A stretch of 64,000 nucleotides of DNA from Rebecca billardiae RCC1528. Its lineage: Eukaryota > Protista > Haptophyta. Shown piece after piece: positions 1-64,000 of the stretch. Numbering within the stretch: the stretch's first letter is position 1; each line of letters opens with the position of its first letter. The stretch is taken from positions 1,364,001 through 1,428,000 of the forward strand of contig OZ251237.1 in assembly GCA_965240325.2 (NCBI GenBank), read 5' to 3'. The position numbers were made by a program, and so were the translations under genes. The notes under the pieces were generated by a model. It was not told the DNA's origin, searched no databases, and worked only from the letters and a program-made list of their open reading frames with translations.

Positions 1-1144
1 CCGCGTGCTCGGCGGCACGAGGAGCTGTTGGTTGTGCGCGCGCGCGCGCACAGCGACAGCGTGTGCCACTCGCGATCGAGAGTAGGCAAGCGCTGCTCAC
101 GCGGGCACACGAATCGCAGCGCATCAGTCACCGGCGTGACGACTTCCGCCTCGTCCCGCAGCGCCTGCGCCATGGACGAGGATGACGCGGCGATGTTGCA
201 TGCTCGACGATTCATCTCTCTGCGGATGGCATCACGGGCTTGTCTGTGTCGCGCTGCGGCGAGGGTCGCCAACTCGCGATGACGCGGTTGCTGCCACGGC
301 GACAGACCCGGGAGGTGCGTCCGCTGCGCGTCGTACGCCGTTAGCGCTGCGCTTCCGTCGCATTGGTCACCGTCGACGCCATGCAGGCCGGACGTGGGCT
401 TCGGCTGAGGGACCGGACCGCGAGCGAGGACGGAGTCCGGTGCGCGGATTCCGGCGATCGAGTTCGAAGGCCGCGCCAAATCTTGCGTCGCGTGCGATGG
501 CGCTTCCCGCCCGCGAGACGCCTCGTGATGAGGGCTTTCTCGCACCGAGCCCGACGCGCGGCGGTGGATCGCGCGAGGCGGCCATCGTGCGCAGCGCCTG
601 ATACTATGGCCGGTGCGAGCGTTCGACGTGCACGTCGGGCGAGGATCGCCCCAAGTCGCACGATCGTGTCGACGCGCCGAGCGTACCGCATCAAACGGGT
701 CGATTTCGCCCCCGTTCGACCTGCACGCGAGACGACGAGGGCAGCAATCGCGAATCGGGCGAAAAACACCCTCGGGAGTCCCCGTACGATGTCGACGCCG
801 GCGTTGGATTTGGCGCGCGCGGCCCACGCGCTCCGCGCCAGGCGACAGATGGTTTTCGGCCGAGCGTCCCCAGTGGGACAGCTGCGAGGGCGCACGGTAC
901 TCATTCTATGATTTAACGACACAAGTAGGACGACGCGGGTCTCCTGATTCGTCGGCGGCAGTGCCCGATCGTCGACACGAAGTTGAAAGTCGGCGTTGGT
1001 GGCACTCGGTAGTGAGCGAGGCGATTTTCTTTTCTTTGCGAGGCGATTTTATTTTTCCTTTTTTCTTTTTCTTATCTTTTTCCCGGGCACTACTTAACTA
1101 GGTCTAGTACAAGGGGCGGACCTACGGCCCGCCATACTCGCACC
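1..1144. repeat. Dispersed repeat / probable TE remnant, copy 1 (runs off the window start)
   Basis: Colinear high similarity to about 35670-36813, e.g. gtgtgccactcgcgatcgag at 61 and 35729, and cggacctacggcccgccatac at about 1118 and 36787. Both copies end in a T-rich tract, a GC hairpin and gcacc. Confidence 0.85.
900..1006. repeat. 107-bp insertion (short dispersed family B) with 5-bp duplication CGGTA
   Basis: Absent from the second copy of the host repeat (gcccggtagtgagcg at about 36671). Flanked by CGGTA at 895-899 and 1007-1011. Related sequence at about 42279-42330 (reverse) and 53561-53740. Confidence 0.7.
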
Positions 1145-2214
1145 AAAGATGCTCGCTCTGAGTCGCACACAGCTCAGGCAGGCGAGATTGACGCCCGCCA
1201 GTGGTAACGTCTTAACCCCTATTGTGGAACGATTTTCGGGGTTTCCGCCCCTAGGGCGAGGTAGTGCGGCTCGGCGAGCGAACTTAAGGTGTCAGGTACT
1301 GGCCATGGGTCCTACCGAAGGGACCATACACCTCTGAGGGTGCGGAGCTCGGAACTCGCCCGCCCGCGCGCGCGCGCGCGCGCGCGCCCGCGGGGTGCGT
1401 CGACGGGTCGACTGACCCCTATTGTGGAACGATTTTGGTTCCTCGCTCAGGCGGACGGTGCCACTGCTGGCTCCTGAGCGTTCGCAGTCGGCCCGCTGGC
1501 GCTCGCCGGCGCGCTGGTGGTGTGGGCACCCGCCCTCGACCCCGCAGCCGCCGGGGGGCACGTCTTGCCCGCGCGAACCCTCTCCACGATGAGTGATGCG
1601 GTCAACGAGCGTGTCCGTCATCGACGCTCGCTCGCCTTCGCGTGGCGCCTGAGCCGCCGCCGACACCACCGCTTCCAGGGCATGCTGGAGAGCGTCGAGA
1701 AGGGCGCGCCGCTGCGCAGGAAGAGAAGCGCCGCATCGATGCAGACCTGCCGCGTGGTCGGCGCGAAGCTGAGTAGCGCTATCTCTACGACCTGGTCGGT
1801 GTGCATCTGCTCGACCGTCACAGCCGCTCAGCCGCGGCTGCAGCCCCAGCGGCCTCGACGGGCTGGTCGGGTCCTTCACCATCCGACAGAGCGTGGCCAG
1901 TTGTCACGGCATATGAGCCGAAGTCGGCGACAGCTGTGCCCTCACGCCAGCTCCCCGCTCTACACACAGTCCCTGATGGCTGCATCCGGCGGGTCGTAGT
2001 CCACTCGCGCCCAGCCCGCTTCACGCGGCGCGGCTCTCACGCGGTCGGCAGGCGATGAAGCTGCTTTGCGGGGTTGGGCGTCGCCTGATGGCCCGGCACC
2101 TTCGGCTACGCGTTCATCATCGCCACCAGTCAGCTCGCGCCGCCGCACCGCCCCCCGCCGCGGCGGGGCGTCCTCGACCCTCCAACCCAGGAATCAGCCA
2201 TGCTGACCTGACCC

Positions 2215-3113
2215 AATTGACACTGGCCCACAGGGGGGGTTCCGAATTGGTCCCCCGACCTCGAGCTCGATGGCTGCCGCACGTGCGTGCCCAGCGTGCC
2301 TCGCGCATGTACGTGCACGGTAGGGCGTCCCGACAGCGGCGGGGTGGCGTAGATGGTCGCATGGGAGGTGCATCCGTGTGTCGGAGACGTCTCGGCGCCT
2401 CGGTGGCGTGCCCACACCTCTCCTTGTCGCCGCTTGCCTGCTGCGTGCTCGGCCAGCCGTTTGGAGTGCACGCCTGCACGTGCACGGCCAGTGTCGGGCG
2501 GATCGAGCCGTAGCGAGTGTGCTTGCGGGTACTCCCACCCGATGCGGCTCTCTGCCGCCGTCGCAAGCCCTCGCGCGTGTCCTGGAACCTGCCGAATCTA
2601 GTCGGGCATGCGCCCAACATGCTCGCGAACATTGCCCAGGAATCGCATCAGAAATGCGCTATTTGAAAATAAAACTGGACAGCATGTGGTGTACCACCAT
2701 GACAACACTGAACACGTCGTGGGTTGGAGTGCACGGCTTGGGATAGATGCACGAGAGCTACTACGACGGCGGCAGAGAGCCGCATCGGGTGGGAGTACCC
2801 GCAAGCACACTCGCTACGGCTCGATCCGCCCGACACTGGCCGTGCACGTGCAGGCGTGCACTCCAAACGGCTGGCCGAGCACGCAGCAGGCAAGCGGCGA
2901 CAAGGAGAGGTGTGGGCACGCCACCGAGGCGCCGAGACGTCTCCGACACACGGATGCACCTCCCATGCGACCATCTACGCCACCCCGCCGCTGTCGGGAC
3001 GCCCTACCGTGCACGTACACGCGCGAGGCACGCTGGGCACGCACGTGCGGCAGCCATCGAGCTCGAGGTCGGGGGACCAATTCGGAACCCCCCCCTGTGG
3101 GCCAGTGTCAATT
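2215..3113. repeat. Long near-perfect inverted repeat (about 350-bp arms, 200-bp spacer); foldback/MITE-like
   Basis: Arm 2215-2563 is the reverse complement of 2764-3113, and the mirror-image ORF translations are nearly identical. Both outer ends read AATT. Confidence 0.9.
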
Positions 3114-3310
3114 CGTGTCACTCGCGCTCCATCCACGAGTGCGGCAGCGGCAAGCCGGCTTGATTCCCTGCCCGGGCTGCTTTCGGGGAGCTCCCAAAAA
3201 TACCGTGCGCGCCCTCCCGGCCGAAGCTTCGGCCTACAGCACGGAGCGTTGCGCCAGCTGGACAAACGCGAGGACGCTAGCTTTCGTAGATCACGAAGCT
3301 ACGGAGGGCC

Positions 3311-4400
3311 CAGTCTGCAGCCAAGCCGTTACACGGCACCCTCCGCCTCCGCGGAGGGTCTGAGGTCGGAAGGTCATGCGGGCGTGCTTCGCCCGTGGTT
3401 CGCTGGTGCGACTCTTGGGGGCGGCACGACGGCCGCATGTGATCGTTCGAAGGCGCAAACGCGGCTGCGAGTGATCCGGAGACACATCAGCTGGCCGCAT
3501 GCAAGCGCTCCGCTTGGTAGCTCATGTTCTCGTCGCCTCACCACTGGGGCGTACGCTCGGTGACTCGGCAAGCCGCAGCGCGCGTGTGGTGACTCAGGGC
3601 GAGAGAGGAGATGACAGGTAAAGTTTGCGCTGAGAGCAGGCCGGGGCATGGTTAGTAAAGACCGGCTGCGCACTTTGCGCGCTTCATTGCACTGCACCAT
3701 CGACCGTGAGCGCGCCTGGAAGAAGGCTTCACAAAGACGCCGTGCGAGAAGACCGCCATCTCGGCCGGTTTTTCCGGTGACTGAACTGCTCTCACGTAGG
3801 TTTTTGAGCGCGTCTGCGCTCGTCCAACTTTGGCTCCCCGCGCCGACCGTTCTTGGTGTGTGGATGCACAACGGCCTAGCCCACGGTGAAAAGAGTATTC
3901 AGGAGTCGACCAAGAAGCGTCCAAAGTCTCCGAGATGGCGGCCTTCTCGCACGGCATCTTTGTGACGCCTTGTTGCAGGCGCGCTCACGGTCGATGGTGC
4001 AGTGCAATGAAGCGCGCGAAGTGCGCAGCCGGTCTTTACTAACCATGCCCCGGCCTGCTCTCAGCGCAAACTTTACCTGTCATCCCCTCTCTCGCCCTGA
4101 GTCGCCACACGCGCGCTGCGGCTTGGCCGAGTCACCGAGCGTACGCCCCAGTGGTGAGGCGACGAGAAGGTGAGCTACCAGGCTGGGCGCTTGCATGCGG
4201 CCAGCTGATATGTCTCCGGATCACTCGCAGCCGCGTTTGCGCCTTCGAATGATCACATCCGGCCGCAAAAAGCTCACGCAGGCCGCCACAGCTGGGCACC
4301 CTGGGCTCACGGGCGAAGCACGCCCGCAGCCACTCTTCCGCCCTCAGACCCTCCGCCGCCGGAGGCGGAGGGTGCCGTGTAACGGCTTGGCTGCAGACTG
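3311..4400. repeat. Second long imperfect inverted repeat (about 450-bp arms, 165-bp spacer)
   Basis: About 3311-3764 is the reverse complement of about 3930-4400. The peptide SRSMVQCNEARxVRSRSLLTMPRPALSANFTCH appears on both strands. Confidence 0.85.
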
Positions 4401-6750
4401 ACGGAGGGCCTCTGACGAGAGTCGCCTTCGGATCGGGGCCCTCTCCCGCTGTGCCGCATCGGCGCACGCTCGGCGGGCTACGTTTGCGCACGCCGTGCAG
4501 CTCGCGGCGCGTGCGCGTCGGCTAGCTGGCACACTGCTCCTGACGCACAAGTCGAATGACCGCAGCTGGGATGCCCTTTCGCGCGGCAAGGACGCGTGCG
4601 AGGCCGGTCGCTGCGGCCGAGCGGCGTGACCGTGCCGCCTGCACGCTGGGCGCCCATGGACGTGGCTTCGCCGCGCGCGCTGAGGCTGGCGAGCGTCGCA
4701 ACCGAGTTCCACGACGCGTGCGACGCGCCATCTGCCCGCTTCCGTGCCTCCGACGCACGTTTTATGCGGGCAACGGCCATCGCCCGCCCATGCGGCGGCG
4801 AAGCCGCCATCCGCCGCGCTTTGCCGTTGGACAGAGCGCAGAACATTTCGTTTTGAAAAGCGCAGATCTGAAAAGACCGGAAGGCGTTTGTCCAGCTAGC
4901 GCAACGCCCCTGGTCGGATCCCCAAACAAACCTTTTGCCTGGTTCTGAAACCTTTCCGGACCGCCAAACCGGCCGCACGATGGCGGATTCGGCATGGCGG
5001 TCCGGAAAGGCTCCAGAACCATGGCAAAAGGTTTGCCAAATCCAACCACGCCGCCTGGGGAGAGCGACGCCCTGGGGGTCAAGCCTACACGGAAAATGAC
5101 GAGAACACACGAGATGCCCATGTACTTGAGATGATGAGCGCGCGGCGAGCTCACCGGTGCTGCGTGGCGGCGGTTCGCGGGCAGTCAGCCGCACGCCGCT
5201 CGCGGTGGGTCGTGACGCCAGTGCGTACCGAGTCGCGCGGCCGCGGGCTCGGTCGAGCCGCGCTCGAGGCGTCGGCGGCCGCCGCACGGGAGCGGCAGGT
5301 GAAGGTGTAGTGAGAGGTGCAGTTTCAGACGCGGCGTGATCCGCTCACGGTGGGCATCACGTCGGACCGTTGTTCGCTTGCGGCACCGGGACGCGGCCGC
5401 AGGGGCGAAGGCCGTCGCGTGCGGAGCGGAGTGGCGAGCGAGCCGAGGCGACGACCGAAATCGAGCCGGCGACCAGGTCCCGATTTCAGCCACGAGCTCG
5501 CCAAAGATCGTCCAGCAGATACCTCGCACGGACAAACATGACTACAGGATTCGGGCGGGCGAGGCTCCCCTCCAGCCAATCAGTCATCAGAAAGCACATT
5601 TCAGTAGTCTGAACTACGGGGATTGCTGGTTGAAATCGGCACGATTCGTCGTCGCCGAAACACATGGCTGACCATTTCACAACCAGAATATTTGGGCGTC
5701 CGACGTACGTTGCAGTACGCTGAGATACCCCCGCGCCGTTCTAGATAGTAGATTCCCGAGATTGTGGGAGATGCCTACTCACTATTCGAAGCCGTCTCAT
5801 GTTTTGATGCGATTGTGTGCGGGAGAACGCGGGGGTGCCGTGAAACTTCAAACCAAGCTCGGCAAGCGGGTACGGTGTGCGCCTCCGGACCTCAAGGGCG
5901 GGCTCGGGCGCTTTCAGCGCCCGAGCCTTTCGGCGTCCGAAACATTTCGGGATCCGAATTCAACGTCACACAACAGCCGAAAACCATTTTTTCACACCAG
6001 ATTCTCAGCTCTGACTTCAGCAAATGATCGGCTGTGGACGGCGCTGGGGCGGGGCTATGGCGACGTTCTTGGGCTCGTTGGACGCGCCGTGGCCAGGCGC
6101 ACACCCACACGGCGGTAGCCGCCGATCTCATCGCCTCCGCGACATCCGAGCTCTACATAGGAAAAACTGGCGCCGTTCCACAATAGGGGTCCGTTCCACA
6201 ATAGGTCAGGTTAAGACGCTACTCGGGATAAGTCGGGTACCGTGACTGTTCATCACCCACCACGGCCCGCGACGGCAGGCACCACGGGCACGGCCAAGCC
6301 GCAAGCGCGGCGCGGCGTCTCTGGCATCAGCAAATTGATAATTATCAAATTGATTAGTAATAGTAATTCGGGCGAACCGGTCCCGGTAATTTAAAAAAAT
6401 GGGTAATCAATATTTCGTTCGAAGGATCATATCACATAGTCTGACATAATATCACGCGACGGGGCGAGCATGTGAGCTCCTGAGAGTGGCGCACAAGGCC
6501 TCTCCAAGCCCCACAGTACACAGAAAAAGGCAAAAAGCACGCTGCGGCGGTGATGGCGGCAGGCTCCCTGGCCGACGGCGAGCGCGCGCGCGTGCCGAGG
6601 TGACCTTCGTCATCGAGTGTCCTGCTTGGCCGGCCGACGGGCCGCGACCGGAGCTCCCGAGCGGAGCCCGCGGCGGGCCGCGTGCGAATATGGCGGAGAC
6701 GGCCGGGCGGTGCGCACGCGCGCCGCCCGGCCGAGCGCGAGACCGGCGGC

Positions 6751-8863
6751 TTACGCCTTGGAGGTCTCGGCGTACTTGCCGCGCGTCGGCGCGATGCCGA
6801 GCATGTTCGAGAAGATGTTGAGGATGTCGTCGCTCGACTCCAAGATGGGGAGGAAGATGATGACGACCGTGGCGAGGAAGCCCCACATGACGGCGATCGA
6901 CGACCAGAGCGCGAAGACCGCCTTCGGGAACACGCCCCATGGCACCGTCGCAAGCGGCCACAGCACAATCAGGATGAGCGAGACCACCCAGCCCCACTTC
7001 TGGATCCAGAGACGCGCCTCGATGAGCTTCTCGGGCGTCTCGTCCTCGTCCGGGACGTACTCCTCCTGCTCGACGACCGGGATGGCCTTCATCGTCTCGA
7101 AGTCGTAGTTCTCGGGCCAGATGACCGAGCCGATCAGCACGACGAACGCCGACGAGAAGATGGCGAAGAGGTTGCCCGTGAGCATCGGCTCGTTCCGGCC
7201 GAGCGTCGCGACGGTGACCGCGCCCGACTGGACGGAGGCGGCGACAATCCACGAGATGAGCGCGAGCACCGTGCCGATGATGCACGCGGCGGTGGCGGCG
7301 CGGCCGTTGGTCTTGGACCAGGTGAGGCAGAGCGCCATCGGGATCACGCCCGAGCCGATCATGATGCCCATGAAGAGGTACACCCAGCCCAGGTTGAGCC
7401 CGATCGCGTTGAGGATGATGGCGAGCACGCCCATGATGGCTCCGAACACGCCGATCACGACGCGCGAGATGAGCAGGATGCGGTCGCCCGTCGCCTTCGG
7501 GTTGATGTACGTGTAGTAGATGTCGTACGCGACGATCGAGGAGACGGCGATGCACTCGGCCGAGCCGGTCGAGGTGATCGCCATGAAGAGCATGATCACG
7601 ACCATGAGGCCGCCGCCCTGGCCCAGCATGATGATGGCCGACGCCGGCGGCACGAGGCCGGAGCCCGCCTCACCCGGCGTGAGCTTGGCACCGAGCGCGG
7701 TGCCCGCGAGGCCGAGCGAGGTGGCGAGCGCGAAGGGGATGGTGAACCACACGAGGCCGCCGAGCATGTAGCCCTTGTGCGACGCCGACGGCTTCGCCGC
7801 GATGGCCGACTGCCAGTACGACTGGTCCATGAAGACGGTGCCTGGCGCGCGCGCGGGGCAGCGGCCGCGCGTTTGGTCGCGTGAGCAGCAGCGCACGAGG
7901 GGAGCCTCGCGGGGCGCCGGCGCGCGCGCGCGCGCAGCAGCGCGGCAGTCGAAGCGGCGAGCGCGCGCGCGCGCGCGCACCGAAGTTGCCGATGATGTTG
8001 ATGATGCCGAACATGAGGCCCTGGCCCGAGATCATCGTGAGGTGCGAGCCGCCCTTGTTCTGCGGGACCGGGCCGCAGTGGTAGCCCTGCGCAACCTCAG
8101 CCTCGGTCGGCGTCGGGTACGAGACGATGAGCGCGAGCTTGTCGTAGACGGTGCCCGAGTCGCCGAGCTTGTCCGAGCCCGCGTACACGAGGAAGACGAA
8201 CGTGATGAGGCAGACGAAGATCACCGCCGTGTGGATGTACGACGCGAGGAAGGTCGCCTTGAGGCCGCCGGCGAGCGTGTAGATGATCACGCCCCACGGG
8301 ATCAGGAACGACGCGAGGTTGATGTCCATGCCGGTGAGCGCGTTGACGACGGCGGAGCCGCCGAGGAGGAGCATCGACGTGACGATGATGTTCGTCATGA
8401 AGCCGTAGATCATGAAGACGATGTGCGACGCCTTGCCCCAGCGCGCGTACACGAGCTCGAGGAAGGTGTGCGCCGTCGGCGCCTTGATCTTAATCTCGAT
8501 CGCGAGGATGCCGAAGAGGAGCACCTGGATCGAGGCGCCGGCGGCGTACCAGAACGGGCCGGAGACGCCGTACAGCCACGCGACGTTGGACGACTGCAGG
8601 AGCGTCGCCGCCCACGTCCACTGCGACACGATGACCGCCGCGGTGAGGCCGATCTTGACCGAGCGGCCGGCCGTGTTGAACTGCTCGGACGTCATCTTGG
8701 TGCCGCCGTAGCGCGTGTCGAGGAAGACGAGGAGCGAGGTGAAGACGGAGAAGAACGCGCCGAAGCCGAGCACGATGGCGTAGCCGGCACCGAGCGGGAG
8801 CACCGTCTCCTGGCTGGCATCCTTCCACGGCGTGGGGGTGTAGAAATCGCTGGCCGACGGCAT
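6751..8863 (-). CDS. DUR3: High-affinity urea/proton symporter (sodium:solute symporter family), 2 exons, intron 7842-7980
   Basis: Motifs [45 protein letters not shown]|[17 protein letters not shown]. The GT-AG intron joins ORFs 7670-9238 and 6751-7980 in frame. Confidence 0.95.
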
Positions 8864-9758
8864 CGTGCCGAAGCTGTGGGCGAGGGAGGGCGCGGAGGAG
8901 GAAGGGAGGGGGTGGGTAGACCATGGGTGAGCATTGGCGCGCGGGTGGCGGGATGCCAAAGGCCCGCTACGGGTGCAGCGGCGGGTGGGCGCACGCGCCG
9001 CGCGCGCGGGCGCGCGTTCGCGCCTCCGCGCGCGCGCGGGCGCGCGAGCACACGGGATGGCGGAGGCAGGGCGAGGGCGGGAGGAAAGGCTGGGAAGGCA
9101 AACGATCCTCGCCCATACCCGAGCCTCCACCACCCGCGCCCATCTCACGCCATCCTCGCGCGGCACACGCGCGCGAGGCGGGGCGCGGCGCGAGGGACGC
9201 AAGACGTACTTGGACCGCAGCCGAATTGGAGCACGCACGCGCGAAAGCTGTGCCGCGTGGCAAAAACGGCGGGCGCGGCGCGCGCGAAAAGAGCGCGAAC
9301 GGGCATTTTACGCCCGGGGAGCGTTTCGTGGGGAGGAAGAGCGTCTCCGTGGAAGAACAAAACTCCAATGGGAGCCTGATCGAGCACATATGCGACTGGC
9401 TCCATTTCACGAGAGCGGTATGTCCTTCCGAATCTAAGACTTATGCGCAGGCTTCTTGAGTCTGACGACCATGACGAACGTGCCGACGGTTCAACTTTGG
9501 ATGCCACTCTCAGGTTTCACCTGCCTATGCACGCCGGTGTGATGGCTAGTATTGCTCAGGCTCTGAAGTCTGAGCAATTGATAAGTATCTAATTGGAATC
9601 CCCAGGCCACGCGGGCCGCGGCCACCCGGACCCCACGTGCATCCGGGCAGGGGAGTCCGGGTCGTCGTGGACGCAAGTACGCAACGAGCTTTCGCGCGGC
9701 GTGCGGCCGCGCCGCCGCCGGCGCGTCGTGCTCGCCGCCGCCGGCCTCGCCCAGCCTG

Positions 9759-13009
<3,251 letters not shown>

Positions 13010-13278
13010 CGTTCGAAAGCGCCCGCGCTGGGCGAGGCGAGCTGACGGTTGGCCCGTCACGTTGGCACTGCACGAGTGCTGCAACTTGGCGTGCGTCGCG
13101 CGCGCAGCCCACCCGCTGCGGGCCCGGACTTTCAGCCCGCTCCGCGGGCCGCTCGCGTCGCCCGGATTCCTCCTTGCCGCGCGTCCGCCCTCAGACGGTG
13201 GCGGCGGTGCGCACCCCGGCGACGCCCGCGCGCACACACGGCAGGCGCAATCCAAGCGCGCAGGCGGAGGGCGGCGAG

Positions 13279-16072
13279 ATGGAGCTCCTGCCCGCGCGAG
13301 AGACGCCCGAGACGCCCGCCGGCGCCTCCGCGGACGGCGAGTGCGCCGGCGCCGGTGCCGGCACGGCGGCGGCGGCGGAGGCCAACGGCGGCGGCCGCGG
13401 CAGCGAGCAGCTCGTGTCGAAGCTGCTGCTGGAGAACTCGCAGCTGACGAGCACGATCGCGCAGCTCGAGGCGGAGCTGCGCGACATCGACCCCGTCTCC
13501 CGCCGCGCGAGTGCCGACGCGGCCGCGCTCGCCGCCTCCGAGGGCGAGGGCGAGCCGCTCGCGCCCGACGGCGCGCGGCCGCCGCCGCTGAGCGGCTTCG
13601 AGGCGTGGCACCGCCGGCTGCGGGTGGCGCACGGCGCGCTGGCGCGCGCGCGCGAGGGCGAGTCGTGGCTCGAGCGGCTCGAGCGCCAGCGCGCCGGCTG
13701 GGGCCTGCTCGACCGCTTCCGCGAGCGCGAGGCGCGCTCGCGCCACCACGGCTTGGGCGGCTCGGCCGCGGGCGCGGGCGGCGGCGCGGCCGCGGGCGGC
13801 CACCCGCCGGACGAGGCGATGTCGCGGAGCGCGCGCGGGCGGGCGCGCTCGATGGGCGGGCTGCCTGCGCACACGCCGGGCTCCGCCGCGCTCAGCGCCG
13901 CGTGGCGCCGCGCCGCCTCCGCGCGCCGCACGCCCGCCGAGCGCGCCGACTCCGATCGCCACGCCCACGTCGCGCTGGCGCAGGCGCGCGCGTGGTCGCG
14001 CGCGGGCACGGACGACGGCGAGGGCAGCGAGGAGGAGGAGGAGTGGGGCGAGGAGGGGGACGAGGACCTGCCGGCGGTGAGCCTGCCCACATACGAATCG
14101 TGCGCGCGCGCGCGCGCGCCCCGCGCCGCGCGCGACCTCGGCGCGCGAGCGCGCGGACGCAACGGCTGCTGGCTGCCGCGCCGCCGCCGCGCCGCCGCCG
14201 CCGCCTGCCGCCCGACTCCGCCGTGGCGATGTGGGCCTGCGTCGTGCGCGCCGCCCGCTTGGCTCCCGCGCCGCAGGTACGACTACGTGCGGCCCACCTC
14301 GCGGCTGCGCCTCGAGGCGCTCGCGGCCGCGGCGCAGCGCGGGCGCGCCGCGCTCGAGCGCGATGCGGTGCTTGACTCCCTCGTGGCCGGCGTGTTGCTT
14401 CCCTTCCTCGTCGGTGTCGCGGTGGGCACGTCGGCGTACGTGAGCAACGCGCTGACGGACGTGCTGATCGACGTGAAGTGGCGCTGGACCTTCGCGCTGC
14501 TCCACGGCGGGCTGTGGGGCGTCGCCTCCTTCCCCGTCTTCGCCGGCTTCTGCGTCGGCCTGACGTCGCTCTCCGCCGGCATCGCGCTGCTCGCGCCCGC
14601 CGCGTGTGGCTCTGGCATCCCGCATGTGAAGGCGGTGCTCAACGGGATTCGGGTGCCCGGCACGCTGAGCGCGCGGACGCTCGGGGTGAAGCTCGTGGGG
14701 ATCACGCTCGTCGTCGCGTCGGGCGTGCCCGCCGGCCGCGAGGGCCCGATGGTGCAGGTGGGCGCGGGCGTCGGCTCGCTCGCTCTGCAGGTCTATCACG
14801 CAGCGCTCGAGCGCGGCTGGCCGCGGCGCGCGAGCACACAGCTGCGGCTGCTGGACGAGGTGCGTGGCGGGCGGGTGCGCGTGGCGGATGCGCGTGCGTG
14901 GGCGGGGTCGTGCGGCTCGGGGGCGCCTGCTCTGCGCCCCGCCGCCGCCCCGTGCCGCGCCGCGCCCGCGCCCCCCTCCCCCGCCCCGCAGCCCCGCAGC
15001 CGGGGTGGGGCGCGCACGCGCGCGCGCGCTCGCTCGCTGCGAGAGAGACAGCGCGCCACAGCGTGACACAGCGCGCCGCCTGTCTGCCGGCCTCCGCGCC
15101 GCACCCCGGCGCGCGCGCGCGTGGTGGGTCGCTCGCAGGACGACTACAAGCGCGAGTACGTCTCGATGGGCGCGGCGGCGGGCGTCGCGGCCGCGTTCAA
15201 CGCGCCGATCGGCGGCGTCCTGTTTGCGCTGGAGGAGGTGTCGACGCACTGGTGCGCGCGGCTCACGTGGCGCTCCTTCTTCGCAGCCATCATCGCGGCG
15301 GTCACGATGAACTACCTCGTCTCGGGGCGCGAGCGCGGCGTGATCGAGGACGACGCGCTGGTGGTGTTCGGCGCGTTCGACCTCGCCTCCTCCTTCAAGG
15401 TCTCCGAGCTGCCGTACTTCGTGCTCATCGGCGTGGGCGGCGGGCTGCTGGGCGCCGCGTTCAACGCCCTCAACGGGCGCCTCAACCGGTGGCGGCAGCG
15501 CGCGCGCGACAGGCCGGGCGGTCTGCTCGTCGAGCTCGCGGGGGGCTCGGTGCGGCGCGCGAAGGTGGGCGAGGCGGCGTGCCTCGCGCTGCTCGTCGCG
15601 TCGGTCTCCTTCTTCCTCCCGCTCCTCTTCGGCTGCTCCGACGCGGCCGACACCCTCGGCGGCGGCGGCGGCGACCCGCTCGCGCGCGCGGGCGGCCGGC
15701 AGATCCGCGTCGAGTCGTTGCTGGTGAGCGTGCAGTGCACCGCTGAGGGCCAGTACAACGAGATCGCCTCGATCACGCTGTCGAACCAGCACCGCGTGGT
15801 GCGCGCGCTCTTCTCGCGCAACGCGGCCGGCGCGCTCTTCGCGCCGCACTCGCTGCTCGTCTGCCTCCTCCTCTCATTCGCGCTCTCGGTGGTCGTCTAC
15901 GGCGCGGCGATGCCGAGCGGTCTGTTTGTGCCGTGCATGACGATGGGCGCGCTCGGCGGGAGGCTGGTCGGCGAGCTCGTCGCGGCGGGCGCGGCGAGGG
16001 CGGGCGCGGAGGCGGCGGCGGGCGCGGCGGCGGGCGCGGAGGCGGTGCTCGCCGCGATGCCCGCCGACGCGC

Positions 16073-16115
<43 letters not shown>

Positions 16116-17517
16116 GCGCGGCCCTGGCGGCGTGGACACTGGCTTCTACGCGCTGATCGGCGCGGCAGCCATGCTGGGGGGCGTCACGCGGATGACCATC
16201 TCGCTCGTCGTGATCATCTGCGAGATCTCGAACGACGCGGGCGCGCTGCTGCCGCTGATGGCGGCGATCCTGACGGCGAAGGTCGTCGCCGACTTCTTCA
16301 ACCCCTCGCTCTACGACGCGGCGATGGCGCTCGCCGGCTTCCCATTCCTCGAGGATGAGCCGCCACGGCGCGCGGCCGACGCGCTCTGCGCTGCGGACGT
16401 GATGACAAGCGGTGTGCGCGCGCTGCCGACGGTGGTGCGCGCGCGCGAGGCGGCGGAGGCGCTGCGCGAGAGCGCACACGCCGCGCTGCCGGTGATCGAG
16501 CGCGGACGCGCCGGCCACGGCCGCACGCTCGTCGGCTCCGTCCGCCGGTACGAGCTGTCAGCGCTGCTGCGCGCGCGCGCGTTTGTCAGGCCGGGCTCGG
16601 GCGCGCCGCCGCTGCGCTCGCGCACGGAGAGCGTCGGCAGCGCGGCCGGCGGCGGCGGCGGCGCGGGGAAGGGGAAGGGGTCGCAGCCGCCCGAGCTGCT
16701 CGACCAGCTGTCCGCCGGCAGCGCCTCCGCCGACGGCGCGCACGCGGGCTGCGCGCCCGCGCGCCCGCTGCCGCCGCCGACGCCGCCCCTCGCCACCGCC
16801 GCGTCGCCGCCGCCGTCGCCGCCCGCGCCGCCCGCGCGCGCCGCCGCGCACGCCGAGCCGGAGTGGGTCGCCGACGCCAGCCGGGTGAGCCTCGCCGAGC
16901 TCGTCGCGGAGCGGCGCCGGCTGCGCGCGCCGGCCTCCTCCTCCACCGGCGGCGGGTACTCGTTCGGCGGCGGCGGCGGCAGCGGCGCAAACAGCCGGCG
17001 CGCGTCGGCCGATCGCGCGGCCGTGTCAGCGGCGGACGGCGCGGACTCGGCGCGCGGCGCCGCCCTGCCTTCCCTCGACGCGGAGGACGCGGAGTGGTGC
17101 CTCGACCTGCGCGCGATCATGGAGCTCGCGCCGATGACCGTGCTCCCCGCCACCCCGCTCGAGCGCGTGCACCGCCACTTCCGCTCGATGGGCCTGCGCC
17201 ACCTGTTTGTGGTCGACCGCCGGCACCGGCTGCTCGGCGTCGTCACGCGCAAGGAGCTGCTGCCGCAGGTGCTCGAGCAGGAGGCGGAGGACGCGACGCA
17301 CCCGCGCGCGCACGGCGCGCTGGCGTACGACGCGCAGCAGATGCGCACGCCGGACAAGCAGCGCTCGACGCACGGCCCCTCGCCCGCCACCTCGCCCGGC
17401 CGCGCGCCGCGCGACGGCTTCGGCGCCGCCGCCGCTAACGAGTCAGATGGCCGTGACAACGGCGGCGGCGCGGAGGGCGCGGGCCCGTCGCAGATGCCGT
17501 CATCGGCCACCTGCTAG
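13279..17517 (+). CDS. CLC: CLC-family Cl-/H+ antiporter (CLC-6/7-like) with CBS domains; introns 14100-14276 and 14860-15138
   Basis: Spliced ESYDY motif, GSGIP, GREGP (gating Glu), GAAAGVAAAFNAPIGGVLFALEE, PSGLFVP, GGVTRMTISL, C-terminal CBS (FRSMGLRHLFVVD). Confidence 0.93.
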
Positions 17518-17596
17518 TGCCTAGTGCTAGTGCCTAGTGCTGACGATGTACTGCTAGCATGAAGAGCATACAGTCGTGGGTCGTTGCGCATCATGA

Positions 17597-20221
17597 ATGC
17601 TGCAGGTCTGGAGTGCCGAGGCTTGGTATGGTATGGGCCGAATAAAAAGGGGCGCGATTCCTGGGGATTCCTGGCGCGTCCCGCCGGTCGACGTAGAACG
17701 TAGAGCCCCGCTGGCCGCGCGTCAGGGCGACGGGACGCGCTGCTGGTCGATGGTATCGACTGCGCCACCCCCAACGCCCCTGCCGCGCGCGCGCCTCGCG
17801 CTGGTGGCATGGATGAACGTGAGCGAGGCGCTCGTGCACACGATGTGTCTCCCATTCGCCCCCTTCATGGTGCAGCACCTCATCGGAGCCGACGACGCGG
17901 ATCCTCGCATCGCGTACCTCCAAGGCTGTCTGGTCGCGGCGGCCAGCCTGGCCGAGTTCGTTGGCAGCTACCCGCTAGGCTTGCTGAGCGACCTGATCGG
18001 CCGGCGGCCGGTCATTCTGCTGGCCTTATTCGCGACCACCATTTGCACGCCGGCGTTTGGCTTCGCCACCTCGTACGAGATGGCTTTTGCTGCCCGCACA
18101 GTGCGCGGGCTGTGCGCGGCCGTCACGGGTACGACCAAGACGTACCTGTACGAGATCACCGACAGCTCGAATCGCGACCGCGCGTTTAGCGTGCTGATGG
18201 CATGCTACGGCTTCGCGCTGTGCATCGGGCCGACCCTCGGCGGCGCGCTCTCCGAGCCTGCCCGCACGTGGCCGTCCACCTTCCCCAATGGCTCTCTCTT
18301 CGACCGCCACCCGTACGCGCTCCCGTGCGTCGTCGTCGCGGCGTGCAGCGGGGCGGCGGGCGTGTGCGCGTGGTTCATGCTCGCCGAGACCGTGCACCGA
18401 CGCTCCCCGTCGATCTGCTGCCTCGACACCCAGCCGCTCTTGGACAAGGGCGCCGCGGACAGCGAGTCTGGCGATGCCTCGAAGCAGTCGGCTCAGGGTG
18501 GGTCTGACGCGAGCGGCAGTGCCGCTGGGCGTGGCGGCAGCAGCGCACTCGGCCGCACCGCCTGGCTGGCCGCGGTGCTGTACGGGATGGTCGCGCTGGT
18601 GGTGGAGATGATACAGGTGCTGTGGGTGCTGTGGGCCAAGCTGCCCCTCGCCCAGCGCGGCCCGCACCTTGACGTGCGCACGATCGGCCTCTTGCAGGCG
18701 GTCGGAGGCGTGGGCATGCTCTTCTCGCAGGCGGTCCTCTACCCGCATGCCGTGCGCGCGTTCGGGCTCAGCCAGACGTTCCGCCTGGGCTGGGTCGGGC
18801 CGGTCGTCGCGTATGTGGCGATCCCCTTCACGGTCCAGCTCGCTCCGCCCGAGGGCGGGTGCTGGCCCTCCCCGTTCTGCGCGTTGCTGGCGGTGCTCGA
18901 GCTGCTGCAGATGGCAAGCAGCTCGGCGCTCTTCACCTGCGTCATCCTGATGCTCTCCAACTCGGTGCCGAGCGGAGAGCTGGGAGCCGCGAACGGAGTG
19001 GGGCAGTCGATCGCGTCCATGGCGCGCTTCGCCGCGCCGCTCTTCAGCGCTACTCTCGTCGGCCAGCTCGCCTCTGGCGCGCCTCCGCTCGACGTGCGGC
19101 TTGCCTTCTTTGCGGTGGCAGCGTTCGCGCTGCTCTCGGTGGCACTCTCGTACGCGCTGCCGCGCTCGATCGACCACGCGTTCGACGGCGCGGCATCGCT
19201 CGCTGGGGCGCCCGCGTCGCGGCGGCCGCACGACCCGAATCGTTTGCCAGCCGCGATCGAGCAGCGCATGATGTGCGCGCCGCTGGGGGCCGCTGACCCC
19301 CATGCCGTCGCGCTCGCGCGTGAGCGGCTCTCGGCGGAAGGGATGGTTGTGATCGACAAGGGCGCCGCGTTCTCCTCAGCGGACGAAGTGCGCGCATGGA
19401 GCGCGGCTCTTTTCTCGGCTGAGTATGACTACACTCGCAGCGGCGCGGCCGCTCGCGACAACCTGGGCGGCGGCGTGCTCGCCACCACCGGCAAGGCCGA
19501 GCGTTCGGCCGTTCAGCTTCTCGAGCACCCCGAGATGAGCTACGAGCGTGAGTACCCTGGGAAGCTGCTCTTTGCGTGCTTCGAGTGTCCGCCCGACAAG
19601 GCGCAGACGACGCTGCTCGAGACCAGCGCTCTGACGCGCGCGCTGCGAGGGACAGCGCTCTGGCACAAGCTCGAGGCGCACGGCCTCACCTACCACTTCA
19701 AGTACTACTCTGCGGACGAGGTCGGTCCAGGCGGCCCGCCGCCAGTCCTGCGCCCGTGGCAGGACTTCTTCGGAGTGCGCACGCGCGCTGAGCTCGAGGC
19801 GGAGCTCGGGCGGCGGCGCATGCGCGCAGAGTGGCTCCAGGGCGAGGCCGGTGTGGTGCGTGTCTCACAGACCCTGCCTGCCTTCGAGCTGGACGACCAG
19901 GGGGACTTGCGTGTGCACTTCACCCTCGCCGTTCACGGCTGCAAGTTCGACCCTGACCCCGCGTGGAAAGGCGTGGCGCACATCGACAGGCCGTATCACT
20001 TCACGCTGGGGGACGGCGCCGAGCTGACGCACGCAGAGCTGGAGCTTGTAAGAGGCATGTACGACACGCACCGCGTGCTGCTGCCGTGGGTGCCCGGCAG
20101 GCTTGTCGTGCTTGACAACCAGCGCTGGATGCACGGCCGTGTCGCTTTTGCACTCGAACCACACGAGACGCGCAAGATCGGCGTCTGCACAGGGGAGAAG
20201 CGCACACGGCGCCTCGTATGA
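17597..20221 (+). CDS. Fusion of an MFS transporter (DHA1/ZIFL-like) with a C-terminal TauD/TfdA-type Fe(II)/2-oxoglutarate dioxygenase; likely start 17750
   Basis: MFS motif A GLLSDLIGRRPV, GPTLGGAL, ELGAANGVGQSIASMARFAAP. With no stop in between, HPEMSY...PGKLLFAC and W.PGRLVVLDNQRWMHGR follow (HxE...H facial triad), about 19320-20221. Confidence 0.85.
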   Translation: MLQVWSAEAWYGMGRIKRGAIPGDSWRVPPVDVERRAPLAARQGDGTRCWSMVSTAPPPTPLPRARLALVAWMNVSEALVHTMCLPFAPFMVQHLIGADDADPRIAYLQGCLVAAASLAEFVGSYPLGLLSDLIGRRPVILLALFATTICTPAFGFATSYEMAFAARTVRGLCAAVTGTTKTYLYEITDSSNRDRAFSVLMACYGFALCIGPTLGGALSEPARTWPSTFPNGSLFDRHPYALPCVVVAACSGAAGVCAWFMLAETVHRRSPSICCLDTQPLLDKGAADSESGDASKQSAQGGSDASGSAAGRGGSSALGRTAWLAAVLYGMVALVVEMIQVLWVLWAKLPLAQRGPHLDVRTIGLLQAVGGVGMLFSQAVLYPHAVRAFGLSQTFRLGWVGPVVAYVAIPFTVQLAPPEGGCWPSPFCALLAVLELLQMASSSALFTCVILMLSNSVPSGELGAANGVGQSIASMARFAAPLFSATLVGQLASGAPPLDVRLAFFAVAAFALLSVALSYALPRSIDHAFDGAASLAGAPASRRPHDPNRLPAAIEQRMMCAPLGAADPHAVALARERLSAEGMVVIDKGAAFSSADEVRAWSAALFSAEYDYTRSGAAARDNLGGGVLATTGKAERSAVQLLEHPEMSYEREYPGKLLFACFECPPDKAQTTLLETSALTRALRGTALWHKLEAHGLTYHFKYYSADEVGPGGPPPVLRPWQDFFGVRTRAELEAELGRRRMRAEWLQGEAGVVRVSQTLPAFELDDQGDLRVHFTLAVHGCKFDPDPAWKGVAHIDRPYHFTLGDGAELTHAELELVRGMYDTHRVLLPWVPGRLVVLDNQRWMHGRVAFALEPHETRKIGVCTGEKRTRRLV

Positions 20222-20347
20222 TTTGTAGCTAGTAGTATATATATGCCTCTGGGATGAGCCCACTAGTAGTGGCTATGAAGCCTGCTATATATAAGACTAA
20301 TTTTACTATTTCAATATATATATATATATATATTATGTGACACTGTA

Positions 20348-20395
20348 ATCTCGCCTGCCTGAGCTGTGTGCGTCTCTTATTCTGAGTAAACTGTA
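20348..20395 (-). repeat. Short dispersed family C fragment (TA-CAGTTTACT...AGACGCACACAGCTCAGGCAGGCGAGAT)
   Basis: Other copies at 1160-1200, 52962-53040 and 53585-53690. Confidence 0.7.
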
Positions 20396-20476
20396 GCTGC
20401 GCGCACGGATGCGACGTGCGTGGCTCCCAGACCCAGCACCAGCACAGTCGAGCGACGGCGCCGCCGCGCGCGGCCC

Positions 20477-22237
20477 TCACCACAGGCTCTGGCCGCCCTC
20501 GATCACGAGGTTGTGTCCCACCATGTACGAGGACGCGTCGGACGCGAGGTACACGACCGCCGCCTGCAAGTCCGTCACCTGCGCTAGCCGCCCGGCCGGG
20601 ATCTGCTCGAGCCAAGTGGCGGCAAGCTTGTTGAGTGCGGGGTTGTCCCAGATCAGGGGGGTGTCCACAATGCCAGGCGAGATGCAGTTGACGTTCAGGC
20701 CGCGCGACGCCCACTCGCACGCGAGAGACTGCGTCAGCTTGACCACGGCCGCCTTGGACGCGTTGTACGCCGCCTGCTTCTGCGGGTGCGGCACGAGCAG
20801 CGACGCCATCGACGCCGTGTTGATGATCTTGCCGCTGCCGCGCGCGAGCATGTGCCGCGCCTCGTGCTGGCAGCAGAGGAAGACGCCGCGTGTGTTGAGC
20901 GCGAACGTGAGGTCCCAGTCGGCGACGGGCGTGTCCTCGGCGGCAGAGTTCTTGTTCACGCCCGCGTTGTTCACCGCGATGTCGAGGGCGCCCTTCCACG
21001 CCACCGCCGCGTCGACCATCGCCTTGACGCTCCCCTCGTCCGCGCAGTCGGCGCGCACCGCCATCGCCTCTGCGCCCTTTGAGACCAGCTCGGCGGCCAC
21101 CGCGTCCGCACGCGCCTGGTCCAGGTCGGCGACGGCGACGGCGGCGCCCGCCTCGGCGAGCGCGTGCGCGAAGGCGCGGCCGATGCCCTGTCCGCCGCCG
21201 GTCACGAGGGCCGTCTTGCCGCTCAGCTTGAGGCGGTCGAGGATGCGCGCGCCCCCCACGCCTCGCGTCACCTCGTCCGGGCCGGCTGCGCCGCTGGGCT
21301 GCGGCGGCGGCGCAGGGGCCGCCGCCGGCACGGGCGCCGCGGCAACCTCGGCGGTGGGCACCGGCGCCGGCGGCGGTGGCGCCGCGCCCTTCAGCCGCAC
21401 GATCGTGATCCCGTCGCGAAGCGGCAGCGTGACGATCTCGACGCGCGCGTCCGCCCTCACCATCTTGTTGAACTCGCGCAGCGCCTCGCCGCCCGCGTTC
21501 CAGCTGTGCGGGTCGTGCGCGGCGCGGCCGAGGTAGGGCACGCCCTTGAAGAGGACGTTGTCGATCACGATCACGCCGCCCGGCGCGAGCAGCCCACGCG
21601 AGAGCACCGTCTCGTAGTACGCCGCGTACGAGCCCTTGTCCGCGTCGATGAACACCATGTCAAGCGGCTGCGCCTGCGGCCACGCGCGCAGCGTCTCGAG
21701 CGCGTCGCCGATGCGCACGCGGATCTTGTGCCCGTGGGGCGACTTGTCGAAGATGGGGCGGGCAAAGGCCTCAAGGAACGGGTCCACCTCGCACGAGATC
21801 ACCTCGCCGTCCTCGGGCAGCGCCTCGGCGATCGTGAGCGCGCCGTAGCCGGTGAACATGCCGACCTCGAGCACGCGCCGGGCCTTGAGCATGTACGCAA
21901 ACATGGCGAGCGTCTTGGCCTCGACGATGTCCGTGGTCCACCGCTCGGAGAAGCGGAACACCGTCTTGCCCTGCGCGTGCAGCTCGTCCCACGGCGCGCC
22001 GCGCGTCTTCCGCTCGAGCTCGGCCGCCTCGGGTGACGGCGCAGACGTGCACTCGACCAGGTACTCGTCCAGGCCACGCGAGAGGCTGGCCGCCTCGTCG
22101 AGCAGGGCGGTGAGCCGCTCGTTGGGCGTGTCAGGCACGAACGCGACCTCCTGCGCGGACGGTGGCGCGGACGACTCCGCTTTCGCCGCAGCGGCGCCGT
22201 GCGCGCGAATGCCCGCGACCGAGCTGGCCTGCTCCAT
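20477..22237 (-). CDS. MT-Ox: Bifunctional O-methyltransferase / NAD-dependent oxidoreductase (MT-Ox, gadusol synthase type): MysB-like MT domain plus classical SDR
   Basis: MT domain: LDEYLVECTS, VLEVGMFTGYGALTIAEALPEDG, CEVDPF, SPHGHKI, DMVFIDADK, IDNVL. Pro/Ala linker. SDR: TGGGQGIG, NNAG, IINTASMASLLVPHPQKQAAYNASK, ending HNLVIEGGQSLW as I recall for fish MT-Ox. Start placed at MEQASS; the ORF extends to 22351. Confidence 0.9.
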   Translation of the reverse strand: MEQASSVAGIRAHGAAAAKAESSAPPSAQEVAFVPDTPNERLTALLDEAASLSRGLDEYLVECTSAPSPEAAELERKTRGAPWDELHAQGKTVFRFSERWTTDIVEAKTLAMFAYMLKARRVLEVGMFTGYGALTIAEALPEDGEVISCEVDPFLEAFARPIFDKSPHGHKIRVRIGDALETLRAWPQAQPLDMVFIDADKGSYAAYYETVLSRGLLAPGGVIVIDNVLFKGVPYLGRAAHDPHSWNAGGEALREFNKMVRADARVEIVTLPLRDGITIVRLKGAAPPPPAPVPTAEVAAAPVPAAAPAPPPQPSGAAGPDEVTRGVGGARILDRLKLSGKTALVTGGGQGIGRAFAHALAEAGAAVAVADLDQARADAVAAELVSKGAEAMAVRADCADEGSVKAMVDAAVAWKGALDIAVNNAGVNKNSAAEDTPVADWDLTFALNTRGVFLCCQHEARHMLARGSGKIINTASMASLLVPHPQKQAAYNASKAAVVKLTQSLACEWASRGLNVNCISPGIVDTPLIWDNPALNKLAATWLEQIPAGRLAQVTDLQAAVVYLASDASSYMVGHNLVIEGGQSLW

Positions 22238-22511
22238 GCCTTTGACTTGATTGCTCGTTGGCCGGCGATCAGCGAATTGATGAGAATGTACCTGATGAAC
22301 CTTCATCAATGTGTGCATCAACGCGTCTGACCTTCCTTTGATTCCGCGCATCCGCTACTTGATCCCTGCATGGGATGAAAAGCGGCGTGGTAATTATAAT
22401 AATAAACCATTCATTAATTAAATACCCCATAGTACGTTGAACGTGTACGGTATTTTCTCCGGACTGTCCATCCCGGGTCGGTGAACGTTCGCGCGATCAC
22501 GGAGGACGAAG
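22238..22511. promoter_or_regulatory. Putative bidirectional promoter between MT-Ox and EEVS
   Basis: About 274-bp divergent intergenic region with an AT-rich core (taattataataataaa, 22391-22420). Confidence 0.5.
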
Positions 22512-23945
22512 ATGGTGGGCCCCGCCACCTTCCAACTTGCCTGCGTGCTCCTTGCCGGCGTGCACTCGCCGCTGCACACCTCCACGCGCGTTACGGCGTT
22601 GCGCGGGCACGCCGACACGCTCGCGTTCTATGACGACGCCTGGCACGCCCACGCCGACCCATCAACCGTGCCGCCGCACGCCGTGCACTCGGCCGCGACG
22701 ATCAAGGAGGACTCGCTGCCGTCCTCCTCCTCGCCCGGGACCTCTACGACCGAGTGGGCCGTGCGCGCGCCGCTCACGTTCGAGTACCGCGTGATCGAAG
22801 CGCCGCGCCTCTTCCACCCCGACAACGACGCCCTGCTCTTCGGCCACCTCGCCCCCGGCTCGGCCGCGCGCGCGCGCGCGCGCGAGCAGCGGCAGCGGCG
22901 GTTGGTTGTGATCGACCAGACCGTCGACGAGCTGTTCGGCGACGGGCTGCGCGCGTACCTCGAGGCTCGGCGCGTGGATCACCAGATTGTCGCACTGCCC
23001 ATGCTCGAGGAGAACAAGGACGTCGACCTCGTTCTCCAGGTCGCCGAGGCGATGAAGCGCTTTGAGCTGGCGAGGCGCGACGAGCCGGTGATCGCGATCG
23101 GCGGCGGCGTCTGCCTCGACGTGGTCGGCCTCGCTGCGACGCTCTTCCGGCGCGGCACGCCGTACATCCGCGTGCCCACGACGACGCTCTCGTACGTCGA
23201 CGCCTCGGTCGGCGCCAAGTCCGGCATCAACTTCATGGGCTCGAAGAACCGGCTGGGCGCGTACGTGCCGCCCGCGGCCGCGCTGCTTGACCCGAGCTTC
23301 CTGCGCACAGAGTCGGCGCGTGGCGTCTCGTCGGGCCTCGCGGAGATGGCGAAGATGGCGCTGGTCAAGTCGCCCGAGCTGTTCGAGCTGCTCGAGGCGC
23401 ACGCCGAGCGCCTCGTCGCGCACCGCTTCCAGCCGCTCTCCGCGCGCGACGGCGTGCCCGGCCGCGTGCTCGGCCTGTCAGTCCGGCTGATGCTGGACGA
23501 GCTGGCGCCCAACCTGTGGGAGGCGTCCCTCGACAGGCTGGTCGACTTTGGGCACGTGCTCGGGCAGGAGCTCGAGCTGCGCACGCTCGGCACGGAGCAC
23601 GAGCTGACGCACGGCGAGTCCGTCGGCGTGGACATGGCGTTCATGACCGTCCTCGCCGCCGTACGCGCGCAGATCAGCGAGGCGCAGCGTGACCGCATCC
23701 TGGCGATGCTGCGCCGCTGCGCCATCCCGGTGTGCAGTGCGATGGTCGACGAGGCGCTCGTGCTCAGCGCGATGGTCGAGCGCCGCGCGCAGAGCATGGG
23801 ACAACGACTGCCACTCCCCGTCGGGGTGGGCAAGGCACGCATCTTCAACGACGTGAGCGAGGACGAGCTGCTTGAGGCACACCGCGTCTGGACCGACCTC
23901 TGCTGCACGCGACCGCCACAGGCGACACCGGCGACGCGCCGTTAG
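22512..23945 (+). CDS. EEVS: Sedoheptulose-7-phosphate cyclase, 2-epi-5-epi-valiolone synthase (EEVS) type, with an N-terminal signal/transit-like extension
   Basis: DHQS-fold motifs AIGGGVCLDVVG, RRGTPYIRVPTT, DASVGAK, KNRLGAY, GLAEMAK, LTHGE. EEVS-type fingerprint MLDELAPNLWE...RLVDFGH, whereas DDGS/MysA reads MLELExPNLHE...RVIAYGH. Confidence 0.9.
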   Translation: MVGPATFQLACVLLAGVHSPLHTSTRVTALRGHADTLAFYDDAWHAHADPSTVPPHAVHSAATIKEDSLPSSSSPGTSTTEWAVRAPLTFEYRVIEAPRLFHPDNDALLFGHLAPGSAARARAREQRQRRLVVIDQTVDELFGDGLRAYLEARRVDHQIVALPMLEENKDVDLVLQVAEAMKRFELARRDEPVIAIGGGVCLDVVGLAATLFRRGTPYIRVPTTTLSYVDASVGAKSGINFMGSKNRLGAYVPPAAALLDPSFLRTESARGVSSGLAEMAKMALVKSPELFELLEAHAERLVAHRFQPLSARDGVPGRVLGLSVRLMLDELAPNLWEASLDRLVDFGHVLGQELELRTLGTEHELTHGESVGVDMAFMTVLAAVRAQISEAQRDRILAMLRRCAIPVCSAMVDEALVLSAMVERRAQSMGQRLPLPVGVGKARIFNDVSEDELLEAHRVWTDLCCTRPPQATPATRR

Positions 23946-24321
23946 TTGGAGCGCGCGACCACGCGGCGAGGAGGGCGTGCCCATACGCATCGCACGGGTT
24001 CGATGCTGTACCTTTCTTAGATGACGGAATCAGATGAGGCGGCCGCTGCACGCGCCTTCATCCAGGCGTAGCTACGCCTGGATGAAGGCGCGTAGATGAC
24101 GAATACTGTACACCACCCGTCACCGTCGGGGGTCCGCCAGATGAAGTTGGGGACTGTCTTCGGTCTGACAGACCTCGGAACGGGAATCAGAGCAGAAGAG
24201 ACACCCTTGACAAGGGCCTTGCCCTTGAGTAGAGCATCAGCGGCTTCGTCAGTACAATACAATATTGATGAGTTCACCCCAGATTCACCCCGCCACTCCG
24301 CTCAGCCGACGCCACGTCACG

Positions 24322-25317
24322 ATGCTCTACGCTGTCACTGGCGCGAACGGCTTCATCGCCTCCCACGTGGTGAGCAAGCTGGTCGAGCAGGGCCACAAGG
24401 TGCGCGCAACGGTGCGCAAGCCCGACGACGAGGCCAAGCTCGCCCACCTCAAGTCGCTCGGCGCGCCGGTCGAGATCGTCGTGCTCGCCGACCTCACGTC
24501 CGCAGAAGAGGTGGCGCCCGCGCTCAAGGGCTGCGACGGGCTCTTCCACATGGCGGCGGTGCACCCGACGTACGGCTTCGAGGAGACGCCCGAAGGCGCC
24601 GATGCGATCATCGCCCTCGCGGTCGAGGGCACCAAGGCGGTGCTCAAGGCGGCGGCCGCCGCGGGCGTGAAGCGTGTCGTCCTCACGAGCTCACTCGCGG
24701 CCGTCGAGTGTGGCAACGACACGGGCGTGCTGACCGAGGCGACATGGTCAAGGGAGGAGGTGTACAACAGCTCAACATCGACGCAGTGGAAGACGCATCA
24801 CGCGTACGTCAAGTCCAAGACGCTGCAGGAGCGCGCCGCGCTCGCCGCCGCCGCCGAGCTCGGGCTCGACCTGCGCGTGATCGCGCCGGGCAACCTATGC
24901 ATCGGGCCAATCCTCAGTACACACATCAACGGCACGATGACGCGCGTGCGCGACGTGGTGCAGGGCTCAAACACGCTGAAGGGCTGCGCAGACCTCGGTG
25001 TAGTCCACGTCTCCGACGTCGCGCACGCGCATGTCGCCGCGATGACCACCGACTCCGCAAGCGGCCGTTACATCGTCGCGCAGAGCATGGTGCGGCTGGA
25101 GGACGTGTTCAGTGCGCTCAAGGAGCTCTGCCCGGACCGGCCGGTGGCGCCGATGACGAACATGGACTACGCGTCGGGCACGCCGGGCAAGGCGCGCGCG
25201 ATTGAGAGCCGCACCGAGGCTGAGCTGGGCGTGCAGTACGTGCCACTCAAGCAGACGCTCAAGGAGGCGGTCGACTCGATGGTCAGCAAGGGCTTCATCC
25301 AGGCCGCCGCCGCGTGA
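24322..25317 (+). CDS. Extended SDR: NAD(P)-dependent reductase/epimerase, dihydroflavonol-reductase / cinnamoyl-CoA-reductase-like
   Basis: VTGANGFIASHVV, VRATVR, FHMAA, KRVVLTSSLAAV, catalytic YVKSK, VHVSDVAHAHV, GRYIV. Confidence 0.88.
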   Translation: MLYAVTGANGFIASHVVSKLVEQGHKVRATVRKPDDEAKLAHLKSLGAPVEIVVLADLTSAEEVAPALKGCDGLFHMAAVHPTYGFEETPEGADAIIALAVEGTKAVLKAAAAAGVKRVVLTSSLAAVECGNDTGVLTEATWSREEVYNSSTSTQWKTHHAYVKSKTLQERAALAAAAELGLDLRVIAPGNLCIGPILSTHINGTMTRVRDVVQGSNTLKGCADLGVVHVSDVAHAHVAAMTTDSASGRYIVAQSMVRLEDVFSALKELCPDRPVAPMTNMDYASGTPGKARAIESRTEAELGVQYVPLKQTLKEAVDSMVSKGFIQAAAA

Positions 25318-25340
25318 AGACTGAATATAAGAACGCAGAA

Positions 25341-25510
25341 TATATATTAACGACGTGGTATGCAACGGGCAGGCGTCAGAGTCAGCAAGCTGTAGCAGCA
25401 GATCTTCGAGCAGCACGGAGACAAACACCGCGCCAGCGGCAGCAGGATCACTGAGTCACTATCAGCGCTCCTCACGCCGTCGTCCCGCCCCTCCCCCTCG
25501 GCCTCGTAGA
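25341..25510 (+). repeat. Short dispersed family A (TATATTAACGxCGTGGTATGCAACGGGCAGGCGTCAGAGTCAGCAAGCTGTAG...)
   Basis: Copies at 62540-62672 (+) and about 53897-54168 (-). Confidence 0.85.
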
Positions 25511-25685
25511 CGACGTAGTATACCGTCGTAGGGCCTGGGATCAGCTAGGCCTGCTCAAGGGCACGCCGCGCACGCCGGCGGCGCGTGGGCGCAAGCGCCA
25601 TCATCAGCGCGTGGGCGATCGCGGCAACAAACGACCTGATGATCAAAGATGCGCAAACGGCAACACAACTGACCCACACTACGCG

Positions 25686-25901
25686 ACGGCAATACAGCTG
25701 GACAAAGTATTGGGCCATCATCCACGGCAATACACCTGACACAAGTATTCGACGTTGGCAACAAGATTGACATCACGTGATGATTCCCAAACATGGAAAA
25801 CGGCAATACACCTGACCACGGTAGTCAAAACGTGCGTTTGGCAATACACCTGACTGACAGGACGGACCTGACCACGCTTTCCAAAACGGCAATACAGCTG
25901 A

Positions 25902-25949
<48 letters not shown>
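25686..25949. repeat. Irregular minisatellite (5-6 x GGCAATACA[C/G]CTGAC) followed by a (CT)n microsatellite
   Basis: Units near 25686, 25724, (25755 degenerate), 25800, 25839 and 25886. (CT)n at about 25905-25949. Confidence 0.85.
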
Positions 25950-25951
<2 letters not shown>

Positions 25952-26118
25952 TCGGATTATTACTCCTGCTAAGACTATAGGCTAAGGCTATGACAATTGT
26001 CAATCAGTCAGCACTCAGCAGCTGCAGACTGTAGCTACGGAGTACCGTATGATCGGGCCGGGCTGCGTGTAGCAGGCTGGGCACCACTCCTCGTCCAGCG
26101 ACCGCGGGCTGCGCATCG

Positions 26119-27600
26119 TCAGTCGCCGTTCTCCTCCGTCATCTTGCCGATGCACAGGTCGACCTTCGCCCAGCGGTTGCCCGACCACACGTTGCGTGCG
26201 AGCAACACGGGCACGTGTACGCAGTGCTGCGCGATGAATGGCAGCGGGTCAGCAGCGTCCCAGTACGCGTCCTTCTTGCTTGCCAAGATGTGCAGCGCTG
26301 CGCGCGCGCGCTCGAGCACCGAGAGCCCGCGCGGCGCGAGCACCTCGTAGTACAGATCGGCCAGCGTCCAGTTCACCTCCTCCGCGGCCGGCACCGGCTG
26401 CACCGCGTCCGCGGGCGCGTCCGCGTTGGCCGCCATCGCGCTCGGTTCCGCGAGCAGCGCGCGGCCAAAGTCGGCCATGTTGCGGTGGTACGAGGTGACG
26501 TTGGACGAGAGCCGTGGGTTGCACTCGATCGCGCGCGCCACGCCGTCCTCGCCGACGAAGAAGTCGATGCAGACGATGCCGCTCAGCTTGTACGTGCGCA
26601 CGAAAGCGCTCACCCAGTTGAGGATGGCCGAGTTGCCCGCGTGCGTGTAGTTGAAGCACGAGATTGAAGCCTGGTTGTCCGTGAAGGTGAGCACGCGCCC
26701 GTCAGTGCACAGCGCGCACGAGGAGTACTCGACGCCCTCGAGCACCCCCTGCACGAGCCACGGCGCCTCCGCGCTCACGGCGAGCCCCGAGACGTACGCG
26801 CGCAGCTGTTGCTCCGCACACGGCAGCTGGAAGAGGTCGAGCCTGCGCATCGGGTCGTAGTTGCACGACTTGAGCAGGTAGCGCTTGGGCGAGTGGCGCG
26901 GGAGAGCGGCGTTGAACGCGAGGATCTCGTCCATCGAGCGCATCCGCTGCGTGTCCGGCATGGGCAGCCCCGCCTCCTTCGCCTTCCGCGCGAACACGAC
27001 CTTGTCGTCGAGCGCGAGCACGTCCTGCTCACAGAGCGACCAGCTGCGCACGCCCGGCGGGAGGCGCGAAAAGGCGCGCGCCTCGTACCGGCTGGCGGAG
27101 GGCGAGGTGACCGGCACGACGAGACTTGCGCCCTCGCGCTCGACCAGCTCGCGGATCGCGCGCTCGAACGCCTCGGACTGCTGCTCGGGGACAGGCACCG
27201 TCACAAACCTGTCCACGTGCATGGAGAAGCGCGACGCCACCATCCAGTACTTGCGCGTCTCGACGAGGATGACGCGGCAGCCCGCGGCGCGGAGCGCGCG
27301 GCACATGACGAGCGACTTGGTCATCTTACCGCCCGTCACGATCGCCGTCTTGCCGTTGAGCGCCAGCGGGCGCTTGCGGGCGCGCGTGCGCAGCCACTCG
27401 AGCGCCGCGCCGACGATCGCAGCCGTCACGACAAGGGGCGCGAGCATGGCGAGGCAGCCGAGGCAGAGCAGAGACCACGCGCGGGGCTCAATCATGTCGC
27501 GCAGGGAGCGCGCATGCGTTGCCACCGGCGAAGCCTCGCCCTGCTGCGCGCGCAGCGCATCCCCGACTCCGCGCGGCTCGACTGTGCAGGGCAGGCACAT
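26119..27600 (-). CDS. mysC: ATP-grasp ligase MysC (mycosporine-glycine synthase type); start 27600 or 27495
   Basis: N-terminal hydrophobic segment, TGGKMTKS...GCRVILVETRKYW...RFS..VDRFVTVP, PVTSP, LDDK..F, YLLKS..YD..RRLDL..LP, AIECNPR, DPLPF, and C-terminal W.KVDLCIGKMTEENGD, all typical of cyanobacterial MysC. Confidence 0.92.
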   Translation of the reverse strand: MCLPCTVEPRGVGDALRAQQGEASPVATHARSLRDMIEPRAWSLLCLGCLAMLAPLVVTAAIVGAALEWLRTRARKRPLALNGKTAIVTGGKMTKSLVMCRALRAAGCRVILVETRKYWMVASRFSMHVDRFVTVPVPEQQSEAFERAIRELVEREGASLVVPVTSPSASRYEARAFSRLPPGVRSWSLCEQDVLALDDKVVFARKAKEAGLPMPDTQRMRSMDEILAFNAALPRHSPKRYLLKSCNYDPMRRLDLFQLPCAEQQLRAYVSGLAVSAEAPWLVQGVLEGVEYSSCALCTDGRVLTFTDNQASISCFNYTHAGNSAILNWVSAFVRTYKLSGIVCIDFFVGEDGVARAIECNPRLSSNVTSYHRNMADFGRALLAEPSAMAANADAPADAVQPVPAAEEVNWTLADLYYEVLAPRGLSVLERARAALHILASKKDAYWDAADPLPFIAQHCVHVPVLLARNVWSGNRWAKVDLCIGKMTEENGD

Positions 27601-27831
27601 CGTCGTCAGAATCGTCGGGAGACTTCGAGAATACTACTACAGTCTTACTACTAGGAATCATCTATCGATCGATATGAGGAATCCGAGCGCGCGGGAAAAG
27701 CTGGTACAAACGCGCGGATTCTCACGTCCTCGAGTCGCCCCGTGCCGTCCGGACAGGCCAGGGGAGAGACCGAGAGAGGGAGGACCACCCCAGTTCTCCA
27801 GGATCGTGATCCTTCCGCGCCGTGCGCGACG

Positions 27832-28974
27832 ATGCCAGCTGCCGAGGACAAGATGCGCGTGGTGCATCTGATGGGCTCCGCCGTGTCGGCGTACTACGAG
27901 AGCCTGAGCACATTCTACGCGCAGGGCTGCGTCGACGGCGCGCAGGACGAGCTGACACGCGCCCACTTTGACTTTGCGTTTGCGATCGTGCACGCGACCG
28001 CGGATGGGCCGCGCTGGTCGTTCCCAGCCGAGCTCTCCGAGAAGGCGATCGCGGCCGCGCCGCGTCTGACGCACGCGGAGGGTGTCCAATGCCTTGCCGC
28101 GATCGACGCCGACGTGTGCGTGCCGCACATGTTCTGCTACCCCGGCATGACCACCTATCGCGCCCTGCTCGACATGCTGGGCGTGCCGATCCTGGGTTGC
28201 CCGCCGGCGTGCATGGCGCTGGCGACGGACAAGTTCCAGACGCGCGCGGTGGTCGCGGCGGCGGGCGTGCGCGTGCCAACGGGCGAGCTCCTCCGCGCGG
28301 GCGAGCGCCCCAGCCTCGCGCTTCCCTTCGTGCTCAAGCCGTGCCGCGAGGACAATTCTATGGGCGTCTCGGTCGTGCGCCGGCCAGAGGAGCTCGACGC
28401 GGCGCTCGCCGAGGCGTTCCGCTTCGACGAGCGCGTGGTGTGCGAGCAGTTTGTGCCACCCGGCCGCGAGATCCGCTGCGCCGTGATCGAGGACGAGCAC
28501 GGCGAGCCCACGCGCGTGCTGCCGTGCCTCGAGTACTTTCTGAGCGAGGAGCACCCGATCCGCACGCCAGGGGACAAGCTGGCGAGCAGCGAGGACGGCA
28601 AGGTGACGGGGCTCGCGTCCGGAGCGCGCAAGTGCCCGGCGGAGCTGTCGGACGAGCTGCGCGCCAAGCTCGCGGATGCCACGATCCGCTCCCACCGCGC
28701 ACTGGGCTGTCGCGACTTCTCGCTCTTCGACTTCCGCGTCGACCCGGAGGGTGAGGTGTTTTTTCTCGAGGCGTGCCCGGTGTGCTCCTTCTCGCCAAAG
28801 AGCGTGATCGTCTCGCTGGCGGACGCGGCGGCCGACGCGGATGTGGCGCACCCGGCGCTCTTCCACACGCTGCTCCGCCGGGCAGCTGGACGAGGCCAGA
28901 AGGCCAAGCCCAAGGCCAAGCCAGACGAAAAGCCAGTGCAGGTCTTTGGCATGCATGCAGACTGTGCGCGGTAG
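27832..28974 (+). CDS. mysD: D-Ala-D-Ala-ligase-like MAA ligase MysD (shinorine/porphyra-334 synthase type)
   Basis: RVVHLMGSA...YESLS.FYAQGC, W.FP..LS, VPHMFCYPGMTTYRALLDMLGVP, AAAGVRVP.GELLR, KP..EDNSMGVS, GREIRC, ALGCRDFSLFDFRVDPEG..FFLEA, FSPKSVI. Confidence 0.92.
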   Translation: MPAAEDKMRVVHLMGSAVSAYYESLSTFYAQGCVDGAQDELTRAHFDFAFAIVHATADGPRWSFPAELSEKAIAAAPRLTHAEGVQCLAAIDADVCVPHMFCYPGMTTYRALLDMLGVPILGCPPACMALATDKFQTRAVVAAAGVRVPTGELLRAGERPSLALPFVLKPCREDNSMGVSVVRRPEELDAALAEAFRFDERVVCEQFVPPGREIRCAVIEDEHGEPTRVLPCLEYFLSEEHPIRTPGDKLASSEDGKVTGLASGARKCPAELSDELRAKLADATIRSHRALGCRDFSLFDFRVDPEGEVFFLEACPVCSFSPKSVIVSLADAAADADVAHPALFHTLLRRAAGRGQKAKPKAKPDEKPVQVFGMHADCAR

Positions 28975-30239
28975 ATAGTTATAATCTTAGAAGTAGATCT
29001 ATATGGCAGGCTTATTGGCCACGCCAGCCGGGGCGGGAGATGACGTGCCTGACCTATCCGACTCATTTCCGAGCGTCCCGCTGCCATCAGCAGGCCTGAG
29101 CGTAGGGCTCCGGCCCGTATTGGCTGTTCTGGTCCGCGCCACCAATCCGGCGGACCTCGCCCTGGCTCTGAAGCGCCCTGCTCCGAAGATATAACTTATA
29201 TAAGCTCCAGCCGCCCTGGCCGAAGCCATAGTGTGCCGAAACGGACCATATGCAGTGCAGGCTGCAGTCCCATCCGACCCCCGATTGGCGATTGTTGATA
29301 TCGATTCGAAATAACTGATTACGTAGCTAGCTATAATTTATTCAAACGAAGCTTGTGGGCATCCGACCACCTTGATTGATCGTCTCAATAGGTTCAGACT
29401 TCATTTTTACTATGTGTCAAGAAATATTCGGATTATGGTAGTTTGTGTCAACTCTTCGTGACATAATCCGCCGTCTTTTCGCACTCCGCTGTTGATCATC
29501 GCTCCGCCGCCCAGCTCGACATCCGCAGCAGCACTGCACCAAGTTTACTTCCCACTTTGGCATTTTGCACCTTTGACACATCGGACATCCAGCAAAGTTC
29601 ACGTCCGAACAGTCACACTCTTCCCTTTCGATCTTATTCATCGTCTTTGTCGATTATACCTTGGGCCTCCAAGTTTTGCCAGCAGTTTAATCGTCACGAC
29701 TTTCCAGCTTCTTATTCTTTGATTTTAATTTATCGCACTTCATTTTAATTTGTTCGGTCTTTTCTCTCGGGCATGCCTACCGGACACCCGAGCCCTCGAC
29801 CTTGCCGAAGGACCCCCCTATTTGATTCGGTCAAGAAGCTTCCGCCGGACAATTCCTACTCGTCACGTGCATTCACGACGAATGTCGAGAATCTATCTGG
29901 TTCACCGTTCGTCAACGTTCCCGAACGGCTTACGCGCAATAATTTCCCGTTGAATTGCCATAAGACGTTATATGACCCGGGTGAACGCGGTGGGGAACGC
30001 CCCCGTACGTAGTATTATGAGTAGCATATATTATCCGAGTTACACTTATTATAGTATCTGACGGTGCCCAGAAGGCCGCTGGCCCTGGCCGCACCGTCAG
30101 GTGATATATATGAGCGGCCGATTATTATATGAGCTAGCCCCGGGCCAGTTCAGGCCAGTCACACTGTCATCGCGTTGGCACGGTCGGGCTGCGCCGTACT
30201 TGAATGAGCAACAATCAACATAGCGCCCGCCGTTTCTTA

Positions 30240-31898
30240 CTACTCGTCGTCATCGTCGTCGTGCACGATTCGCCGCCGCCGCGAGCTGTTCGCACTCGAG
30301 CACACAGTGTTGTTCCGCCGCTGCTCGGATGATTCCTCCACCGCGCGCGCCGCCGTCTCCTCCTTGCCGCCGTCCTCGGGAGCGCACGGCTTGCCGTCTG
30401 CTTCAGAGCGCCACCGCTTGGTGGCGGCCGTGTGCGTGACCGCCGTCCCCACCGTAAGGTGCTCGTCATCCGCGTCCGCTGCCACGGAGTGCTGGCCGCT
30501 GGCGGGGCGCGGCGCGGCGAGGAGCAGGCGGAACGGCATGAACGCGCAGACGAACGGGTGGCTGAGGGCCTGCAGCGGCGTGAGCCGGCGCGAGGGCTCG
30601 TACGCCAACATGCCAGCAATCAGGTCGCACAGGCTGAGCACGTCATCCGCCCGATGCGCTCCTGACGTGCGCAAGGCTCCAGACCGACCGCCGCCGCCGC
30701 CGTCGGCGCCGCCCGCGCCGACCACGTGCCTGCTGAGCGAGAGGACGACGGCGGAGTGCGGCCGCATCGCCTCGTACGCCGCCACGCGCGGCGCGAGCTG
30801 GTCCCACCGGCTCGCCTCCGCGTACGCGGCCGGCGGCCGGCCCAGCAGCTCCGCCCACGCCCCGACGAGGCCCGCCGGCGCCGTCGGTGCCCCAAACAGG
30901 GGCGCTCCGCTGCCGAGCTCTGCGAGCACGCAGCCGAGGGACCACATGTCGACGGGGTACGAGAGCAGCGGCAGGCCGTACGCCGTCTCGGGCGCGCGGT
31001 ACGCGAGCGTCTGCAGCGCGCCGTCCTCGTACACCTCGGCCTCCTCCGGCGTGCACGCGTTGCCCATGTCGATCAGTGTCGGCCGCCATGAGCCACTGCC
31101 GCCGCCGCCGCCGCCGCCTCCGCCGCCAAAGCCCGGCCCGCCACCCACGACGCCGAGCGGGTCTCCGTCGGCGTTTGGACTGCAGAGCATGATGTTGTCT
31201 GGCTTCACGTCGGCGTGGATGACGCCCTGCGACTCGAGGAACGCAAGGCCGAGCAGCACGTGCGCGCACAGCTCGCGCACGCGCGCAAGCGGCATTGGCG
31301 CCGGCACGCCGAGCGGCGAACGCAGCGGCGCCATCAGTGGCATCGCAATCACAAAGAAGCGGCCGTGCAGCACGAAGCGCCCGAGCTGCCGCACGAGGCG
31401 GTGCTCGTCGCGAGGATCGGCGGCGTTCAGCCGCCGCAGCCGCTCGCTCTCCTGCTCGCCAATCGCGAAGAACCGGCTTGAGAAGACTTTGAGAACGACC
31501 GGAGGGTGTGTGCCCGTCGCGCCGTGCTGCATGCGGCATGCGAGCGCGCGGTCGGTCCGGTGGCGGAATAGGTCGTCGCACGCGACCACGCGCGCGGTCG
31601 TGCCCGTGGCGAGTGTCTGCACGTACCGATACCGCCCGCCGAGCAGCGGCATGTCCAGCCCGAAGCGCACGTGTCCCCCCGCGTCCTCGTCAAGTGGCAG
31701 GTCGGCTCCGGCCGCACCTTTGCCGGCCGGGTGCGCGGGGCCGAGACGGGCGCGCTGGCGCCTCGCGTCATCGAGCAGCTGAAGGCCTGCAGTGGCTCGG
31801 GCGGTCAGGTTGGTCGACGCGCGCACAGCTGGCCACCAAGACCCCGCCTCGTCGGCCCGTATCACGTCGAAGGCGCTCCCGGCGGACCGCAGCATCAT
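30240..31898 (-). CDS. Ser/Thr(/Tyr) protein kinase, CMGC (DYRK-like)
   Basis: VVLK, HADVKPDNIML, IDMGNA, LQTLAYRAPE, VDMWSLGCVLAEL..G.PLF, RRLTPLQALSHPF. Confidence 0.88.
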   Translation of the reverse strand: MMLRSAGSAFDVIRADEAGSWWPAVRASTNLTARATAGLQLLDDARRQRARLGPAHPAGKGAAGADLPLDEDAGGHVRFGLDMPLLGGRYRYVQTLATGTTARVVACDDLFRHRTDRALACRMQHGATGTHPPVVLKVFSSRFFAIGEQESERLRRLNAADPRDEHRLVRQLGRFVLHGRFFVIAMPLMAPLRSPLGVPAPMPLARVRELCAHVLLGLAFLESQGVIHADVKPDNIMLCSPNADGDPLGVVGGGPGFGGGGGGGGGGSGSWRPTLIDMGNACTPEEAEVYEDGALQTLAYRAPETAYGLPLLSYPVDMWSLGCVLAELGSGAPLFGAPTAPAGLVGAWAELLGRPPAAYAEASRWDQLAPRVAAYEAMRPHSAVVLSLSRHVVGAGGADGGGGGRSGALRTSGAHRADDVLSLCDLIAGMLAYEPSRRLTPLQALSHPFVCAFMPFRLLLAAPRPASGQHSVAADADDEHLTVGTAVTHTAATKRWRSEADGKPCAPEDGGKEETAARAVEESSEQRRNNTVCSSANSSRRRRIVHDDDDDE

Positions 31899-31976
31899 GG
31901 CGGCCGCGGCCGCCCGGCCGAGAATTGAGAAGGGCCTGAAGTCCTGAACCGTTATGAAGCAGGCGGGGAGTCCTCA

Positions 31977-33384
31977 ATGGCGACTGCGGAGGACGGAACG
32001 TCCTACGACGCTGCCGCCTACGTCGCCGCTTTGCGAGCCTCTCGCGCGAGCGGGCTGCAGCATGCGACCGACGAGATGGGTCCCATGGCTGCCATCGGGA
32101 CGAACGCGTACATCAATGGCGTCAAGGTGAGTAGCGCGGTCGCCGAATGGCGGCCAGGCGTTCGCGGGCGCGGCGCTCGCGAGCTCATGGGCCCTTGTGC
32201 CACCCGCCTCCACGCGACGTCCCGCCCCGCAGGTGAGCCAGACGTACCAGCCAACACCAGCTGCATCGATCAGTGACGTGGTACGCGCGGCCCCGATCCC
32301 GAAGAAGGCGCAGCGCAGTGTGCGCACGCTGCCTTCGGAGCGTGCGCTCGGGCCACTGGGCGCCGAGCCAGAGCTGGCGGCCAAGCCAGCCAACGTGCCA
32401 GCCTCGGCGGTCGACGCGCGCGGCGAGGGTGCACGGGAACAGCAGCACCGGCCGCCGGCTGCGGGCAACGACGGCGAGCTCCGCGCCGCGCTCCGCGCAT
32501 CAGAGGCTGCGGCGCCCAGGGAGCCAGCACGGCTCGAGGCCGCAGCGCCGCACGCAGCTGTGCCGCCCGCGGCCGGTGACGCGCGGGCCGCCGCTTCTCC
32601 CGCCGAAAGGCGGCCTGCATGGTCGTGGGACCACGCCGACGCGAGTCCAGAGGCCGAGGACGTCGACGAGGCCCGGCCCCGCTCCTCCCTTGAGCACCAG
32701 GCGCGCGCCCAGCACGGCGCGCGCCAGAGCGGCCCAAGCTCGGAGCGCGCCCGGGAGATGGTGGGCTGTTCCGCCGCGGACCGCGCGGGGGCGTACGCGA
32801 TGCAGCATGGGCACAGACCAGACCCGGCGTGGGAGCACGCCGCTCCCCAACCGGCGGGTGCGCGCAGGGGCGTAGCGACGCCGCCGAACCTCAAGCGGCT
32901 CGAGCTCTTGGAAGCCTCCCTGGGGCCACCGAGCGCGCACGCTGCGCACGCGGCTGCCTCCCTCGGGCCACCGGCCGGGAGCATGCCGCCCGCGGGAGCA
33001 TCCGCCGCGCCCCGCCGCGCACAGTACGGCTTCCCACACGCACCGCCACGGCTAAGCGCGGCGCGCGTGCCGGCCCCGCACCTGGACACTACGCACAATG
33101 GCGACTTCTCGCGGGGCTTCCGCCGGCTGTCGGAGCTCTTCTCCGTCCCCCCGCGCGAGAGCGCGCGTGTGCCCCCACACCCGGAGCTGCTCACGGCCGT
33201 GGTTGGTGCATCGATGGCCGTGCTCGCCAAGCCGTACGGCGGAGGCTTGGAGCCGGCCGGCGTGCCGAGATCGCACGCGTCCGCTGATCCGGCTGTGGTC
33301 GTCCCGCGAGGACTACGGCGTCCATCGGCATCAGCGGCTGCACTGCGGTATGCTGGTCCCAGCGATGAACGGATGATCCAATAA
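31977..33384 (+). CDS. Hypothetical low-complexity protein; intron 32127-32232
   Basis: A GTGAGT...CGCAG phase-0 intron joins ORF 31977 to ORF 32197-33384. Head-to-head with the kinase; followed by an AT-rich island. Confidence 0.55.
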
Positions 33385-33799
33385 CGGTCGCCGTCGTGGT
33401 GATATGGCGGCGGCCTGGCATCCGATCATCATCGTACGACGACGACTCTTAATTAATAAATTTATTTAATTAAATAATAATATTATTAGTGAGCCATCAT
33501 CTCAGTGCCGCCAGCTGCCCAGCTGTGCCAGCTGAGTGGCCTCGGAACGACTACAGTACTCGAACGACGACCGGGTATGATGCTGACTATGAGTAAGCCT
33601 TAGCCAGCAGTATTCAATAATAAGCCGCCGACGCAGTGCGCCCGCATCATTTATTGATGATGCGCTGGTATAGTCACTGTTGTGACGAATGCACATTGCA
33701 CTCGTGACGATGATATATATATATATGATCGGCTACGCCGATCTTCGGGTAGTAAACAACGAAGTTGAGGGCGCACGGCCCTGGTAGTTGTGAGTCTAG

Positions 33800-35240
33800 T
33801 AGTTGTCGTGCGCATTCTTCACCGCCGAATCACGATGCGCGCGCCCCGGGCGCGTCGCCGTGCAGGAGGCGCGGGCGCGAGTAATCGACGCGATCGACGG
33901 CCTCGGGGGGCTGCGCCGTGTCGCGGCTCTTCATTCAGTCTTCACGCAGCCGGCGTGCCCCTCGAGCGCGCGCACGCACTCTGACTCGGCGGTGTCCCAC
34001 GCCCACAGCCGCACGACCGCGTCGCTGTCGTCGCCCGCGCTCGCCGCGACGCGCCCGTCGGCCGAGAGTGCGACCGCCTCCACCCAGCCGGCGTGCGCTA
34101 GCAGCACAGCCTCGCACGGCCCGCGCGCGGCGAGCAGGGGCGCTCGCGCGCAGTGCTCGCGCCCGCGCACCCAGCTGGCGCGGGCGGCCGGGTGCGCGGC
34201 GCGCGGCGCGCGCCGCGCCCACGCGGTCGCGGACTCGTGCGGCGCCGAGCCAACCGGCTGCTCGAGGCACAGCGCGAGGCAGCGGCCCGGCGCCGTGGCG
34301 GCGGCGGAGGCGCTCAGCCGCGCGAGCTGCAGCCAGTCCGCGACGCGCGCGCGCAGCGCCGCAGCCTCCGCGCGCGCGGCCGCGCCCGGCTCGCCGCCGC
34401 CGCCGCCGCGCGCGTCGGCGTCGGCGAGCGCCGCGGCCGTGTCCGCGAGGTCGCGCCCGTACTCGGTCTCGAGGCCGTGCCGCGCGCGCGCCTCCCACCC
34501 GTCCGCGCCCGCGTCGGTGAGCTCGCGCGCCGCGTCGGCCGCGCGCCCGGCCGCGAGCAGCGCTTGCACTAGCTCCTCGCACCGGCGCACATTGAGCACG
34601 GCGGCGTCGCGGCCGGCGAAGGCCGAGGCGCGCGGCGGAGAGGAGCAGGGGCTGCGGCGCGACGCGCCGCCGCCCGTCCTCGCCGCCGGTGGCCTTCGGG
34701 TGGCGCAGCGGTTTGGCGGCCTCGCCCGCCCACGTGCCAGCCCAGAAATCTGCGAGCGCGTGCGCGTCGGCCGCGCGGGCGTACCGTGCCGCCGCCGCCT
34801 CGGCCACCTGATGAGGCGGTGGTACCAGCGCAAACAAAGGGCCATCGCCGCCGGCGGCGAGCAGCGAGCCGAGCGCGTCGCGCACGGCGAGCCACACGGG
34901 CAGCCGCACCACCGCCGGCACCCAGAACTCGAACACGGACGCCAGCACGTCCTCGTGCAGAGAGAGCGAGCCTCCTCCAGCTCGGCACTCGAGAGGCCGC
35001 GGCGCGACGCGCAGATGGCGCCGCACGCGCGCCGTACGAGCATCGCGCCGTGCAGCCGCTCGACGCGCTCGAAGGTGGCGGCGACGGCGGCGCGCGCGTC
35101 GGCGGGCAGGTGCGCGGGCGGCGGCTCGCCCGAGCGCCACTCCGCCGCCGCGTCGGCGAGCAGCACGGCGTGCAGCGCGCTCGGCGCCTCTCCGAGTGCC
35201 GAGCGCACCGCCTCGGCCTGCCGCGCGTCGCACCTGGGTA
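33800..35240 (-). pseudogene. Frameshifted fragment of a NACHT/WD40 (NWD-like) protein
   Basis: Protein-like segments switch frame: ASRRGLSSAELEE / LHEDVLASVFEFWVPAVVRLPVW..VRDALG / LNVRRCEELV / WD40 HAGWVEAVALSADGRVAASAGDD..VVRLW, then GHAGCV and a stop. The 5' part is missing. Confidence 0.6.
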
Positions 35241-35399
35241 TTTTTCGACCACTCTTGTCCCTAAGTGCGGCAGCTCAAAAAATGGCGTTTCGCTTCAAAG
35301 AATAATCGAATAAACTCTGCCCTGGCGGGCGGGGGGGTCGGCGGGCCGTGCCAGTGCTGTCGCAATATTTCCCCAGCGGGTTCGCGCCTTTTATTTAGC

Positions 35400-36813
35400 G
35401 GTTTGACGGAATGACGGGCAGGATGACGAATAACAATGCGACACACAGATGATGGTGAGCTACCTGACTCACTGACGAATAATAACGCGACAGCATCTCC
35501 TCCTGCCGCCAGCTGAAATCGTGTGTCGCGAGGATGCCGATGTCCGCTCCGGGCACGATGGGCTCGGCGAAGGTCGCGTCGGCGTCGTGCACGGCCGCCA
35601 CGCTGCGCAACAACGCGTCCAGGTCCAAGCGCTCGTCGGCGCTCGCCGCTTCGCGCGACAGGTCCGGCACCCGCACGTTCGGCGGTATCAGGAGCTGTCG
35701 GCGGTGCGCGCGCGCGCAGTGCGAGAGCGTGTGCCACTCGCGATCGAGGGTGGGCACGCGCTGCTCGAGCAGGCACAGGAAGCGCAGCGCATGTGCCACT
35801 GGCTTCACGACGTCGGCCTCGTCCCGCAGCGCTCGTGACATGGTGGAGGATGGGGCGACAATGTTGCACGCTCGGCGTTTCAGCTCGTGGCGGATGCGCC
35901 TCTGGGATCGGTCATACTGTAGCGCTGTGCGACGAGGGCCGCCGACTCGCCAAGACGCGGTTCCTGCCACGGCGACAGACACGGCAGCTGCGTTCGCTGC
36001 GCCTCGTACGCCGCTTTGCGCTGCGCCTCCGTCGCATTGGTCACCGTCGACGCCATGCTGAAGGCCGGACGTGGGCTTTCGGCTGTGAGGGACCGCGAGC
36101 GCCGAGCGATCTTTGGCCGCGATCGCGCGGCCCTTCGGCTTGGCCGGGAACTGGTACAGCTGTAGCAAACGGATTCGCATGCGCCCGGCTTTGAGAAGTT
36201 GTGGCACGCGACAGTCTTCCGGTGCGCCGTTTCCGGCGATCGAGTTCAGAAGGCCGCGCCAAAGCTTGCGTCGCGTGCGATGGCGCTTCCCGCCCGCGAG
36301 ACGCCTCGTGATGAGGGCCTTTCCGCACCGAGCCCGACGCGCGACGGTGGATCGCGCGAGGTGGTTGTCGTGCGCAGCGCTTAATACCATGGCTCGTGCG
36401 AGCGCTCGACGTGCAAGTCGGGCGAGGACCGCCCCAGGTCGCACGATCGTGTCGACGCGCCGAGCGTACTTCCAAACTGGTCGACTTTGGCCCCCGTTCG
36501 ACCTGCACGCGAGACGACGAGGGCAGCAATCGCGAATCGGGCGAAAACCCCCCTCGAGAGTCCTCTCACGATGTCCCCGCCGGCGTTGGATTTGGCGCGC
36601 GCTGCCCACGCGCTCCGCGCCATGCGTCTGATGTTTTCGGCCGAGCGTCTCCAGTGGGAGCTGCGAGGGCGCCCGGTAGTGAGCGAAGCGACCCGGCAGC
36701 GAGGGAGGCGATTTTCTTTTCTTTGCGAGGCGATTTTCTTTTTTCCTTTTCTTTTTCTTATCTTTTTCCCGGGCACTACAAGGGGCGGACCTACGGCCCG
36801 CCATACCAGCACC
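35400..36813. repeat. Dispersed repeat / TE remnant, copy 2 of the family at 1-1144 (left boundary uncertain)
   Basis: Colinear with 1-1144 from about 35670. The minus strand holds a globular-looking peptide (DEADVVKPVAHALRFLCLLEQRVPTLDREWHTL...). Confidence 0.75.
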
Positions 36814-38574
36814 CTATGGGGGTTGAAAGAGATCGTACCTGTGCAAATACAAGAATTGATTGCCACCCGCATTGACGTCGCGCATCCGAGTAAGCTAGAG
36901 TGACCAAGAGTGACCCGTTGCACGGGTGAGTAACCGTGAGCGTATGAAAAAACGACATGCGTATGAAATGTCGGTTTTGTCACTCGCGCTGCCGCATGGC
37001 TGACGCCCGCGCCGATCCGAGCGGAATGGGGCATTGCGAAGCCGATTCGCAATGCCCCAATCCAATCGGCATGTCAATCGACCCAACCGTCGCTGAGAAC
37101 GAACGACAAACTCAAGGCAGGTGCCCACCAAGCGACGCCGCCCGCGCGCCGGCAGCGTGAACGCGCGGTCGCGCAGAGGTGGCCAATGCAGAAGGCATCA
37201 GCCAATGCTCCTGCCTTCGGCAAGCGCGCCACCTCAGCGTCAGCATCGGGTGGGACCGTGACGATATATGCCCTGGATGCGGCTCCAGCCAAACGCCCTC
37301 GACACGGGGAGCCGCCATCGGCAGCGAGCGCGCCACGGATACATACACGTGCTGTCCTCTTGAACGAGGATTCAGGAGACGAGGCGCCGGCGGCTCGGCC
37401 CGCGATGCGCAGGCAGGCTGGAGTGGCTCACGCTGCGATCGCGTGTACGGGTACAGAAGGCGTGCGCACGCAACCACACCGCCTACGTGAAGCGCGTGGG
37501 CAAGCTGCTGAAGCTCTCACGATGCGTGCGCGCCTTACTTCTCACCTCTGCGCTCGCCGACCGCTGCCTTCCGCGCGGCAGACAGGGGACACCTGCCACC
37601 TGGCGCGCACGACGCAGCGTGTAACGCAGAAGGTGGTAGATCCACTGCCACGCTCCCGCTGCCGCTGCTGCCGGCGGCAGCGGTATGCCCGAGGCGGCGA
37701 CGGTGACTATCACTGCCAAAGTGTCGTTTTTTCGGCGCTCATACGCGTGCAACTGGTCGAGTATATCACTCAATATCAGCGTGGCGGGAACGCCGGTTCG
37801 GGCTACCCGCGCAATGACATCTCGCGTGTATATATGAATCAAGGGTAATCAAGGGGCTTAAACCCGCCACTGAGAAGCTGACGGTTCATGACTTCATATG
37901 CCGGCATAATACTTTAATTCAAGCGACATAAAAGCCGACCCAACTTCTCTTTTCTATGGTTGGCAAGCTGTTTCAGGCTCTTACAATTCAGGCATCTTAC
38001 TATGACGGAATGTTCGAACACACGGCTGGTGTTATGTGCTATTCCACCCTGCATTCCCCTAAGTGAAACAATCGTTAAAATTAGCATCTACTACAAACGC
38101 AATCATTGGCAGCGATATCCATGCTCATACGCTAGGCCACCTACCGAAAAAAACCCAAATAATCCTGCGCGCATCCTCTTTTTGATTTTGCGGAGCACGT
38201 GCGCCGCCCCCCCCGGCTTTCGCTCACGCTCAGACCTTTCGGGGGGGCCGTGCGCCATGACTCCATATAGTCCATCATCATATGGAGTCCGCCGTGGGAC
38301 TCCATGCCCCCTAATCCGCCCTATGGGCATGATGCGGGTCCATGATGCCCGATTGGGGCCTGGTCCATGGCTGCCGACTAGTGCCGAGGCGCCCGGCCCC
38401 GTGAGCCCGATGCGGCTGGCACAGCGCTGCGGTCCCAATTATAAAGACTGAGCGCCAATAAAGTTCTTTGACTTTTGAGTTTTGTCGCGTACGTTATACG
38501 ACGCTACTTATTGTCTGATGACTTGAGTCTTGACTCATCAGATTCAGATGATGTCGTGATATGATCTCATGGAG

Positions 38575-41262
38575 TCATGCCGTCGCCTCGCGAGCGGCAG
38601 GCTCGGCGGCGTCGCGGTCGCGGTACGCACCATCGCTCCAACCCCTCTCGGGCTGCCTGAGGTACCACGGCCCATCGGATCCCGCCGGCGCGAACTCGAC
38701 GTGCTGCGTCAGCAGTGCCGCCGTGAGCTCGCGGCGCGCCTCGTTGCTGCGCAGCGCGTCGTTCACATTGGGGGTCTCGATCGCGGCGCCTTCCGTCGGG
38801 GCGTACACGAGGTCGTGGCAGAAGAGCGGGGGCTGGTCCACGCGCTGCATGCGCAGCTCGTCCAGCCGCTCGCACGCCCTGTGGGGGCCGACCTTTGGGT
38901 GGTACGGCAGGAGCACGCCGGTATAGTCCTCCGGATCCGCCCCGCGCACGTCGGCCGCGTTGCCCAGCGACCCGGCGCACAGCGCCGTCGGCGGGTGCGA
39001 CGGCGGCGTCGGCTCCTTCCACACGTGCTCGAAGTGCGCGCCGTGTTTGTACTCCTCTTTGCGCCACACCTCGCGCCACTCCTCGAACTGGTCCAGGTTG
39101 ATGAGCCATGCGCGCCCGACGATGACGGCGGAGGAGTGCCCCTGGGCCCCGTGCGACCCGGCGAGCTCCGACGCGCTCAGCGGCACGTGCGCCGCGGCCG
39201 CCATCGCCTCGTGCAGCCCCTCCGGCAGCTCCGCGTTGCGCTCGTCCTGCCGGCGGAACATGGCGCGCAGCGTGGCCTTGGTGCCGAGCGAGCAGAGCAC
39301 CAGCAGCTTGGGCAGCCGCGTGAGCTCGGCGTCCTCCACGACGAGCGTCGGGAGCGGCTGCCCCGGCGAGAAGCTCAGCGTGAGCTCGCGCAGCCGGCCG
39401 CCCACGCGCGCGAAGCACCCCTCGAGCCAGCGCCGGTCGAGGCGGCTCGGCTCGAAGCCGGGCAGCGCGATCGCGAAGCCGCGCCGCGCGTACTTGGCCA
39501 TGCGCGTTTCGTACATGGGCGAGCCGAGCTCGGGGTCGGCGATGAGCACGCCGCTCACGAGCGCGCGGCGCGCCGCGAGGGTCGCGAGCACGCGCGCGCC
39601 GTCGACCGCGAGCTGGCACGCGTCCACGTCGAAGCTGAAGAGCACCTCGCCGGGGGAGCAGTGGCGGCGCAGCACGAGCTGCACGGAGCGCTTCGGGTGG
39701 CCGGCAAAGAACGTGACGGTGAAGCGCGAGCGCACGACCAGCAGCGCGGTGTGGCGCCGAAGCTCGCGCTCGCACTCGGCGACGCGGTCCGTCGAGGCGC
39801 TCACGCCGCCGCGCGCGCTGTCCAGCGCCCGCTGTGCTGCGATCACCGCCTCGGCGTCGGGGCCGTCGCGCACCGCGGCCAGGGCCGCTTGCGCCGCGGC
39901 GAGCGCAGCGCGCGAGGCCTCGAGCTGCGCGCGCGCCTCATCCAGCGCGCGCCCCGCCAGCAGCGCCTCCGGCGTGCGGGCGAGCGCGCGCACGACGTGC
40001 GCGCGGAGCCGCGCGTACGCCTTGCGCGCGCGCTGCTCGTCGTCCGTCGTGATGAACAGGTCGACGATGTCCGCGCTCGGGTCGACGTCCTGCCACTCCT
40101 GGGGCGTGGACGCGGCCGCGTGCAGACCGATCAGCACCGAGCCGCCCGCCACGAGCAGGTCGGTCATGTCGAGCCCCGTGAGCAGGCCGAAGCCGGCGAG
40201 CTCGTCGAGGCGCCTGCGCATCGCCGCCGCGTCCGCGCAGCGCGGCCGCTCGCCGGCGCGCTGCGGCAGCAGCCGCGGACTCCCGCCATCCTCCGCGAGC
40301 GCGCCCCAGTTGCGGCTTAAGAGCAGCGGCGCGGCGGGCGAGGTGGGCACGCCGTCGAACGCGAACGCCTCGCGGGAGGCGAACACGTCGAGCAGCGCCG
40401 CGTCGGCGCGCTCTGCCGCGCCCGGCGCGCCCGCGCGCAGCACCGCCCGGAGCATCGCCGCGCGCGCGCGCTCGTCGCGGTCCCTCGCCGAGAGCGCCAC
40501 GAGCATGGCGGGCGTGCTCGCGTCGGGGCGCGAGAACGCCTGAAGCTCGAGCACGAGCTCGGAGAGCCCGTAGAACTCCGCCTCGAGGAGCAGGTTGTCG
40601 CGCTGCTGCCGGCTGAGCGAGTCCAGCGCCAGCGAGCCGCGCAGGTACTTGAGCACGAGCGCGAACACCTCGCCGTCGCGGTCGATGAAGAGCCGGTTGG
40701 AGTGGTCGCGCTGCGCGCCAGCCACGCCCGACGTGTCGTCGAGGACGCGGCGGAAGAAGCTCGAGGCCGACGACTTGGGCGAGAGCAGGGTCGCGCGCGT
40801 GGTGTCAAAGTGCCGCCCGCCCACGTTGAGCAGCACGATGTCACTGCGAGCGAGCACATCGCTGCCGCGCGCGTCGCGCAGCGCGTCGGCCAGCCCGGCC
40901 AGCCCGTAGTGCCGCGCCGCAGCCAGGAGGTCGACGCGCTGCTGCTCGCTCAGCGACTCGAGCGCGAGGTCCCCGCGCAGGTGGCGCCGCACGAGCTCAA
41001 ACACGTCGCCGTCATGGTACATGATGATGCGCCCGTCCGCGTCGCGCGCGACGCTGCCGCTGTCGCCGCCGGGCGCGAGCAGGCGCGCGAACAGCGGCGC
41101 GCGGAGCAGCGTCGGCCGAGCCACGTCGTAGCATCGACCCCCCACGTGGGACCAAGGGGTGGTACCTCCCGGGTTCGAGCTGCACGGACAGCACGGTTGC
41201 CGCCGCGCCAGCCGCCGCGCGCTGTTGCATGCATGCGCAGGGGCGTTCCTCGCATCGGTCAT
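38575..41262 (-). CDS. Tandem KCTD-type BTB/POZ domains plus a C-terminal pol-beta-like nucleotidyltransferase-fold domain
   Basis: BTB1 HVGGRCY...HDGDVFELVRRHLRG...ARHYGL. BTB2 LNVGGRHFDTTRATL...FIDRDGEVFALVLKYLRG...EAEFYGL. Then VAGGSV...DIVDLFI, TVTF..VQLVLR..EVLFSFDVDAC, YETRMAKYARRGF. Start uncertain (the ORF runs to 41466, into a MITE). Confidence 0.75.
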   Translation of the reverse strand: MTDARNAPAHACNSARRLARRQPCCPCSSNPGGTTPWSHVGGRCYDVARPTLLRAPLFARLLAPGGDSGSVARDADGRIIMYHDGDVFELVRRHLRGDLALESLSEQQRVDLLAAARHYGLAGLADALRDARGSDVLARSDIVLLNVGGRHFDTTRATLLSPKSSASSFFRRVLDDTSGVAGAQRDHSNRLFIDRDGEVFALVLKYLRGSLALDSLSRQQRDNLLLEAEFYGLSELVLELQAFSRPDASTPAMLVALSARDRDERARAAMLRAVLRAGAPGAAERADAALLDVFASREAFAFDGVPTSPAAPLLLSRNWGALAEDGGSPRLLPQRAGERPRCADAAAMRRRLDELAGFGLLTGLDMTDLLVAGGSVLIGLHAAASTPQEWQDVDPSADIVDLFITTDDEQRARKAYARLRAHVVRALARTPEALLAGRALDEARAQLEASRAALAAAQAALAAVRDGPDAEAVIAAQRALDSARGGVSASTDRVAECERELRRHTALLVVRSRFTVTFFAGHPKRSVQLVLRRHCSPGEVLFSFDVDACQLAVDGARVLATLAARRALVSGVLIADPELGSPMYETRMAKYARRGFAIALPGFEPSRLDRRWLEGCFARVGGRLRELTLSFSPGQPLPTLVVEDAELTRLPKLLVLCSLGTKATLRAMFRRQDERNAELPEGLHEAMAAAAHVPLSASELAGSHGAQGHSSAVIVGRAWLINLDQFEEWREVWRKEEYKHGAHFEHVWKEPTPPSHPPTALCAGSLGNAADVRGADPEDYTGVLLPYHPKVGPHRACERLDELRMQRVDQPPLFCHDLVYAPTEGAAIETPNVNDALRSNEARRELTAALLTQHVEFAPAGSDGPWYLRQPERGWSDGAYRDRDAAEPAAREATA

Positions 41263-41896
41263 ACAGGGGGGTCCAGATGAAGTTGGGGAGTTTTGAAGGG
41301 AAGCCATGGCGGGCGTGAATGGCCGTCCCACCGCGATCCAAGGCGCGAGTGCAACGTCCGGGACAGGGGGGCGTTGCACTCGCCGGTCGGCGTCGCCGTA
41401 CGAGCGCGCGTGCGTGAGTGACAGCTTCCCTTCCGACTTTTCGACCACTCTCACGTCCACGTCCACGTCATCGTGTGACCGGCGCGCGCGAGACTGCGCA
41501 TGGGAAGGATGGGCAAGTAGTGGGCAGGATCACCCTTCTGATGGCTGTGTTGACCTCTGGGGCATGCCAGGCGAGGGTGCAGACCTATCAATGTTCTGCC
41601 TGACCCCACAAGTCGTGAGTCTGACGATCAATGTTGGCTACGCGGTAGTCGTGCGACCGCCGTCCGACACGGCTGCCATGCGATTACGCGTGGCGTGTGC
41701 GCGCCTGTCAACGGCGGGGTGATCAACGACCGGCATGGCTAGCAAGCTGGTCAGTGATAGCAGCAGCCTTCTCTGGGACCACGCCGCGCGATTTGGCGAC
41801 CTCGCCACGGCTCAATGCCCGTCCAGAGGCACGGACGTGCCGCACTACCTGGCCAGCCACCATCGAAGTACCCGCCACCATCTGGACCCCCCTGTA
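41262..41896. mobile_element. Tc1/mariner-type MITE, 631 bp, TA target duplication
   Basis: TA (41262-63) plus perfect 16-bp TIR CAGGGGGGTCCAGATG (41264-79). Reverse complement at 41879-94 plus TA (41895-96). Degenerate TIR copy at about 24128-24153. Confidence 0.8.
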
Positions 41897-42702
41897 CGCC
41901 AAATTGAACCGTCTTCCTATTGGAACGGGCTTCGTCCATTTGAAGCGGGTACATTGAATACGGAAAAAGGCAAAGCCCCCCCAGGGGGGGCTTTGCTTTT
42001 CGGGAGCGTGTGGCAGGATCCCGGGAACGCCCTTGGGGTCCAGACGCCCACAGCACCTGGCGTCCGGGCGACGACATCATCCGCACCAGCTGCTGACCAA
42101 GTAGGGGACGGCCTGGCCGACGCCAACATGCTCACTCGCCTTTGATTTCGTACCCATGCACTTCCTGGTGGGCCTGACGACGTCCGGACGACGACAACAA
42201 CGACATCCGCCATGGGGACCAACATCAACGCGCTCACACCACTGCCACTGCTGCAAGCTTCGACCAGTACCACTACAGACGAATCAGGAGAGCTGCGCCC
42301 TCGTGCCTGTGTCTTTAAATCATAGAATTGGTCCGGATGGGCCGCCGCGCCGCGCGCGGCCACCGCCAGAGGCACTGATGACAGGCCTTATGACTCAAAC
42401 GGTAACGGTGGGTGGTCTAGCAGTGTCAGTGATCAAGCAAGGGCGGTGATCAAGAGTCGCATCGGTAACAACGTGCGTGCGCCAAATGTCTGTGACCCAA
42501 GCTCGATTGTGGCCCGGCTGGCATCGGCGTGTGCATGCGAGCCGCCCCACCGAGCTTGACCGGGGCGGCTCAGCCGCGGGCGATCGGGCCTTTGCAAACC
42601 CGGTACTCCGTCATCACAGCGGCACACTACCCGGAGCCTTGGTCGCCAGCTTGGAGCGATCGCCGTGTAGGCTCCCGGAATGCTCGCGCGGCTCCCGCAT
42701 GC

Positions 42703-43338
42703 TCAGTCGTCCATGCCGCAGCCGTCCATCGCCTCGTTCTGCTCGCACGGGTCGTACGGCTTGTACCGGTCACCGCCCGGGTACGCGATGCACTTGAGGC
42801 TCTCAAACCTGAGCTCGCCTAGTTCGGGGCGCGAGTCGGTGACGGCGAAGATGAAGTCGAAGGTGCTCGTGCCGGGCTCGACCGCCGGGATCATGGCGAA
42901 CTGCCCCGCGTCCGTCCGCCCATCCGGGTTGTTGGCGACCACGGAGTTGTTCTCCGTGTTGAAGACGCGCCCAAAGACGGCCGCGTCCTTGACGACCGTC
43001 TTGGAGGGGTTGGTGCCGGTGACGGTCACGCGCACGCAGCGCTGCTTGACGCCCTTCGATGCAGCCGCACCGATCGAGCCGCCGATCCGCCCGGCGGCGA
43101 GCTCCGGCGGGCACGTGATCTCCTCGTACTTCTCCAACGCGAGATCGATGTTGGTTGGACCAAGCGCGTGCGAGGGCAGGGAGGGCAGCAGCGCTGACGA
43201 GCCGAGGGCGACGCCGACCGTCCGGACCAAATCGCGGCGAGTGCTCACTGCGGACGTGTGCAGCGCGCTCGACGCCGCCGTCGGACGAGCCGACGTCGAC
43301 GCCAGCGCGAGGCAAGTCACGGCGATCATCACCGTCAT
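42703..43338 (-). CDS. Probable thylakoid-lumen protein (signal peptide plus twin-Arg transfer signal), unknown function
   Basis: MTVMIAVTCLALASTSA, then STRRDLV, a hydrophobic stretch and an SHA cleavage motif, followed by a compact beta-rich domain with Cys residues. Confidence 0.7.
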   Translation of the reverse strand: MTVMIAVTCLALASTSARPTAASSALHTSAVSTRRDLVRTVGVALGSSALLPSLPSHALGPTNIDLALEKYEEITCPPELAAGRIGGSIGAAASKGVKQRCVRVTVTGTNPSKTVVKDAAVFGRVFNTENNSVVANNPDGRTDAGQFAMIPAVEPGTSTFDFIFAVTDSRPELGELRFESLKCIAYPGGDRYKPYDPCEQNEAMDGCGMDD

Positions 43339-43493
43339 CGTCTTGATGATGGGCAGGCGCGCGCCGGCTCTTTGCGCTGACGAAATGCAAGCGATGGAGG
43401 TTGGTCACTTGAAGTCCGGGCGCCCACGCTTGGGCGCGTCCGGCCGACTACCCAACACAAACACGACGTTACGACACTCGAACACGGTTTCAT

Positions 43494-44399
43494 GTGCTCA
43501 TTGAACAAGTAGCCGACAGTATCGCGGAGGGCGAGGCGCGTCTGTCGCTGGGGCGGCGTCCCACCGCGGGGGCGCCCCACACGGTCACCATGCGCTCGGT
43601 GGTGCTCGATGCGATGGCCCGGCAGGACAACGCGGATGCGGAACGTCTCGAGACGTATATGCGAGCGATCAGGAGCCGTGTCGACGTGGGCGCCTGGGCT
43701 CGCTTCCTCAACCGGCCGATCGAAGTGAGCCGCCCACAGATTCGCCGGGCAGCCCACGCGCCTGGCGAGGCCGGGGTCCCAGCCGGGCAGATGGGAATGA
43801 GCGCCGCGGCGCTCGCGACGCATCTGAAGAGCCCCTCGCAGCTGATCGAGGACGAGCTCGTCCGGCTGAACGACGCCTCCGAGTACGACCCGGTCGCCGC
43901 GCTCGGCCGTTGGCAATTGCTCGAGCTCGGCCGGTCGCCTGCAGCCAGGCAATCGGCGAAGTTCCAGCCGTTCGTCAAGCAAGCACGGCCATATACAACG
44001 CTCTCCAGCGCTCGACGACCGCTGCCGGCCGTGCCCATCCCCGCTTTACAGTGCGTCTGGCGCGCGCGCCACGCGTCTGCGCCGCGCATGTTTTGCCGCA
44101 TCTCACCTCAGCGATGCCCGCGCGACGCGTCTTGCGACTGCAGGCAGCGCGTCTTGGCCGCCCCGCCCGTGCTGGCCTTCATCACACCCGATGCTTCGCC
44201 GCGAGAGGGCGACGACGAGCCCTCGTCCGCGCGGCAAAGCCGCGCAGACCTGACCAACTTTGACCGAAAACACGCCGAATCGTGGAGGTCGACGACGCCC
44301 CGTCGCCTCTGGTCCGGCTCCGAGCAGCGCACGCCTCCATCACCGCAATCGCCGTTCAGTGGGGTGAGCGGCGGTGGTTTCTCCGGCCGCAGCTACTGA
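43494..44399 (+). CDS. Hypothetical protein (3' part may be spliced)
   Basis: Helical protein-like composition in the first about 165 aa; divergent from the lumen-protein gene. Confidence 0.4.
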   Translation: MLIEQVADSIAEGEARLSLGRRPTAGAPHTVTMRSVVLDAMARQDNADAERLETYMRAIRSRVDVGAWARFLNRPIEVSRPQIRRAAHAPGEAGVPAGQMGMSAAALATHLKSPSQLIEDELVRLNDASEYDPVAALGRWQLLELGRSPAARQSAKFQPFVKQARPYTTLSSARRPLPAVPIPALQCVWRARHASAPRMFCRISPQRCPRDASCDCRQRVLAAPPVLAFITPDASPREGDDEPSSARQSRADLTNFDRKHAESWRSTTPRRLWSGSEQRTPPSPQSPFSGVSGGGFSGRSY

Positions 44400-44886
44400 T
44401 TGGCTCATGGCTCGACGCGGCTCACAAGGCGCTGCTGGCGCCGTCACTTCGAGTGACACTGATCTGACAGCTACGGCCTGCGGAGAGTACGGGCCTGAAG
44501 CAGCCCCGGCCGGCCGGCCGCGAGTGAGTCGAGTGACCGGTTTTCAGATGCTCCATACTATGGCTGCGAGCCTGGCCCAACCGCCCCGATGATGCCTGCT
44601 GGATCGATGCGCGGCCAATCGATTCGCGCCGCAGCATGGACGATCGAAATAAATATTACAAGCTATTTAATTTAATAAGTGCAATTAAATCATATCGATC
44701 ATTAATTAGCCGACCGTGCGCTGTCGTCTTCAGTCTGAATAGAATTAGCAGATGAGACCGAATCTCTTAAGTAGTCCGCCTCTTATAGTAAGATTCTTAT
44801 AGCAGTACAACTACTGATGAGGCCGAAAGAACGCGTGTTATATTGCGTCGTCACTCAGAGTCTGTCTAGTCTTACTTGTGGCCCGC

Positions 44887-45747
44887 TCACTTACGAGGCC
44901 GAGACAACGTGTTCTGAGACTGTGAAAAGCGAACCATTTCCATGCCAGGCAGCTTGTGCGACTCGGGCACACCGGCGTCGCGGCGTGCGTCACCCGGCAT
45001 GCCAAATGACGGCTGCTTCGCACAGCCGGCCTCGTCGCACGTGCTGCTCTTCACGTGGACCATGTCGGGCAGCTTGTGCGCGGCGCACCGGCGGGGGCGT
45101 GCATCACCCAGAATGCCGAATGACGGCTGCTTCACACAGCCGGCCTCGTCGCACGTGTGGCTCACCACCTTGACCATACCAGGCAGCTTGTGCGCAGCGC
45201 ATCGGCAGGGGCGTGCGTCACCCGGCATGCCGAATGACTGTCGCTTCACACAGCCGCCCTCCTCACACGTGCTGTTGAGCACGTTGACCATGCCGGGCAG
45301 CTTGTGCTCGGCACACCGGCGTCGGCGTGCGTCACCCGGCATGCCGAATGCAGGCTGCTTCACACACCCGGCCTCGTCGCACGTGCGGTCCCTCACGTTG
45401 ACCATGCCATGCAGCTTGTGCTCGGCGCACCGGCAGGGGCGTGCGTCATCCGGCATGCCGAATGCAGGCTGCTTCACATAGCAGGCCTCGTCGCACGTCC
45501 TGCTGTTCAAGTTGACCATGCCGGGCAGCTTGTGCGCAGCGCACCGGCAGGGGCGTGCGTCACCCGGCATGCCAACTGTCGCTCGCCTCTCGCAGTCCGC
45601 ATCAACGCAGGTGCTTATGAGCATGTTGACCATGCCAGGCAGCCTGTGAGCAGCGCACCGACTCGGGCATGCATCACCCGGCATGCCAAAGGAGGGCCGT
45701 TTCTCGCAGCCGGCCTCATCGCAAGCGCGGCTGGTTGCGTCAGCCAT
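44887..45747 (-). CDS. EsV-1-7-type Cys/His repeat protein (7 x 38 aa)
   Basis: Tandem TCDEAGCVKQPSFGMPGDARPCRCAAHKLPGMVNV units (C-x4-C-x16-C-x2-H), 114-bp DNA period; the last repeat is degenerate. Confidence 0.85.
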   Translation of the reverse strand: MADATSRACDEAGCEKRPSFGMPGDACPSRCAAHRLPGMVNMLISTCVDADCERRATVGMPGDARPCRCAAHKLPGMVNLNSRTCDEACYVKQPAFGMPDDARPCRCAEHKLHGMVNVRDRTCDEAGCVKQPAFGMPGDARRRRCAEHKLPGMVNVLNSTCEEGGCVKRQSFGMPGDARPCRCAAHKLPGMVKVVSHTCDEAGCVKQPSFGILGDARPRRCAAHKLPDMVHVKSSTCDEAGCAKQPSFGMPGDARRDAGVPESHKLPGMEMVRFSQSQNTLSRPRK

Positions 45748-46007
45748 GGCGTGTAGCGTGCGCGCAGCGTGGCGCTTGAGCAGCGCGTGGAGCACAACGA
45801 GCAGCTGTGGCCGCGAGGGCGCCGCCGTCACTATCGGCGGGCGTGTACCTGGTAGCGCAAGATTGCCGGCGATGATTGTTGCCGAGCGGGAGGGCCCGAC
45901 CGAGTGGCTACCATAGAGACTGGAGAGTGGACGGAAGCACTCCCCTTGCCAGTGCGGGAGCACTGACGAATCACCGGGCGCTGATTCGAAGCCACCGTTG
46001 GCACACG

Positions 46008-47582
46008 ATGGCGGCCATCGGCCGCCGGCATCTGCGCAGCCAGGGCGCGCTCGTCACCGGGCTGCTGTTGGTTTGCGTGCTCGCCGGCGTTGAGATTGAC
46101 TGGCTGCCCTCGTGGGCCCCTGCCCCGCATCGTCCGCACGGCGAGTCGAGGACGTCGCCGGGCGCCGGCGCGGATGCAGCCTCGTGCGCGCAGTATGGCT
46201 GGCTCTCGGTGATCGGCACCGATCTGCGCTTCGCCGAGGCGCAGCTGCGCCCGACGACGGTGTCGAGCATCTCGGCGTACGTGCGCGCCCAGCGCCTCAC
46301 GACGGACGCCCCGCCGCTCTTCCACATCGCCGTCCGCGCGGGGCGTGCGTTCCTCGGATCGCCCGCGCCGCGCAACACCGGTGAGTACTGGTGGCGCGTC
46401 GGCCCGCTGCTCGGCACGCTGCTCGACCTCGAGCGCGATTGGCTGCTGACGCACGACGTGGACCTGCTCCTCTGCCCGAAGGACGACTGCCTGCCCTCCG
46501 CCGCGGGCGCGCCCGTCCCTGTCCTCGCCTTTGCCAAGCCAATGGCGCTGGCCCGCGCCGGCGAGCACCCGGCAGCCGCGGCCAGGGTGGCTGCGGAGGG
46601 TGACGCCTCGCTCGCCGACGCTCGCGGCGCGGCGCTGCTCGTGCGCGTGCCGTACACGTACTCGACACTTGCCCCGGCCTCTCGCTGCACGCGCGGCCGG
46701 CTGGACGCGCACACGCCGCTCGCGGCGGCCTGCGCGGCGCCGGCCGCGCCGCGCCGCGCCCCGGTGGCCGTGTGGCGTGGCACGTGGGCCAACGCACAGC
46801 GAGAGGCGCTCTGCGCCGTGGCGGCGGCCGAGCCCGCGCATCTGGACGTGGGCGTGAGCGTGCAGCGCACCAACGCCTCCAGCTGCCGCCTCACGCCGCA
46901 CGAGGCGCTCGAGGCGCAGGGCGCGCGGGCGGCCATGCTGATTGACGTCGGCGGTGGCTCGTGGGCGGACAGGCTGCCGCGCGGGCTGGCGACCGGGTCT
47001 GCGTGCGTGCGCGTTCAGCGGCCGCTGGGCTGGGAGGACTACCTCGAGCACTACCTCGTGCCGGGCGTGCACTACGTGCCCGTGGACGCGGGCCTGCGCA
47101 ACCTGAGCGCCGCCGTGCGCTCGTGCGTCGCCGACGAGCACGCGTGCGCACGCATCGGCGCGGCCGGCGCCGCCGAGGTTGCGAGCCGAGTGCGCGGCCA
47201 CGCGGACGCGTGTTTCTTCGTGGGCCTTCTCTCCGCGTACTCGGAGCGCGTGCAGCGTGCGTTCGTGGCGGACGACTGCGAGGCGCGGGCGGCGGATGGG
47301 GCGTCCCGCGCGCGCGCGTGCTCCAAGCTCGTGCCGCTCGCGCCCGGCGCGCGCCTCCGCGGGCGCAGCTGCACGGTGCTGGCCAGCACAGTCGTTGCTC
47401 TGCCCCGGCTGCTGCCGGTCCGGCGACTGGTGGTGTGGCTGTGCGTGCCCAGCGCGGCTCGCGCGGTGTGCGCGGTATGCGCCCTGTGCGTGCTCGTCCT
47501 GGCGTGCACCGGGTTCGCGAGACCGCATTGGTGGGCGCCCGGGCTTCGCGCGGCCGCGCCCTCCCGCCGTTTTGCCGTGTGA
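46008..47582 (+). CDS. Glycosyltransferase family 90 (CAP10/POGLUT-like) membrane protein
   Basis: N-terminal TM anchor; AVWRGT..RE.LC, IDVGGGSWADRL, YLVPGVHYVPVD..L.NL, ARIGAAG; hydrophobic C-terminus. Confidence 0.7.
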   Translation: MAAIGRRHLRSQGALVTGLLLVCVLAGVEIDWLPSWAPAPHRPHGESRTSPGAGADAASCAQYGWLSVIGTDLRFAEAQLRPTTVSSISAYVRAQRLTTDAPPLFHIAVRAGRAFLGSPAPRNTGEYWWRVGPLLGTLLDLERDWLLTHDVDLLLCPKDDCLPSAAGAPVPVLAFAKPMALARAGEHPAAAARVAAEGDASLADARGAALLVRVPYTYSTLAPASRCTRGRLDAHTPLAAACAAPAAPRRAPVAVWRGTWANAQREALCAVAAAEPAHLDVGVSVQRTNASSCRLTPHEALEAQGARAAMLIDVGGGSWADRLPRGLATGSACVRVQRPLGWEDYLEHYLVPGVHYVPVDAGLRNLSAAVRSCVADEHACARIGAAGAAEVASRVRGHADACFFVGLLSAYSERVQRAFVADDCEARAADGASRARACSKLVPLAPGARLRGRSCTVLASTVVALPRLLPVRRLVVWLCVPSAARAVCAVCALCVLVLACTGFARPHWWAPGLRAAAPSRRFAV

Positions 47583-47976
47583 CTCGGTCGTAGTGTCTGA
47601 AGGCAGACCGGACCACCGGACGGACGCAAGTATGCGCGACATTGACACGATCGCAGCCGCCGGGGACCGGGCTCTACGGGCTCGGGCGGCGGCTGACTTT
47701 GTTGGCCGCTGACGAACTTGCCGTAGCGTTGAGCTCGTTAAGAGCCAGTGCTCAGTCGGCGGACTCAGCTCCCCGAGTCGCTCCGCAGTGCAGTGCGAGG
47801 CGGCTGGGCGGGCGCGCGTTCGTGCATGCCAGTATGAAGGACCTGTTGGTGTGTGTAGCACATCATCATCAGTCCGGCTGGTCAGGACTGGGCACTAGAC
47901 ACATCATCACTTGTTCAGACGCCCTTTTTCCGGCGCGCGGGCGCGAGGACGTGAATTCGCAACAGCTGCTGGCCGC

Positions 47977-49014
47977 ATGGGGTCGCTCGGCGCCGCGCTG
48001 CCGCTGCCCGACAGCCGGAGGCACCGTATTGTCGGGGCCCCGGTGGCCGAGTCGGTGTCCGCGTGCTCGCGGGCGCCGTCGGAGATGGACGTGCGCGCGG
48101 GATCGAGCGTGGAAGCACAGCGGTCAACGCGGGCGCCAGCCACGCCACGGCCTTGCACACCGAACGGTGCTTCCGCCACTGCATCGGACAAAGCTGCACC
48201 CGCCACCGCCGCCGATGGCGCACCAGACGCCGCCGAAGAGGTGGCTCGGCTGCGAAGAGAGCTTGAGACGACGCGTGCCAAGCTCGCACGCAGCGAGGAG
48301 CGCCTCTCGCACTACCGGCAGCTCGTGCAGGACGCGGTGCAATCGGCAGTCTTCTCAGCTGACGCAAACGAGCGCTATCGCGCGTGGGCGTCCAGCGCGT
48401 GCACGAGCGGCCTTCTCGAGCTGCCGCAGGTGACCAAGGTCAAATACGTGCGCTGCTCCTTCCCCTCGCTCCCGCGGGAAGCGCCCGCGATCAGGCTGCA
48501 CGCGTACCGCAGCCTGTCGCACTCCGAGTGGAACTGCCGCTGGGCGCCCTCGTGGTCGCTGGACGTGTGCGTCGAGGGCTACCACTACCTCTACTTTGAG
48601 CTGAGCGTGCGCGTGACGAAGCTGAAGCTGGCGGGCCGGCTGATGGTCGACTTCGTGCAGCCGCTCGGCGTGGGCGGCGTGCGCATCGGCTTCGCCGACT
48701 TCCCATCGGTCTCGATGGACCTCGAATCTGAGGTCAACCTCGGCTTTGTCCCGGTGCCGATCCAGGACCAGATCGCCGACATTGTGCGCGTGCAGATCGA
48801 CAACTGGCTCACGGAGAATGTGGTCGCGCCGAGGGTGATGCACTTCTCGCCGTTCGGCGGCACCCAGACTGAGTCGGTGAACACCGCGGGCGACTGCGAA
48901 TCCGTCGCTCCGTCGACGCCGATGTCGAGGGCGGGCGGCGACGGTGCCGAGGACGTGGACGAGGATGTGCAAAAAGCCATTGTCGCCGCGATGACGCACC
49001 GCATGACCATCTGA
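47977..49014 (+). CDS. Coiled-coil plus probable SMP/TULIP-like lipid-binding domain protein
   Basis: EEVARLRRELE coil, then LSVRVTKLKLAGRLMVDF...VRIGFADFPSVSMDLESEV...IADIVR..I..WL.ENVVAP pattern. Confidence 0.55.
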   Translation: MGSLGAALPLPDSRRHRIVGAPVAESVSACSRAPSEMDVRAGSSVEAQRSTRAPATPRPCTPNGASATASDKAAPATAADGAPDAAEEVARLRRELETTRAKLARSEERLSHYRQLVQDAVQSAVFSADANERYRAWASSACTSGLLELPQVTKVKYVRCSFPSLPREAPAIRLHAYRSLSHSEWNCRWAPSWSLDVCVEGYHYLYFELSVRVTKLKLAGRLMVDFVQPLGVGGVRIGFADFPSVSMDLESEVNLGFVPVPIQDQIADIVRVQIDNWLTENVVAPRVMHFSPFGGTQTESVNTAGDCESVAPSTPMSRAGGDGAEDVDEDVQKAIVAAMTHRMTI

Positions 49015-49274
49015 GCGATGCGTCGCCCGGCAGTGCTCAGACTGACCACGGTGACGAACTCGGTCGTAATCTCAACTGAGCTCGTCTTCTGCTGCTGCTG
49101 TCATAAGTAAGCATCATTATAAGTACTATACGACATACGACTGCTAAAATTATTATATAAAAATAAAATTCAATTGATTCGATCACTACTTACGCGCCGC
49201 CGTTGATGAATATTTAAGCATCAGCCTGCTATTCTTTCTGAGCAGCATGATGGTTCTCAGAGCTCCAGAAAGAC

Positions 49275-51134
49275 TCAGAGCTCCTTGCCGTGCGCCTGTA
49301 CGCACGCCGTCGTGCAGTAGTCGAAGAAGTGCTTCTGGAATGGCGTGGCGGGGAGGGGCTTGCCGCACCAGTGGCACCGCGTGGCGCGCGCCGCAGCGTC
49401 AGCCCCGCCACCGCCGCCGAGCCTGCGCTCCATCGCCAGCGCGCGCGCCTCGGCCTCGCGCCGGCGGCGCGCCTCGGGGGCGGCCCACGCGGCCTGCTCG
49501 CGCCGCAGTGCCTCCACTCGGCCTCGCGCCGCCGACACGTCAACCGACAGCTCCTCGGCGCGCTTGGCGAGCCTCTCGATCTCGTCGGCGTCGAGGCCGG
49601 CGGCGGCGCGCTCGAGCTCGAGCTGCAGCTGGCTCGACTCCGCGGCGGCCTGCGCCTTGCGCTCCTTGCGCTCCTTCTCGCGCCGCTTGCGCCGCTCGCG
49701 CTCGCGCGCCTTGTCGCGCTCCGCGGCCGCCGCCTCCTGCTCGTCCGTGAGCGGCGATGGCACGTTGGCGGCCTTCCAATCCCACGCGTCGGGCGCGGCG
49801 CCCATGTGCCGGCGGAATGCGTTGCGCACCTCCTTGCCCACCGCCACGTCGTACGCGACGCGGTGCCGGAAGTCCGGGTGCCGGATCGTCGGGTCCGCGC
49901 CGCCGGCAAGGAGCTCGGCCACGCGCGCCGCGTCGTCAGCCGCCGCGGCCGCGTGAAGGTCGGCCGGCGGCGGGGGCTCCTCCTCGGCTGCCGCCGCCGC
50001 GCGCGCTTCCGCCTCCGCCGCGCGCGCGAGCGCGCGCTGCGAGGGCTGCGCGGCGGCGGGCGCGGCGCTCTCCGCGCCACGCCCATCGTCCTGCGGCGCT
50101 GGCTCCGCCGGCGCCTCCGGCGGTGGCAGCAGCTGCGCAAGCCGCGCCGCGCACCGCGTGACCTCGCCGAGCGTCGGTCGGTTGGTGGGGAAAGGGATGG
50201 AGCGCACGCGGCCGTCGGCGCGCGAGAGCGGCGCGTCGGCCCCGCCGAAGATGGCCGAGGCGTTGGCCGGCCCGGGCGCGGCGACGAGGATCAGCGCCGC
50301 GCTCTCCACCCACTCGGTGCGCCACGCCGCGAGGCACTCCCGGATCTCTCGCACGAGCATGGCCTCGTTGTGCCGTCGGATGGAGGAGCCCGCCGATTTG
50401 ATGTTCTTCACGCCGTCCGCGACCGACTGGCGGCCGCCCGCCTTGCGCCGCGTGACGTAGCGGTGGATCGTCTTGTGCGCGAGGATGCTCACGGGGGCTG
50501 CGGCGTGCGCCCCCTTGCGCGGCCGCGCGCCCGCGATCCGCGCGACGGCCGCGGCAAAATGGCCGCCGCGGCAGAGCAGCACTACCCAGTGGCCGTGCCG
50601 TGCGCGCTCGGCCGTGGCGCGGAGGGCGAGCGCGTAGTCCGCGGGCGTGGGCTCCTCGCCGACGGTGAGCGTGCATCGAAACACGCCGAAGCGCTCGTGC
50701 GCGCTGCGGAAGAAGACGACCGGCCCCGCGGCGCTCGCCGCGCCCGTCGCGCCCTCGTCCTCCTCGTCGCTCGAGTCGCTGCCAGAGATCTCGTCGAGCT
50801 CGACGCCGCTCTCGACGAGCGCTTCAAACTCGTCCTCGCTCACTGGAGGTTGCGACCGAGCGCGCTGCTTCAGGTTGTAGCGGTACCAGTCGCTGCGGCA
50901 GTGCGCCTTGAACGCCTCGAGCGTCTCGAAGCGTATACCACCGCTCACGGCGCACACAAACCCGCCGCGCGCGTCCGCGCTGCGCGACGGCTCCTCCGCC
51001 TCAGGCTCGACCGCTCGTGAGCGCTTGGCGTAGGTGGCTGCCGAGCTCTGCGCCGCCGAGGCGCTCGCGCCGTCCAGCTCGACGCCGACGTACGCATGTT
51101 CCTCCAGCAGCGCCGGGAGGAAGACGGGCGGCAT
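49275..51134 (-). CDS. ANKZF1: Ankyrin and zinc-finger peptidyl-tRNA hydrolase / tRNA endonuclease of ribosome quality control
   Basis: HCRSDWYRYNLK zinc finger, EISGSDS, VLRF1 GGHFAAAV..HKTIHRYVTRRKAGGRQS..SAGSSIRRHNE, ankyrin LLAGGADP, WDWKAANVPSPLT, C-terminal CHWCG..FDYCTTACV..H. Confidence 0.93.
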   Translation of the reverse strand: MPPVFLPALLEEHAYVGVELDGASASAAQSSAATYAKRSRAVEPEAEEPSRSADARGGFVCAVSGGIRFETLEAFKAHCRSDWYRYNLKQRARSQPPVSEDEFEALVESGVELDEISGSDSSDEEDEGATGAASAAGPVVFFRSAHERFGVFRCTLTVGEEPTPADYALALRATAERARHGHWVVLLCRGGHFAAAVARIAGARPRKGAHAAAPVSILAHKTIHRYVTRRKAGGRQSVADGVKNIKSAGSSIRRHNEAMLVREIRECLAAWRTEWVESAALILVAAPGPANASAIFGGADAPLSRADGRVRSIPFPTNRPTLGEVTRCAARLAQLLPPPEAPAEPAPQDDGRGAESAAPAAAQPSQRALARAAEAEARAAAAAEEEPPPPADLHAAAAADDAARVAELLAGGADPTIRHPDFRHRVAYDVAVGKEVRNAFRRHMGAAPDAWDWKAANVPSPLTDEQEAAAAERDKARERERRKRREKERKERKAQAAAESSQLQLELERAAAGLDADEIERLAKRAEELSVDVSAARGRVEALRREQAAWAAPEARRRREAEARALAMERRLGGGGGADAAARATRCHWCGKPLPATPFQKHFFDYCTTACVQAHGKEL

Positions 51135-51263
51135 CGAGAGGCAAGCACTGCGGATGCGGCCTTGTCCGTGGGCTGTGGGCGTGGTGTAGTGCACCGGACT
51201 CCAAAGCTTGCACGTGGCCACGCTCGATAACGAAGCACGGCCGGTTCGAAGACGCACGGGAGC

Positions 51264-52202
51264 ATGTCGTCGCGGCTCGTCGCGCTGTGCGCGCTCGTCG
51301 CGTGCCTCGCCGCGGGTGTCGATGCCTCGGCGGCGACGAAGGCGAAGGCGCACCGCCCGCCTCTTGACGAGCTGCGCAGCTCGACGACGGCCTTGTGGAC
51401 CAACTACAAGCAGTGCCAGTCCATCCGCAAGATGCGCAAGGAGGGCGCGCAGCTCGACTTCTCGGCACACTGGATGCTGCGCCGCGGCGCGGCCGACCGG
51501 AACAAGCTGTTCCAGCTGGTGTGGCTGGCGACCGTGGCGAAGTGGTCCACGCCGCTCATCGCATACTTCTTCCCCAGCGTCCTCCCCTCGACCTTCGAGA
51601 CCGTGCCGGCGTTTGTGAGCCGGCTGGAGGCCGCTCAGCAGGCGCAGCAGGCCGCCCTGCTGAGCGTGCTGCAGGCGGTGGACGCGGGCAAGCTGCGTGC
51701 CGGCGACGCGCTCGACGCGCTCTCGGCGGGCTCGAAGAGCAAAGCGCTCTCCCACCTCACGCACGACGGAGTGGGCCTCGAGAAGGTGCCGACCCCGGTG
51801 ATCCACGCCGCGAGCCGAGCGCTCTCCGGCCCGCCGAAAATCCTGCCGCGCGCCCTGCACATGCAGGCCGTGCGCGCGGGCATGCGCGCGATCGCCGAAG
51901 GCGACGAGGCGCTGCGGCGCACGAAAATGAACGAGCTCCCGCGGCACCTGCTACTCGAGGCGTGCGGCGAGCGCGCCATCCGCGTGCGCGAGCAGACGCC
52001 ACAGGCGCTCACCAAGGGCCTCGAAGAGTGGCTGGCTCTGACCGCGTCGCTCAGACCCGACGCTGAGAACCAGCCGCCGCGCTCGATCTGCGACGCGACG
52101 CGGCTGGCGCTGCTGGCAGTGAACACGGCGAGCATGACGCGCCGCGCATCGCCCGAAGAGACCCCGGCGCGCCACCTGCTCTACACCAACAGTGGCTTCT
52201 GA
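51264..52202 (+). CDS. LETM1-like domain protein with signal peptide
   Basis: FFPSVLPSTF and IAEGDEALRR...LLLEACGERAI...LEEWL resemble LETM1 ribosome-binding-domain motifs. Confidence 0.7.
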   Translation: MSSRLVALCALVACLAAGVDASAATKAKAHRPPLDELRSSTTALWTNYKQCQSIRKMRKEGAQLDFSAHWMLRRGAADRNKLFQLVWLATVAKWSTPLIAYFFPSVLPSTFETVPAFVSRLEAAQQAQQAALLSVLQAVDAGKLRAGDALDALSAGSKSKALSHLTHDGVGLEKVPTPVIHAASRALSGPPKILPRALHMQAVRAGMRAIAEGDEALRRTKMNELPRHLLLEACGERAIRVREQTPQALTKGLEEWLALTASLRPDAENQPPRSICDATRLALLAVNTASMTRRASPEETPARHLLYTNSGF

Positions 52203-53896
52203 GTGGCGCCAGGCTCGCGCGAGCTCCCCAAATCTCCTTGAGCGTCTGGCAGCTCTCGGCACTGGTGCCCGCGCGGCGAACCCCGCGGGGCAGGAGAAGC
52301 CGTGGCGGCAGCCAACGAACGTGCATCATCGGACTCATCCGCCCCCACCACGCATCATTCATCAGACGTCGGCAGCTGGGCCACAGCGCTTGCTGGCGCG
52401 CAGAGCGGCTCGCCGGTCGCTGCCCGAGACGCCTGCTGCCACCGGGCACGGACAGTCGGTGATGACACAGGCGGCGACTGCTCGTCGCTCGAGTGCTTCG
52501 GTCGTCGGTGCCCACCGGCGCCTGTCGGCGTCGCCAACGCATGGGCAGGGGCCGCGGGCACGGTCATCGGTGCAGGGGACGCGCGTCGCGTTGGCCAAGC
52601 TCCCCGAGGCCGTTGAAGAGCACACGCCCATCATGCACGTTGGGCCACTCTCCCGCGAATCGGGGCGCGGCAACTCACGCTCACCCCGATTCACGCATGC
52701 ACCTGCATGCGCTGCCGTCGCAATGTCATCGACTGCGTGCTTGACTTTCCCGGAGTCGAAGTGAGCACATGCAGAGCCATCACGCTGATTCGGATTTCGG
52801 TGCCGACTCTGAGTCTGAGACTACTGTACTCTGTAGAAGTTGAAACGGTCATTACGAATTACGAATACGATGACGGCCTGCTTAGCATTATATTGGCCGG
52901 ACGATTCACAATGATGTGTCGTGCGTGGCTGCATGATGCGAAGATGATGATTATTACTGTATACAGTTTTTACGACTAAGAATAAGTGCCAGACGCACAC
53001 AGCTCACTGCTCAGGCAGGCGGCGAGATCGACGCCCGCCAACTGCCACTGGCAACTGTCACCGCCCATGAACTTGACTAGCCGTCGCCGATGGCTGCGCC
53101 GCCGGACGAAAATTCAGCGTATTCTTAACTGCTACGCTACGCGTACCCCCATACTACACTTTACTGAGACTACTCATGTTTTTTACCATACCCGGTTAAC
53201 CCCCATACTCCGTACTCGGATACTGCTCGGATGACGGATTACGTCAACGGGGCTTGGTCCGGTGCCCGGTGGTCCGGACTCCGGACCACTCAGGGGGGGC
53301 TCCGGGTGATCACAGATCCTAAGTGACTACTGGTGGCTAAAGCCTCCTAAGCCCTACCCTGGCCAGCCCCCAACCAACTTCCACCAACCCCACCCAACCT
53401 CAAGGCCACTGACCGAGACCGGCCTAGTGGTCCTAGTGCCCTCTGCCCTGACACCACTCCGCCCCGTGTGCCTGTGGACAGACAGCCCGCCTCCTAAGAG
53501 GCGGGGCGGGGTGAGTATGCCAATGTTGCCAACTAGCCGACACCGACTCGCCCATTCTTAATTCTATGATTTCACGACATAGGTAATCTCGCCTGCCTGA
53601 GCTCACAGACACACTGGCGGAGCTGTGTGCCGCCCGAGTGCGGAGTGTGCGTCATCACTCATCTCTTATTCGTACTGCTTAGTAAACTGCATAGGTAGGA
53701 CGGCGCAGGTCTCCAGGTGATTCCGATTCCGATTCGTCACGAAGACAATCAATCATCGGCGCATCCGATCGAATTCTCAAGTCGGCGCTGATCTACAGGT
53801 CACAGATCTGAAATTCCTGATGAGTGATGACGGCCGCCCCCCGCCGGTGCGGCCACTGGCCGACTTGGAGAGTGATACTATTCAGTGATAGTGCGC

Positions 53897-54168
53897 CATG
53901 GGCGACTACGAGGCCGATGGGCCAGGGGGGGGGGGGGGGGGTCTGACTAGTGAGTCTAGTGACTCGGACGGCGAGGAGCTCACGCTGCGTCGCCTCACGC
54001 TGCCATCCTGGTCCCGTGGACCTGGAGTGGCAGCCTGGACCGCTGGTCGCTCACGCTCGGGTGTCAAGTTAGGTGTTTGACAGTTTGTCTCTGCTGCTCG
54101 ATCTGCTGCTACAGCTTGCTGACTCTGACGCCTGCCCGTTGCATACCACGCCGTTAATATATATAATA
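53897..54168 (-). repeat. Family A copy, expanded by micro-insertions
   Basis: Reverse complement of 62540-62672 with short inserted pieces. Confidence 0.75.
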
Positions 54169-54874
54169 AGATATGTTGACCGCGCAGCCATTAATCAACA
54201 CAGTGTCTGAATCTACTGACAGACGGGTAACGCGGAGCGGGCCCGCTTCTTAATTTCCCGGCCCGTGTCGCAAGACTCACCACGGCCTGGGCTTCCCAGC
54301 TCCGCGGTTCTGAACCACGGAGAGCTCAGGTCCATGGCGCAGCATGCTGACCGCAGTCCGCCGTCCACACGCACGAGGATGGCCATGCTTACTTCCCTGC
54401 GTCCCGTGCAAGTCGGATGAGGTGGAAGTTGGTCGTTGGCTTGTGCAGCCGACGATTGGCCTGCGCCTGCCGCGTGCAGCTCTGCAGCGCGAGGAGCTGT
54501 TCTCGACAGGCTGCATCTGCGTAGTCATGCGTAGCAAAGCACGTGAGGAGCGCCAGCATCTCCCCCTGGCATGGCGCCGGGACTCGCCTTCCCCGAAACG
54601 TGTTCTTAGCGTTGAACTGACTCACGCAAGCACGAGGCGCGCGGATTGGGAGGCGAGATGAGCATGGATGCACAGGGATGCCCGCCACGAGGGCTCGCCA
54701 CAAGCACACGGAGGCCGCCGCGGGAGACGCACCTTCAGGTTTAGAGCAAAGTCCTTGTGGATGCGACCCATCTCGAACGCCGAGCTGCGCCTCTCCCGCG
54801 GGCAACTGCGACCGGAACGAAGACCGTGTTCGCCGCGACTCGCGAGAGGTCGTCAACTCGCTGCATTCGTCAGC

Positions 54875-55690
54875 ATGGCTGCCTCCGCGTCGCTGGCGCG
54901 AATTGTGCGCCGTGCCTTGAGCACTGCGAAGCCGAAGCGATTCTACAAAGAGGCGAGCGTTGTCATGCACGCACCGGCCGACGGCACAGTCGCCCAGTAC
55001 GCCGTCGCTCTCGATGGACGGACCGTGAAGACGCCGGGCAAGGAATTGCTGGCTGTGCGGTCCCGTCCGCTCGCGCTCGCAATCGCAGAGGAGTGGGACG
55101 CGCAGGGCAAATACATCCGGCCCCAGATGATGCCGCTGACCACATTGGCGACAACCACCATCGATCAGATGCCAAGTATCCGAGAGCAGATCGAGGAGGG
55201 CCTCCTCAGCTACTTCAAGAGCGATACGGTCTGTTTCCGAACGCCAGGCGCAGAGCCCACGCTCGCGCAGCGCGAGCGTGAGGAGTGGGACCCGCTCATG
55301 GCCTGGTTCAACGAGCGCTTCGGCACGTCGATCGAGTCTACGACGGCACTTGCGCTCGATCACTCGGCCAAAGATGTAGACCGCATCGAGGACTTCCTTC
55401 TGGACGCCGATGACGAGGTGATCACTGCGCTGGACGCGGTCGCCGCGAGCTGCAAGTCGTTTGTCATCGCAGCGGCGGTCACGCTCGGAAGGCTGGACGC
55501 CCGTGGCGCGTGTGCAGCTGCCCGCGTTGCCGAGGATACGCAGATTGAGCAATGGGGGCTAGCGGAGGGCAGCCACGACATCGACATCGAAGATCAGCGC
55601 ATACGTGTGGGTGCTGCTGCTGTCTACTCCCACCTTTGCCGCCGTGCCGGCGCCGGAGACTCCGAGTCCAAAGATCGTCCTCAGTCTTAA
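54875..55690 (+). CDS. ATP12: F1-ATPase assembly chaperone ATP12/ATPAF2
   Basis: Mitochondrial-type presequence, KRFYK, V.LDGRTVKTP, LALAIAEEWDAQ, MPLTTLA.T.ID, SDTVCFR, QIEQWG..EGSHD. Confidence 0.93.
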   Translation: MAASASLARIVRRALSTAKPKRFYKEASVVMHAPADGTVAQYAVALDGRTVKTPGKELLAVRSRPLALAIAEEWDAQGKYIRPQMMPLTTLATTTIDQMPSIREQIEEGLLSYFKSDTVCFRTPGAEPTLAQREREEWDPLMAWFNERFGTSIESTTALALDHSAKDVDRIEDFLLDADDEVITALDAVAASCKSFVIAAAVTLGRLDARGACAAARVAEDTQIEQWGLAEGSHDIDIEDQRIRVGAAAVYSHLCRRAGAGDSESKDRPQS

Positions 55691-56312
55691 ACTGGTTTCA
55701 TTGGACTTGTGTAGCTAGTAACACGCCGGATTGTCGTCAATTCGAGCATCAAGGGCGCGGATCCATGGAGGCAACCTGGGCGGGGGCGGGGCAGATTGGC
55801 AGCCTCGCGCGGGTCGTATCCGAGTCATCAGACATCAGATATCACGGTCGCGTCATCATCTATTGATCTAAAGACTATTAATAAAGAATAAGAACTAACT
55901 CATCAAATTAAGATGATGATCATTGATGATATATATTGATCTAAACGCGTTAATAATATATTGATCTAAATTCCGGTCACTAATAATTCGGGTCAACCGC
56001 GGACGGCGGAGCCGGTCGCCGGAGGATCGGGTCCGGGAGGCCAGAGCCATGATGAACCTTCTCAGTGACTGTATTATTTTTTATGTTATAGGGAATAAGG
56101 CTAGAGCCGCGTAGGCCACTGAACGCATGCATACTGTCAATGATAGAATTGTGCCGATGCTGAGCCGTCGCGCCAAGCCGAATGGCGCGCCGCATCCACG
56201 GTGTCAGTCAGGGCCGTCAACCCGCCTGGCGGTGTGACAGCAGTGCAGCCCGCACAGACCACACGCAGGGTGAGGGGACGAGCACAGTGGCGGCAATCAT
56301 GCTTAGAGCCAC

Positions 56313-57537
56313 CTAAGGCATACCGAGCGCGTGCTTGATCTCGTCGTACAGCACGAGCACGAGCGCCGAGCCAACCGTGCGGATCGCGTTTGCGCCAGCG
56401 CCCTTGAACATGGCGCCAAGGCCCTCGTTCGCCATGATCTTTGTGAAGCAGTCGATGGTACCCTTGTACAGCCACTGGTCCTTCGGCTTCTCCGACTGCA
56501 TCTGGAGACGGCGGCGGACCGTGTCGAACGGGTAGGATGCGTAGCCCGCAGTAATGGCGACGACCTGCGCGATACCGAACTTCGAGATCACGCCCATCGG
56601 CCCGTGGTCGTTCTTGAACGGGTTCGCCTCCTTAGCCGTGTCGAACAGGCCGAAGTAGACGCCGCGGTACGGGATGATGCCTGCTCGGCGCACGGGGCGC
56701 AGGTCGGCGCGGTGAGCATGCGTCAGCACCGGCGCGCGCGAACGGAGCCAGTCTCCCCGAGCTGTGCGCGCGCGGATGAGCAAGGGGAGGCGCCGCGGGC
56801 GCGCACCAATCACGGACACGCCAAAGCCGTTGTAGAGGCCCATGAAGCCGCCCGGGCCCTTCGCCGTCTTGACGAGGCAGTCGAAGAGGCCGTTGAACTG
56901 GGCCTTGCCCGTGCCGACGTCCGACGCAAGGCGCGTACGCGCATAGTCAAGCGGGTACACCACGCACAGCGAGCCCGCACCCGCGAGGCCGCCCGAAGCC
57001 ATGTTGATGGCGAAGTAGGTCCAGAACTCCGTCTTCGGGCTCGCCTTCGGGAAGAGCTTTTTGATGGAGTCCTTGAAGGCGAAGTTGAACGCCTGCGTCG
57101 GGAAGTACCGGATCACGTTCGTCAGGTTGCCACGCCAGAACGCGCCCATGCCCTGCTCCTTGTACACGCGCACGAAGCAGTCGGTGATGCCGGAGTAGCG
57201 CTGGACCTCGCCCGAGATGATCTTCGGGTTGGCATCCTGCGTCTGGATGAGCAGCTTGACGCGCTCGATCGGGGCAGTGCACGTCTTCGCCACCGCACCA
57301 GAGACGCCGCCGACGGCGAAGTCCTGGAGGAAGCTGCGCGCGCGGAGGGATGGCGGCGAGCGCACGTGGGGAATCGTGCAATTAGCCGGTGTTACGAAGC
57401 GTGCTGTCACGCCAACCGCGCCAGAAGGGGGCGTGGCGGCCTCGGGCCATGTCACAGGCGGCCCTTCACGCGTGCCAGCGCGCCACCCTTTCCCATGCCT
57501 CCGCACGCAGGCAGGATGCGCCGTGCGCATCTGCCAT
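56313..57537 (-). CDS. AAC: Mitochondrial ADP/ATP carrier; intron 56681-56806 plus a first intron near 57324-57528
   Basis: [61 protein letters not shown]. Confidence 0.95.
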
Positions 57538-58695
57538 GGCTCTCCAGTGACGTTGCGTGCGCAGCACGCCGTCGCGACCCAATCGACGCAACGAGCGAGG
57601 CCAGTGCACTCACCCGGTCAGAGTCGAGCCCTCCTTCTTCGAGGGCACGACGAACGACTTCTTCTCCACCGGCGAGAAGAGCGCCTGAGATGCCGAGATC
57701 ATCGACGTGTAGAGCATGGCCTCGGAGATGGCACCACCCCGATCCTTGGTCCAGCTCGACGATGCACCTCGCGCCCCCGAAGTCTCCGGGAGCAGCGTGA
57801 GTCCAGACGAAGCCAGAAGACACGTGAGCGTCATTGGCACAGAATCTGATGAGGTTTCTTATTGGCTACTGACGTACTGATACCGAAACGTTCCTACAGA
57901 GGCCACGTCGCCATTGCATTTGGAAGTTCAAAGTCCGGGACCGGCTTGAAGCCAAACAGGCTGAAACCACTTTCAACTATCAGCAACTTGGTGGTTTCGC
58001 TTGATGATTTTTGACTTTATTTCTAGCGCATGCATTATTTTTGCGTTTGCATTTTTTGATGATGATGCGTTTCGTCTGCTGCGGCGCGGCAGACGTCGCG
58101 TGACACGTCGGCAGACGGTCTCGGTGGGATTCATACATGCGGACGCCGACTGGCAGAGATGTCAGGATGATGGACATGGTCATGAACCGGTGTGGGCGTG
58201 CCGATGGCGATCAGTCCACGGATGCGGATGAGTGGTGTTGCCGCCAGCACGGTCCCCTCTGGTACTCACTGGTCGGACGTGTTGCCACGTGACAGTGACA
58301 CCGGTGACACGTGTCTGTGTCACGGACACGTGACACGCGTGGTGCCTGACACGCCGCACACCTCGACCTGCCAAGGTCCGCACCGCTGTCCTCGGTAAAA
58401 TGCGAACGCTCTCGAGACTCCATGGCCCAGCAGCAGCCACGTTTCCCGTGCCCGCGTGGACGTGGACGGCGTTGTCGCGCTCAGTCACGCAGCGCTGCCG
58501 CTGCTCGCGCTGCCTAAGCGCGCTCGAGCGAAGGTGACCCGGGCCCGAGACAAACGGTCAGGCGTTGCAGATCGCACGCGCGTCTGCAATGCGTTGCATG
58601 GCGCGCCCGGCGCGCCTGGGTGGTGGACGCTGTACGGCTCCAGGCCGCGGTATCGCGCGGCCCACCCCCAGGGGTGCGGGTGCGGGAGTCCGGCC

Positions 58696-60108
58696 TCAGG
58701 GCCCGGTGGGAGGCGGGATGATCGTCACCTTGACCTCATCGTTGGCCGGGGTGGCCGGTGTCGGGGTGGGCGGCGGCGGCAGCGGCGAGGACCTCGGCGC
58801 GACCTTCACCCCGGCCATCGGCGAGCTAGCCTGTTGCGGCGCCGGCGGTGGTGGCGTGGGCTCGAGGACCGCACTCGCGCCCACCCCGCCATCACCGTCG
58901 TTGGCTTGCGGCGGATCTGCGGGCGCCGGCAGGCTGCCGCCGCTGTCGCCGTCCTCCGGCGCTGGCGGTGGCACCGGCATGTACTCACCCTTTGCCGCGG
59001 CGTTGCGCTCGGCGTCTGCGAGGGCCGTGTCGATGGCCGCCAGCTCGGCCTGCAGCAGGTAGCGCCGCTGCTCATCGGGGGAGCAGTCCGCCGGCGGCGG
59101 CAGCGGAGGCTCCACGCAGCGGTCACCGCGCTTGGTGCAGACCTGCACGCCGCATCCGATCGGCAGCATCGTCGTCGTCACGCGCGTGTCGTTGGCGACG
59201 AGCGTGATGAGGTCGTCGATGGCCTCCTTGTCCTCTTCCGTGGGGTACAGCATCATGCCGAACATCACCAGCATGCCGCGCGGCCGCAGCAGCCGCAGGC
59301 ACGCCTCATAGTAGTCCTTCTGCTGCTGCTTGTCCGCGTCGATCGAGATGAAGTCAAACTGCCGCCCGTCGCGCTCGAGCTCGTGCAGCTGCTCGCGCGC
59401 GTCGCCCACGCGCACGTCGAGGGCCGGCGGCAGCGTGCCGAGGAAGCGCGCGGCGATCTCGGCGTACTCGCGCTTCGCCTCGATCAGCGTCATCCGCCCC
59501 GACGCCGGCAGCGCGTGCGCGACTGCGGCAGCCGAGTATCCAGTGAACGAGCCGACGTCCAGCGCCTCCCGCGCGCGCATCACGCGCGCGAGGAGCTGCA
59601 GGAGCGTGGCCTGCTCGGGGGCGCAGATGTACATGGCGTCGTCGTACGGCACGTTTCGGAACGTGTAGTTGTAGATGTCGTCGAGCAGCCGGCTGTTCGC
59701 GGACGACGAGCGGAGGATCACGTCACGGAGCTCGTTGTCAGGCGCGAGCGGCGGCGGGCCAGTTGCGTTGATCTGGTCGACGTAGTTGCGCAGCTCCCAC
59801 GTGAACGCGGTCATGTTGGCGTCCTTGAGCTCGACGAGCCGCTGCTTCTCGGCCTCCTCCTCCACCTTCGTCTTCTCCATGAACTTGGCCTCCTCGTCGA
59901 GGTCCGCGTCGACCGTGACCGCCGCCTCGGCCGCCGGCTGCGTGGCCGTGCACACGACGCGGACGGCATCGCGCCTCCGCGGCACGCGGAGCAGCCGGCT
60001 CGAGCCCGCACGCGCACGGCCGACCACGCGCCCGCCAAGCCCTGGCGTCGCCCACACCGCGAGCACCGCGGCTGCCGCGACCAGCGCGGCCCGCGCAGGT
60101 CGCCGCAT
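58696..60108 (-). CDS. Caffeoyl-CoA-type O-methyltransferase with bipartite plastid-like leader and Pro-rich tail
   Basis: PEQATLLQLL, ALDVGSFTGYSA, VRVGDA, FDFISIDADK, LRPRGMLV; hydrophobic signal plus Arg-rich transit region. Confidence 0.85.
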   Translation of the reverse strand: MRRPARAALVAAAAVLAVWATPGLGGRVVGRARAGSSRLLRVPRRRDAVRVVCTATQPAAEAAVTVDADLDEEAKFMEKTKVEEEAEKQRLVELKDANMTAFTWELRNYVDQINATGPPPLAPDNELRDVILRSSSANSRLLDDIYNYTFRNVPYDDAMYICAPEQATLLQLLARVMRAREALDVGSFTGYSAAAVAHALPASGRMTLIEAKREYAEIAARFLGTLPPALDVRVGDAREQLHELERDGRQFDFISIDADKQQQKDYYEACLRLLRPRGMLVMFGMMLYPTEEDKEAIDDLITLVANDTRVTTTMLPIGCGVQVCTKRGDRCVEPPLPPPADCSPDEQRRYLLQAELAAIDTALADAERNAAAKGEYMPVPPPAPEDGDSGGSLPAPADPPQANDGDGGVGASAVLEPTPPPPAPQQASSPMAGVKVAPRSSPLPPPPTPTPATPANDEVKVTIIPPPTGP

Positions 60109-60329
60109 GTGCTGCTGCGTGGACTGCCTCCGGCGACGTCTGGCTCAGCTGCGACGTTCGCCGCGCTGATGACGTCCGGACTTTCAACTTCCGGCATTCA
60201 TCGTGCGAGATTTTCCGCTCCGGTCCGAGGGCTCCATCCAGCTCGGCACACGTGGCCGGGGCCGGGACGCCCCCATCGCAGCAATTCGTTCGTGCTGATT
60301 TGCCGTGGTGCTGGGGTGGTGCGCACGCC

Positions 60330-62188
60330 ATGTCGTCCGGTAAGCTCAGGTTCCTCACGCTGGTGAAGCCCGTGCTGTGCGTGCTTCCGGAGGTCTCGCA
60401 GCCGGAGCGCAAGATCCCGTTCAAGTGCGCGCCCGTCCGCACCGGGCTGGCGCGCAGCCGGCCGTGCGGCAGTCGGCCGCTGACAGCGCGGGCACCGTGC
60501 GCACGCGCTGCGCACACTGCGCAGGGAGAAGATCCTGTGGACGTCGATCACGCTTTTCATCTTCCTGGTGTGCTGCCAGATCCCTCTCTATGGCATCAAG
60601 ACGAACAAGAGCTCCGACCCCTTCTACTGGATGCGCGTCATCCTCGCGTCGAACCGCGGCACGCTCATGGAGCTCGGCATCTCGCCGATCGTGACGTCGT
60701 CGCTGGTGATGCAGCTGCTCGCGGGCTCGAAGATCATCGACGTGGATCAGAGCATCAAGGAGGACCGCGCGCTCTTCTCCGGCGCGCAGAAGCTCTTCGG
60801 CATGCTCATCACGATCGGCGAGGCCGTCGCGTACGTCATCTCGGGCATGTACGGCGACGTGCGCGAGCTGGGCGCGGGCAACGCGATCCTGATCATCATC
60901 CAGCTGTTCGTCGCCGGCGTGATCGTGATCATCCTGGACGAGCTGCTGCAGAAGGGCTACGGCCTGGGCTCGGGCATCTCGCTCTTCATCGCCACCAACA
61001 TCTGCGAGACGATTGTGTGGAAGTCGCTCTCGCCGACGACCATCAACACCGGCCGCGGCACCGAGTTCGAGGGCGCGGTGATCGCGCTGTTCCACCTGCT
61101 GATCACGCGCAACGACAAGATCCGCGCGCTCAAGGAGGCCTTCTACCGCCAGAACCTGCCCAACCTCACCAACCTGCTCGCCACCGTCCTCGTCTTCCTC
61201 TTTGTGATCTACTTCCAGGGCTTCCGCGTCGACCTGCCCGTCAAGTACCGCTCGCAGCGCGGCATGCAGGGCACGTACCCGATCAAGCTCTTCTACACGT
61301 CGAACATGCCGATCATCCTGCAGACGGCGCTTGTGTCGAACCTCTACTTCCTCTCGCAGCTGCTCTTCAAGCGCTACCCCGGCAACTTCATCGTGCGGCT
61401 GATTGGCGTGTGGCAGGATGGCGAGGGCGGCCCGCAGACCTCGAGCCCCGTCGCGGGGCTCGCCTACTACATCTCGCCGCCGAACAACCTCACCGAGGTG
61501 ACGGACGACCCGCTGCACGCCATCATCTACTTCACATTCATCCTCGTCTCATGCGCTCTCTTCTCCAAGACGTGGATCGAGGTGAGCCCCCGCGCCCCCT
61601 CCTCCCCGGCCCAGCGCGGCGCGGCGCGCGCGCGCGGGCGCTCGGCTGATGCGGATGTGGTGGCCGGTGCCTGCGCGCCGCGGCCGCGCAGGTTTCGGGC
61701 TCGTCCGCCAAGGACGTGGCGAAGCAGCTGCGCGACCAGAACATGGTCATGAAGGTGCGCGCGCGAGCGTGACACCGCCGCTCGCCTCGCCGATCGCTCA
61801 CGGGGCGATGAGTGCCAACCACAAACCATAACTCTTGACACACGCATGAGAACAGCTGTATCGTTACGAGCCCTGCTCGGCCAGTGCCAGCGGGCCCGGG
61901 GGCTCGGCGCGCGCGTGACTGTGCGCTGACGGCTCCCACCCCCGGCCCTCCGTTTGGCGCGCGCAGGGCCACCGCGACTCCTCCCTTGCGCACGAGCTCA
62001 ACCGCTACATCCCAACCGCGGCAGCATTCGGCGGCATGTGCATTGGCGCGCTGACAGTCGTCGCCGACTTCATGGGAGCGATTGGCTCGGGCACGGGCAT
62101 CTTGCTGGCGGTGACGACCATCTACCAGTACTTTGAGACTTTCGTGAAGGAGGGTGGCACGGACAGCGCGATGTCCGTCTTCTTCTAA
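60330..62188 (+). CDS. SEC61A: Sec61 alpha subunit; introns 60425-60524, 61582-61691, 61755-61966
   Basis: [14 protein letters not shown]|[55 protein letters not shown]|[30 protein letters not shown]; all introns GT-AG and in frame. Confidence 0.97.
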
Positions 62189-62539
62189 GCACGGACCCGT
62201 GCCACCGACGCGCAGCAAGATGCGCGACTTTCCGCCGCGTGCACAACTGGATAAAGGACACTAGTGGGCAGTGCTGCCGAAGGGCAGACCGCGTGTCCGA
62301 CTCGGCTAGTCGCGGCGTCTCACCGTCTGCGATAGCGGATATGGTCGGTGATTGTCCGAGCTGTGACAGCGGCTGGTCACGTGGCGCTGGCATCGTCGGC
62401 TGATGATGGCGGCCGACTACTGTCAGCCAGCCCTCGTCGTAGTCGTGTCATACTTTTCTGCACTGTAAATAATAAATATATATATATACTATTAATTAAT
62501 ATTGGCTTCGGACCGCTACAAGTATATTTATAATTATAT

Positions 62540-62672
62540 ATATTAACGCGACGTGGTATGCAACGGGCAGGCGTCAGAGTCAGCAAGCTGTAGCGGCAGA
62601 TCGAGCAGCAGAGACAAACACCAGGATGGCAGCGCTCCTCGCCGTCGTCCCCCCCCCCTCGTAGTCGCCCAT
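62540..62672 (+). repeat. Family A copy (most compact)
   Basis: Matches 25341-25510 and 53897-54168. Confidence 0.85.
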
Positions 62673-64000
62673 CGACAGGTTGCACGGAAAAATGACCGCC
62701 CGCGACTGACAGATGTTACATTCCCAGTGGACGCGACCTGTCCACCCGTCTTTCGGTACATGGCGCCGTCGCCGTGCGCCCGGAAGCGGCGCGCGCTCTC
62801 GCGCGCTGCACGATGCCCGCTGTTGCGGGTGCAGCGCGCCACTCCGCGCCTCGATCGGCCTCTTCCTGCTTGAGTAGCATGTACCGAAAGTCAACCACCC
62901 TTGAGCTCCAATCGCGACATCGCGCAGCCGCGCGGCACGTTCGCGCGGCATCTGAGTCACAGAGGGCAGCAGAGCAGGCCGTCTCAGCCTGGAAGAGTCC
63001 CAGGCCCGGTGTGAAGAGGCGTAGCAATGCAAGGTGGATACGTGCCGTGCACGTCGCAGTCTGGCCGCACACGACGTTCGCAGCCTACGACTCGCGCGTG
63101 CGTGCTTGCGCTCGGCCACGTCCATTCATCAGCCGTGCGTGTATTGGATGGAGCGCGCGCGCGACTGGTCTTGCACATCACGTTGCGCAGCAACAGTCGC
63201 GGGAAGAGACACGCGACACTCATAGTATGCGACAACCTTGCAATGTTCATCCAGCGCGTGTTGGTGAGGGTCGAAAAGCTGGCGGCGGCTACCTCTCAAC
63301 CGCTCGGTTGCACTTGATGGTGCGCATGCGCGCCGGCCGGAGCGCTGAAGTGTCAGAGTCGTGGCATGCTCGAGGCTCTTGGATGAGGAGACGGCCGCTA
63401 CGCAGTCTATCTATGTCGTCAGCATGAAGAACGGCATCCACGCACGACGCCTCGCGAACGCACACCTGCTTCCGCGCTGTGACACGCATCGACAAGAACC
63501 GCTCAGCAGGCTGACGAGGCACCACGCCTCACTCACGCCCAAGAACAGCAGGGCGAGTGCTAAGAAGCGGGCGAAGGAAGCTGTCGCTCGCTGCGGCAAG
63601 GACGCTCTCACTGTATAAATGCCGTTGAGCCCTACATAGCCTTCTTTGTCTCGCGTGAGCTCAGCATCAAGGGTGAGGCGTGAGGTGTTGCGCAGACGGT
63701 CGCACAGGCTCACGTAGACAGCTCGATGGTGATGATCGAGAGCTTCTATCAAGTGTTCAGATGCAGAGCGCGTGCGTACACCGAGCAGGAGCTGACGACC
63801 TACATGGTATCTATGCCACGCGTGGATCTCCCCGCCGGCCCACAAGTCGCTGACGACTTATTGTCGAACTCGACGAATGCTCGCGCGCGGCATTGCGGGC
63901 GAAGGCTGCACTCGGGCGACGAGCTCGGTCCGATCATGATGGTTTGCCATACTGCGCGTGGTGACGGGCGTTGGGCTCGAGACGGATGGCGCGGGCGGTG

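What the first reader, a model, noticed from the sequence alone, without database searches (positions are those of the whole stretch)
17597..28974. Natural hybrid gadusol x mycosporine sunscreen gene cluster in an algal nuclear genome
Seen: six contiguous single-ORF genes, MFS-TauD(+), MT-Ox(-), EEVS(+), DFR-like reductase(+), mysC(-), mysD(+). Established: canonical MAA clusters start with DDGS (MysA) and a stand-alone O-MT (MysB) to make 4-deoxygadusol, which MysC and MysD/MysE then conjugate to Gly and Ser/Thr. The gadusol pathway of fish, amphibians, reptiles and birds uses EEVS plus the fused MT-Ox and stops at gadusol, with no ligases. Here the gadusol front end is physically clustered with the MAA back end. 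Inference: the alga ligates amino acids onto gadusol itself to give hydroxylated MAAs, like the gadusporines I know only from engineered mixing of fish and bacterial genes. Alternatively it reaches 4-deoxygadusol by a new route, with extra tailoring and export genes. I do not know of this organisation being described as a native cluster.
Basis: partly seen in the sequence, partly recalled or inferred. Interest (0 to 1): 0.96.

Follow-up and report, generated by a model that had tools for sequence, protein, structure and literature searches.

The report
Algal gadusol–mycosporine hybrid sunscreen gene cluster
A red-plastid alga carries six adjacent intact genes that join the fish-type gadusol enzymes to the bacterial-type amino-acid ligases of mycosporine sunscreens; a similar natural hybrid was already predicted in green algae in 2020, so this is a richer new variant, not a first.

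Summary
- MFS-TauD fusion (+)
- MT-Ox (-)
- EEVS-type cyclase (+)
- CCR/DFR-like reductase (+; true frame 24322-25317)
- MysC (-)
- MysD (+)

The cyclase scores far closer to the EEVS ValA than to DDGS. It has the two mutagenesis-validated EEVS residues (Leu, Asp). The third fingerprint residue is Gln instead of His. MysD is 40-47% identical to cyanobacterial MysD. This includes the MysD of the characterised Nostoc linckia NIES-25 cluster.

A gadusol front end clustered with MAA ligases is real. However, Foflonker & Blaby-Haas (2020) already proposed this natural hybrid for green algae, and natural gadusol-core mycosporines (prasiolin, klebsormidins) are known.

New here:
- the red-plastid lineage
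- the presence of MysD
- a lineage-specific transporter-dioxygenase fusion
- a reductase that also sits beside MysC, MysD or MT-Ox on independent marine eukaryote-like contigs

Whether the product keeps the gadusol hydroxyl is untested. First-stage notes of this scan record a similar cluster on another piece of the same genome; I did not check it.

The parts
17597..20221 (+). MFS transporter-TauD/TfdA dioxygenase fusion ORF (874 codons; probable start M73 at 17813, giving 802 aa)
   Evidence: Pfam MFS_1, Sugar_tr and TauD in one ORF. A 99%-identical 802-aa product was called on a Logan contig colinear with 17259-20369. Hydrophobic segments run to about residue 526.
17813..19174 (+). MFS membrane domain (residues about 73-526)
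   Evidence: Pfam MFS_1 at residues 79-229. Kyte-Doolittle segments at residues 105-526.
19262..20221 (+). TauD/TfdA-type Fe(II)/2-oxoglutarate dioxygenase domain (residues about 556-874)
   Evidence: Pfam TauD at residues 631-864. HPE at 644-646 and HGR at 846-848 are intact. Best PDB match is the At3g21360 clavaminate-synthase-like protein, E 2.7e-12. Nearest Atlas clusters are SyrP-like TauD proteins.
20477..22351 (-). MT-Ox: O-methyltransferase fused to a classical SDR oxidoreductase (624 aa)
   Evidence: Pfam Methyltransf_3 at residues 139-319 and adh_short at 379-567. 68% identical to the Aureococcus MT-Ox gene that lies next to its EEVS. The MT domain is 42-48% identical to cyanobacterial MysB. 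SDR motifs are intact.
22352..22511 (.). 160-bp AT-richer (GC 0.475) divergent intergenic region between MT-Ox and EEVS
   Evidence: The same head-to-head arrangement is seen in Aureococcus (L002), a Tara contig (L011) and an ENA contig.
22512..23945 (+). EEVS-type sedoheptulose-7-phosphate cyclase (477 aa)
   Evidence: PDB ValA 4p53 scores 286 bits against 189 bits for DDGS 5tpr. Leu331, Asp345 and Gln427 sit at the ValA Leu267, Asp281 and His360 positions. Identity to mysA-position (DDGS-type) cyclases is 27-37%.
24322..25317 (+). CCR/DFR-like extended-SDR NAD(P)H reductase (331 aa)
   Evidence: Pfam Epimerase, 3Beta_HSD and NmrA. PDB cinnamoyl-CoA reductase 4r1s scores 155 bits and DFR 4qtz 142 bits. 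Homologs (40-57%) lie beside MysC, MysD, MT-Ox or their usual neighbours on L003, L007, L106, L107 and L110.
26119..27600 (-). MysC-type ATP-grasp ligase (493 aa) with a hydrophobic N-terminal segment (residues about 45-63)
   Evidence: NCBIfam PRK06849 at 229 bits. A eukaryotic clade at 40-55% identity and bacterial MysC at 32-40%. 28-38% identity to MysC inside the recovered MysD loci, most of them mysABCD. Hydropathy.
27601..27852 (.). 252-bp divergent intergenic region between MysC and MysD
   Evidence: The same divergent MysC/MysD pair occurs on L007, L008 and L107.
27853..28974 (+). MysD-type D-Ala-D-Ala-ligase-like ATP-grasp ligase (373 aa from the ATG; the ORF opens at GTG 27742)
   Evidence: Pfam Dala_Dala_lig_C. 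40-47% identity to MysD in 80 bacterial loci, most with mysA, mysB and mysC alongside, including Nostoc linckia NIES-25 plasmid1. True Ddl structures reach only 86 bits. Natural MysC-MysD fusions exist.

Best explanation
This is a native, intact biosynthetic gene cluster of a eukaryotic alga with a red-type complex plastid. Its closest named relative for EEVS and MT-Ox is the pelagophyte Aureococcus. It most likely makes a gadusol-derived, amino-acid-conjugated UV sunscreen.

Proposed route (all steps inferred from homology; none assayed):
1. EEVS cyclises sedoheptulose 7-phosphate to 2-epi-5-epi-valiolone.
2. The fused MT-Ox methylates and oxidises this to gadusol.
3. MysC, which appears to be membrane-anchored, uses ATP to attach a first amino acid, by analogy glycine.
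4. MysD attaches a second amino acid (Ser, Thr or Gly), giving an imino-type, disubstituted product.
5. The cytosol-facing TauD domain fused to the MFS transporter hydroxylates an amino-acid substituent. By analogy with MysI this would be the glycyl residue, releasing glyoxylate to give a palythine-type compound.
6. The MFS half then moves the product across a membrane.
7. The CCR/DFR-like NAD(P)H reductase is a conserved partner of the ligases, but its substrate is unknown.

My graded confidence:
- It is a functional gadusol/MAA-type sunscreen cluster: about 0.9.
- Gadusol is an on-pathway intermediate: about 0.7.
- The final product keeps the gadusol hydroxyl: about 0.5.
For: - Domain content and intact motifs.
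- The cyclase is EEVS-like: ValA 286 bits against DDGS 189 bits, with Leu and Asp at the two positions shown by mutagenesis to matter (PMC10666671).
- The window holds no DDGS-type cyclase.
- MT-Ox is 68% identical to the Aureococcus MT-Ox and lies in the same divergent pairing. Aureococcus EEVS and MT-Ox are reported as over 50% identical to the vertebrate gadusol enzymes (PMC4426668).
- MysD is 40-47% and MysC 28-38% identical to the genes of the recovered bacterial MysD loci, including the characterised N. linckia NIES-25 locus.
- MysC-MysD fusion proteins exist in both orders.
- Homologs of the reductase (40-57% identity) sit beside MysC, MysD, MT-Ox or their usual neighbours on L003, L007, L106, L107 and L110.
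- TauD-family genes occur in bacterial MAA clusters: MysI (PMC10510106) and an Erythrobacter locus.
- Codon usage is host-like.
- Bacterial MysC and MysD accept gadusol in engineered strains, and natural gadusol-core mycosporines exist in green algae that carry EEVS + MT-Ox + MysC-like clusters (PMC7826186).
Against: - No chemistry or enzyme assay was done.
- No RNA run could be listed. The only hint of expression is three 98-99.5%-identical gene-sized contigs of unknown library type.
- The third EEVS fingerprint residue (His360 of ValA) is Gln here. It is Asn, Gln, Leu or Phe across the recovered algal-type homologs. Animal EEVS match ValA at all 14 sites (PMC4426668).
- From my own knowledge, marine red-plastid phytoplankton are generally reported to make conventional 4-deoxygadusol MAAs.
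- Cyclases of this clade also occur fused to an O-MT without any Ox domain. The clade therefore need not always feed gadusol.
- The role of the conserved reductase is unexplained by a simple gadusol-plus-ligases scheme.
Confidence: 0.55

Rival explanations
1. The cluster makes conventional 4-deoxygadusol-core MAAs by a non-canonical route. EEVS and MT-Ox give gadusol or a close intermediate. The conserved CCR/DFR-like reductase, followed by a dehydration, then removes the extra oxygen before or after MysC acts. The product would be ordinary mycosporine-glycine, shinorine or palythine-type compounds.
For: The reductase is the one accessory gene repeatedly found with MysC, MysD or MT-Ox in eukaryote-like contigs. 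It is absent from the Aureococcus locus, which has only EEVS and MT-Ox. It is also absent from the bacterial MysD loci, whose mysA-position cyclases are DDGS-type by identity. That pattern fits a step needed only when an EEVS front end feeds the ligases. From my own knowledge, red-plastid phytoplankton are reported to contain standard MAAs.
Against: Oxidising with the Ox domain and then reducing again is chemically roundabout. The green-algal hybrid neighbourhoods lack such a reductase and are linked to gadusol-core products (PMC7826186). No precedent exists for a CCR/DFR-like enzyme acting on gadusol. The Ox domain is conserved and intact in the contig that also carries the reductase (L003, 76% identity).
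Confidence: 0.25
2. Two end-products are made by co-located genes. EEVS and MT-Ox make free gadusol as a final sunscreen or antioxidant, as in fish and probably Aureococcus. MysC and MysD act on 4-deoxygadusol supplied by a DDGS/O-MT pair elsewhere in the genome. The genes would be neighbours for co-regulation only.
For: The two divergent pairs (MT-Ox/EEVS and MysC/MysD) also occur separately elsewhere. Aureococcus L002 and Tara L011 have only the first pair. L005, L007 and L107 show MysC or MysC/MysD without EEVS within the sequence available.
Against: L003 and an ENA contig put MT-Ox, with EEVS on the ENA contig, within about 10 kb of MysC-like or reductase genes. The window holds no DDGS, though the rest of the genome could not be searched. 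The other contigs are short, so the absence of EEVS on them is weak evidence.
Confidence: 0.12
3. Chance juxtaposition, an assembly chimera or bacterial contamination: the genes are not a functional unit of the alga.
For: All six genes lack introns, and four have clear bacterial homologs. A 63%-identical cyclase sits on a bacterial-looking contig (L010).
Against: GC3 matches the neighbouring eukaryotic genes. The flanking genes are eukaryotic. Independent 98-99.5%-identical contigs reproduce three segments of the cluster. The pairings recur in other eukaryote-like contigs. All ORFs and catalytic motifs are intact.
Confidence: 0.03

Closest known systems
Green-algal putative MAA neighbourhood (EEVS, MT-Ox, MysC-like ATP-grasp, O-methyltransferase) of Klebsormidium nitens, Chromochloris zofingiensis and Coccomyxa subellipsoidea (Foflonker & Blaby-Haas 2020, PMC7826186)
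   Same: It is a natural clustering of a vertebrate-type EEVS and MT-Ox with a cyanobacterial-type MysC. The same prediction was made there: an MAA with a gadusol core, described as a natural counterpart of the gadusporines. It too is untested biochemically.
   Different: This cluster lies in a red-plastid, Aureococcus-like lineage, not a green alga. It adds MysD, so a disubstituted imino product is expected, plus a CCR/DFR-like reductase and an MFS-TauD fusion. It lacks the Methyltransf_2-type O-MT: no tblastn hit in the window at E<=0.01.
Vertebrate gadusol pathway (zebrafish EEVS + MT-Ox) and the adjacent EEVS/MT-Ox pair of Aureococcus anophagefferens (Osborn et al. 2015, PMC4426668)
   Same: An EEVS-type cyclase sits next to a fused methyltransferase-oxidoreductase. 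Identity to the Aureococcus genes is 64% (EEVS) and 68% (MT-Ox), with the same divergent arrangement.
   Different: Those loci stop at gadusol and have no ligases. No MysC, MysD or reductase lies within 10 kb in Aureococcus. [quoted passage not shown]
Cyanobacterial and actinobacterial mysABCD clusters, e.g. Nostoc linckia NIES-25 mysABCD+mysH and Nostoc punctiforme (PMC10666671)
   Same: MysC (28-38%) and MysD (40-47%) are clear homologs. The MT domain is 42-48% identical to MysB. A dioxygenase as tailoring enzyme has precedent in MysH (PhyH-type) and MysI (TauD/TfdA-type, PMC10510106).
   Different: Across the mysABCD loci recovered, the mysA-position cyclase is only 27-37% identical to the window cyclase. 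The one MysA whose fingerprint I checked (L012) reads Glu/Ala/Thr, the DDGS pattern. Their O-MT is stand-alone with no fused SDR. None has the CCR/DFR-like reductase or a transporter-dioxygenase fusion within 10 kb.
Engineered gadusporine pathway: zebrafish EEVS/MT-Ox combined with bacterial mysC/mysD (Osborn & Mahmud 2019, as cited in PMC7826186)
   Same: It has the same four core enzyme types and is the only setting in which gadusol-plus-amino-acid products from this enzyme set have been shown.
   Different: It is a synthetic combination in a heterologous host. Here the four genes are native neighbours, with two further tailoring or transport genes.

Membership tests
[quoted passage not shown] | DHQS-like fold with N- and C-terminal DHQ synthase domains | tested here: met
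   PF01761 E 5e-30 and PF24621 E 3.5e-18.
[quoted passage not shown] | Closer in sequence to a characterised EEVS than to a characterised DDGS | tested here: met
   ValA 4p53 at 286 bits (E 3.8e-84) against Anabaena DDGS 5tpr at 189 bits. Identity to mysA-position cyclases in bacterial MysD loci is 27-37%.
[quoted passage not shown] | Active-site residues Leu267 and Asp281 of ValA (Glu254 and Ala268 in DDGS), both validated by mutagenesis (PMC10666671) | tested here: met
   Leu331 and Asp345 in the window protein. The cyanobacterial MysA of L012 has Glu and Ala at these columns.
[quoted passage not shown] | [quoted passage not shown] | tested here: not met
   Gln427 here. The recovered algal-type homologs carry Asn (56), Gln (40), Leu (13) or Phe (12) at this column, and His only once. 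I could not check the other 11 fingerprint sites because no list of them was available.
[quoted passage not shown] | Converts sedoheptulose 7-phosphate to 2-epi-5-epi-valiolone | not testable with these tools
   This needs an enzyme assay.
MT-Ox (gadusol methyltransferase-oxidoreductase) | One polypeptide with an N-terminal SAM O-methyltransferase and a C-terminal NAD-dependent SDR | tested here: met
   Methyltransf_3 at residues 139-319 and adh_short at 379-567. TGGGQGIG, NNAG and YNASK are intact.
MT-Ox (gadusol methyltransferase-oxidoreductase) | Encoded next to the EEVS gene and orthologous to the algal/vertebrate MT-Ox | tested here: met
   A divergent pair 160 bp apart. 68% identity to the Aureococcus gene adjacent to its EEVS. 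I made no direct comparison with the zebrafish protein. Similarity of Aureococcus to vertebrates is taken from PMC4426668.
MysC (ATP-grasp, first amino-acid ligase of MAA pathways) | PRK06849-type ATP-grasp homologous to MysC genes inside mysABCD clusters | tested here: met
   PRK06849 E 1e-67, 229 bits, which is below NCBI's equivalog cut-off of 406. 28-38% identity at 191-271 bits to the MysC genes of the recovered bacterial MysD loci. A eukaryotic clade lies at 40-55%.
MysD (D-Ala-D-Ala-ligase-like second ligase of MAA pathways) | Ddl-like ATP-grasp that groups with MysD of mys clusters rather than with cell-wall Ddl | tested here: met
   40-47% identity, E 1e-77 to 1e-87, to MysD in 80 bacterial loci, including N. 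linckia NIES-25 and N. punctiforme NIES-2108. The best true Ddl structure reaches 86 bits. It pairs divergently with MysC here and on L007 and L107.
Canonical mysABCD MAA cluster | Starts with a DDGS (MysA) and a stand-alone O-MT (MysB) | tested here: not met
   The cyclase is EEVS-type and the O-MT is fused to an SDR. The window has no second cyclase.
Green-algal hybrid MAA neighbourhood (PMC7826186) | EEVS + MT-Ox + MysC-like ATP-grasp as neighbours | tested here: met
   All three lie within about 7 kb.
Green-algal hybrid MAA neighbourhood (PMC7826186) | A fourth member: a cyanobacterial-type O-methyltransferase (Methyltransf_2 type, as found beside MysC in L012) | tested here: not met
   The L012 O-MT gives no tblastn hit in the 64-kb window at E<=0.01.
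MysI-type TauD/TfdA dioxygenase of MAA clusters (PMC10510106) | TauD/TfdA-family Fe(II)/2OG dioxygenase with an intact His-x-Asp/Glu...His triad, encoded in an MAA cluster | tested here: met
   PF02668 E 1.5e-8. HPE and HGR are present. It lies in the cluster.
MysI-type TauD/TfdA dioxygenase of MAA clusters (PMC10510106) | Orthology to MysI, and conversion of a glycyl-MAA to a palythine | not tested
The nearest Atlas clusters are SyrP-like. The Erythrobacter TauD neighbour had no DNA available.

The most novel reading that the evidence does not exclude
Marine eukaryotic phytoplankton may share a widespread, undescribed MAA pathway. In it the EEVS/MT-Ox (gadusol) route, not DDGS, would be the entry point. 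A conserved CCR/DFR-like reductase, with further recurrent partners seen on related contigs (SnoaL-like, DCC1-like, a dedicated MFS), would reshape the ring before or after MysC and MysD act. This would explain how algae without DDGS make their MAAs. The window's cluster would be the most compact full example, and its transporter-dioxygenase fusion would couple the last tailoring step to transport.
Probability: 0.15. Interest if true: 0.8.

Novelty: new variant of a known kind. Interest (0 to 1): 0.55.

Why it matters
MAAs and gadusol are the main small-molecule UV sunscreens of aquatic life, and they are sought as environmentally benign sunscreen ingredients. How eukaryotic phytoplankton make them is largely inferred from cyanobacteria.

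This cluster gives a compact, intron-free set of six genes that can be expressed directly. Such expression would test three things:
- whether nature makes disubstituted, gadusol-core MAAs, which I know only from engineered strains
- what the conserved CCR/DFR-like reductase does
- whether a TauD domain fused to a transporter performs the palythine-type trimming step

It also extends the algal EEVS/MT-Ox distribution that bears on the proposed algal origin of the vertebrate gadusol genes.

Tried and rejected
- **Wrong-frame ORF.** The ATG ORF 24096-25205 was rejected as the reductase. It is Arg-rich, has no Pfam or NCBIfam hit and is in the wrong frame.
- **RNA evidence.** No RNA run could be listed. 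The three coded runs X1-X3 are low-depth environmental contig sets. Laid on 17450-23400, they gave only a few 151-nt pieces, which say nothing on expression, introns or the fusion transcript.
- **Logan contigs.** L001, L008 and L009 from ERR14847150 are gene-sized and colinear with the window. Their library type is unknown. One contig ends in a palindrome and another carries 145 unmatched nucleotides at its 5' end. I treat them as only suggestive of transcription.
- **Fusion conservation.** A search for the MFS-TauD fusion among proteins of 480-1530 aa found only the same-species copy. The fusion looks lineage-specific, but stand-alone TauD relatives were not searchable.
- **Shared promoter motif.** No k-mer of 8 or more bases is shared by three of the four upstream regions.
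- **Locus search.** The 14-sequence MysD alignment was too diverse for the locus search. A 6-sequence alignment worked.
- **Papers not held.** The Osborn 2017 papers with the full 14-site fingerprint (PMC5400686, PMC5553865) are not held. Only three sites could be scored.
- **Steps not taken.** I judged structure prediction unlikely to discriminate substrates and did not run it.

Full report
**1. What is in the sequence**

Pfam and NCBIfam identify them as follows.
- 17597-20221 (+): a major-facilitator transporter (MFS_1, Sugar_tr) continuing in the same frame into a TauD/TfdA dioxygenase domain.
- 20477-22351 (-): a Methyltransf_3 O-methyltransferase fused to a classical short-chain dehydrogenase.
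- 22512-23945 (+): a dehydroquinate-synthase-like sugar phosphate cyclase.
- 24322-25317 (+): an extended-SDR reductase (Epimerase/3Beta_HSD/NmrA).
- 26119-27600 (-): a PRK06849-type ATP-grasp enzyme.
- 27853-28974 (+): a D-Ala-D-Ala-ligase-like ATP-grasp enzyme.

One correction is needed. The longest ATG ORF in the reductase interval (24096-25205) is a wrong-frame, Arg-rich artefact of the high GC content. The reductase lies in the 24265-25317 frame.

Catalytic and cofactor motifs are intact in the Ox domain, the reductase and the TauD domain. None of the six needs an intron.

GC3 of the six genes (0.86-0.93) matches the surrounding genes (0.85-0.96). Those neighbours are plainly eukaryotic: CLC channel, protein kinase, BTB protein, Vms1-like release factor, mitochondrial carrier. 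The cluster is therefore native nuclear DNA, not contamination. Unchecked first-stage notes on other pieces of this genome describe red-type plastid features. That agrees with the closest named relative of the EEVS and MT-Ox genes, the pelagophyte Aureococcus.

**2. The front end is of the gadusol type**

- Against solved structures, the cyclase matches the EEVS ValA (4p53) at 286 bits and the Anabaena DDGS/MysA (5tpr) at 189 bits.
- The review PMC10666671 names three active-site differences between ValA and MysA: Leu267/Glu254, Asp281/Ala268 and His360/Thr347. The first two were confirmed by mutagenesis.
- Mapped through the ValA alignment, the window protein has Leu331, Asp345 and Gln427.
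- A cyanobacterial MysA taken from a mysABC locus (L012) shows Glu/Ala/Thr at the same columns and is 35% identical.
- All but one of the 125 aligned sequences (the window protein and its recovered algal-type homologs) keep Leu and Asp; one has His at the Asp column. At the third site they carry Asn, Gln, Leu or Phe. [quoted passage not shown]
- So the enzyme is EEVS-like, with a clade-wide departure at one site. Its product has not been assayed.
- The neighbouring MT-Ox gene is 68% identical to the Aureococcus MT-Ox, and the cyclase is 64% identical to the Aureococcus EEVS. The two genes sit in the same head-to-head arrangement there (L002), on a Tara contig (L011) and on an ENA contig.
- The MT domain is 42-48% identical to cyanobacterial MysB. 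MT-Ox can therefore be read as MysB plus an added oxidoreductase.

**3. The back end is genuine MysC/MysD**

- MysC has a eukaryotic clade of relatives at 40-55% identity, including Chromera velia. Cyanobacterial and actinobacterial MysC follow at 32-40%.
- A locus search with a MysD alignment returned 80 bacterial loci. About 67 of them carry mysA, mysB and mysC next to the MysD hit. They include Nostoc linckia NIES-25 plasmid1, the characterised mysABCD+mysH cluster, and N. punctiforme NIES-2108.
- The window's MysD is 40-47% identical to theirs and its MysC 28-38%. True D-Ala-D-Ala ligase structures reach only 86 bits.
- Fusion proteins MysC-MysD and MysD-MysC both exist in the 1.8-billion-protein library. 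This is an independent sign that the two act together.
- The divergent MysC/MysD pair recurs on a lagoon contig (L007), a JGI contig (L107) and a same-species contig (L008).

**4. The accessory genes**

*Reductase.*
- It is closest to cinnamoyl-CoA reductase (155 bits) and dihydroflavonol reductase (142 bits).
- It is not a bystander. A search of JGI metagenomes gave 19 homologs at 51-64% identity, most on roughly 1-kb contigs.
- Of the five contigs of 3.9 kb or more, three carry cluster partners. L107 has MysC(-)/MysD(+)/MFS/reductase. L106 has MFS/reductase plus two SnoaL-like genes. L110 has a DCC1-like gene plus the reductase.
- The Tara contig L003 has DCC1-like, MysC, MFS, reductase, EamA and MT-Ox. 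L007 has DCC1-like, SnoaL x2, reductase, MFS, MysD and MysC.
- None of the bacterial MysD loci has this reductase within the sequence fetched (up to 10 kb each side), and neither does the Aureococcus EEVS/MT-Ox locus.
- The reductase therefore tracks the combination of EEVS-type chemistry with ligases. Its substrate is unknown.

*TauD domain.*
- Precedents exist. MysI, a TauD/TfdA dioxygenase of cyanobacterial MAA clusters, is proposed to hydroxylate the glycyl residue and so give palythines (PMC10510106). An Erythrobacter MAG locus reads O-MT, 450-aa protein, MysD, DHQS-like, HAD, TauD.
- Its nearest Atlas clusters are SyrP-like amino-acid hydroxylases.

*The MFS-TauD fusion.*
- It was found only in this species.
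- Other eukaryotic clusters use an unrelated MFS or an EamA transporter.

**5. Mechanism**

The best-supported reading is as follows.
1. Sedoheptulose 7-phosphate is cyclised by EEVS to 2-epi-5-epi-valiolone.
2. MT-Ox converts this to gadusol.
3. MysC, then MysD, add amino acids.
4. The TauD domain and the reductase tailor the product.
5. The MFS half transports it.

Feasibility rests on two points from PMC7826186. Engineered strains combining vertebrate EEVS/MT-Ox with bacterial mysC/mysD gave gadusporines. Green algae with EEVS + MT-Ox + MysC-like neighbourhoods were linked there to the natural gadusol-core compounds prasiolin and klebsormidin.

The main rival is that the conserved reductase, plus a dehydration, takes the pathway back to the 4-deoxygadusol core, so that ordinary MAAs result. 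This fits the reductase's distribution. From my own knowledge, it also fits the standard MAAs usually reported from marine phytoplankton. It is chemically roundabout, however, and has no precedent.

A second rival is that free gadusol and MAAs are separate products of co-located genes. Its test is whether a DDGS exists elsewhere in the genome, which I could not search.

**6. Novelty**

PMC7826186 (2020) reported it for three green algae and drew the same inference. PMC4426668 (2015) had already noted adjacent EEVS/MT-Ox in Aureococcus and Coccomyxa.

Full-text searches for EEVS with MysC/MysD, for gadusporine, klebsormidin or prasiolin, and for mycosporine with pelagophyte found no description of a cluster with this gene set, and no experimental test of any algal hybrid.

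What is new is a variant:
- it lies in a red-plastid lineage
- it includes MysD
- it has a reductase that is conserved across several marine eukaryote-like contigs
- it has a lineage-specific transporter-dioxygenase fusion
- it lacks the green-algal O-MT

**7. Limits**

- No expression data could be obtained.
- The three near-identical Logan contigs are only suggestive of transcription.
- The organism's name was withheld.
- Only three of the 14 cyclase fingerprint sites could be scored, because the source papers are not held.
- The scan's own notes list a similar cluster on another piece of this genome. I did not examine it. It may be the other haplotype and may be the source of the 98-99.5%-identical contigs.

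Noticed in passing
L003, L004, L005, L006, L007, L106, L107, L110 (metagenome contigs): Other eukaryote-like MysC/reductase loci share a recurrent extra gene set that the window lacks. It comprises a roughly 600-aa DCC1-like protein, an MFS transporter of a family unrelated to the window's, two SnoaL-like (NTF2-fold) proteins and an EamA transporter. This suggests a wider, undescribed eukaryotic MAA gene neighbourhood. SnoaL/NTF2-fold enzymes include ring dehydratases, so they might act on the cyclitol ring.
   Followed up: partly
L010:411-1799 and flanks (ENA contig_3961, GC 0.54): A cyclase 63% identical to the window's EEVS sits on a bacterial-looking contig. Its genes are tightly packed on one strand: GT4 glycosyltransferase, PIG-L deacetylase and a carotenoid set (phytoene synthase, desaturases, lycopene cyclase). 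This hints at recent exchange of this EEVS clade between bacteria and algae.
   Followed up: no
Proteins P0034-P0089 (subset), P0087, P0056: The algal-type EEVS occurs in several fusion architectures in marine metatranscriptomes. These are O-methyltransferase(N)-EEVS(C) without an Ox domain (about ten proteins), EEVS-transaldolase (P0087; transaldolase makes the substrate sedoheptulose 7-phosphate) and EEVS-GST (P0056).
   Followed up: partly
Proteins P0297, P0299, P0306 (MysC-MysD) and P0320, P0386, P0401, P0403 (MysD-MysC): Natural single-chain fusions of the two MAA ligases exist in both domain orders.
   Followed up: partly
window 24059-24093: A perfect 35-bp palindrome (CTTCATCCAGGCGTAGC|TACGCCTGGATGAAG-type) lies about 115 bp downstream of the EEVS stop codon. 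The Logan contig L001 ends inside it and folds back.
   Followed up: no
window 10000-14000 (and 15980-16860): This stretch has 82-86% GC with long ORFs in all six frames and many CG-rich tandem arrays: (CG)n at 11525-11840, a perfect (CGC)32 at 12142-12238 and 24-36-bp units. It lies just upstream of a CLC chloride-channel gene (15121-17517). Its nature is unexplained.
   Followed up: partly
window 26119-27600 (-), residues about 45-63; window 22512-23945 (+), residues 1-80: MysC has a strongly hydrophobic N-terminal segment (Kyte-Doolittle 2.5), which suggests a membrane anchor. EEVS has a roughly 80-residue N-terminal extension, absent from ValA, that begins with a short hydrophobic stretch and may be a targeting presequence.
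   Followed up: no
JGI+NCBI contig of Erythrobacter sp. (no DNA available): A bacterial MAA-like operon reads O-MT, a 450-aa protein (MysC-like by position), MysD, an unusually long (611-aa) DHQS-like cyclase, a HAD hydrolase and a stand-alone TauD dioxygenase.
   Followed up: no
L009:1-145: The first 145 nt of the same-species Logan contig covering the MFS-TauD gene do not match the window upstream of 17259. This could be a structural difference between copies or strains, or a chimeric contig.
   Followed up: partly
another piece of the same genome (scan notes s1-341009, s1-341115): First-stage notes record a second EEVS/MT-Ox plus MAA-ligase cluster on a different assembly piece. It could be the alternative haplotype or a paralogous copy.
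   Followed up: no

Follow-up and report, generated by a model that had tools for sequence, protein, structure and literature searches.

A single frame on the + strand of a 64,000-nucleotide stretch of haptophyte DNA (the window) leads from an MFS transporter into a TauD-type Fe(II)/2OG dioxygenase. The join between these two parts looks real, and its expression as one protein is predicted from the sequence. This MFS-TauD architecture is so far unique, having been seen in one organism. The gene is located at the edge of a group of genes for the synthesis of sunscreen compounds, of which it is plausibly a member.

A transporter and a dioxygenase in one frame

The frame and the elements recognised in it are the following.

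17597..20221, + strand: open reading frame, 874 aa, stop included
17750..20221, + strand: most likely CDS, from the M52 start, as judged by GC3
17750..19159, + strand: MFS domain with 12 TM helices and a disordered central loop at aa ~270-315 (Pfam, hydropathy, AlphaFold)
17978..18010, + strand: motif A, GLLSDLIGRRP, in the TM2-TM3 loop (invariant G/S/D/G/R/R/P columns in the MFS alignment)
18209..18244, + strand: TM5 motif G-x5-GPTLGG (G160/P161 invariant in the MFS alignment)
19160..19264, + strand: linker, aa 522-556 (~35 residues), predicted disordered (GC3 0.80-0.92, pLDDT)
19265..20218, + strand: TauD/TfdA-fold Fe(II)/2OG dioxygenase, aa 557-874 (Pfam, homology start, model)
19454..19456, + strand: R620, invariant, aligned with SqoD Arg92
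19526..19534, + strand: H644-P-E646, first two iron ligands (invariant H101/E103; HHE of At3g21360 and SqoD aligned)
20114..20140, + strand: DNQRWMHGR, with N841, H846 (third iron ligand) and R848 (invariant N298/H303/R305)
20171..20173, + strand: R859, invariant R316

According to the ORF listing and the sequence, the 874-aa frame is free of internal stops, and the original prediction of an uninterrupted passage from the MFS part into the dioxygenase holds; no intron is needed, and the alignment of the TauD part to its relatives is unbroken. Long ORFs are frequent in GC-rich DNA, so that the length of the frame by itself is no proof of coding; the local DNA has a GC content of ~70%, and a 425-aa antisense ORF overlaps the same stretch. 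Coding is supported instead by the confident folds of both halves, by the recurrence of the frame in run assemblies (see below), and by GC3: from about aa 50 through the linker to the stop, it stands at 0.8-1.0 versus 0.3-0.7 for GC2. This GC3 signal rises only from about aa 41-61 and is missing from the first ~50 codons, which makes M52 (17750) or M73 (17813) the probable true start. M52 is the favoured one, and the most likely coding sequence would thus be 17750-20221 (823 aa), while M73 is the start chosen by the gene callers in the Logan contigs. The same intact 802-codon frame is present, with 1-2 amino-acid changes, in the Logan contigs of ERR14847148, ERR14847150, and ERR14847151, and the junction is reproduced in these three run assemblies at 99.1-99.96% identity. 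The two in-frame differences found between run assemblies are both non-synonymous, a number too low for dN/dS.

The N-terminal part matches Pfam MFS_1 (E 3.9e-24) and Sugar_tr, both above their gathering scores, and shows the traits of the superfamily: motif A and 12 TM helices arranged as two six-helix bundles. The two halves of the protein were folded separately (the MAFFT combined alignment had placed MFS rows on the TauD part), and the AlphaFold model of the MFS half has a pLDDT of 79.6, a pTM of 0.80, and 12 long helices. In TM5, the G-x5-GPTLGG motif, which we take to match the core of the 'motif C' of drug:H+ antiporters (DHA families), presents the GP-x-x-GG core, with the upstream Gly shifted relative to motif C. 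The best family and structure matches of this half are Tet-like proteins, NorA, MFSD10, and VMAT, all far below curated cut-offs (for example, 71 bits versus a cut-off of 475 for Tet(A/B/C)). These proteins are efflux or vesicle-loading antiporters. The DHA1 antiporters (Tet(A)-like, NorA, MFSD10/TETRAN, VMAT) also have 12 helices, motif A, and the GP-x-x-GG of TM5, but the algal protein, unlike them, carries a C-terminal enzyme domain. The MFS half is described here as DHA1-like and as a candidate efflux-type antiporter, family similarity being a weak indication of the direction of transport. With 12 helices, the C-terminus would be on the cytosolic side, the same as motif A, and from there the chain continues into the linker, around which pLDDT falls below 55, both where the MFS model ends and where the TauD model starts.

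That the architecture is unusual, as initially noted, agrees with the searches carried out: of the 923 relatives retrieved by an exhaustive search, the best 150 include no other MFS+TauD protein, and none appeared in word searches. With the full-length protein, the word search recovered the query itself only; with the TauD domain, it gave no match; and with the MFS half, it yielded distant DHA1-like matches only, with no close relative beyond its own copies in the run assemblies. No orthologue outside the source organism was found in the exhaustive, word, or metagenome searches, the metagenome scan with an alignment of the TauD-domain pair having returned no relative, and a literature search on MFS-dioxygenase fusions found nothing relevant. 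A likeness can be drawn with bacterial LplT-Aas, in which an MFS lysophospholipid flippase is fused to an acyltransferase/acyl-ACP synthetase and transport feeds the enzyme. Both are MFS permeases covalently joined to an enzyme that handles (or, in the alga, may handle) their substrate, but LplT-Aas differs from the algal fusion in its enzyme class, its substrate, and its bacterial origin.

The closest relative is a standalone protein (46% identity) with an N-terminal hydrophobic helix, whose homology to the fusion begins where the TauD domain begins. The organism that encodes the fusion probably has this protein as well, as a paralogue, because both proteins come from the same sequencing runs and have in common their GC, their GC3, and an intergenic repeat; these same features led to the rejection of the standalone protein as a homologue from another species. 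Its N-terminal helix was also considered as a remnant of TM12, an idea discarded because there is no detectable similarity between them.

The dioxygenase domain and its relatives

The C-terminal domain is recognised by Pfam TauD PF02668 over aa 631-864 (E 1.5e-8, 35.3 bits versus a gathering cut-off of 27). Its model (pLDDT 86) supports a double-stranded beta-helix fold. At E<=1e-3, it matches 260 PDB entries, and the top of the matches listed is made up of TauD-family enzymes. The iron triad originally proposed from the HPEMSY...DNQRWMHGR signature is confirmed by the alignments, where HxE...H falls in invariant columns; the first residue of HPEMSY is aa 644 (nt 19526), and that of DNQRWMHGR is aa 840 (nt 20114). 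Residues H644, E646, H846, R620, R848, and R859 are invariant across 20 relatives, and the triad aligns with those of 1Y0Z and 9YUT. R620 occupies the position of SqoD Arg92, a loop arginine that contacts 2OG (PMC12951627), and R859 is the probable ligand of the 2OG C5-carboxylate, a role taken from the TauD family. With its metal and 2OG ligands intact, the domain is predicted to be catalytically competent.

Among solved structures, the best sequence match is At3g21360 (PDB 1Y0Z), with an E of 2.6e-12, followed by SqoD (E 3.2e-8, at low identity over 240 residues); SqoD and At3g21360 are 38.6% identical to each other. The fold comparison also singles out 1Y0Z (Z 28.1, rmsd 2.6 over 287 residues), the next match being at about 19.6 and the rest at about 19. 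By modelled fold, then, the algal dioxygenase is nearest to the At3g21360/sulfoquinovose-dioxygenase branch. At3g21360, SqoD (PDB 9YUT-9YUX), and the algal domain have in common an H-x-E-M motif, a loop arginine in GAA-x-R, and a distal H-x-R. However, the first two are soluble, standalone proteins with ~22% identity to the algal domain, which is fused to a transporter. Moreover, SqoD Gln120, a neutral residue that follows the H-x-E-M motif and binds the sulfonate (PMC12951627), corresponds to Tyr649 in the algal domain. SqoD, included among the nearest solved relatives, acts on a six-membered polyhydroxylated ring, a point in favour of the sunscreen reading.

The domain had initially been labelled as TauD/SyrP-like, of which the SyrP part cannot be maintained, as the domain falls outside the SyrP clade and there is no NRPS in the window. 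Language-model and shape searches do name SyrP-like clusters, but only as the nearest large clusters. In the phylogenetic tree (built with FastTree, with a long MysI branch, and with the Nostoc NMS7 MysI-like protein standing in for UHCC 0926 MysI), the clade of the algal domain (support 98) is separate from the SyrP/NRPS-linked clade that holds the NMS7 protein (support 99). This different clade, together with a pairwise match to the NMS7 protein that is short (25% over 81 aa, E 4e-4), led to the rejection of the algal domain as a MysI orthologue. The two belong to the same Pfam family and each is encoded in or beside a mycosporine cluster, but MysI is a standalone protein accompanied by the methyltransferase MysF and the NRPS MysE, neither of which is found in the algal cluster; this cluster has no NRPS or Methyltransf_2 gene and uses MysD instead.

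MysH converts disubstituted MAAs to palythines by the same cofactor chemistry as that expected of the algal domain, and its gene is found inside MAA clusters alongside one for an MFS protein, as in Nostoc HK-01. Nevertheless, it is a PhyH protein (PF05721), while the algal domain is assigned to PF02668 and has no PhyH match. As the Pfam families are different, the algal domain could be at most a functional analogue of MysH.

The sunscreen cluster and its bacterial counterparts

The fusion gene is 256 nt away from MT-Ox, in an 11-kb run with five sunscreen genes:

20346..20362, - strand: repeated intergenic element, within the 256 nt that separate the fusion gene from the convergent MT-Ox
20477..22351, - strand: MT-Ox (O-methyltransferase + SDR), gadusol step 2
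22512..23945, + strand: EEVS-type sugar-phosphate cyclase
24322..25317, + strand: NAD(P)-dependent reductase (Epimerase/3Beta_HSD fold)
26119..27600, - strand: MysC-like ATP-grasp ligase (34% identity to Nostoc MysC)
27742..28974, + strand: MysD-like D-Ala-D-Ala-ligase-type enzyme

An unrelated ClC channel is encoded on the other flank. The fusion gene is at the edge of the cluster, in a compact genome. Its putative membership of the cluster is deduced from adjacency, and is plausible because bacterial mycosporine clusters hold a dioxygenase and a transporter as separate genes. A metagenome scan with EEVS retrieved eight loci (37-39% identity), which are bacterial, have 52-57% GC, and contain no other genes of the cluster.

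The presence in cyanobacterial MAA clusters of an MFS transporter and a MysH-like PhyH enzyme, as the original prediction had stated, is exemplified by the plasmid of Nostoc HK-01, which encodes mysA-B-C, a MysH-like PhyH gene (PF05721), mysD, and an MFS gene. The MFS part of the algal protein has no specific similarity to the MFS protein of this cluster (E 0.17). In Nostoc NMS7, located by a scan of 80 cyanobacterial mysC loci, the cluster consists of an O-MT, an EamA transporter, a MysI-like TauD, MysE, and MysC, with the TauD gene adjoining that of the transporter. MysI itself is a TauD/TfdA dioxygenase of cyanobacterial MAA clusters, described in Nostoc sp. UHCC 0926, and has been proposed to trim the glycine arm to give palythine-type products (PMC10510106), the kind of chemistry that the original prediction had in view. 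Conserved TauD/TfdA genes are also contained in actinobacterial MAA clusters (PMC11888242). The idea of a non-orthologous, TauD-type analogue of MysH therefore has a precedent, already published as MysI, but the algal domain is of neither the MysI nor the SyrP type.

Several bacterial genes were discarded as counterparts. Two TauD loci on plasmid pn1 of Nostoc UHCC 0926 are NRPS-linked and were not accepted as MysI, and no TauD gene was found in the last 200 kb of this plasmid; a TauD gene on a plasmid of Pseudonocardia alni is likewise NRPS-linked and was rejected as an MAA-cluster gene.

The closest bacterial relatives of the algal dioxygenase occur in varied contexts, none of which is a mys cluster. 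The relative from Eionea flava (36% identity) is found near genes for a BCCT transporter, a CoA-transferase, an enolase-superfamily protein, an aldehyde dehydrogenase, and a LysR regulator, in what appears as a catabolic-looking operon, and the MR_MLE-TauD gene pair was seen again on a second contig. Another relative is included in a PKS/NRPS cluster with MatE pumps, and others are isolated genes.

Readings of the fusion

The explanation that we tentatively prefer, at a little under an even chance, is that of a single-polypeptide MFS-dioxygenase that belongs to the sunscreen cluster and would oxidise and then move its product. According to this model, a single-exon nuclear gene, most likely 17750-20221, would encode one membrane protein of ~88 kDa, in which a 12-helix, DHA1-like MFS proton antiporter would be followed, from its cytosolic C-terminus, by a flexible linker and the Fe(II)/2OG dioxygenase. 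Placed at the cytosolic mouth of the transporter, the enzyme may oxidise a gadusol-derived mycosporine or an intermediate, candidate reactions being a hydroxylation or, in the way suggested for MysH/MysI, the oxidative loss of an N-linked amino-acid arm. The product would next be taken from the cytosol by the MFS part, to leave the cell through the plasma membrane or to enter a vesicle or vacuole. In this way, the fusion would do in one polypeptide the job of the separate dioxygenase and transporter genes of bacterial MAA clusters.

A more specific version of this proposal, which must be regarded as unlikely, is that of an enzyme-exporter chimera that channels the last tailoring of a gadusol-amino-acid conjugate into export or vesicular storage, with an oxygenase recruited independently of MysH/MysI. 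Here, the product, for example a palythine-like or hydroxylated one, would be passed directly to the proton-antiporter pore, by an oxygenase drawn from a branch whose known activity is otherwise on a sulfosugar.

It is possible, although doubtful, that the fusion is real but unrelated to sunscreens, with MT-Ox as a neighbour by chance. The protein would then oxidise and transport another small, polar metabolite, such as an amino acid, a betaine, a sulfonate, or a sulfosugar, in nutrient scavenging or turnover. Catabolism is the classical role of TauD/TfdA enzymes, a sulfoquinovose dioxygenase ranks second among the solved relatives (E 3.2e-8), the Eionea flava relative is accompanied by a BCCT transporter and catabolic-type genes, and the MR_MLE-TauD pair recurs. 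The position at the cluster edge, with a ClC channel on the other flank, and the existence of a standalone copy, probably a paralogue, outside the window, on a contig too short to display the genes around it, point in the same direction. Nevertheless, the MFS part resembles efflux and antiport families rather than uptake symporters, the sulfonate-binding Gln120 of SqoD is a Tyr in the algal domain, and a dioxygenase and a transporter are repeatedly paired in bacterial MAA clusters, all of which argue against this alternative.

Two further alternatives concern the join itself. Although the frame is continuous in the DNA, the cell might make the MFS transporter and the dioxygenase as two products, the latter being soluble or having a start of its own. 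The dioxygenase would then derive from alternative processing or from transcription or translation that starts inside the frame, at M558/M559. Homology to the standalone relative sets in precisely at this Met-Met pair, and a standalone form is present in the same sequencing runs, but this explanation is improbable: the MFS part has no stop codon before 20219, the linker keeps its coding-type GC3, the ~100 nt between TM12 and the dioxygenase domain are too short for a terminator and a promoter, and the frame is kept in three run assemblies. Far less credible still is an artefact, whether a chance read-through, a faulty assembly, or a pseudogene in decay within GC-rich DNA that is poor in stops. 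Such DNA does yield long spurious ORFs, and the architecture is known from one organism only (best 150 of 923 relatives and word searches), but the same junction recurs in the three assemblies at nearly complete identity, and the two complete domains keep every key residue and fold confidently, with an unbroken codon bias.

If the gene proves to be unrelated to the cluster, it would still represent an unusual transporter-oxygenase architecture with a substrate worth finding. If, on the contrary, the protein is made as one chain and acts on the product of the cluster, it would add to the few natural examples of a biosynthetic enzyme joined covalently to its exporter, and would be directly useful for engineering yeast to secrete gadusol-type sunscreens. 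It would also provide a concrete candidate for the transport of sunscreen compounds in algae, a process that is itself poorly understood. Finally, mycosporine chemistry would have recruited an Fe/2OG oxygenase independently for a third time, the two earlier cases being MysH and MysI.

The open reading frame and its occurrence

The original prediction described an MFS permease continuing into a TauD-type dioxygenase, and this frame does run from one half to the other without an internal stop. Its main features are listed below (residue numbers refer to the 874-aa ORF).

17597-20221, + strand: MFS + TauD fusion ORF, stop-free internally
From aa 644 of the fusion ORF: HPEMSY
From aa 840 of the fusion ORF: DNQRWMHGR

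The GC content of the window is 60-86%, and an antisense ORF of 425 aa overlaps the fusion ORF. Since spurious long ORFs arise in DNA of such composition, the codon structure was examined. From approximately codon 50 to the stop, the codon-position GC profile gives a GC3 of 0.8-1.0 and a GC2 of 0.3-0.7, and at the junction (aa 521-560) GC3 stays at 0.80-0.92 with no dip. This high-GC3 signal is absent from the first ~50 codons, so that the start codon is probably M52 (17750), which would give a coding length of 2472 nt.

Three runs (ERR14847148, ERR14847150, and ERR14847151) yielded Logan contigs that are colinear with the window over the whole gene, with 99.1-99.96% identity, and that keep the 802-codon frame (from M73) with one or two amino acid changes. 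The fusion is very probably real at the DNA level. The contigs extend into intergenic DNA on the flanks and stop at a repeated element; they appear to be genomic and are uninformative on transcripts. One mRNA and one polypeptide are the predicted products of the gene.

An exhaustive HMMER search with the TauD domain against 1.84 billion representative proteins yielded 923 matches, and among the best 150 of them no protein other than the fusion holds an MFS part. Ten longer matches, scanned with Pfam, exhibit either tandem TauD domains or NRPS condensation, thioesterase, or ATP-grasp domains together with TauD. Length-matched word searches for this architecture returned the fusion protein alone in the databases covered.

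Further elements in the window, one of them present also on a Logan contig, are the following.

13174-17517, + strand: ClC chloride-channel gene with CBS domains, distributed over two or more ORFs (13174-15066 and 15121-17517)
1174-1190 (+), 20346-20362 (-), and 53584-53600 (-), and nt 12-28 of Logan contig L003: intergenic repeat of ~25 nt, core TCAGGCAGGCGAGATTA

The ClC gene carries very long Ala/Gly/Pro-rich low-complexity inserts, encoded by DNA of 76-86% GC. In L001, a contig from run ERR14847150, nucleotides 1-145 are wholly divergent from the window; the divergent stretch lies upstream of position 17259, which falls within the 3' coding portion of the ClC gene, and this AT-richer sequence has no counterpart in the window. 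The divergence could represent a strain or haplotype structural variant, or an assembly join. The core of the intergenic repeat appears three times in the window versus none expected. The repeat is also found at the end of the contig encoding the standalone TauD protein P0002, and Logan contigs L001 and L107 stop at or just past it. The repeat could serve as a 3'-end signal or be a small mobile or repeat element.

The two halves of the protein

The N-terminal half is matched by Pfam MFS_1 (E 3.9e-24) and Sugar_tr, both above gathering scores. According to hydropathy and an AlphaFold model (pLDDT 79.6, pTM 0.80), it forms 12 long helices and has a central loop that is disordered. The columns of motif A (GLLSDLIGRRP) and of the GP-x-x-GG motif in TM5 are invariant in the alignment with the nearest relatives. 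Those with names are DHA1/Tet-like pumps, NorA, MFSD10, and VMAT, all of them weak matches far below curated cut-offs, and no close relatives were found except its own copies in other run assemblies. A protein of 12 helices would have its C-terminus on the cytosolic face, the side of motif A, and the dioxygenase would be cytosolic, as judged from the fold and the established MFS architecture.

In the C-terminal half, Pfam TauD (PF02668) matches aa 631-864 with an E of 1.5e-8, above the gathering score. Similarity to relatives starts at about aa 555, directly after a Met-Met pair, and the linker of ~35 residues preceding the domain is predicted to be disordered in both models. The domain itself is modeled confidently (pLDDT 86, pTM 0.86). 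In an alignment with 20 relatives, R620, H644, E646, W721, P799, N841, H846, R848, and R859 are invariant; therefore, the predicted HxE...H iron triad (H644, E646, and H846) is intact, as are the arginines expected to bind 2OG. The domain looks active. The best sequence match among solved structures is At3g21360 (E 2.6e-12), which is also far ahead as a fold match (Z 28.1, rmsd 2.6 over 287 residues), with PlaO1, TauD, and others at ~19.6. The second sequence match, the sulfoquinovose dioxygenase SqoD (9YUT; PMC12951627), shares with the algal domain a loop arginine and the H-x-E-M motif, but its sulfonate-binding Gln120 corresponds to a Tyr in the algal domain.

Relatives of the dioxygenase

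Among the best 150 of the 923 matches, the closest relative of the fused domain is P0002 (392 aa, 46% identity, E 3e-71). This standalone protein carries at its N-terminus a hydrophobic, signal- or anchor-like helix, in which no resemblance to TM12 of the fusion could be detected.

158-1336 on Logan contigs L003/L004 (ERR14847148 and ERR14847151): P0002 gene

P0002 and the fusion occur in the same sequencing runs, and the P0002 contig, only 1.4 kb long, matches the fusion in GC (0.66) and GC3 (0.85) and bears the intergenic repeat that is present three times in the window. For these reasons, P0002 is most likely a paralogue belonging to the same organism.

Next in similarity, at 27-36% identity, come bacterial or metagenomic proteins, including those of Eionea flava and Candidatus Kentron. 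One gene belongs to an operon that also encodes a LysR regulator, an aldehyde dehydrogenase, an Fe-ADH, a BCCT transporter, a CoA-transferase, and an enolase-superfamily protein; another lies in a PKS/NRPS cluster that has two MatE pumps; and others are isolated genes. The contexts vary, and function is not transferable from these relatives. On two unrelated contigs (L005 8790-11041 and L096 5727-8137), the gene directly upstream of the TauD relative is of the enolase superfamily (MR_MLE), and in E. flava a BCCT transporter and a CoA-transferase accompany the pair. The two genes resemble a conserved module, possibly acting on a betaine or an amino-acid derivative.

Relation to the sunscreen cluster

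The domain had been proposed as a SyrP-like, non-orthologous analogue of MysH, an enzyme which belongs to the PhyH family, unlike the TauD-type algal domain. That MAA clusters can contain a TauD-type oxygenase is already in the literature: MysI from Nostoc sp. UHCC 0926 is the TauD-type counterpart of MysH, proposed to hydroxylate the glycine arm to yield palythine-type products (PMC10510106), and actinobacterial MAA clusters hold conserved HAD+TauD/TfdA genes (PMC11888242). When 80 mysC loci of cyanobacteria were scanned, the UHCC 0926-like mysI gene order emerged in Nostoc sp. NMS7, whose MysI-like protein was used in place of UHCC 0926 MysI.

L024 2619-11356, Nostoc sp. NMS7 MAG MAA locus: MysF-like O-methyltransferase, EamA transporter, MysI-like TauD, MysE-like NRPS, MysC

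In this locus, the EamA-family gene lies between those for the O-methyltransferase and the dioxygenase, thus adjoining the latter. The match of the MysI-like protein to the algal domain is limited to 81 residues (25%, E 4e-4). In the FastTree phylogeny, it groups with NRPS-linked SyrP-like enzymes (clade support 99), while the algal domain pairs with P0002 (support 100) within a separate clade of standalone enzymes (support 98). The tree thus places the algal domain outside the SyrP-like group, and orthology with MysI is not supported by the sequences, even though the long MysI branch makes its exact place in the tree uncertain. A TauD-family ORF of 241 aa, with a very long branch, is also found between mysB and mysC in a Coleofasciculaceae MAG (L089 3473-4198); it could represent a further case in which a TauD-type enzyme was recruited independently into an MAA cluster.

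Several data argue for membership of the fusion in the sunscreen cluster. Its gene is 256 nt from the convergent MT-Ox, in an 11-kb run that includes EEVS, the reductase, MysC, and MysD. Moreover, in bacterial MAA clusters, separate genes for an Fe/2OG oxygenase and a transporter repeatedly occur together: PhyH and MFS in Nostoc HK-01, where the described combination of MFS and MysH-family genes was confirmed, and TauD and EamA in NMS7. Against membership, the gene stands at the cluster edge, with the unrelated ClC channel on its other side; no specific similarity was found between the algal MFS part and the MFS of the Nostoc HK-01 cluster (E 0.17); and no mys cluster appears among the contexts of the dioxygenase's relatives. 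The main rival, that the fusion couples transport to the oxidation of some unrelated polar metabolite, is a reading to which we give limited credence. Palythine-type chemistry by the fused dioxygenase is an unlikely guess.

The original interpretation is supported in part: the fusion at the DNA level holds in three run assemblies, while the sunscreen role is proposed from adjacency and analogy. The architecture is a new variant assembled from known parts, and its best single reading, tentatively, is that the fusion would act in sunscreen tailoring and export.

Follow-up and report, generated by a model that had tools for sequence, protein, structure and literature searches.

A divergent gene pair of the gadusol type

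The window analysed here, a stretch of 64,000 nucleotides from a GC-rich marine alga that was taken in the analysis for a probable pelagophyte, contains a divergent gene pair encoding an EEVS-type sedoheptulose-7-phosphate cyclase and a methyltransferase-oxidoreductase fusion (MT-Ox). This pair is very probably the algal counterpart of the two-gene gadusol cassette of vertebrates, a reading which takes in the pathway, the downstream ligases and the history of the genes, and in which activities, end product and co-regulation are predicted from sequence. The MT-Ox gene lies on the minus strand (20477..22351) and the cyclase gene on the plus strand (22512..23945), and the head-to-head placement proposed by an earlier, sequence-only reading of this DNA was confirmed, the gene starts being separated by 160 bp if MT-Ox begins at its first ATG (22351) and by 274 bp if it begins at Met39 (22237). 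The shared intergenic region (22238..22511) is locally AT-rich by sequence and is presumed to represent a bidirectional promoter, from which both genes would be read outward.

The head-to-head layout is conserved in seven loci, zebrafish included; it was observed in L001, L002/3, L005, L007, L009 and the zebrafish locus L006, and those sharing it comprise Aureococcus, Pycnococcus and zebrafish as well as haptophyte-like contigs. Matches of the pair to named relatives reach E-values of 1e-170 and below, which excludes a chance resemblance. The labels ‘haptophyte-like’, ‘pelagophyte-like’ and ‘dinoflagellate-like’ are anchored by Calcidiscus, Coccolithus, Aureococcus and Pyrodinium only, since cluster look-ups did not name the environmental sequences of the chromist-algal group; the members of the sequence set named by these look-ups are Pycnococcus, Trebouxia, Thoreauomyces, Vibrio and two fish.

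The MT-Ox fusion protein

The MT-Ox gene was described in the sequence-only reading as one open reading frame with a MysB-like methyltransferase domain, a Pro/Ala linker and a short-chain dehydrogenase/reductase (SDR) domain, and this description holds in full, including the C-terminal string quoted there. Its stop-free translation of 624 aa matches the Pfam families Methyltransf_3 at aa 139-319 (E 2e-44) and adh_short_C2/adh_short, i.e., a classical SDR, at aa 379-621 (E 4e-59), with a Pro/Ala-rich stretch between the two domains. The true start is probably Met39 (22237), which is the first residue of a 100%-identical gene call of 586 aa and the point at which alignments with homologues also begin. 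The protein exhibits 72% identity to Aureococcus MT-Ox and 54-56% identity to fish zgc:113054 proteins over 87-90% of the length (56% over 87% for Danio). Among 17 fused proteins, including those of zebrafish and Pycnococcus, the SAM/metal motifs are invariant, as are the TGxxxGxG, NNAG and S-Y-K residues of the SDR domain, and DADK and DN are among the invariant motifs. Transcriptome-derived peptides of Calcidiscus and Coccolithus represent full-length fusions of the two domains, and three Logan contigs (L011-L013), whose libraries are not assigned to RNA or DNA, share a common end base located 108 nt past the stop codon.

The EEVS-type cyclase

The cyclase gene encodes a protein of 477 aa with an N-terminal extension of approximately 80 aa, followed by the N- and C-terminal domains of the dehydroquinate synthase type (Pfam DHQ_synthase and DHQS_C). 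Residues 63-454 align end to end with ValA (PDB 4p53), showing the two-domain DHQS-like fold with its NAD and metal sites to be present, and the protein scores 286 bits against ValA, compared to 189 bits against DDGS (PDB 5tpr) and 131 bits or less against DHQS. EEVS and DDGS enzymes are separated by Leu267 and Asp281 of ValA versus Glu254 and Ala268 of DDGS, and mutagenesis has been reported to matter at the two ValA sites, while Thr347 of DDGS occupies the position of His360 of ValA (PMC10666671). When compared at these three discriminating sites, out of a 14-site fingerprint, the cyclase possesses the EEVS-type residues L331 (equivalent to L267) and D345 (equivalent to D281), yet carries Gln427 in place of His360. 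Assignment to the EEVS type is thus inferred from bit scores, residues and the tree described below, with a predicted conversion of sedoheptulose 7-phosphate to 2-epi-5-epi-valiolone.

The substitution at the His360 site is widespread among algal relatives. The chromist and green-algal relatives and one chytrid carry Q, L, F, N, S, G or A at this site, with the sole exception among algal relatives of P0246, a metagenome sequence inside the chromist-algal clade which has His, while His is also found in fish and in nearly all other EEVS-type representatives of the set (about 100 of 137). When compared with a zebrafish EEVS exon, the representatives from fish show 73-76% identity. The replacement of His360 by Gln427 means that the product of the window cyclase could differ.

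Neighbouring genes and the proposed pathway

The pair is surrounded by genes which would fit a longer pathway. Downstream of the cyclase gene lies an extended-SDR reductase of the Epimerase/NmrA/3Beta_HSD type (24322..25317, plus strand; Pfam Epimerase E 9e-22), for which a 54%-identical homologue is present in the haptophyte-like cluster L002/3 and a similar gene was called on a 54-kb contig. A MysC-like ATP-grasp ligase (26119..27600, minus strand) was recognized by NCBIfam PRK06849 at 229 bits, which is under the cut-off, and by a weak ATP-grasp_3 match; it is 34% identical to mysC of the Nostoc mysABCD loci and 48-51% identical to genes adjoining MT-Ox in L002/3 and L007. This is followed by a MysD-like enzyme of the D-Ala-D-Ala-ligase type (27742..28974, plus strand; Dala_Dala_lig_C E 1e-23), the start of which is likely the ATG at 27832 or 27853, and which exhibits 44-45% identity to Nostoc mysD, 51% to its L002/3 homologue and 38.5% to the Pycnococcus fusion. 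On the other side of the pair, MFS transporter and TauD-type dioxygenase domains (Pfam MFS_1 and TauD) occur in one ORF (17597..20221, plus strand), not established as a single gene; in Pycnococcus, too, MT-Ox is flanked by MFS genes, and L002/3 also contains MFS genes, but these resemble that of the window in sequence barely or not at all. The MysB-type methyltransferase domain and the MysC-like and MysD-like genes are thus all located within 8.5 kb, in a cluster from which a DDGS-type MysA is absent.

In the proposed scheme, the 2-epi-5-epi-valiolone predicted to be released by the cyclase would be oxidised by the NAD-dependent SDR domain of MT-Ox and O-methylated by its MysB-type domain to yield gadusol, as by the zebrafish proteins. 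Gadusol would here probably be an intermediate, to which the MysC-like and MysD-like ligases may add amino acids, resulting in mycosporine-like compounds with a gadusol core, while the nearby reductase and transporter represent possible tailoring and export steps.

The sequence-only reading had left it between a fuller ancestral cluster, of which vertebrates kept two genes, and a later recruitment of mysC/mysD next to the pair. MysC/MysD-like ligases recur in the haptophyte-like contigs and, as a MysC-MysD fusion, in Pycnococcus, which favours an old cluster among algae. Conversely, in Aureococcus the 10 kb around the pair contain no homologue of MysC, MysD or the reductase, and the fish sequences fall outside the pelagophyte-like clade of the window (see below), and for these two reasons the gene content of the vertebrate donor is unreadable from this locus. 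As a speculative extension, which we put forward only tentatively, a conserved cluster of approximately six genes (EEVS, MT-Ox, MysC, MysD, Epimerase-type reductase and transporter) in marine chromist picophytoplankton of pelagophyte- and haptophyte-like lineages might make an undescribed natural gadusol-core mycosporine, and the vertebrate cassette, with its divergent layout, might be a piece of such a cluster, taken up from a chromist-type stem alga prior to the pelagophyte/dinoflagellate split.

Phylogeny of the pair and the vertebrate genes

In the EEVS tree, fish and chromist-algal sequences, including the window cyclase, form one clade with a support of 100/99, while green algae and a chytrid fall outside it. 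AU tests rejected both the placement of fish as sister to the pelagophyte-like clade of the window (p 0.0004) and a grouping of all algae without fish (p 0.0002), and trees of full-length MT-Ox and of its individual domains are congruent with the EEVS tree. As judged from these trees, the vertebrate copies find their closest relatives in the chromist-algal group, yet they did not arise inside the pelagophyte-like clade to which the window belongs.

The two halves of MT-Ox differ in how far they bear out a grouping of the fused domains with those of vertebrates. In the case of the SDR half, the fused domains from fish and algae group together to the exclusion of stand-alone SDRs (support 97), these outgroups being 51-55% identical and obtained from a metagenome scan keyed on generic SDR motifs. 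The methyltransferase domain is placed together with MysB of Nostoc and Actinomycetota mysABCD loci (44-49% identity) in one clade (support 98), in which monophyly of the fused sequences alone was not recovered, yet also not rejected (p-AU 0.14). The fusion may be read as having a single origin, with a methyltransferase half descended from the MysB family encoded in bacterial mysABCD clusters, and with the fused gene being common to green algae, chromist algae and vertebrates.

Two other candidate sources were considered and set aside. A giant-virus vector was discarded, as a scan of viral contigs returned only three weak partial O-methyltransferase matches. The apparent nearest bacterial relative of the cyclase, a 63%-identical EEVS on contig L010 beside a carotenoid operon, was treated as the product of a chimeric assembly, because beyond aa 434 the protein no longer follows the other members of its cluster, to which it is otherwise 99.8% identical, and at this point the GC content drops from 0.60 to about 0.52.

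Alternative explanations

The Gln427 residue is the starting point for an alternative in which the cyclase would not be a genuine EEVS, the exchange having shifted its product to, e.g., 2-epi-valiolone or a core of the deoxygadusol type, such that the cluster would make ordinary mycosporine-like amino acids (MAAs) or another cyclitol. This is in line with the non-His residues of most algal relatives as opposed to the His of fish, with the Thr found at this site in DDGS and with neighbours that are mys-type ligases. However, both L331 and D345 are of the EEVS type at sites of reported mutational effect, the bit scores favour ValA over DDGS by a wide interval, and the partner protein retains an oxidoreductase domain that is needed solely on the 2-epi-5-epi-valiolone route; we therefore regard a different product class as quite improbable. 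A second view accepts the cyclase and takes gadusol as the end product, as in fish, with the MysC/MysD-like genes belonging to an unrelated pathway or to a recent recruitment confined to this lineage. The solitary Aureococcus pair is consistent with this, as is contig L004, which contains MT-Ox with none of the other genes nearby, and so is the finding that the ligases of the window are nearer to those of Nostoc (34% for MysC, 44-45% for MysD) than to the Pycnococcus fusion (27% and 38.5%, respectively). Against it, EEVS, MT-Ox, MysC, MysD, an Epimerase-type reductase and an MFS gene lie together inside 17 kb of L002/3 and are 50-61% identical to their window counterparts, L007 has MysC next after MT-Ox, the MysC-MysD fusion abuts EEVS in Pycnococcus, and a comparable green-algal neighbourhood has already been published (PMC7826186), all of which leaves gadusol as the end product an unlikely outcome here.

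A further alternative concerns history alone: an unsampled bacterium or virus may have supplied the pair to algae and to vertebrates in separate events, or the fusion may have occurred twice, and the animal genes would then not have come from algae. Fish are indeed located beside, and not clearly inside, the chromist-algal group in the EEVS tree (94/85), the SDR tree places them outside all algae, albeit with weak support (88), and fish retain the bacterial-type His360. Yet none of the best 80 bacterial and archaeal loci in GTDB (one genome per species) spans both domains of MT-Ox, viral contigs contained no relative, the fused SDR domains form one clade, both groups have the same fused architecture and the same divergent placement of MT-Ox and EEVS, and the AU test spoke against all algae grouping without fish. 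Such a history, by independent uptake or by two fusions, is consequently considered very unlikely, and the algal-counterpart reading of the pair is preferred.

Significance

To our knowledge, gadusol is the sole endogenous sunscreen documented in vertebrates besides melanin, and the genes of its synthesis are textbook candidates for a transfer from algae to animals. The present locus is a new example of an arrangement known from algae since 2015 and 2020, with modest added detail, and the published picture of the gadusol genes is not overturned. It adds a second pelagophyte-type example of the pair, tied to wider sampling, and underlines that vertebrates share even the divergent gene order with algae. 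Furthermore, the occurrence of the pair beside MysC/MysD ligases in several algal lineages suggests that natural mycosporines based on gadusol may occur in phytoplankton abundant in the ocean, a prediction which is open to chemical testing.

Comparison with known systems

The zebrafish EEVS and MT-Ox pair has been shown to make gadusol, and the corresponding algal pair (Aureococcus and Coccomyxa), together with the idea of an algal donor, was reported in the same study (Osborn 2015, PMC4426668). The sequence-only reading was thus correct on the adjacency of the vertebrate genes and on their proposed algal source, although the question of the origin of animal gadusol is not opened by the window locus, given that earlier publication. 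The zebrafish cassette (LOC100003999 and zgc:113054) resembles the window in its two head-to-head genes, its EEVS-type cyclase and its Methyltransf_3-then-SDR chain; the end-to-end alignment of the latter with zgc:113054, the clade shared by the cyclases and the matching gene order justify the term ‘vertebrate-type’ applied to the pair by that reading. The two differ in that the algal genes are intron-free, in the Gln versus His at the His360 site, and in that the zebrafish locus is shown without the MysC/MysD-like and other genes which surround the window pair.

The closest named relative is the pair of Aureococcus anophagefferens (AURANDRAFT_30097 and its neighbour), likewise divergent, whose EEVS is 58.5% identical and in which Leu occupies the His360 site as opposed to Gln. 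In the green algae Klebsormidium nitens, Chromochloris zofingiensis and Coccomyxa subellipsoidea, a hybrid neighbourhood for which gadusol-core MAAs have been suggested as products (Foflonker and Blaby-Haas 2020, PMC7826186) shares EEVS, MT-Ox and a MysC-like ATP-grasp ligase with the window; an additional O-methyltransferase belongs to the published set and MysD does not, while the window carries MysD, the Epimerase-type reductase and the MFS/TauD ORF, and the green-algal EEVS branches outside the fish and chromist clade that holds the window sequence. The cyanobacterial mysABCD clusters of Nostoc (L014 and L015) have in common with the window a substrate logic starting from sedoheptulose 7-phosphate, and their MysB is 48-49% identical to the methyltransferase domain of MT-Ox. 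Their cyclase MysA, however, is of the DDGS type and 33% identical to the EEVS-type enzyme of the window, and MysB is free-standing in bacteria, whereas its counterpart in the window is fused to an SDR domain.

Gene models of the EEVS/MT-Ox pair

The MT-Ox gene (20477-22351, minus strand; 624 aa) was found to be one ORF, as the sequence-only reading had it, and its translation ends in the C-terminal string quoted there. The encoded protein comprises a Methyltransf_3 domain (aa 139-319) and an adh_short/adh_short_C2 domain (aa 379-621; both Pfam), separated by a Pro/Ala-rich linker. The cyclase gene is divergent from it (22512-23945, plus strand), and its 477-aa product carries both DHQ-synthase domains (Pfam) and falls under every NCBIfam aroB cut-off. 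The GC content of the window is 0.68 overall, ranging from about 0.60 to 0.86 across 2-kb bins, and its long ORFs are without introns; a 4-kb stretch at 10001-14000 reaches 0.82-0.86, far over this mean.

Because a 586-aa gene call, 100% identical to the window MT-Ox, begins at Met39, and because alignments with homologues begin near this residue, the MT-Ox start was placed at 22237. This leaves a spacer of 274 bp up to the cyclase start at 22512, locally rich in AT, which we infer to be a shared promoter region. Downstream of MT-Ox (window about 20310-20369), three independent Logan contigs end at one base, 108 nt past the stop codon and just beyond an AATAAG, and this common end may mark a poly(A) site; ~35 nt beyond it there is a (TA)n microsatellite.

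The cyclase is of the EEVS type

The window cyclase yielded 286 bits against ValA (4p53), 189 against Anabaena DDGS (5tpr) and 131 or less against DHQS. Three residues have been reported to separate EEVS from DDGS (PMC10666671), of which the window cyclase possesses the ValA-type Leu and Asp (L331 and D345), with Gln427 at the position of ValA His360. Across the full set of 137 cyclases, the second of these sites is always Asp and the first is Leu, apart from two with Ile. At the third, about 100 of the 137 have His, among them the fish proteins and that of the only named bacterium, Vibrio, while members of the chromist-algal clade have Q, L, F or N (the metagenome sequence P0246, with His, being the exception) and members of the green-algal/chytrid clade have L, Q, S, G or A.

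Other fusions were encountered among these cyclases. In P0163, P0154 and P0244 an N-terminal Methyltransf_3 domain is fused to the cyclase without an SDR; since these proteins carry the EEVS-type Leu/Asp and group with dinoflagellate-like and haptophyte-like EEVS, it may be that the classic OMT-'DHQS' fusions of dinoflagellates are of EEVS rather than DDGS type. Among the more distant EEVS-type metagenome representatives, many, about 730-765 aa long (P0257, P0261 and P0279, among others), have a ROK-family sugar kinase fused to them; in P0250 the fusion partner is an AMP-binding adenylation domain, and P0245 is a 2653-aa multi-domain protein with an EEVS-type cyclase.

A probable single MT-SDR fusion

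For both window genes the nearest named relative is Aureococcus, whose AURANDRAFT_30097 is 72% identical to the window MT-Ox. For peptides from transcriptomes of the haptophytes Calcidiscus and Coccolithus the identity is 61-64%, and for fish zgc:113054 proteins, zebrafish included, it is 54-56% over 87-90% of the length; the Pfam order is the same in all of these homologues. Across 17 aligned proteins, including those of zebrafish and the green alga Pycnococcus, no substitution occurs in the glycine motif of the SDR, in NNAG, in the Ser-Tyr-Lys set or in the OMT motifs DADK and DN. The window protein scores ~606 bits against the whole fish protein, versus 172 bits against the best stand-alone SDR of solved structure.

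The grouping with vertebrate MT-Ox proposed from the sequence was supported by the SDR half of the protein. When rooted on stand-alone SDRs from metagenome contigs (51-55% identical to the MT-Ox SDR half), the fused SDR domains of fish, pelagophyte-like, haptophyte-like and Pycnococcus proteins form one clade (support 97), whereas monophyly of the fused MT domains was neither recovered nor rejected (p-AU 0.14). The label 'MysB-like' for the MT half proved right, since its best prokaryotic matches are free-standing MysB proteins encoded in mysA-mysB-mysC-mysD loci of canonical type, in Nostoc (48-49% identity) and in an Actinomycetota MAG, and since a 98-supported clade joins the MT-Ox MT domains, those MysB proteins and the MT domains of MT-EEVS fusions. 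No bacterial or archaeal locus covering both MT-Ox halves was present among the best 80 loci (one genome per species scanned). A single MT-SDR fusion, rather than independent fusions in algae and vertebrates, appears well supported by the SDR half, the common architecture and the common gene order, the MT half alone lending no support.

Placement of the vertebrate pair

In an IQ-TREE phylogeny of 47 EEVS domains, in which vertebrates are represented by fish only and algae mostly by environmental assemblies, fish and chromist-algal sequences form a 100/99 clade, within which 23 algal rows are sister to fish (94/85). Two groups make up the algal rows: one is haptophyte-like, and the other comprises a dinoflagellate-like clade and the pelagophyte-like clade, to which the window and Aureococcus belong. 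Pycnococcus, Trebouxia and a chytrid constitute a separate 97/99 clade outside the fish and chromist clade; the chytrid fungus is Thoreauomyces humboldtii (P0310), whose EEVS lies inside this green-algal clade. In AU tests, somewhat weakened by groups defined after viewing a first tree, two constraints were rejected, one making fish and the pelagophyte-like clade sister groups (p-AU 0.0004) and one uniting all algae to the exclusion of fish (p-AU 0.0002), while a third, which put fish within the chromist group and haptophytes outside, was not (p-AU 0.148).

The full-length MT-Ox tree, rooted on the single long green-algal branch of Pycnococcus, has this branching order too, fish standing next to the haptophyte-like and pelagophyte-like groups. 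The two MT-Ox domain trees agree; in the outgroup-rooted SDR tree, by contrast, fish fall outside the algae as a whole, a weakly supported position (88). On our reading of these trees, the vertebrate pair belongs with the chromist-algal pair, which is consistent with an algal donor, and that donor did not come from the sampled pelagophyte-like clade.

Gene order and neighbouring genes

The head-to-head order of EEVS and MT-Ox is shared by the window, Aureococcus (L001), contigs of three haptophyte-like families (L002/3, L005, L007 and one of 54 kb), Pycnococcus (L009) and zebrafish (L006), in which the two starts lie about 1.6 kb apart. A TARA metagenome scaffold (L004:1-4582) bears a haptophyte-like MT-Ox whose upstream 3 kb contain no cyclase, and therefore the two genes are not linked in every lineage. 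A further metagenome contig (L010:1-11799), on which a carotenoid operon of bacterial appearance adjoins an EEVS of algal type truncated at aa 434, was set aside as a probable chimeric assembly, since GC falls at the join from 0.60 to ~0.52.

Beyond the cyclase, the window encodes an Epimerase/NmrA-type reductase (24322-25317, plus strand), a MysC-like ATP-grasp protein (26119-27600, minus strand) and a MysD-like ligase (27742-28974, plus strand). On the other side, an 874-aa ORF (17597-20221, plus strand) contains an MFS transporter domain (aa ~79-520) followed by a dioxygenase of TauD type (aa 631-864), and could equally well be two genes read through in such GC-rich DNA. In L002/3, a 17-kb stretch holds counterparts of the reductase, MysC and MysD (50-61% identity) as well as an MFS gene; MysD is there part of a 768-aa Oxidored_FMN (old yellow enzyme)-MysD fusion (L002:428-2734, minus strand). 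L007 has MysC. In Pycnococcus provasolii the pair lies between an MFS gene and an 870-aa MysC-MysD fusion next to EEVS (L009:11878-14490, minus strand); the MFS genes of Pycnococcus and L002/3 have almost no sequence similarity to the window MFS. Among the algal loci compared, ligase neighbours occur in haptophyte-like contigs and Pycnococcus; in Aureococcus, no reductase, MysC, MysD or MFS homologue lies within 10 kb of the pair. The window ligases resemble those of Nostoc (MysC 34%, MysD 44-45%) more than the Pycnococcus fusion (27% and 38.5%), and these values therefore do not demonstrate that all algal ligase neighbours go back to one origin.

Comparison with known gadusol loci

[quoted passage not shown] 2015, PMC4426668). 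In green algae, an EEVS/MT-Ox/MysC-like/OMT neighbourhood was interpreted as a natural hybrid pathway and linked to gadusol-core MAAs, e.g., prasiolin and klebsormidins (Foflonker and Blaby-Haas 2020, PMC7826186). Our literature search returned no description, for pelagophytes or haptophytes, of the extended cluster, the order, the His360 variation or the AU tests, although Osborn 2017 may cover part of this. The window locus is a further case, in another alga, of these published loci, to which the present analysis adds an extended cluster in its chromist form, including MysD and the reductase, a divergent EEVS/MT-Ox order conserved down to zebrafish, the variation at His360 and the AU tests.

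Follow-up and report, generated by a model that had tools for sequence, protein, structure and literature searches.

Zebrafish EEVS makes EEV (2-epi-5-epi-valiolone), which zebrafish MT-Ox turns into gadusol (Osborn et al. 2015, PMC4426668). EEVS enzymes are distinguished from the desmethyl-4-deoxygadusol synthases (DDGS) of the MysA type by a few active-site positions, i.e. His360, Asp281 and Leu267 of EEVS correspond to Thr347, Ala268 and Glu254 in MysA/DDGS; the importance of the Asp281/Ala268 and Leu267/Glu254 pairs has been confirmed by mutagenesis, but, in the literature covered here, no such support is reported for His360 (PMC10666671). This three-residue fingerprint is routinely used in annotation and decides whether a gene is called as part of a gadusol or of a mycosporine pathway. 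Algal genes of the EEVS-like/MT-Ox kind have already been published for Aureococcus and Coccomyxa (PMC4426668) and for green algae (PMC7826186), and the green algal cluster has been proposed to produce mycosporine-like compounds that are built on a gadusol core (PMC7826186).

Here, we analysed a window of 64,000 nucleotides from Rebecca billardiae RCC1528 (assembly GCA_965240325.2, contig OZ251237.1, positions 1,364,001 to 1,428,000 of the forward strand; all coordinates below are those of the window). An uninterrupted and intron-free ORF at 22512..23945 on the forward strand encodes a protein of 477 aa, which its Pfam domains and its match to ValA identify as an EEVS-type sedoheptulose-7-phosphate cyclase. 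The Pfam domains DHQ_synthase (PF01761, 5e-30) and DHQS_C (PF24621, 3.5e-18) are both present. Among solved structures, the best HMMER match was the EEVS ValA (4p53; 286 bits, E 3.8e-84) followed by the DDGS Ava_3858 (5TPR; 189 bits, E 1e-54), and true dehydroquinate synthase (DHQS) structures scored at most 131 bits. The AlphaFold (AF2) model, which was built from a 16-sequence alignment and is of moderate confidence (mean pLDDT 72, with low confidence at residues 232-259 and 332-344), matched 4P53, 5TPR and DHQS structures at a probability of 1.00, and its TM scores of 0.86 to 4P53 and 0.79 to 5TPR gave the same ranking as the sequence comparison. In total, we conclude from the two domains, the fold and the Glu/His/His metal ligands described below that the cyclase belongs to the sugar phosphate cyclase (DHQS-like) superfamily.

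The gene was also present in a second assembly. The Logan contig L001, which derives from a public run, is 99.5% identical to, and collinear without gaps with, window positions 22398-24084; it encodes the same protein and flanks the ORF by 114 and 139 bases. Thus, two assemblies support the gene model, its lack of introns and the residues treated in what follows. In a search of NCBIfam with the cyclase, no model reached its curated cut-off, and the best matches were sub-threshold aroB models, with 189 bits where 333 bits are required and, for TIGR01357, 181.9 bits where 305 bits are required. In public databases, homologues carry the name "3-dehydroquinate synthase" at JGI and Aureococcus orthologues the name "shikimate 3-dehydrogenase" at NCBI.

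The active-site motifs that an earlier note on this DNA had read from the sequence were all found, i.e. AEMAK starting at residue 277, MLDELAPNLWE at 327, RLVDFGH at 342, THGE at 366 and ERRAQSMG at 423. The metal ligands Glu213, His284 and His300 of ValA, which are identical residues in DDGS, correspond to Glu278 (23343..23345, forward strand, as are all codons given here; conserved in 121/121 rows of the alignment of close relatives described below), His348 (23553..23555) and His367 (23610..23612), and are therefore intact as that note had stated. The ValA sequence from the eLife 2015 source data served as a check on the numbering of ValA; the chain numbers of 4p53 are the native numbers plus 6, because native ValA begins with MTMTKQ and the alignment opens at chain residue 9 with MTKQ. 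Two of the three fingerprint sites are of the EEVS type, as had been claimed: Leu331 (23502..23504; ValA Leu267, DDGS Glu254) was Leu in 121/121 rows and Asp345 (23544..23546; ValA Asp281, DDGS Ala268) was Asp in 120/121 rows. In the common alignment, the Nostoc HK-01 mysA row has E, A and T at the three fingerprint columns. Moreover, the N-terminal block of the cyclase, which had been likened to that of vertebrate EEVS, does match zebrafish EEVS (TTWTVVTPITFTYTV...LLDPSNDTLLLGH).

The third fingerprint site is substituted. Gln427-Ser428 (23790..23795) occupy the columns of His360-Arg361 in ValA and of Thr347-Arg in DDGS. In the alignment to ValA alone, the HMMER posterior at Gln427 was only about 0.5 because the algal protein is one residue short in this loop. 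By contrast, BLASTP against the EEVS of Sardina (51% identity), which placed ERRAQSMG-QRLPLP opposite ERLKHSGGLTRMPLP, and MAFFT with 21 vertebrates agree on the register and thus fix it. We also considered the register in which a one-residue gap lies ahead of the His column, so that Ala426 would be equivalent to His360; it was rejected because the vertebrates and the alga share the flanks E/D-R-x-x-H/Q-S-x-G and R-[LM]-P-L-P in both the MAFFT and the BLASTP alignments. The codon of Gln427 is CAG (23790-23792), and the independent Logan contig also encodes Gln, so that this residue is not a sequencing error. The Gln that had been placed at the third site is thus borne out by the alignments with ValA, vertebrate EEVS and DDGS.

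The residue at column 427 was followed through the relatives of the cyclase, taken as the best 120 matches of a word search in marine metatranscriptomes, MMETSP transcriptomes and metagenomes, which included Aureococcus; all 120 are microalgal or unassigned marine sequences. In these 121 rows, the three metal ligands, Leu331 and Asp345 were kept in 120-121 of 121, and column 427 held Asn in 77, Gln in 25, Phe in 12, Leu in four (Aureococcus has Leu) and His in one, with a gap in two. In a second word search with a more distant algal member as query, a second microalgal group of 75 rows was found that includes a Scyphosphaera transcript and has Phe in every row that covers the column. Among bacterial and archaeal EEVS-like proteins (n=37), which, together with three plasmid genes, were gathered by patterns outside the 427 loop, 35 have His and two Arg. 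All 23 animal or animal-like rows, including 21 vertebrates and Artemia, have His. The earlier note had regarded the Gln as a substitution of this individual enzyme, and this view did not hold up, since the best 120 relatives have Asn, Gln, Phe or Leu with a single His and the second microalgal group is entirely of the Phe type. Moreover, column 427 tracks the tree with only eight changes across 119 eukaryotic rows and is constant within subclades, a pattern that fits purifying selection on a working enzyme.

Trees were inferred with IQ-TREE (LG+C20 PMSF, quick search) from sets of 64 and 87 rows that contained one DDGS row and six DHQS rows. The query and the animal EEVS fell into one eukaryotic clade (100% SH-aLRT) that is nested among bacterial EEVS-like rows; its sister, with a support of 86-90, is a group of bacterial EEVS-like proteins that includes a cyanobacterium and myxobacteria. 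The lone DDGS row branched elsewhere on a long branch and the six DHQS rows formed the outgroup. The position in a clade that contains EEVS, together with the score of 286 bits against ValA and 189 bits against DDGS, upholds the claim that the cyclase is of the EEVS rather than the DDGS/MysA type. Within the eukaryotic clade there are three groups with a support of 99-100% each, i.e. the Phe-type algae, the animals and the crown algae, and the animals and the crown algae pair with a support of 88. The query and the Aureococcus cyclase both lie inside the crown algal clade (100% SH-aLRT in IQ-TREE), and a FastTree analysis placed them in a 30-row Gln/Leu subclade (95% local SH-like support).

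Gln427 is not the only unusual residue of the active site. The prokaryotic EEVS-like set has 48 columns with a conservation of at least 92%, of which the cyclase keeps 43, and the exceptions are Thr225, Gln352, Gln427, Ser428 and Ile444, where prokaryotes have Leu, Pro, His, Arg and Phe, respectively. The earlier note had counted one deviating diagnostic residue and thus overlooked Gln352 (23565..23567), which lies in the column of ValA Pro288 and, in the same alignment, of the second His of the DHQS GHxxGH motif. This column holds Pro in 95% of the prokaryotic EEVS-like rows and in every animal row, among them the 21 vertebrates and Artemia; 95% of the crown algal clade have Gln, and nearly all rows of the Phe-type algal group have Met or Leu. 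The fingerprint was reportedly defined by Kean et al. 2014 and Osborn et al. 2017, with 14 sites published, and the Pro288 column may count among these. Moreover, three extra residues directly ahead of the third metal ligand, His367, are typical of the crown algal clade. Ser428, Ile444 and Arg424 are common to animals and algae; since the animals share these residues and yet keep Pro and His, the algal enzymes are not simply of the vertebrate type at the active site. The pairing of animals with crown algae, at a support of 88 that is not decisive, would imply two separate losses of His360 and Pro288, one in the Phe-type group and the other among the crown algae with Asn, Gln or Leu. In total, as judged from the alignments, we conclude that Gln427 is a lineage-typical residue of a microalgal subclade that is paired with Gln352, and that neither of the two would be a lesion or a unique specificity switch. 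In the accessible literature, we did not see this lineage-wide active-site variant described.

The partner enzyme is encoded next to the cyclase. The gene at 20477..22351 on the reverse strand encodes an MT-Ox of 624 aa with an N-terminal O-methyltransferase domain (Methyltransf_3, 2.1e-44) and a C-terminal short-chain dehydrogenase domain (adh_short_C2, 4.2e-59), which is the domain order of zebrafish MT-Ox. The start codons of the two divergent genes are separated by an intergenic region of 160 bp (22352..22511) that has 47.5% G+C in a neighbourhood of 68% G+C and in which, at 22398, the Logan contig begins; this region is probably a bidirectional promoter. Downstream of the cyclase, an ORF of the NAD-dependent epimerase/reductase family (24265..25317, forward strand; Pfam Epimerase 9.2e-22) precedes, at a distance of 2 kb from the cyclase, a gene for a MysC-like ATP-grasp ligase (26119..27600, reverse strand) that matches NCBIfam PRK06849 (1e-67) and is 34% identical (E 5e-84) to the gene in the mysC position of the mys cluster of Nostoc HK-01.

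The divergent MT-Ox/cyclase pair recurs in four related loci, in which the residue at column 427 varies. The cyclase on a metagenome contig (L088) has Gln, and the MT-Ox encoded there is 70% identical to the MT-Ox of the window; the paired cyclases of the Aureococcus genome (L086) and of L089 have Leu; and the cyclase paired with MT-Ox in L085 has Phe. Thus, MT-Ox is kept while column 427 spans Gln to Phe, and the sites with support from mutagenesis are of the EEVS type, so that the simplest reading is that the product is EEV. Likewise, on the simplest reading of these sequence patterns, residue 427 would not set the identity of the product.

Altogether, we consider it likely that the gene encodes an active eukaryotic EEVS-like cyclase that would most probably make EEV as the first step of a sunscreen pathway, with MT-Ox leading on to gadusol. 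In this scheme, EEV would be formed from sedoheptulose 7-phosphate by a cyclase that belongs to the eukaryotic EEVS-like clade and depends on NAD+ and a metal. MT-Ox, expressed divergently from the probable 160-bp promoter region that the two genes share, would convert EEV to gadusol by oxidation and methylation, and the MysC-like ATP-grasp ligase could then decorate gadusol. The match of the ATP-grasp ligase to the gene in the mysC position fits the idea of mycosporines with a gadusol core that was put forward for green algae (PMC7826186). The earlier note had held that the substituted cyclase residue decides what the whole cluster makes, which goes too far, since the MT-Ox fusion next to it carries at least as much information.

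The strongest competing explanation is that the crown microalgal clade, including the query, comprises functionally shifted C7 cyclases, and that MT-Ox has co-evolved to accept their product. The changes from Pro288 to Gln and from His360-Arg361 to Asn, Gln, Leu or Phe followed by Ser, together with the insertion at the third ligand, would then change the stereochemical course of the reaction or how far it proceeds and yield e.g. 2-epi-valiolone or another C7 cyclitol. Two columns that bacteria and the assayed family of animal enzymes retain are indeed altered in at least 95% of the clade, and in some members of the clade the cyclase is fused to a plain O-methyltransferase that lacks an oxidoreductase domain, a hint that the chemistry downstream varies. 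Moreover, a search of the accessible literature found no published assay for any member of either microalgal group, and the green algal genes are likewise without an assay according to PMC7826186. Three observations speak against a shift. The range of column 427 from Asn and Gln to Leu and Phe under a constant MT-Ox is hard to square with a residue that sets the product; both mutagenesis-backed fingerprint sites are of the EEVS type; and green algae with an EEVS-like/MT-Ox neighbourhood make compounds with a gadusol core (PMC7826186, in which the residues of the cyclase are not given). In the evidence assembled here, we found nothing that points to a shifted product, and we regard such a shift as unlikely. 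The broader version, in which the microalgal EEVS-like cyclases would form an unrecognised functional subfamily with a rebuilt pocket and maybe a different C7 cyclitol or stereoisomer as product, appears quite unlikely as well.

An EEV-forming enzyme is also favoured over a MysA-like desmethyl-4-deoxygadusol synthase that feeds a classical mycosporine pathway via the MysC-like ligase. Such a role would account for the ATP-grasp gene 2 kb away, and DDGS lacks His360 as does the query. However, the Glu/Ala/Thr triad (254/268/347) is wholly absent and replaced by Leu, Asp and Gln, the score against DDGS is about 100 bits below that against ValA, the sole DDGS row branches elsewhere in the tree, and the neighbour is an MT-Ox fusion and not a stand-alone methyltransferase of the MysB type. 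A DDGS is therefore very improbable.

We see even less reason to regard the cyclase as a decaying or inactive copy in which His360 was lost by relaxed selection. Although one diagnostic residue of the active site is gone, the frame is open, all metal ligands are intact, 43 of the 48 columns conserved in bacteria are kept, and 24 other sequences of the subclade have the same Gln. Moreover, the ORF is spanned by the 99.5% identical Logan contig, which is consistent with a transcript (the type of the run is unrecorded); a search of sequencing runs gave a single, weak match, which bears no RNA label. Finally, the chance that the cyclase is the 3-dehydroquinate synthase of the shikimate pathway is close to nil: the names given to its homologues by JGI and NCBI and the aroB models as best NCBIfam matches would suggest this, but the aroB scores are far below the curated cut-offs (189 versus 333 bits and 182 versus 305 bits), the DHQS columns Val/Asn/His/Lys-Arg are Leu/Asp/Gln/Gln in the cyclase, and the six DHQS rows form the outgroup of the tree.

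These patterns bear on how the family is recognised. Both microalgal groups, i.e. the best 120 relatives, with the single His noted above, and the 75 rows of the second group, lack His360 while the gadusol partner gene is kept; His360 is thus unfit as a criterion of membership for marine eukaryotes, and tests of what determines the product could naturally start at His360 and Pro288. The patterns also matter for the proposal that the gadusol genes of animals came from algae, since the animals retain residues of the bacterial type that were lost in both algal groups sampled. If the microalgal enzymes were a distinct functional subfamily with another product, the chemistry of the so-called vertebrate-type gadusol genes of algae would differ from that of the animal pathway.

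In comparison with characterised enzymes, ValA is the best solved relative of the cyclase by sequence as well as by fold, and the metal ligands and the equivalents of Leu267 and Asp281 are the same. The query differs from ValA in having Gln-Ser for His360-Arg361 and Gln for Pro288; moreover, its His360 loop is shorter by one residue behind the conserved Gly, three residues are inserted ahead of the third metal ligand, and the N-terminus is extended by about 80 residues. MysA (Ava_3858, 5TPR, and the mysA of the Nostoc HK-01 plasmid) has the same fold, substrate family and metal ligands and is also without His360; however, it has Glu/Ala/Thr where the query has Leu/Asp/Gln, and its partner is a stand-alone O-methyltransferase whereas that of the query is MT-Ox.

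The vertebrate EEVS (zebrafish LOC100003999 and its orthologues, with that of Sardina being 51% identical) belong to the same eukaryotic clade and are partnered by MT-Ox, as a fused MT-Ox adjoins the query. They have Arg424, Ser428, Ile444-Phe445 and the N-terminal W.V..P.TF.Y.V block in common with it. By contrast, the 21 vertebrates and Artemia have Pro and His where the query has Gln352 and Gln427, have Leu or Val at column 225 and are without the 3-residue insertion, and the genes of the query, unlike the vertebrate gadusol pair, are divergent with a 160-bp spacer. The cyclase of Aureococcus anophagefferens (AURANDRAFT_3740/KAK7247646) is 59% identical, belongs to the same crown clade and has the same divergent layout with MT-Ox. 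Both enzymes have Gln in the Pro288 column; the His360 column is Leu in Aureococcus and Gln in the query, and the Aureococcus MT-Ox gene has introns whereas MT-Ox and the cyclase are single ORFs here. Finally, the green algal EEVS/MT-Ox/MysC-like neighbourhood (Foflonker and Blaby-Haas 2020, PMC7826186) clusters the same three enzyme types in a different lineage.

Seven Asn-type cyclases of the crown clade, i.e. the microalgal group to which the EEVS-type query cyclase (22512-23945, + strand) belongs, are fusion proteins (P0043, P0089, P0078, P0059, P0064, P0087 and P0056, all relatives from outside the window). In five of the seven, an N-terminal O-methyltransferase is followed by the cyclase in a protein of ~740 aa, and the oxidoreductase domain was absent from these five. 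In one of the remaining two, the cyclase carries a C-terminal transaldolase, an enzyme that acts on sedoheptulose 7-phosphate, the substrate of the cyclase; in the other, the cyclase is joined to a glutathione S-transferase.

In the window, the O-methyltransferase-oxidoreductase fusion MT-Ox (20477-22351, - strand) lies divergently next to the query cyclase and is directly adjoined by a single ORF (17597-20221, + strand) with major-facilitator transporter and TauD-type dioxygenase domains. The G+C content is very high, at 76-86%, across window positions 10001-18000 versus 60-70% in the remaining window.

Residues 1-80 of the query cyclase (22512-22750, + strand) comprise a leader and an N-terminal extension. 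The extension is common to the algal clade, contains the motif GNL..DD[T/A]W (query residues 35-45), and is predicted by the structure model to form beta strands. It is preceded by a variable hydrophobic leader (query residues 1-33, pLDDT <50), which could be a targeting signal.

A second sizeable microalgal cyclase group (P0165-P0238 and P0104), with a Scyphosphaera transcript from MMETSP among its members, carries Met or Leu in the column of ValA Pro288 and Phe in that of ValA His360; at least one locus of this group has a divergent MT-Ox neighbour (L085, 5776-9617).

Many homologues are labelled '3-dehydroquinate synthase' by JGI, and the Aureococcus orthologues P0148, P0150, P0151 and P0154 are called 'shikimate 3-dehydrogenase' in NCBI records; both names look wrong. 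Separately, the metagenomic relatives P0027 and P0023 have isolated oddities (RLLHLSY for RLVDFGH; KHSMD...PLS in the His360 loop), which look like assembly or frame errors.

In the tree, the animal group forms one clade with 99% support, and P0256 falls within it. Two archaeal EEVS-like proteins, from a Methanomassiliicoccales MAG and Candidatus Sysuiplasma (L031 and L034), have Arg at the His360 column and are the sole prokaryotic exceptions at this column among the sequences compared.
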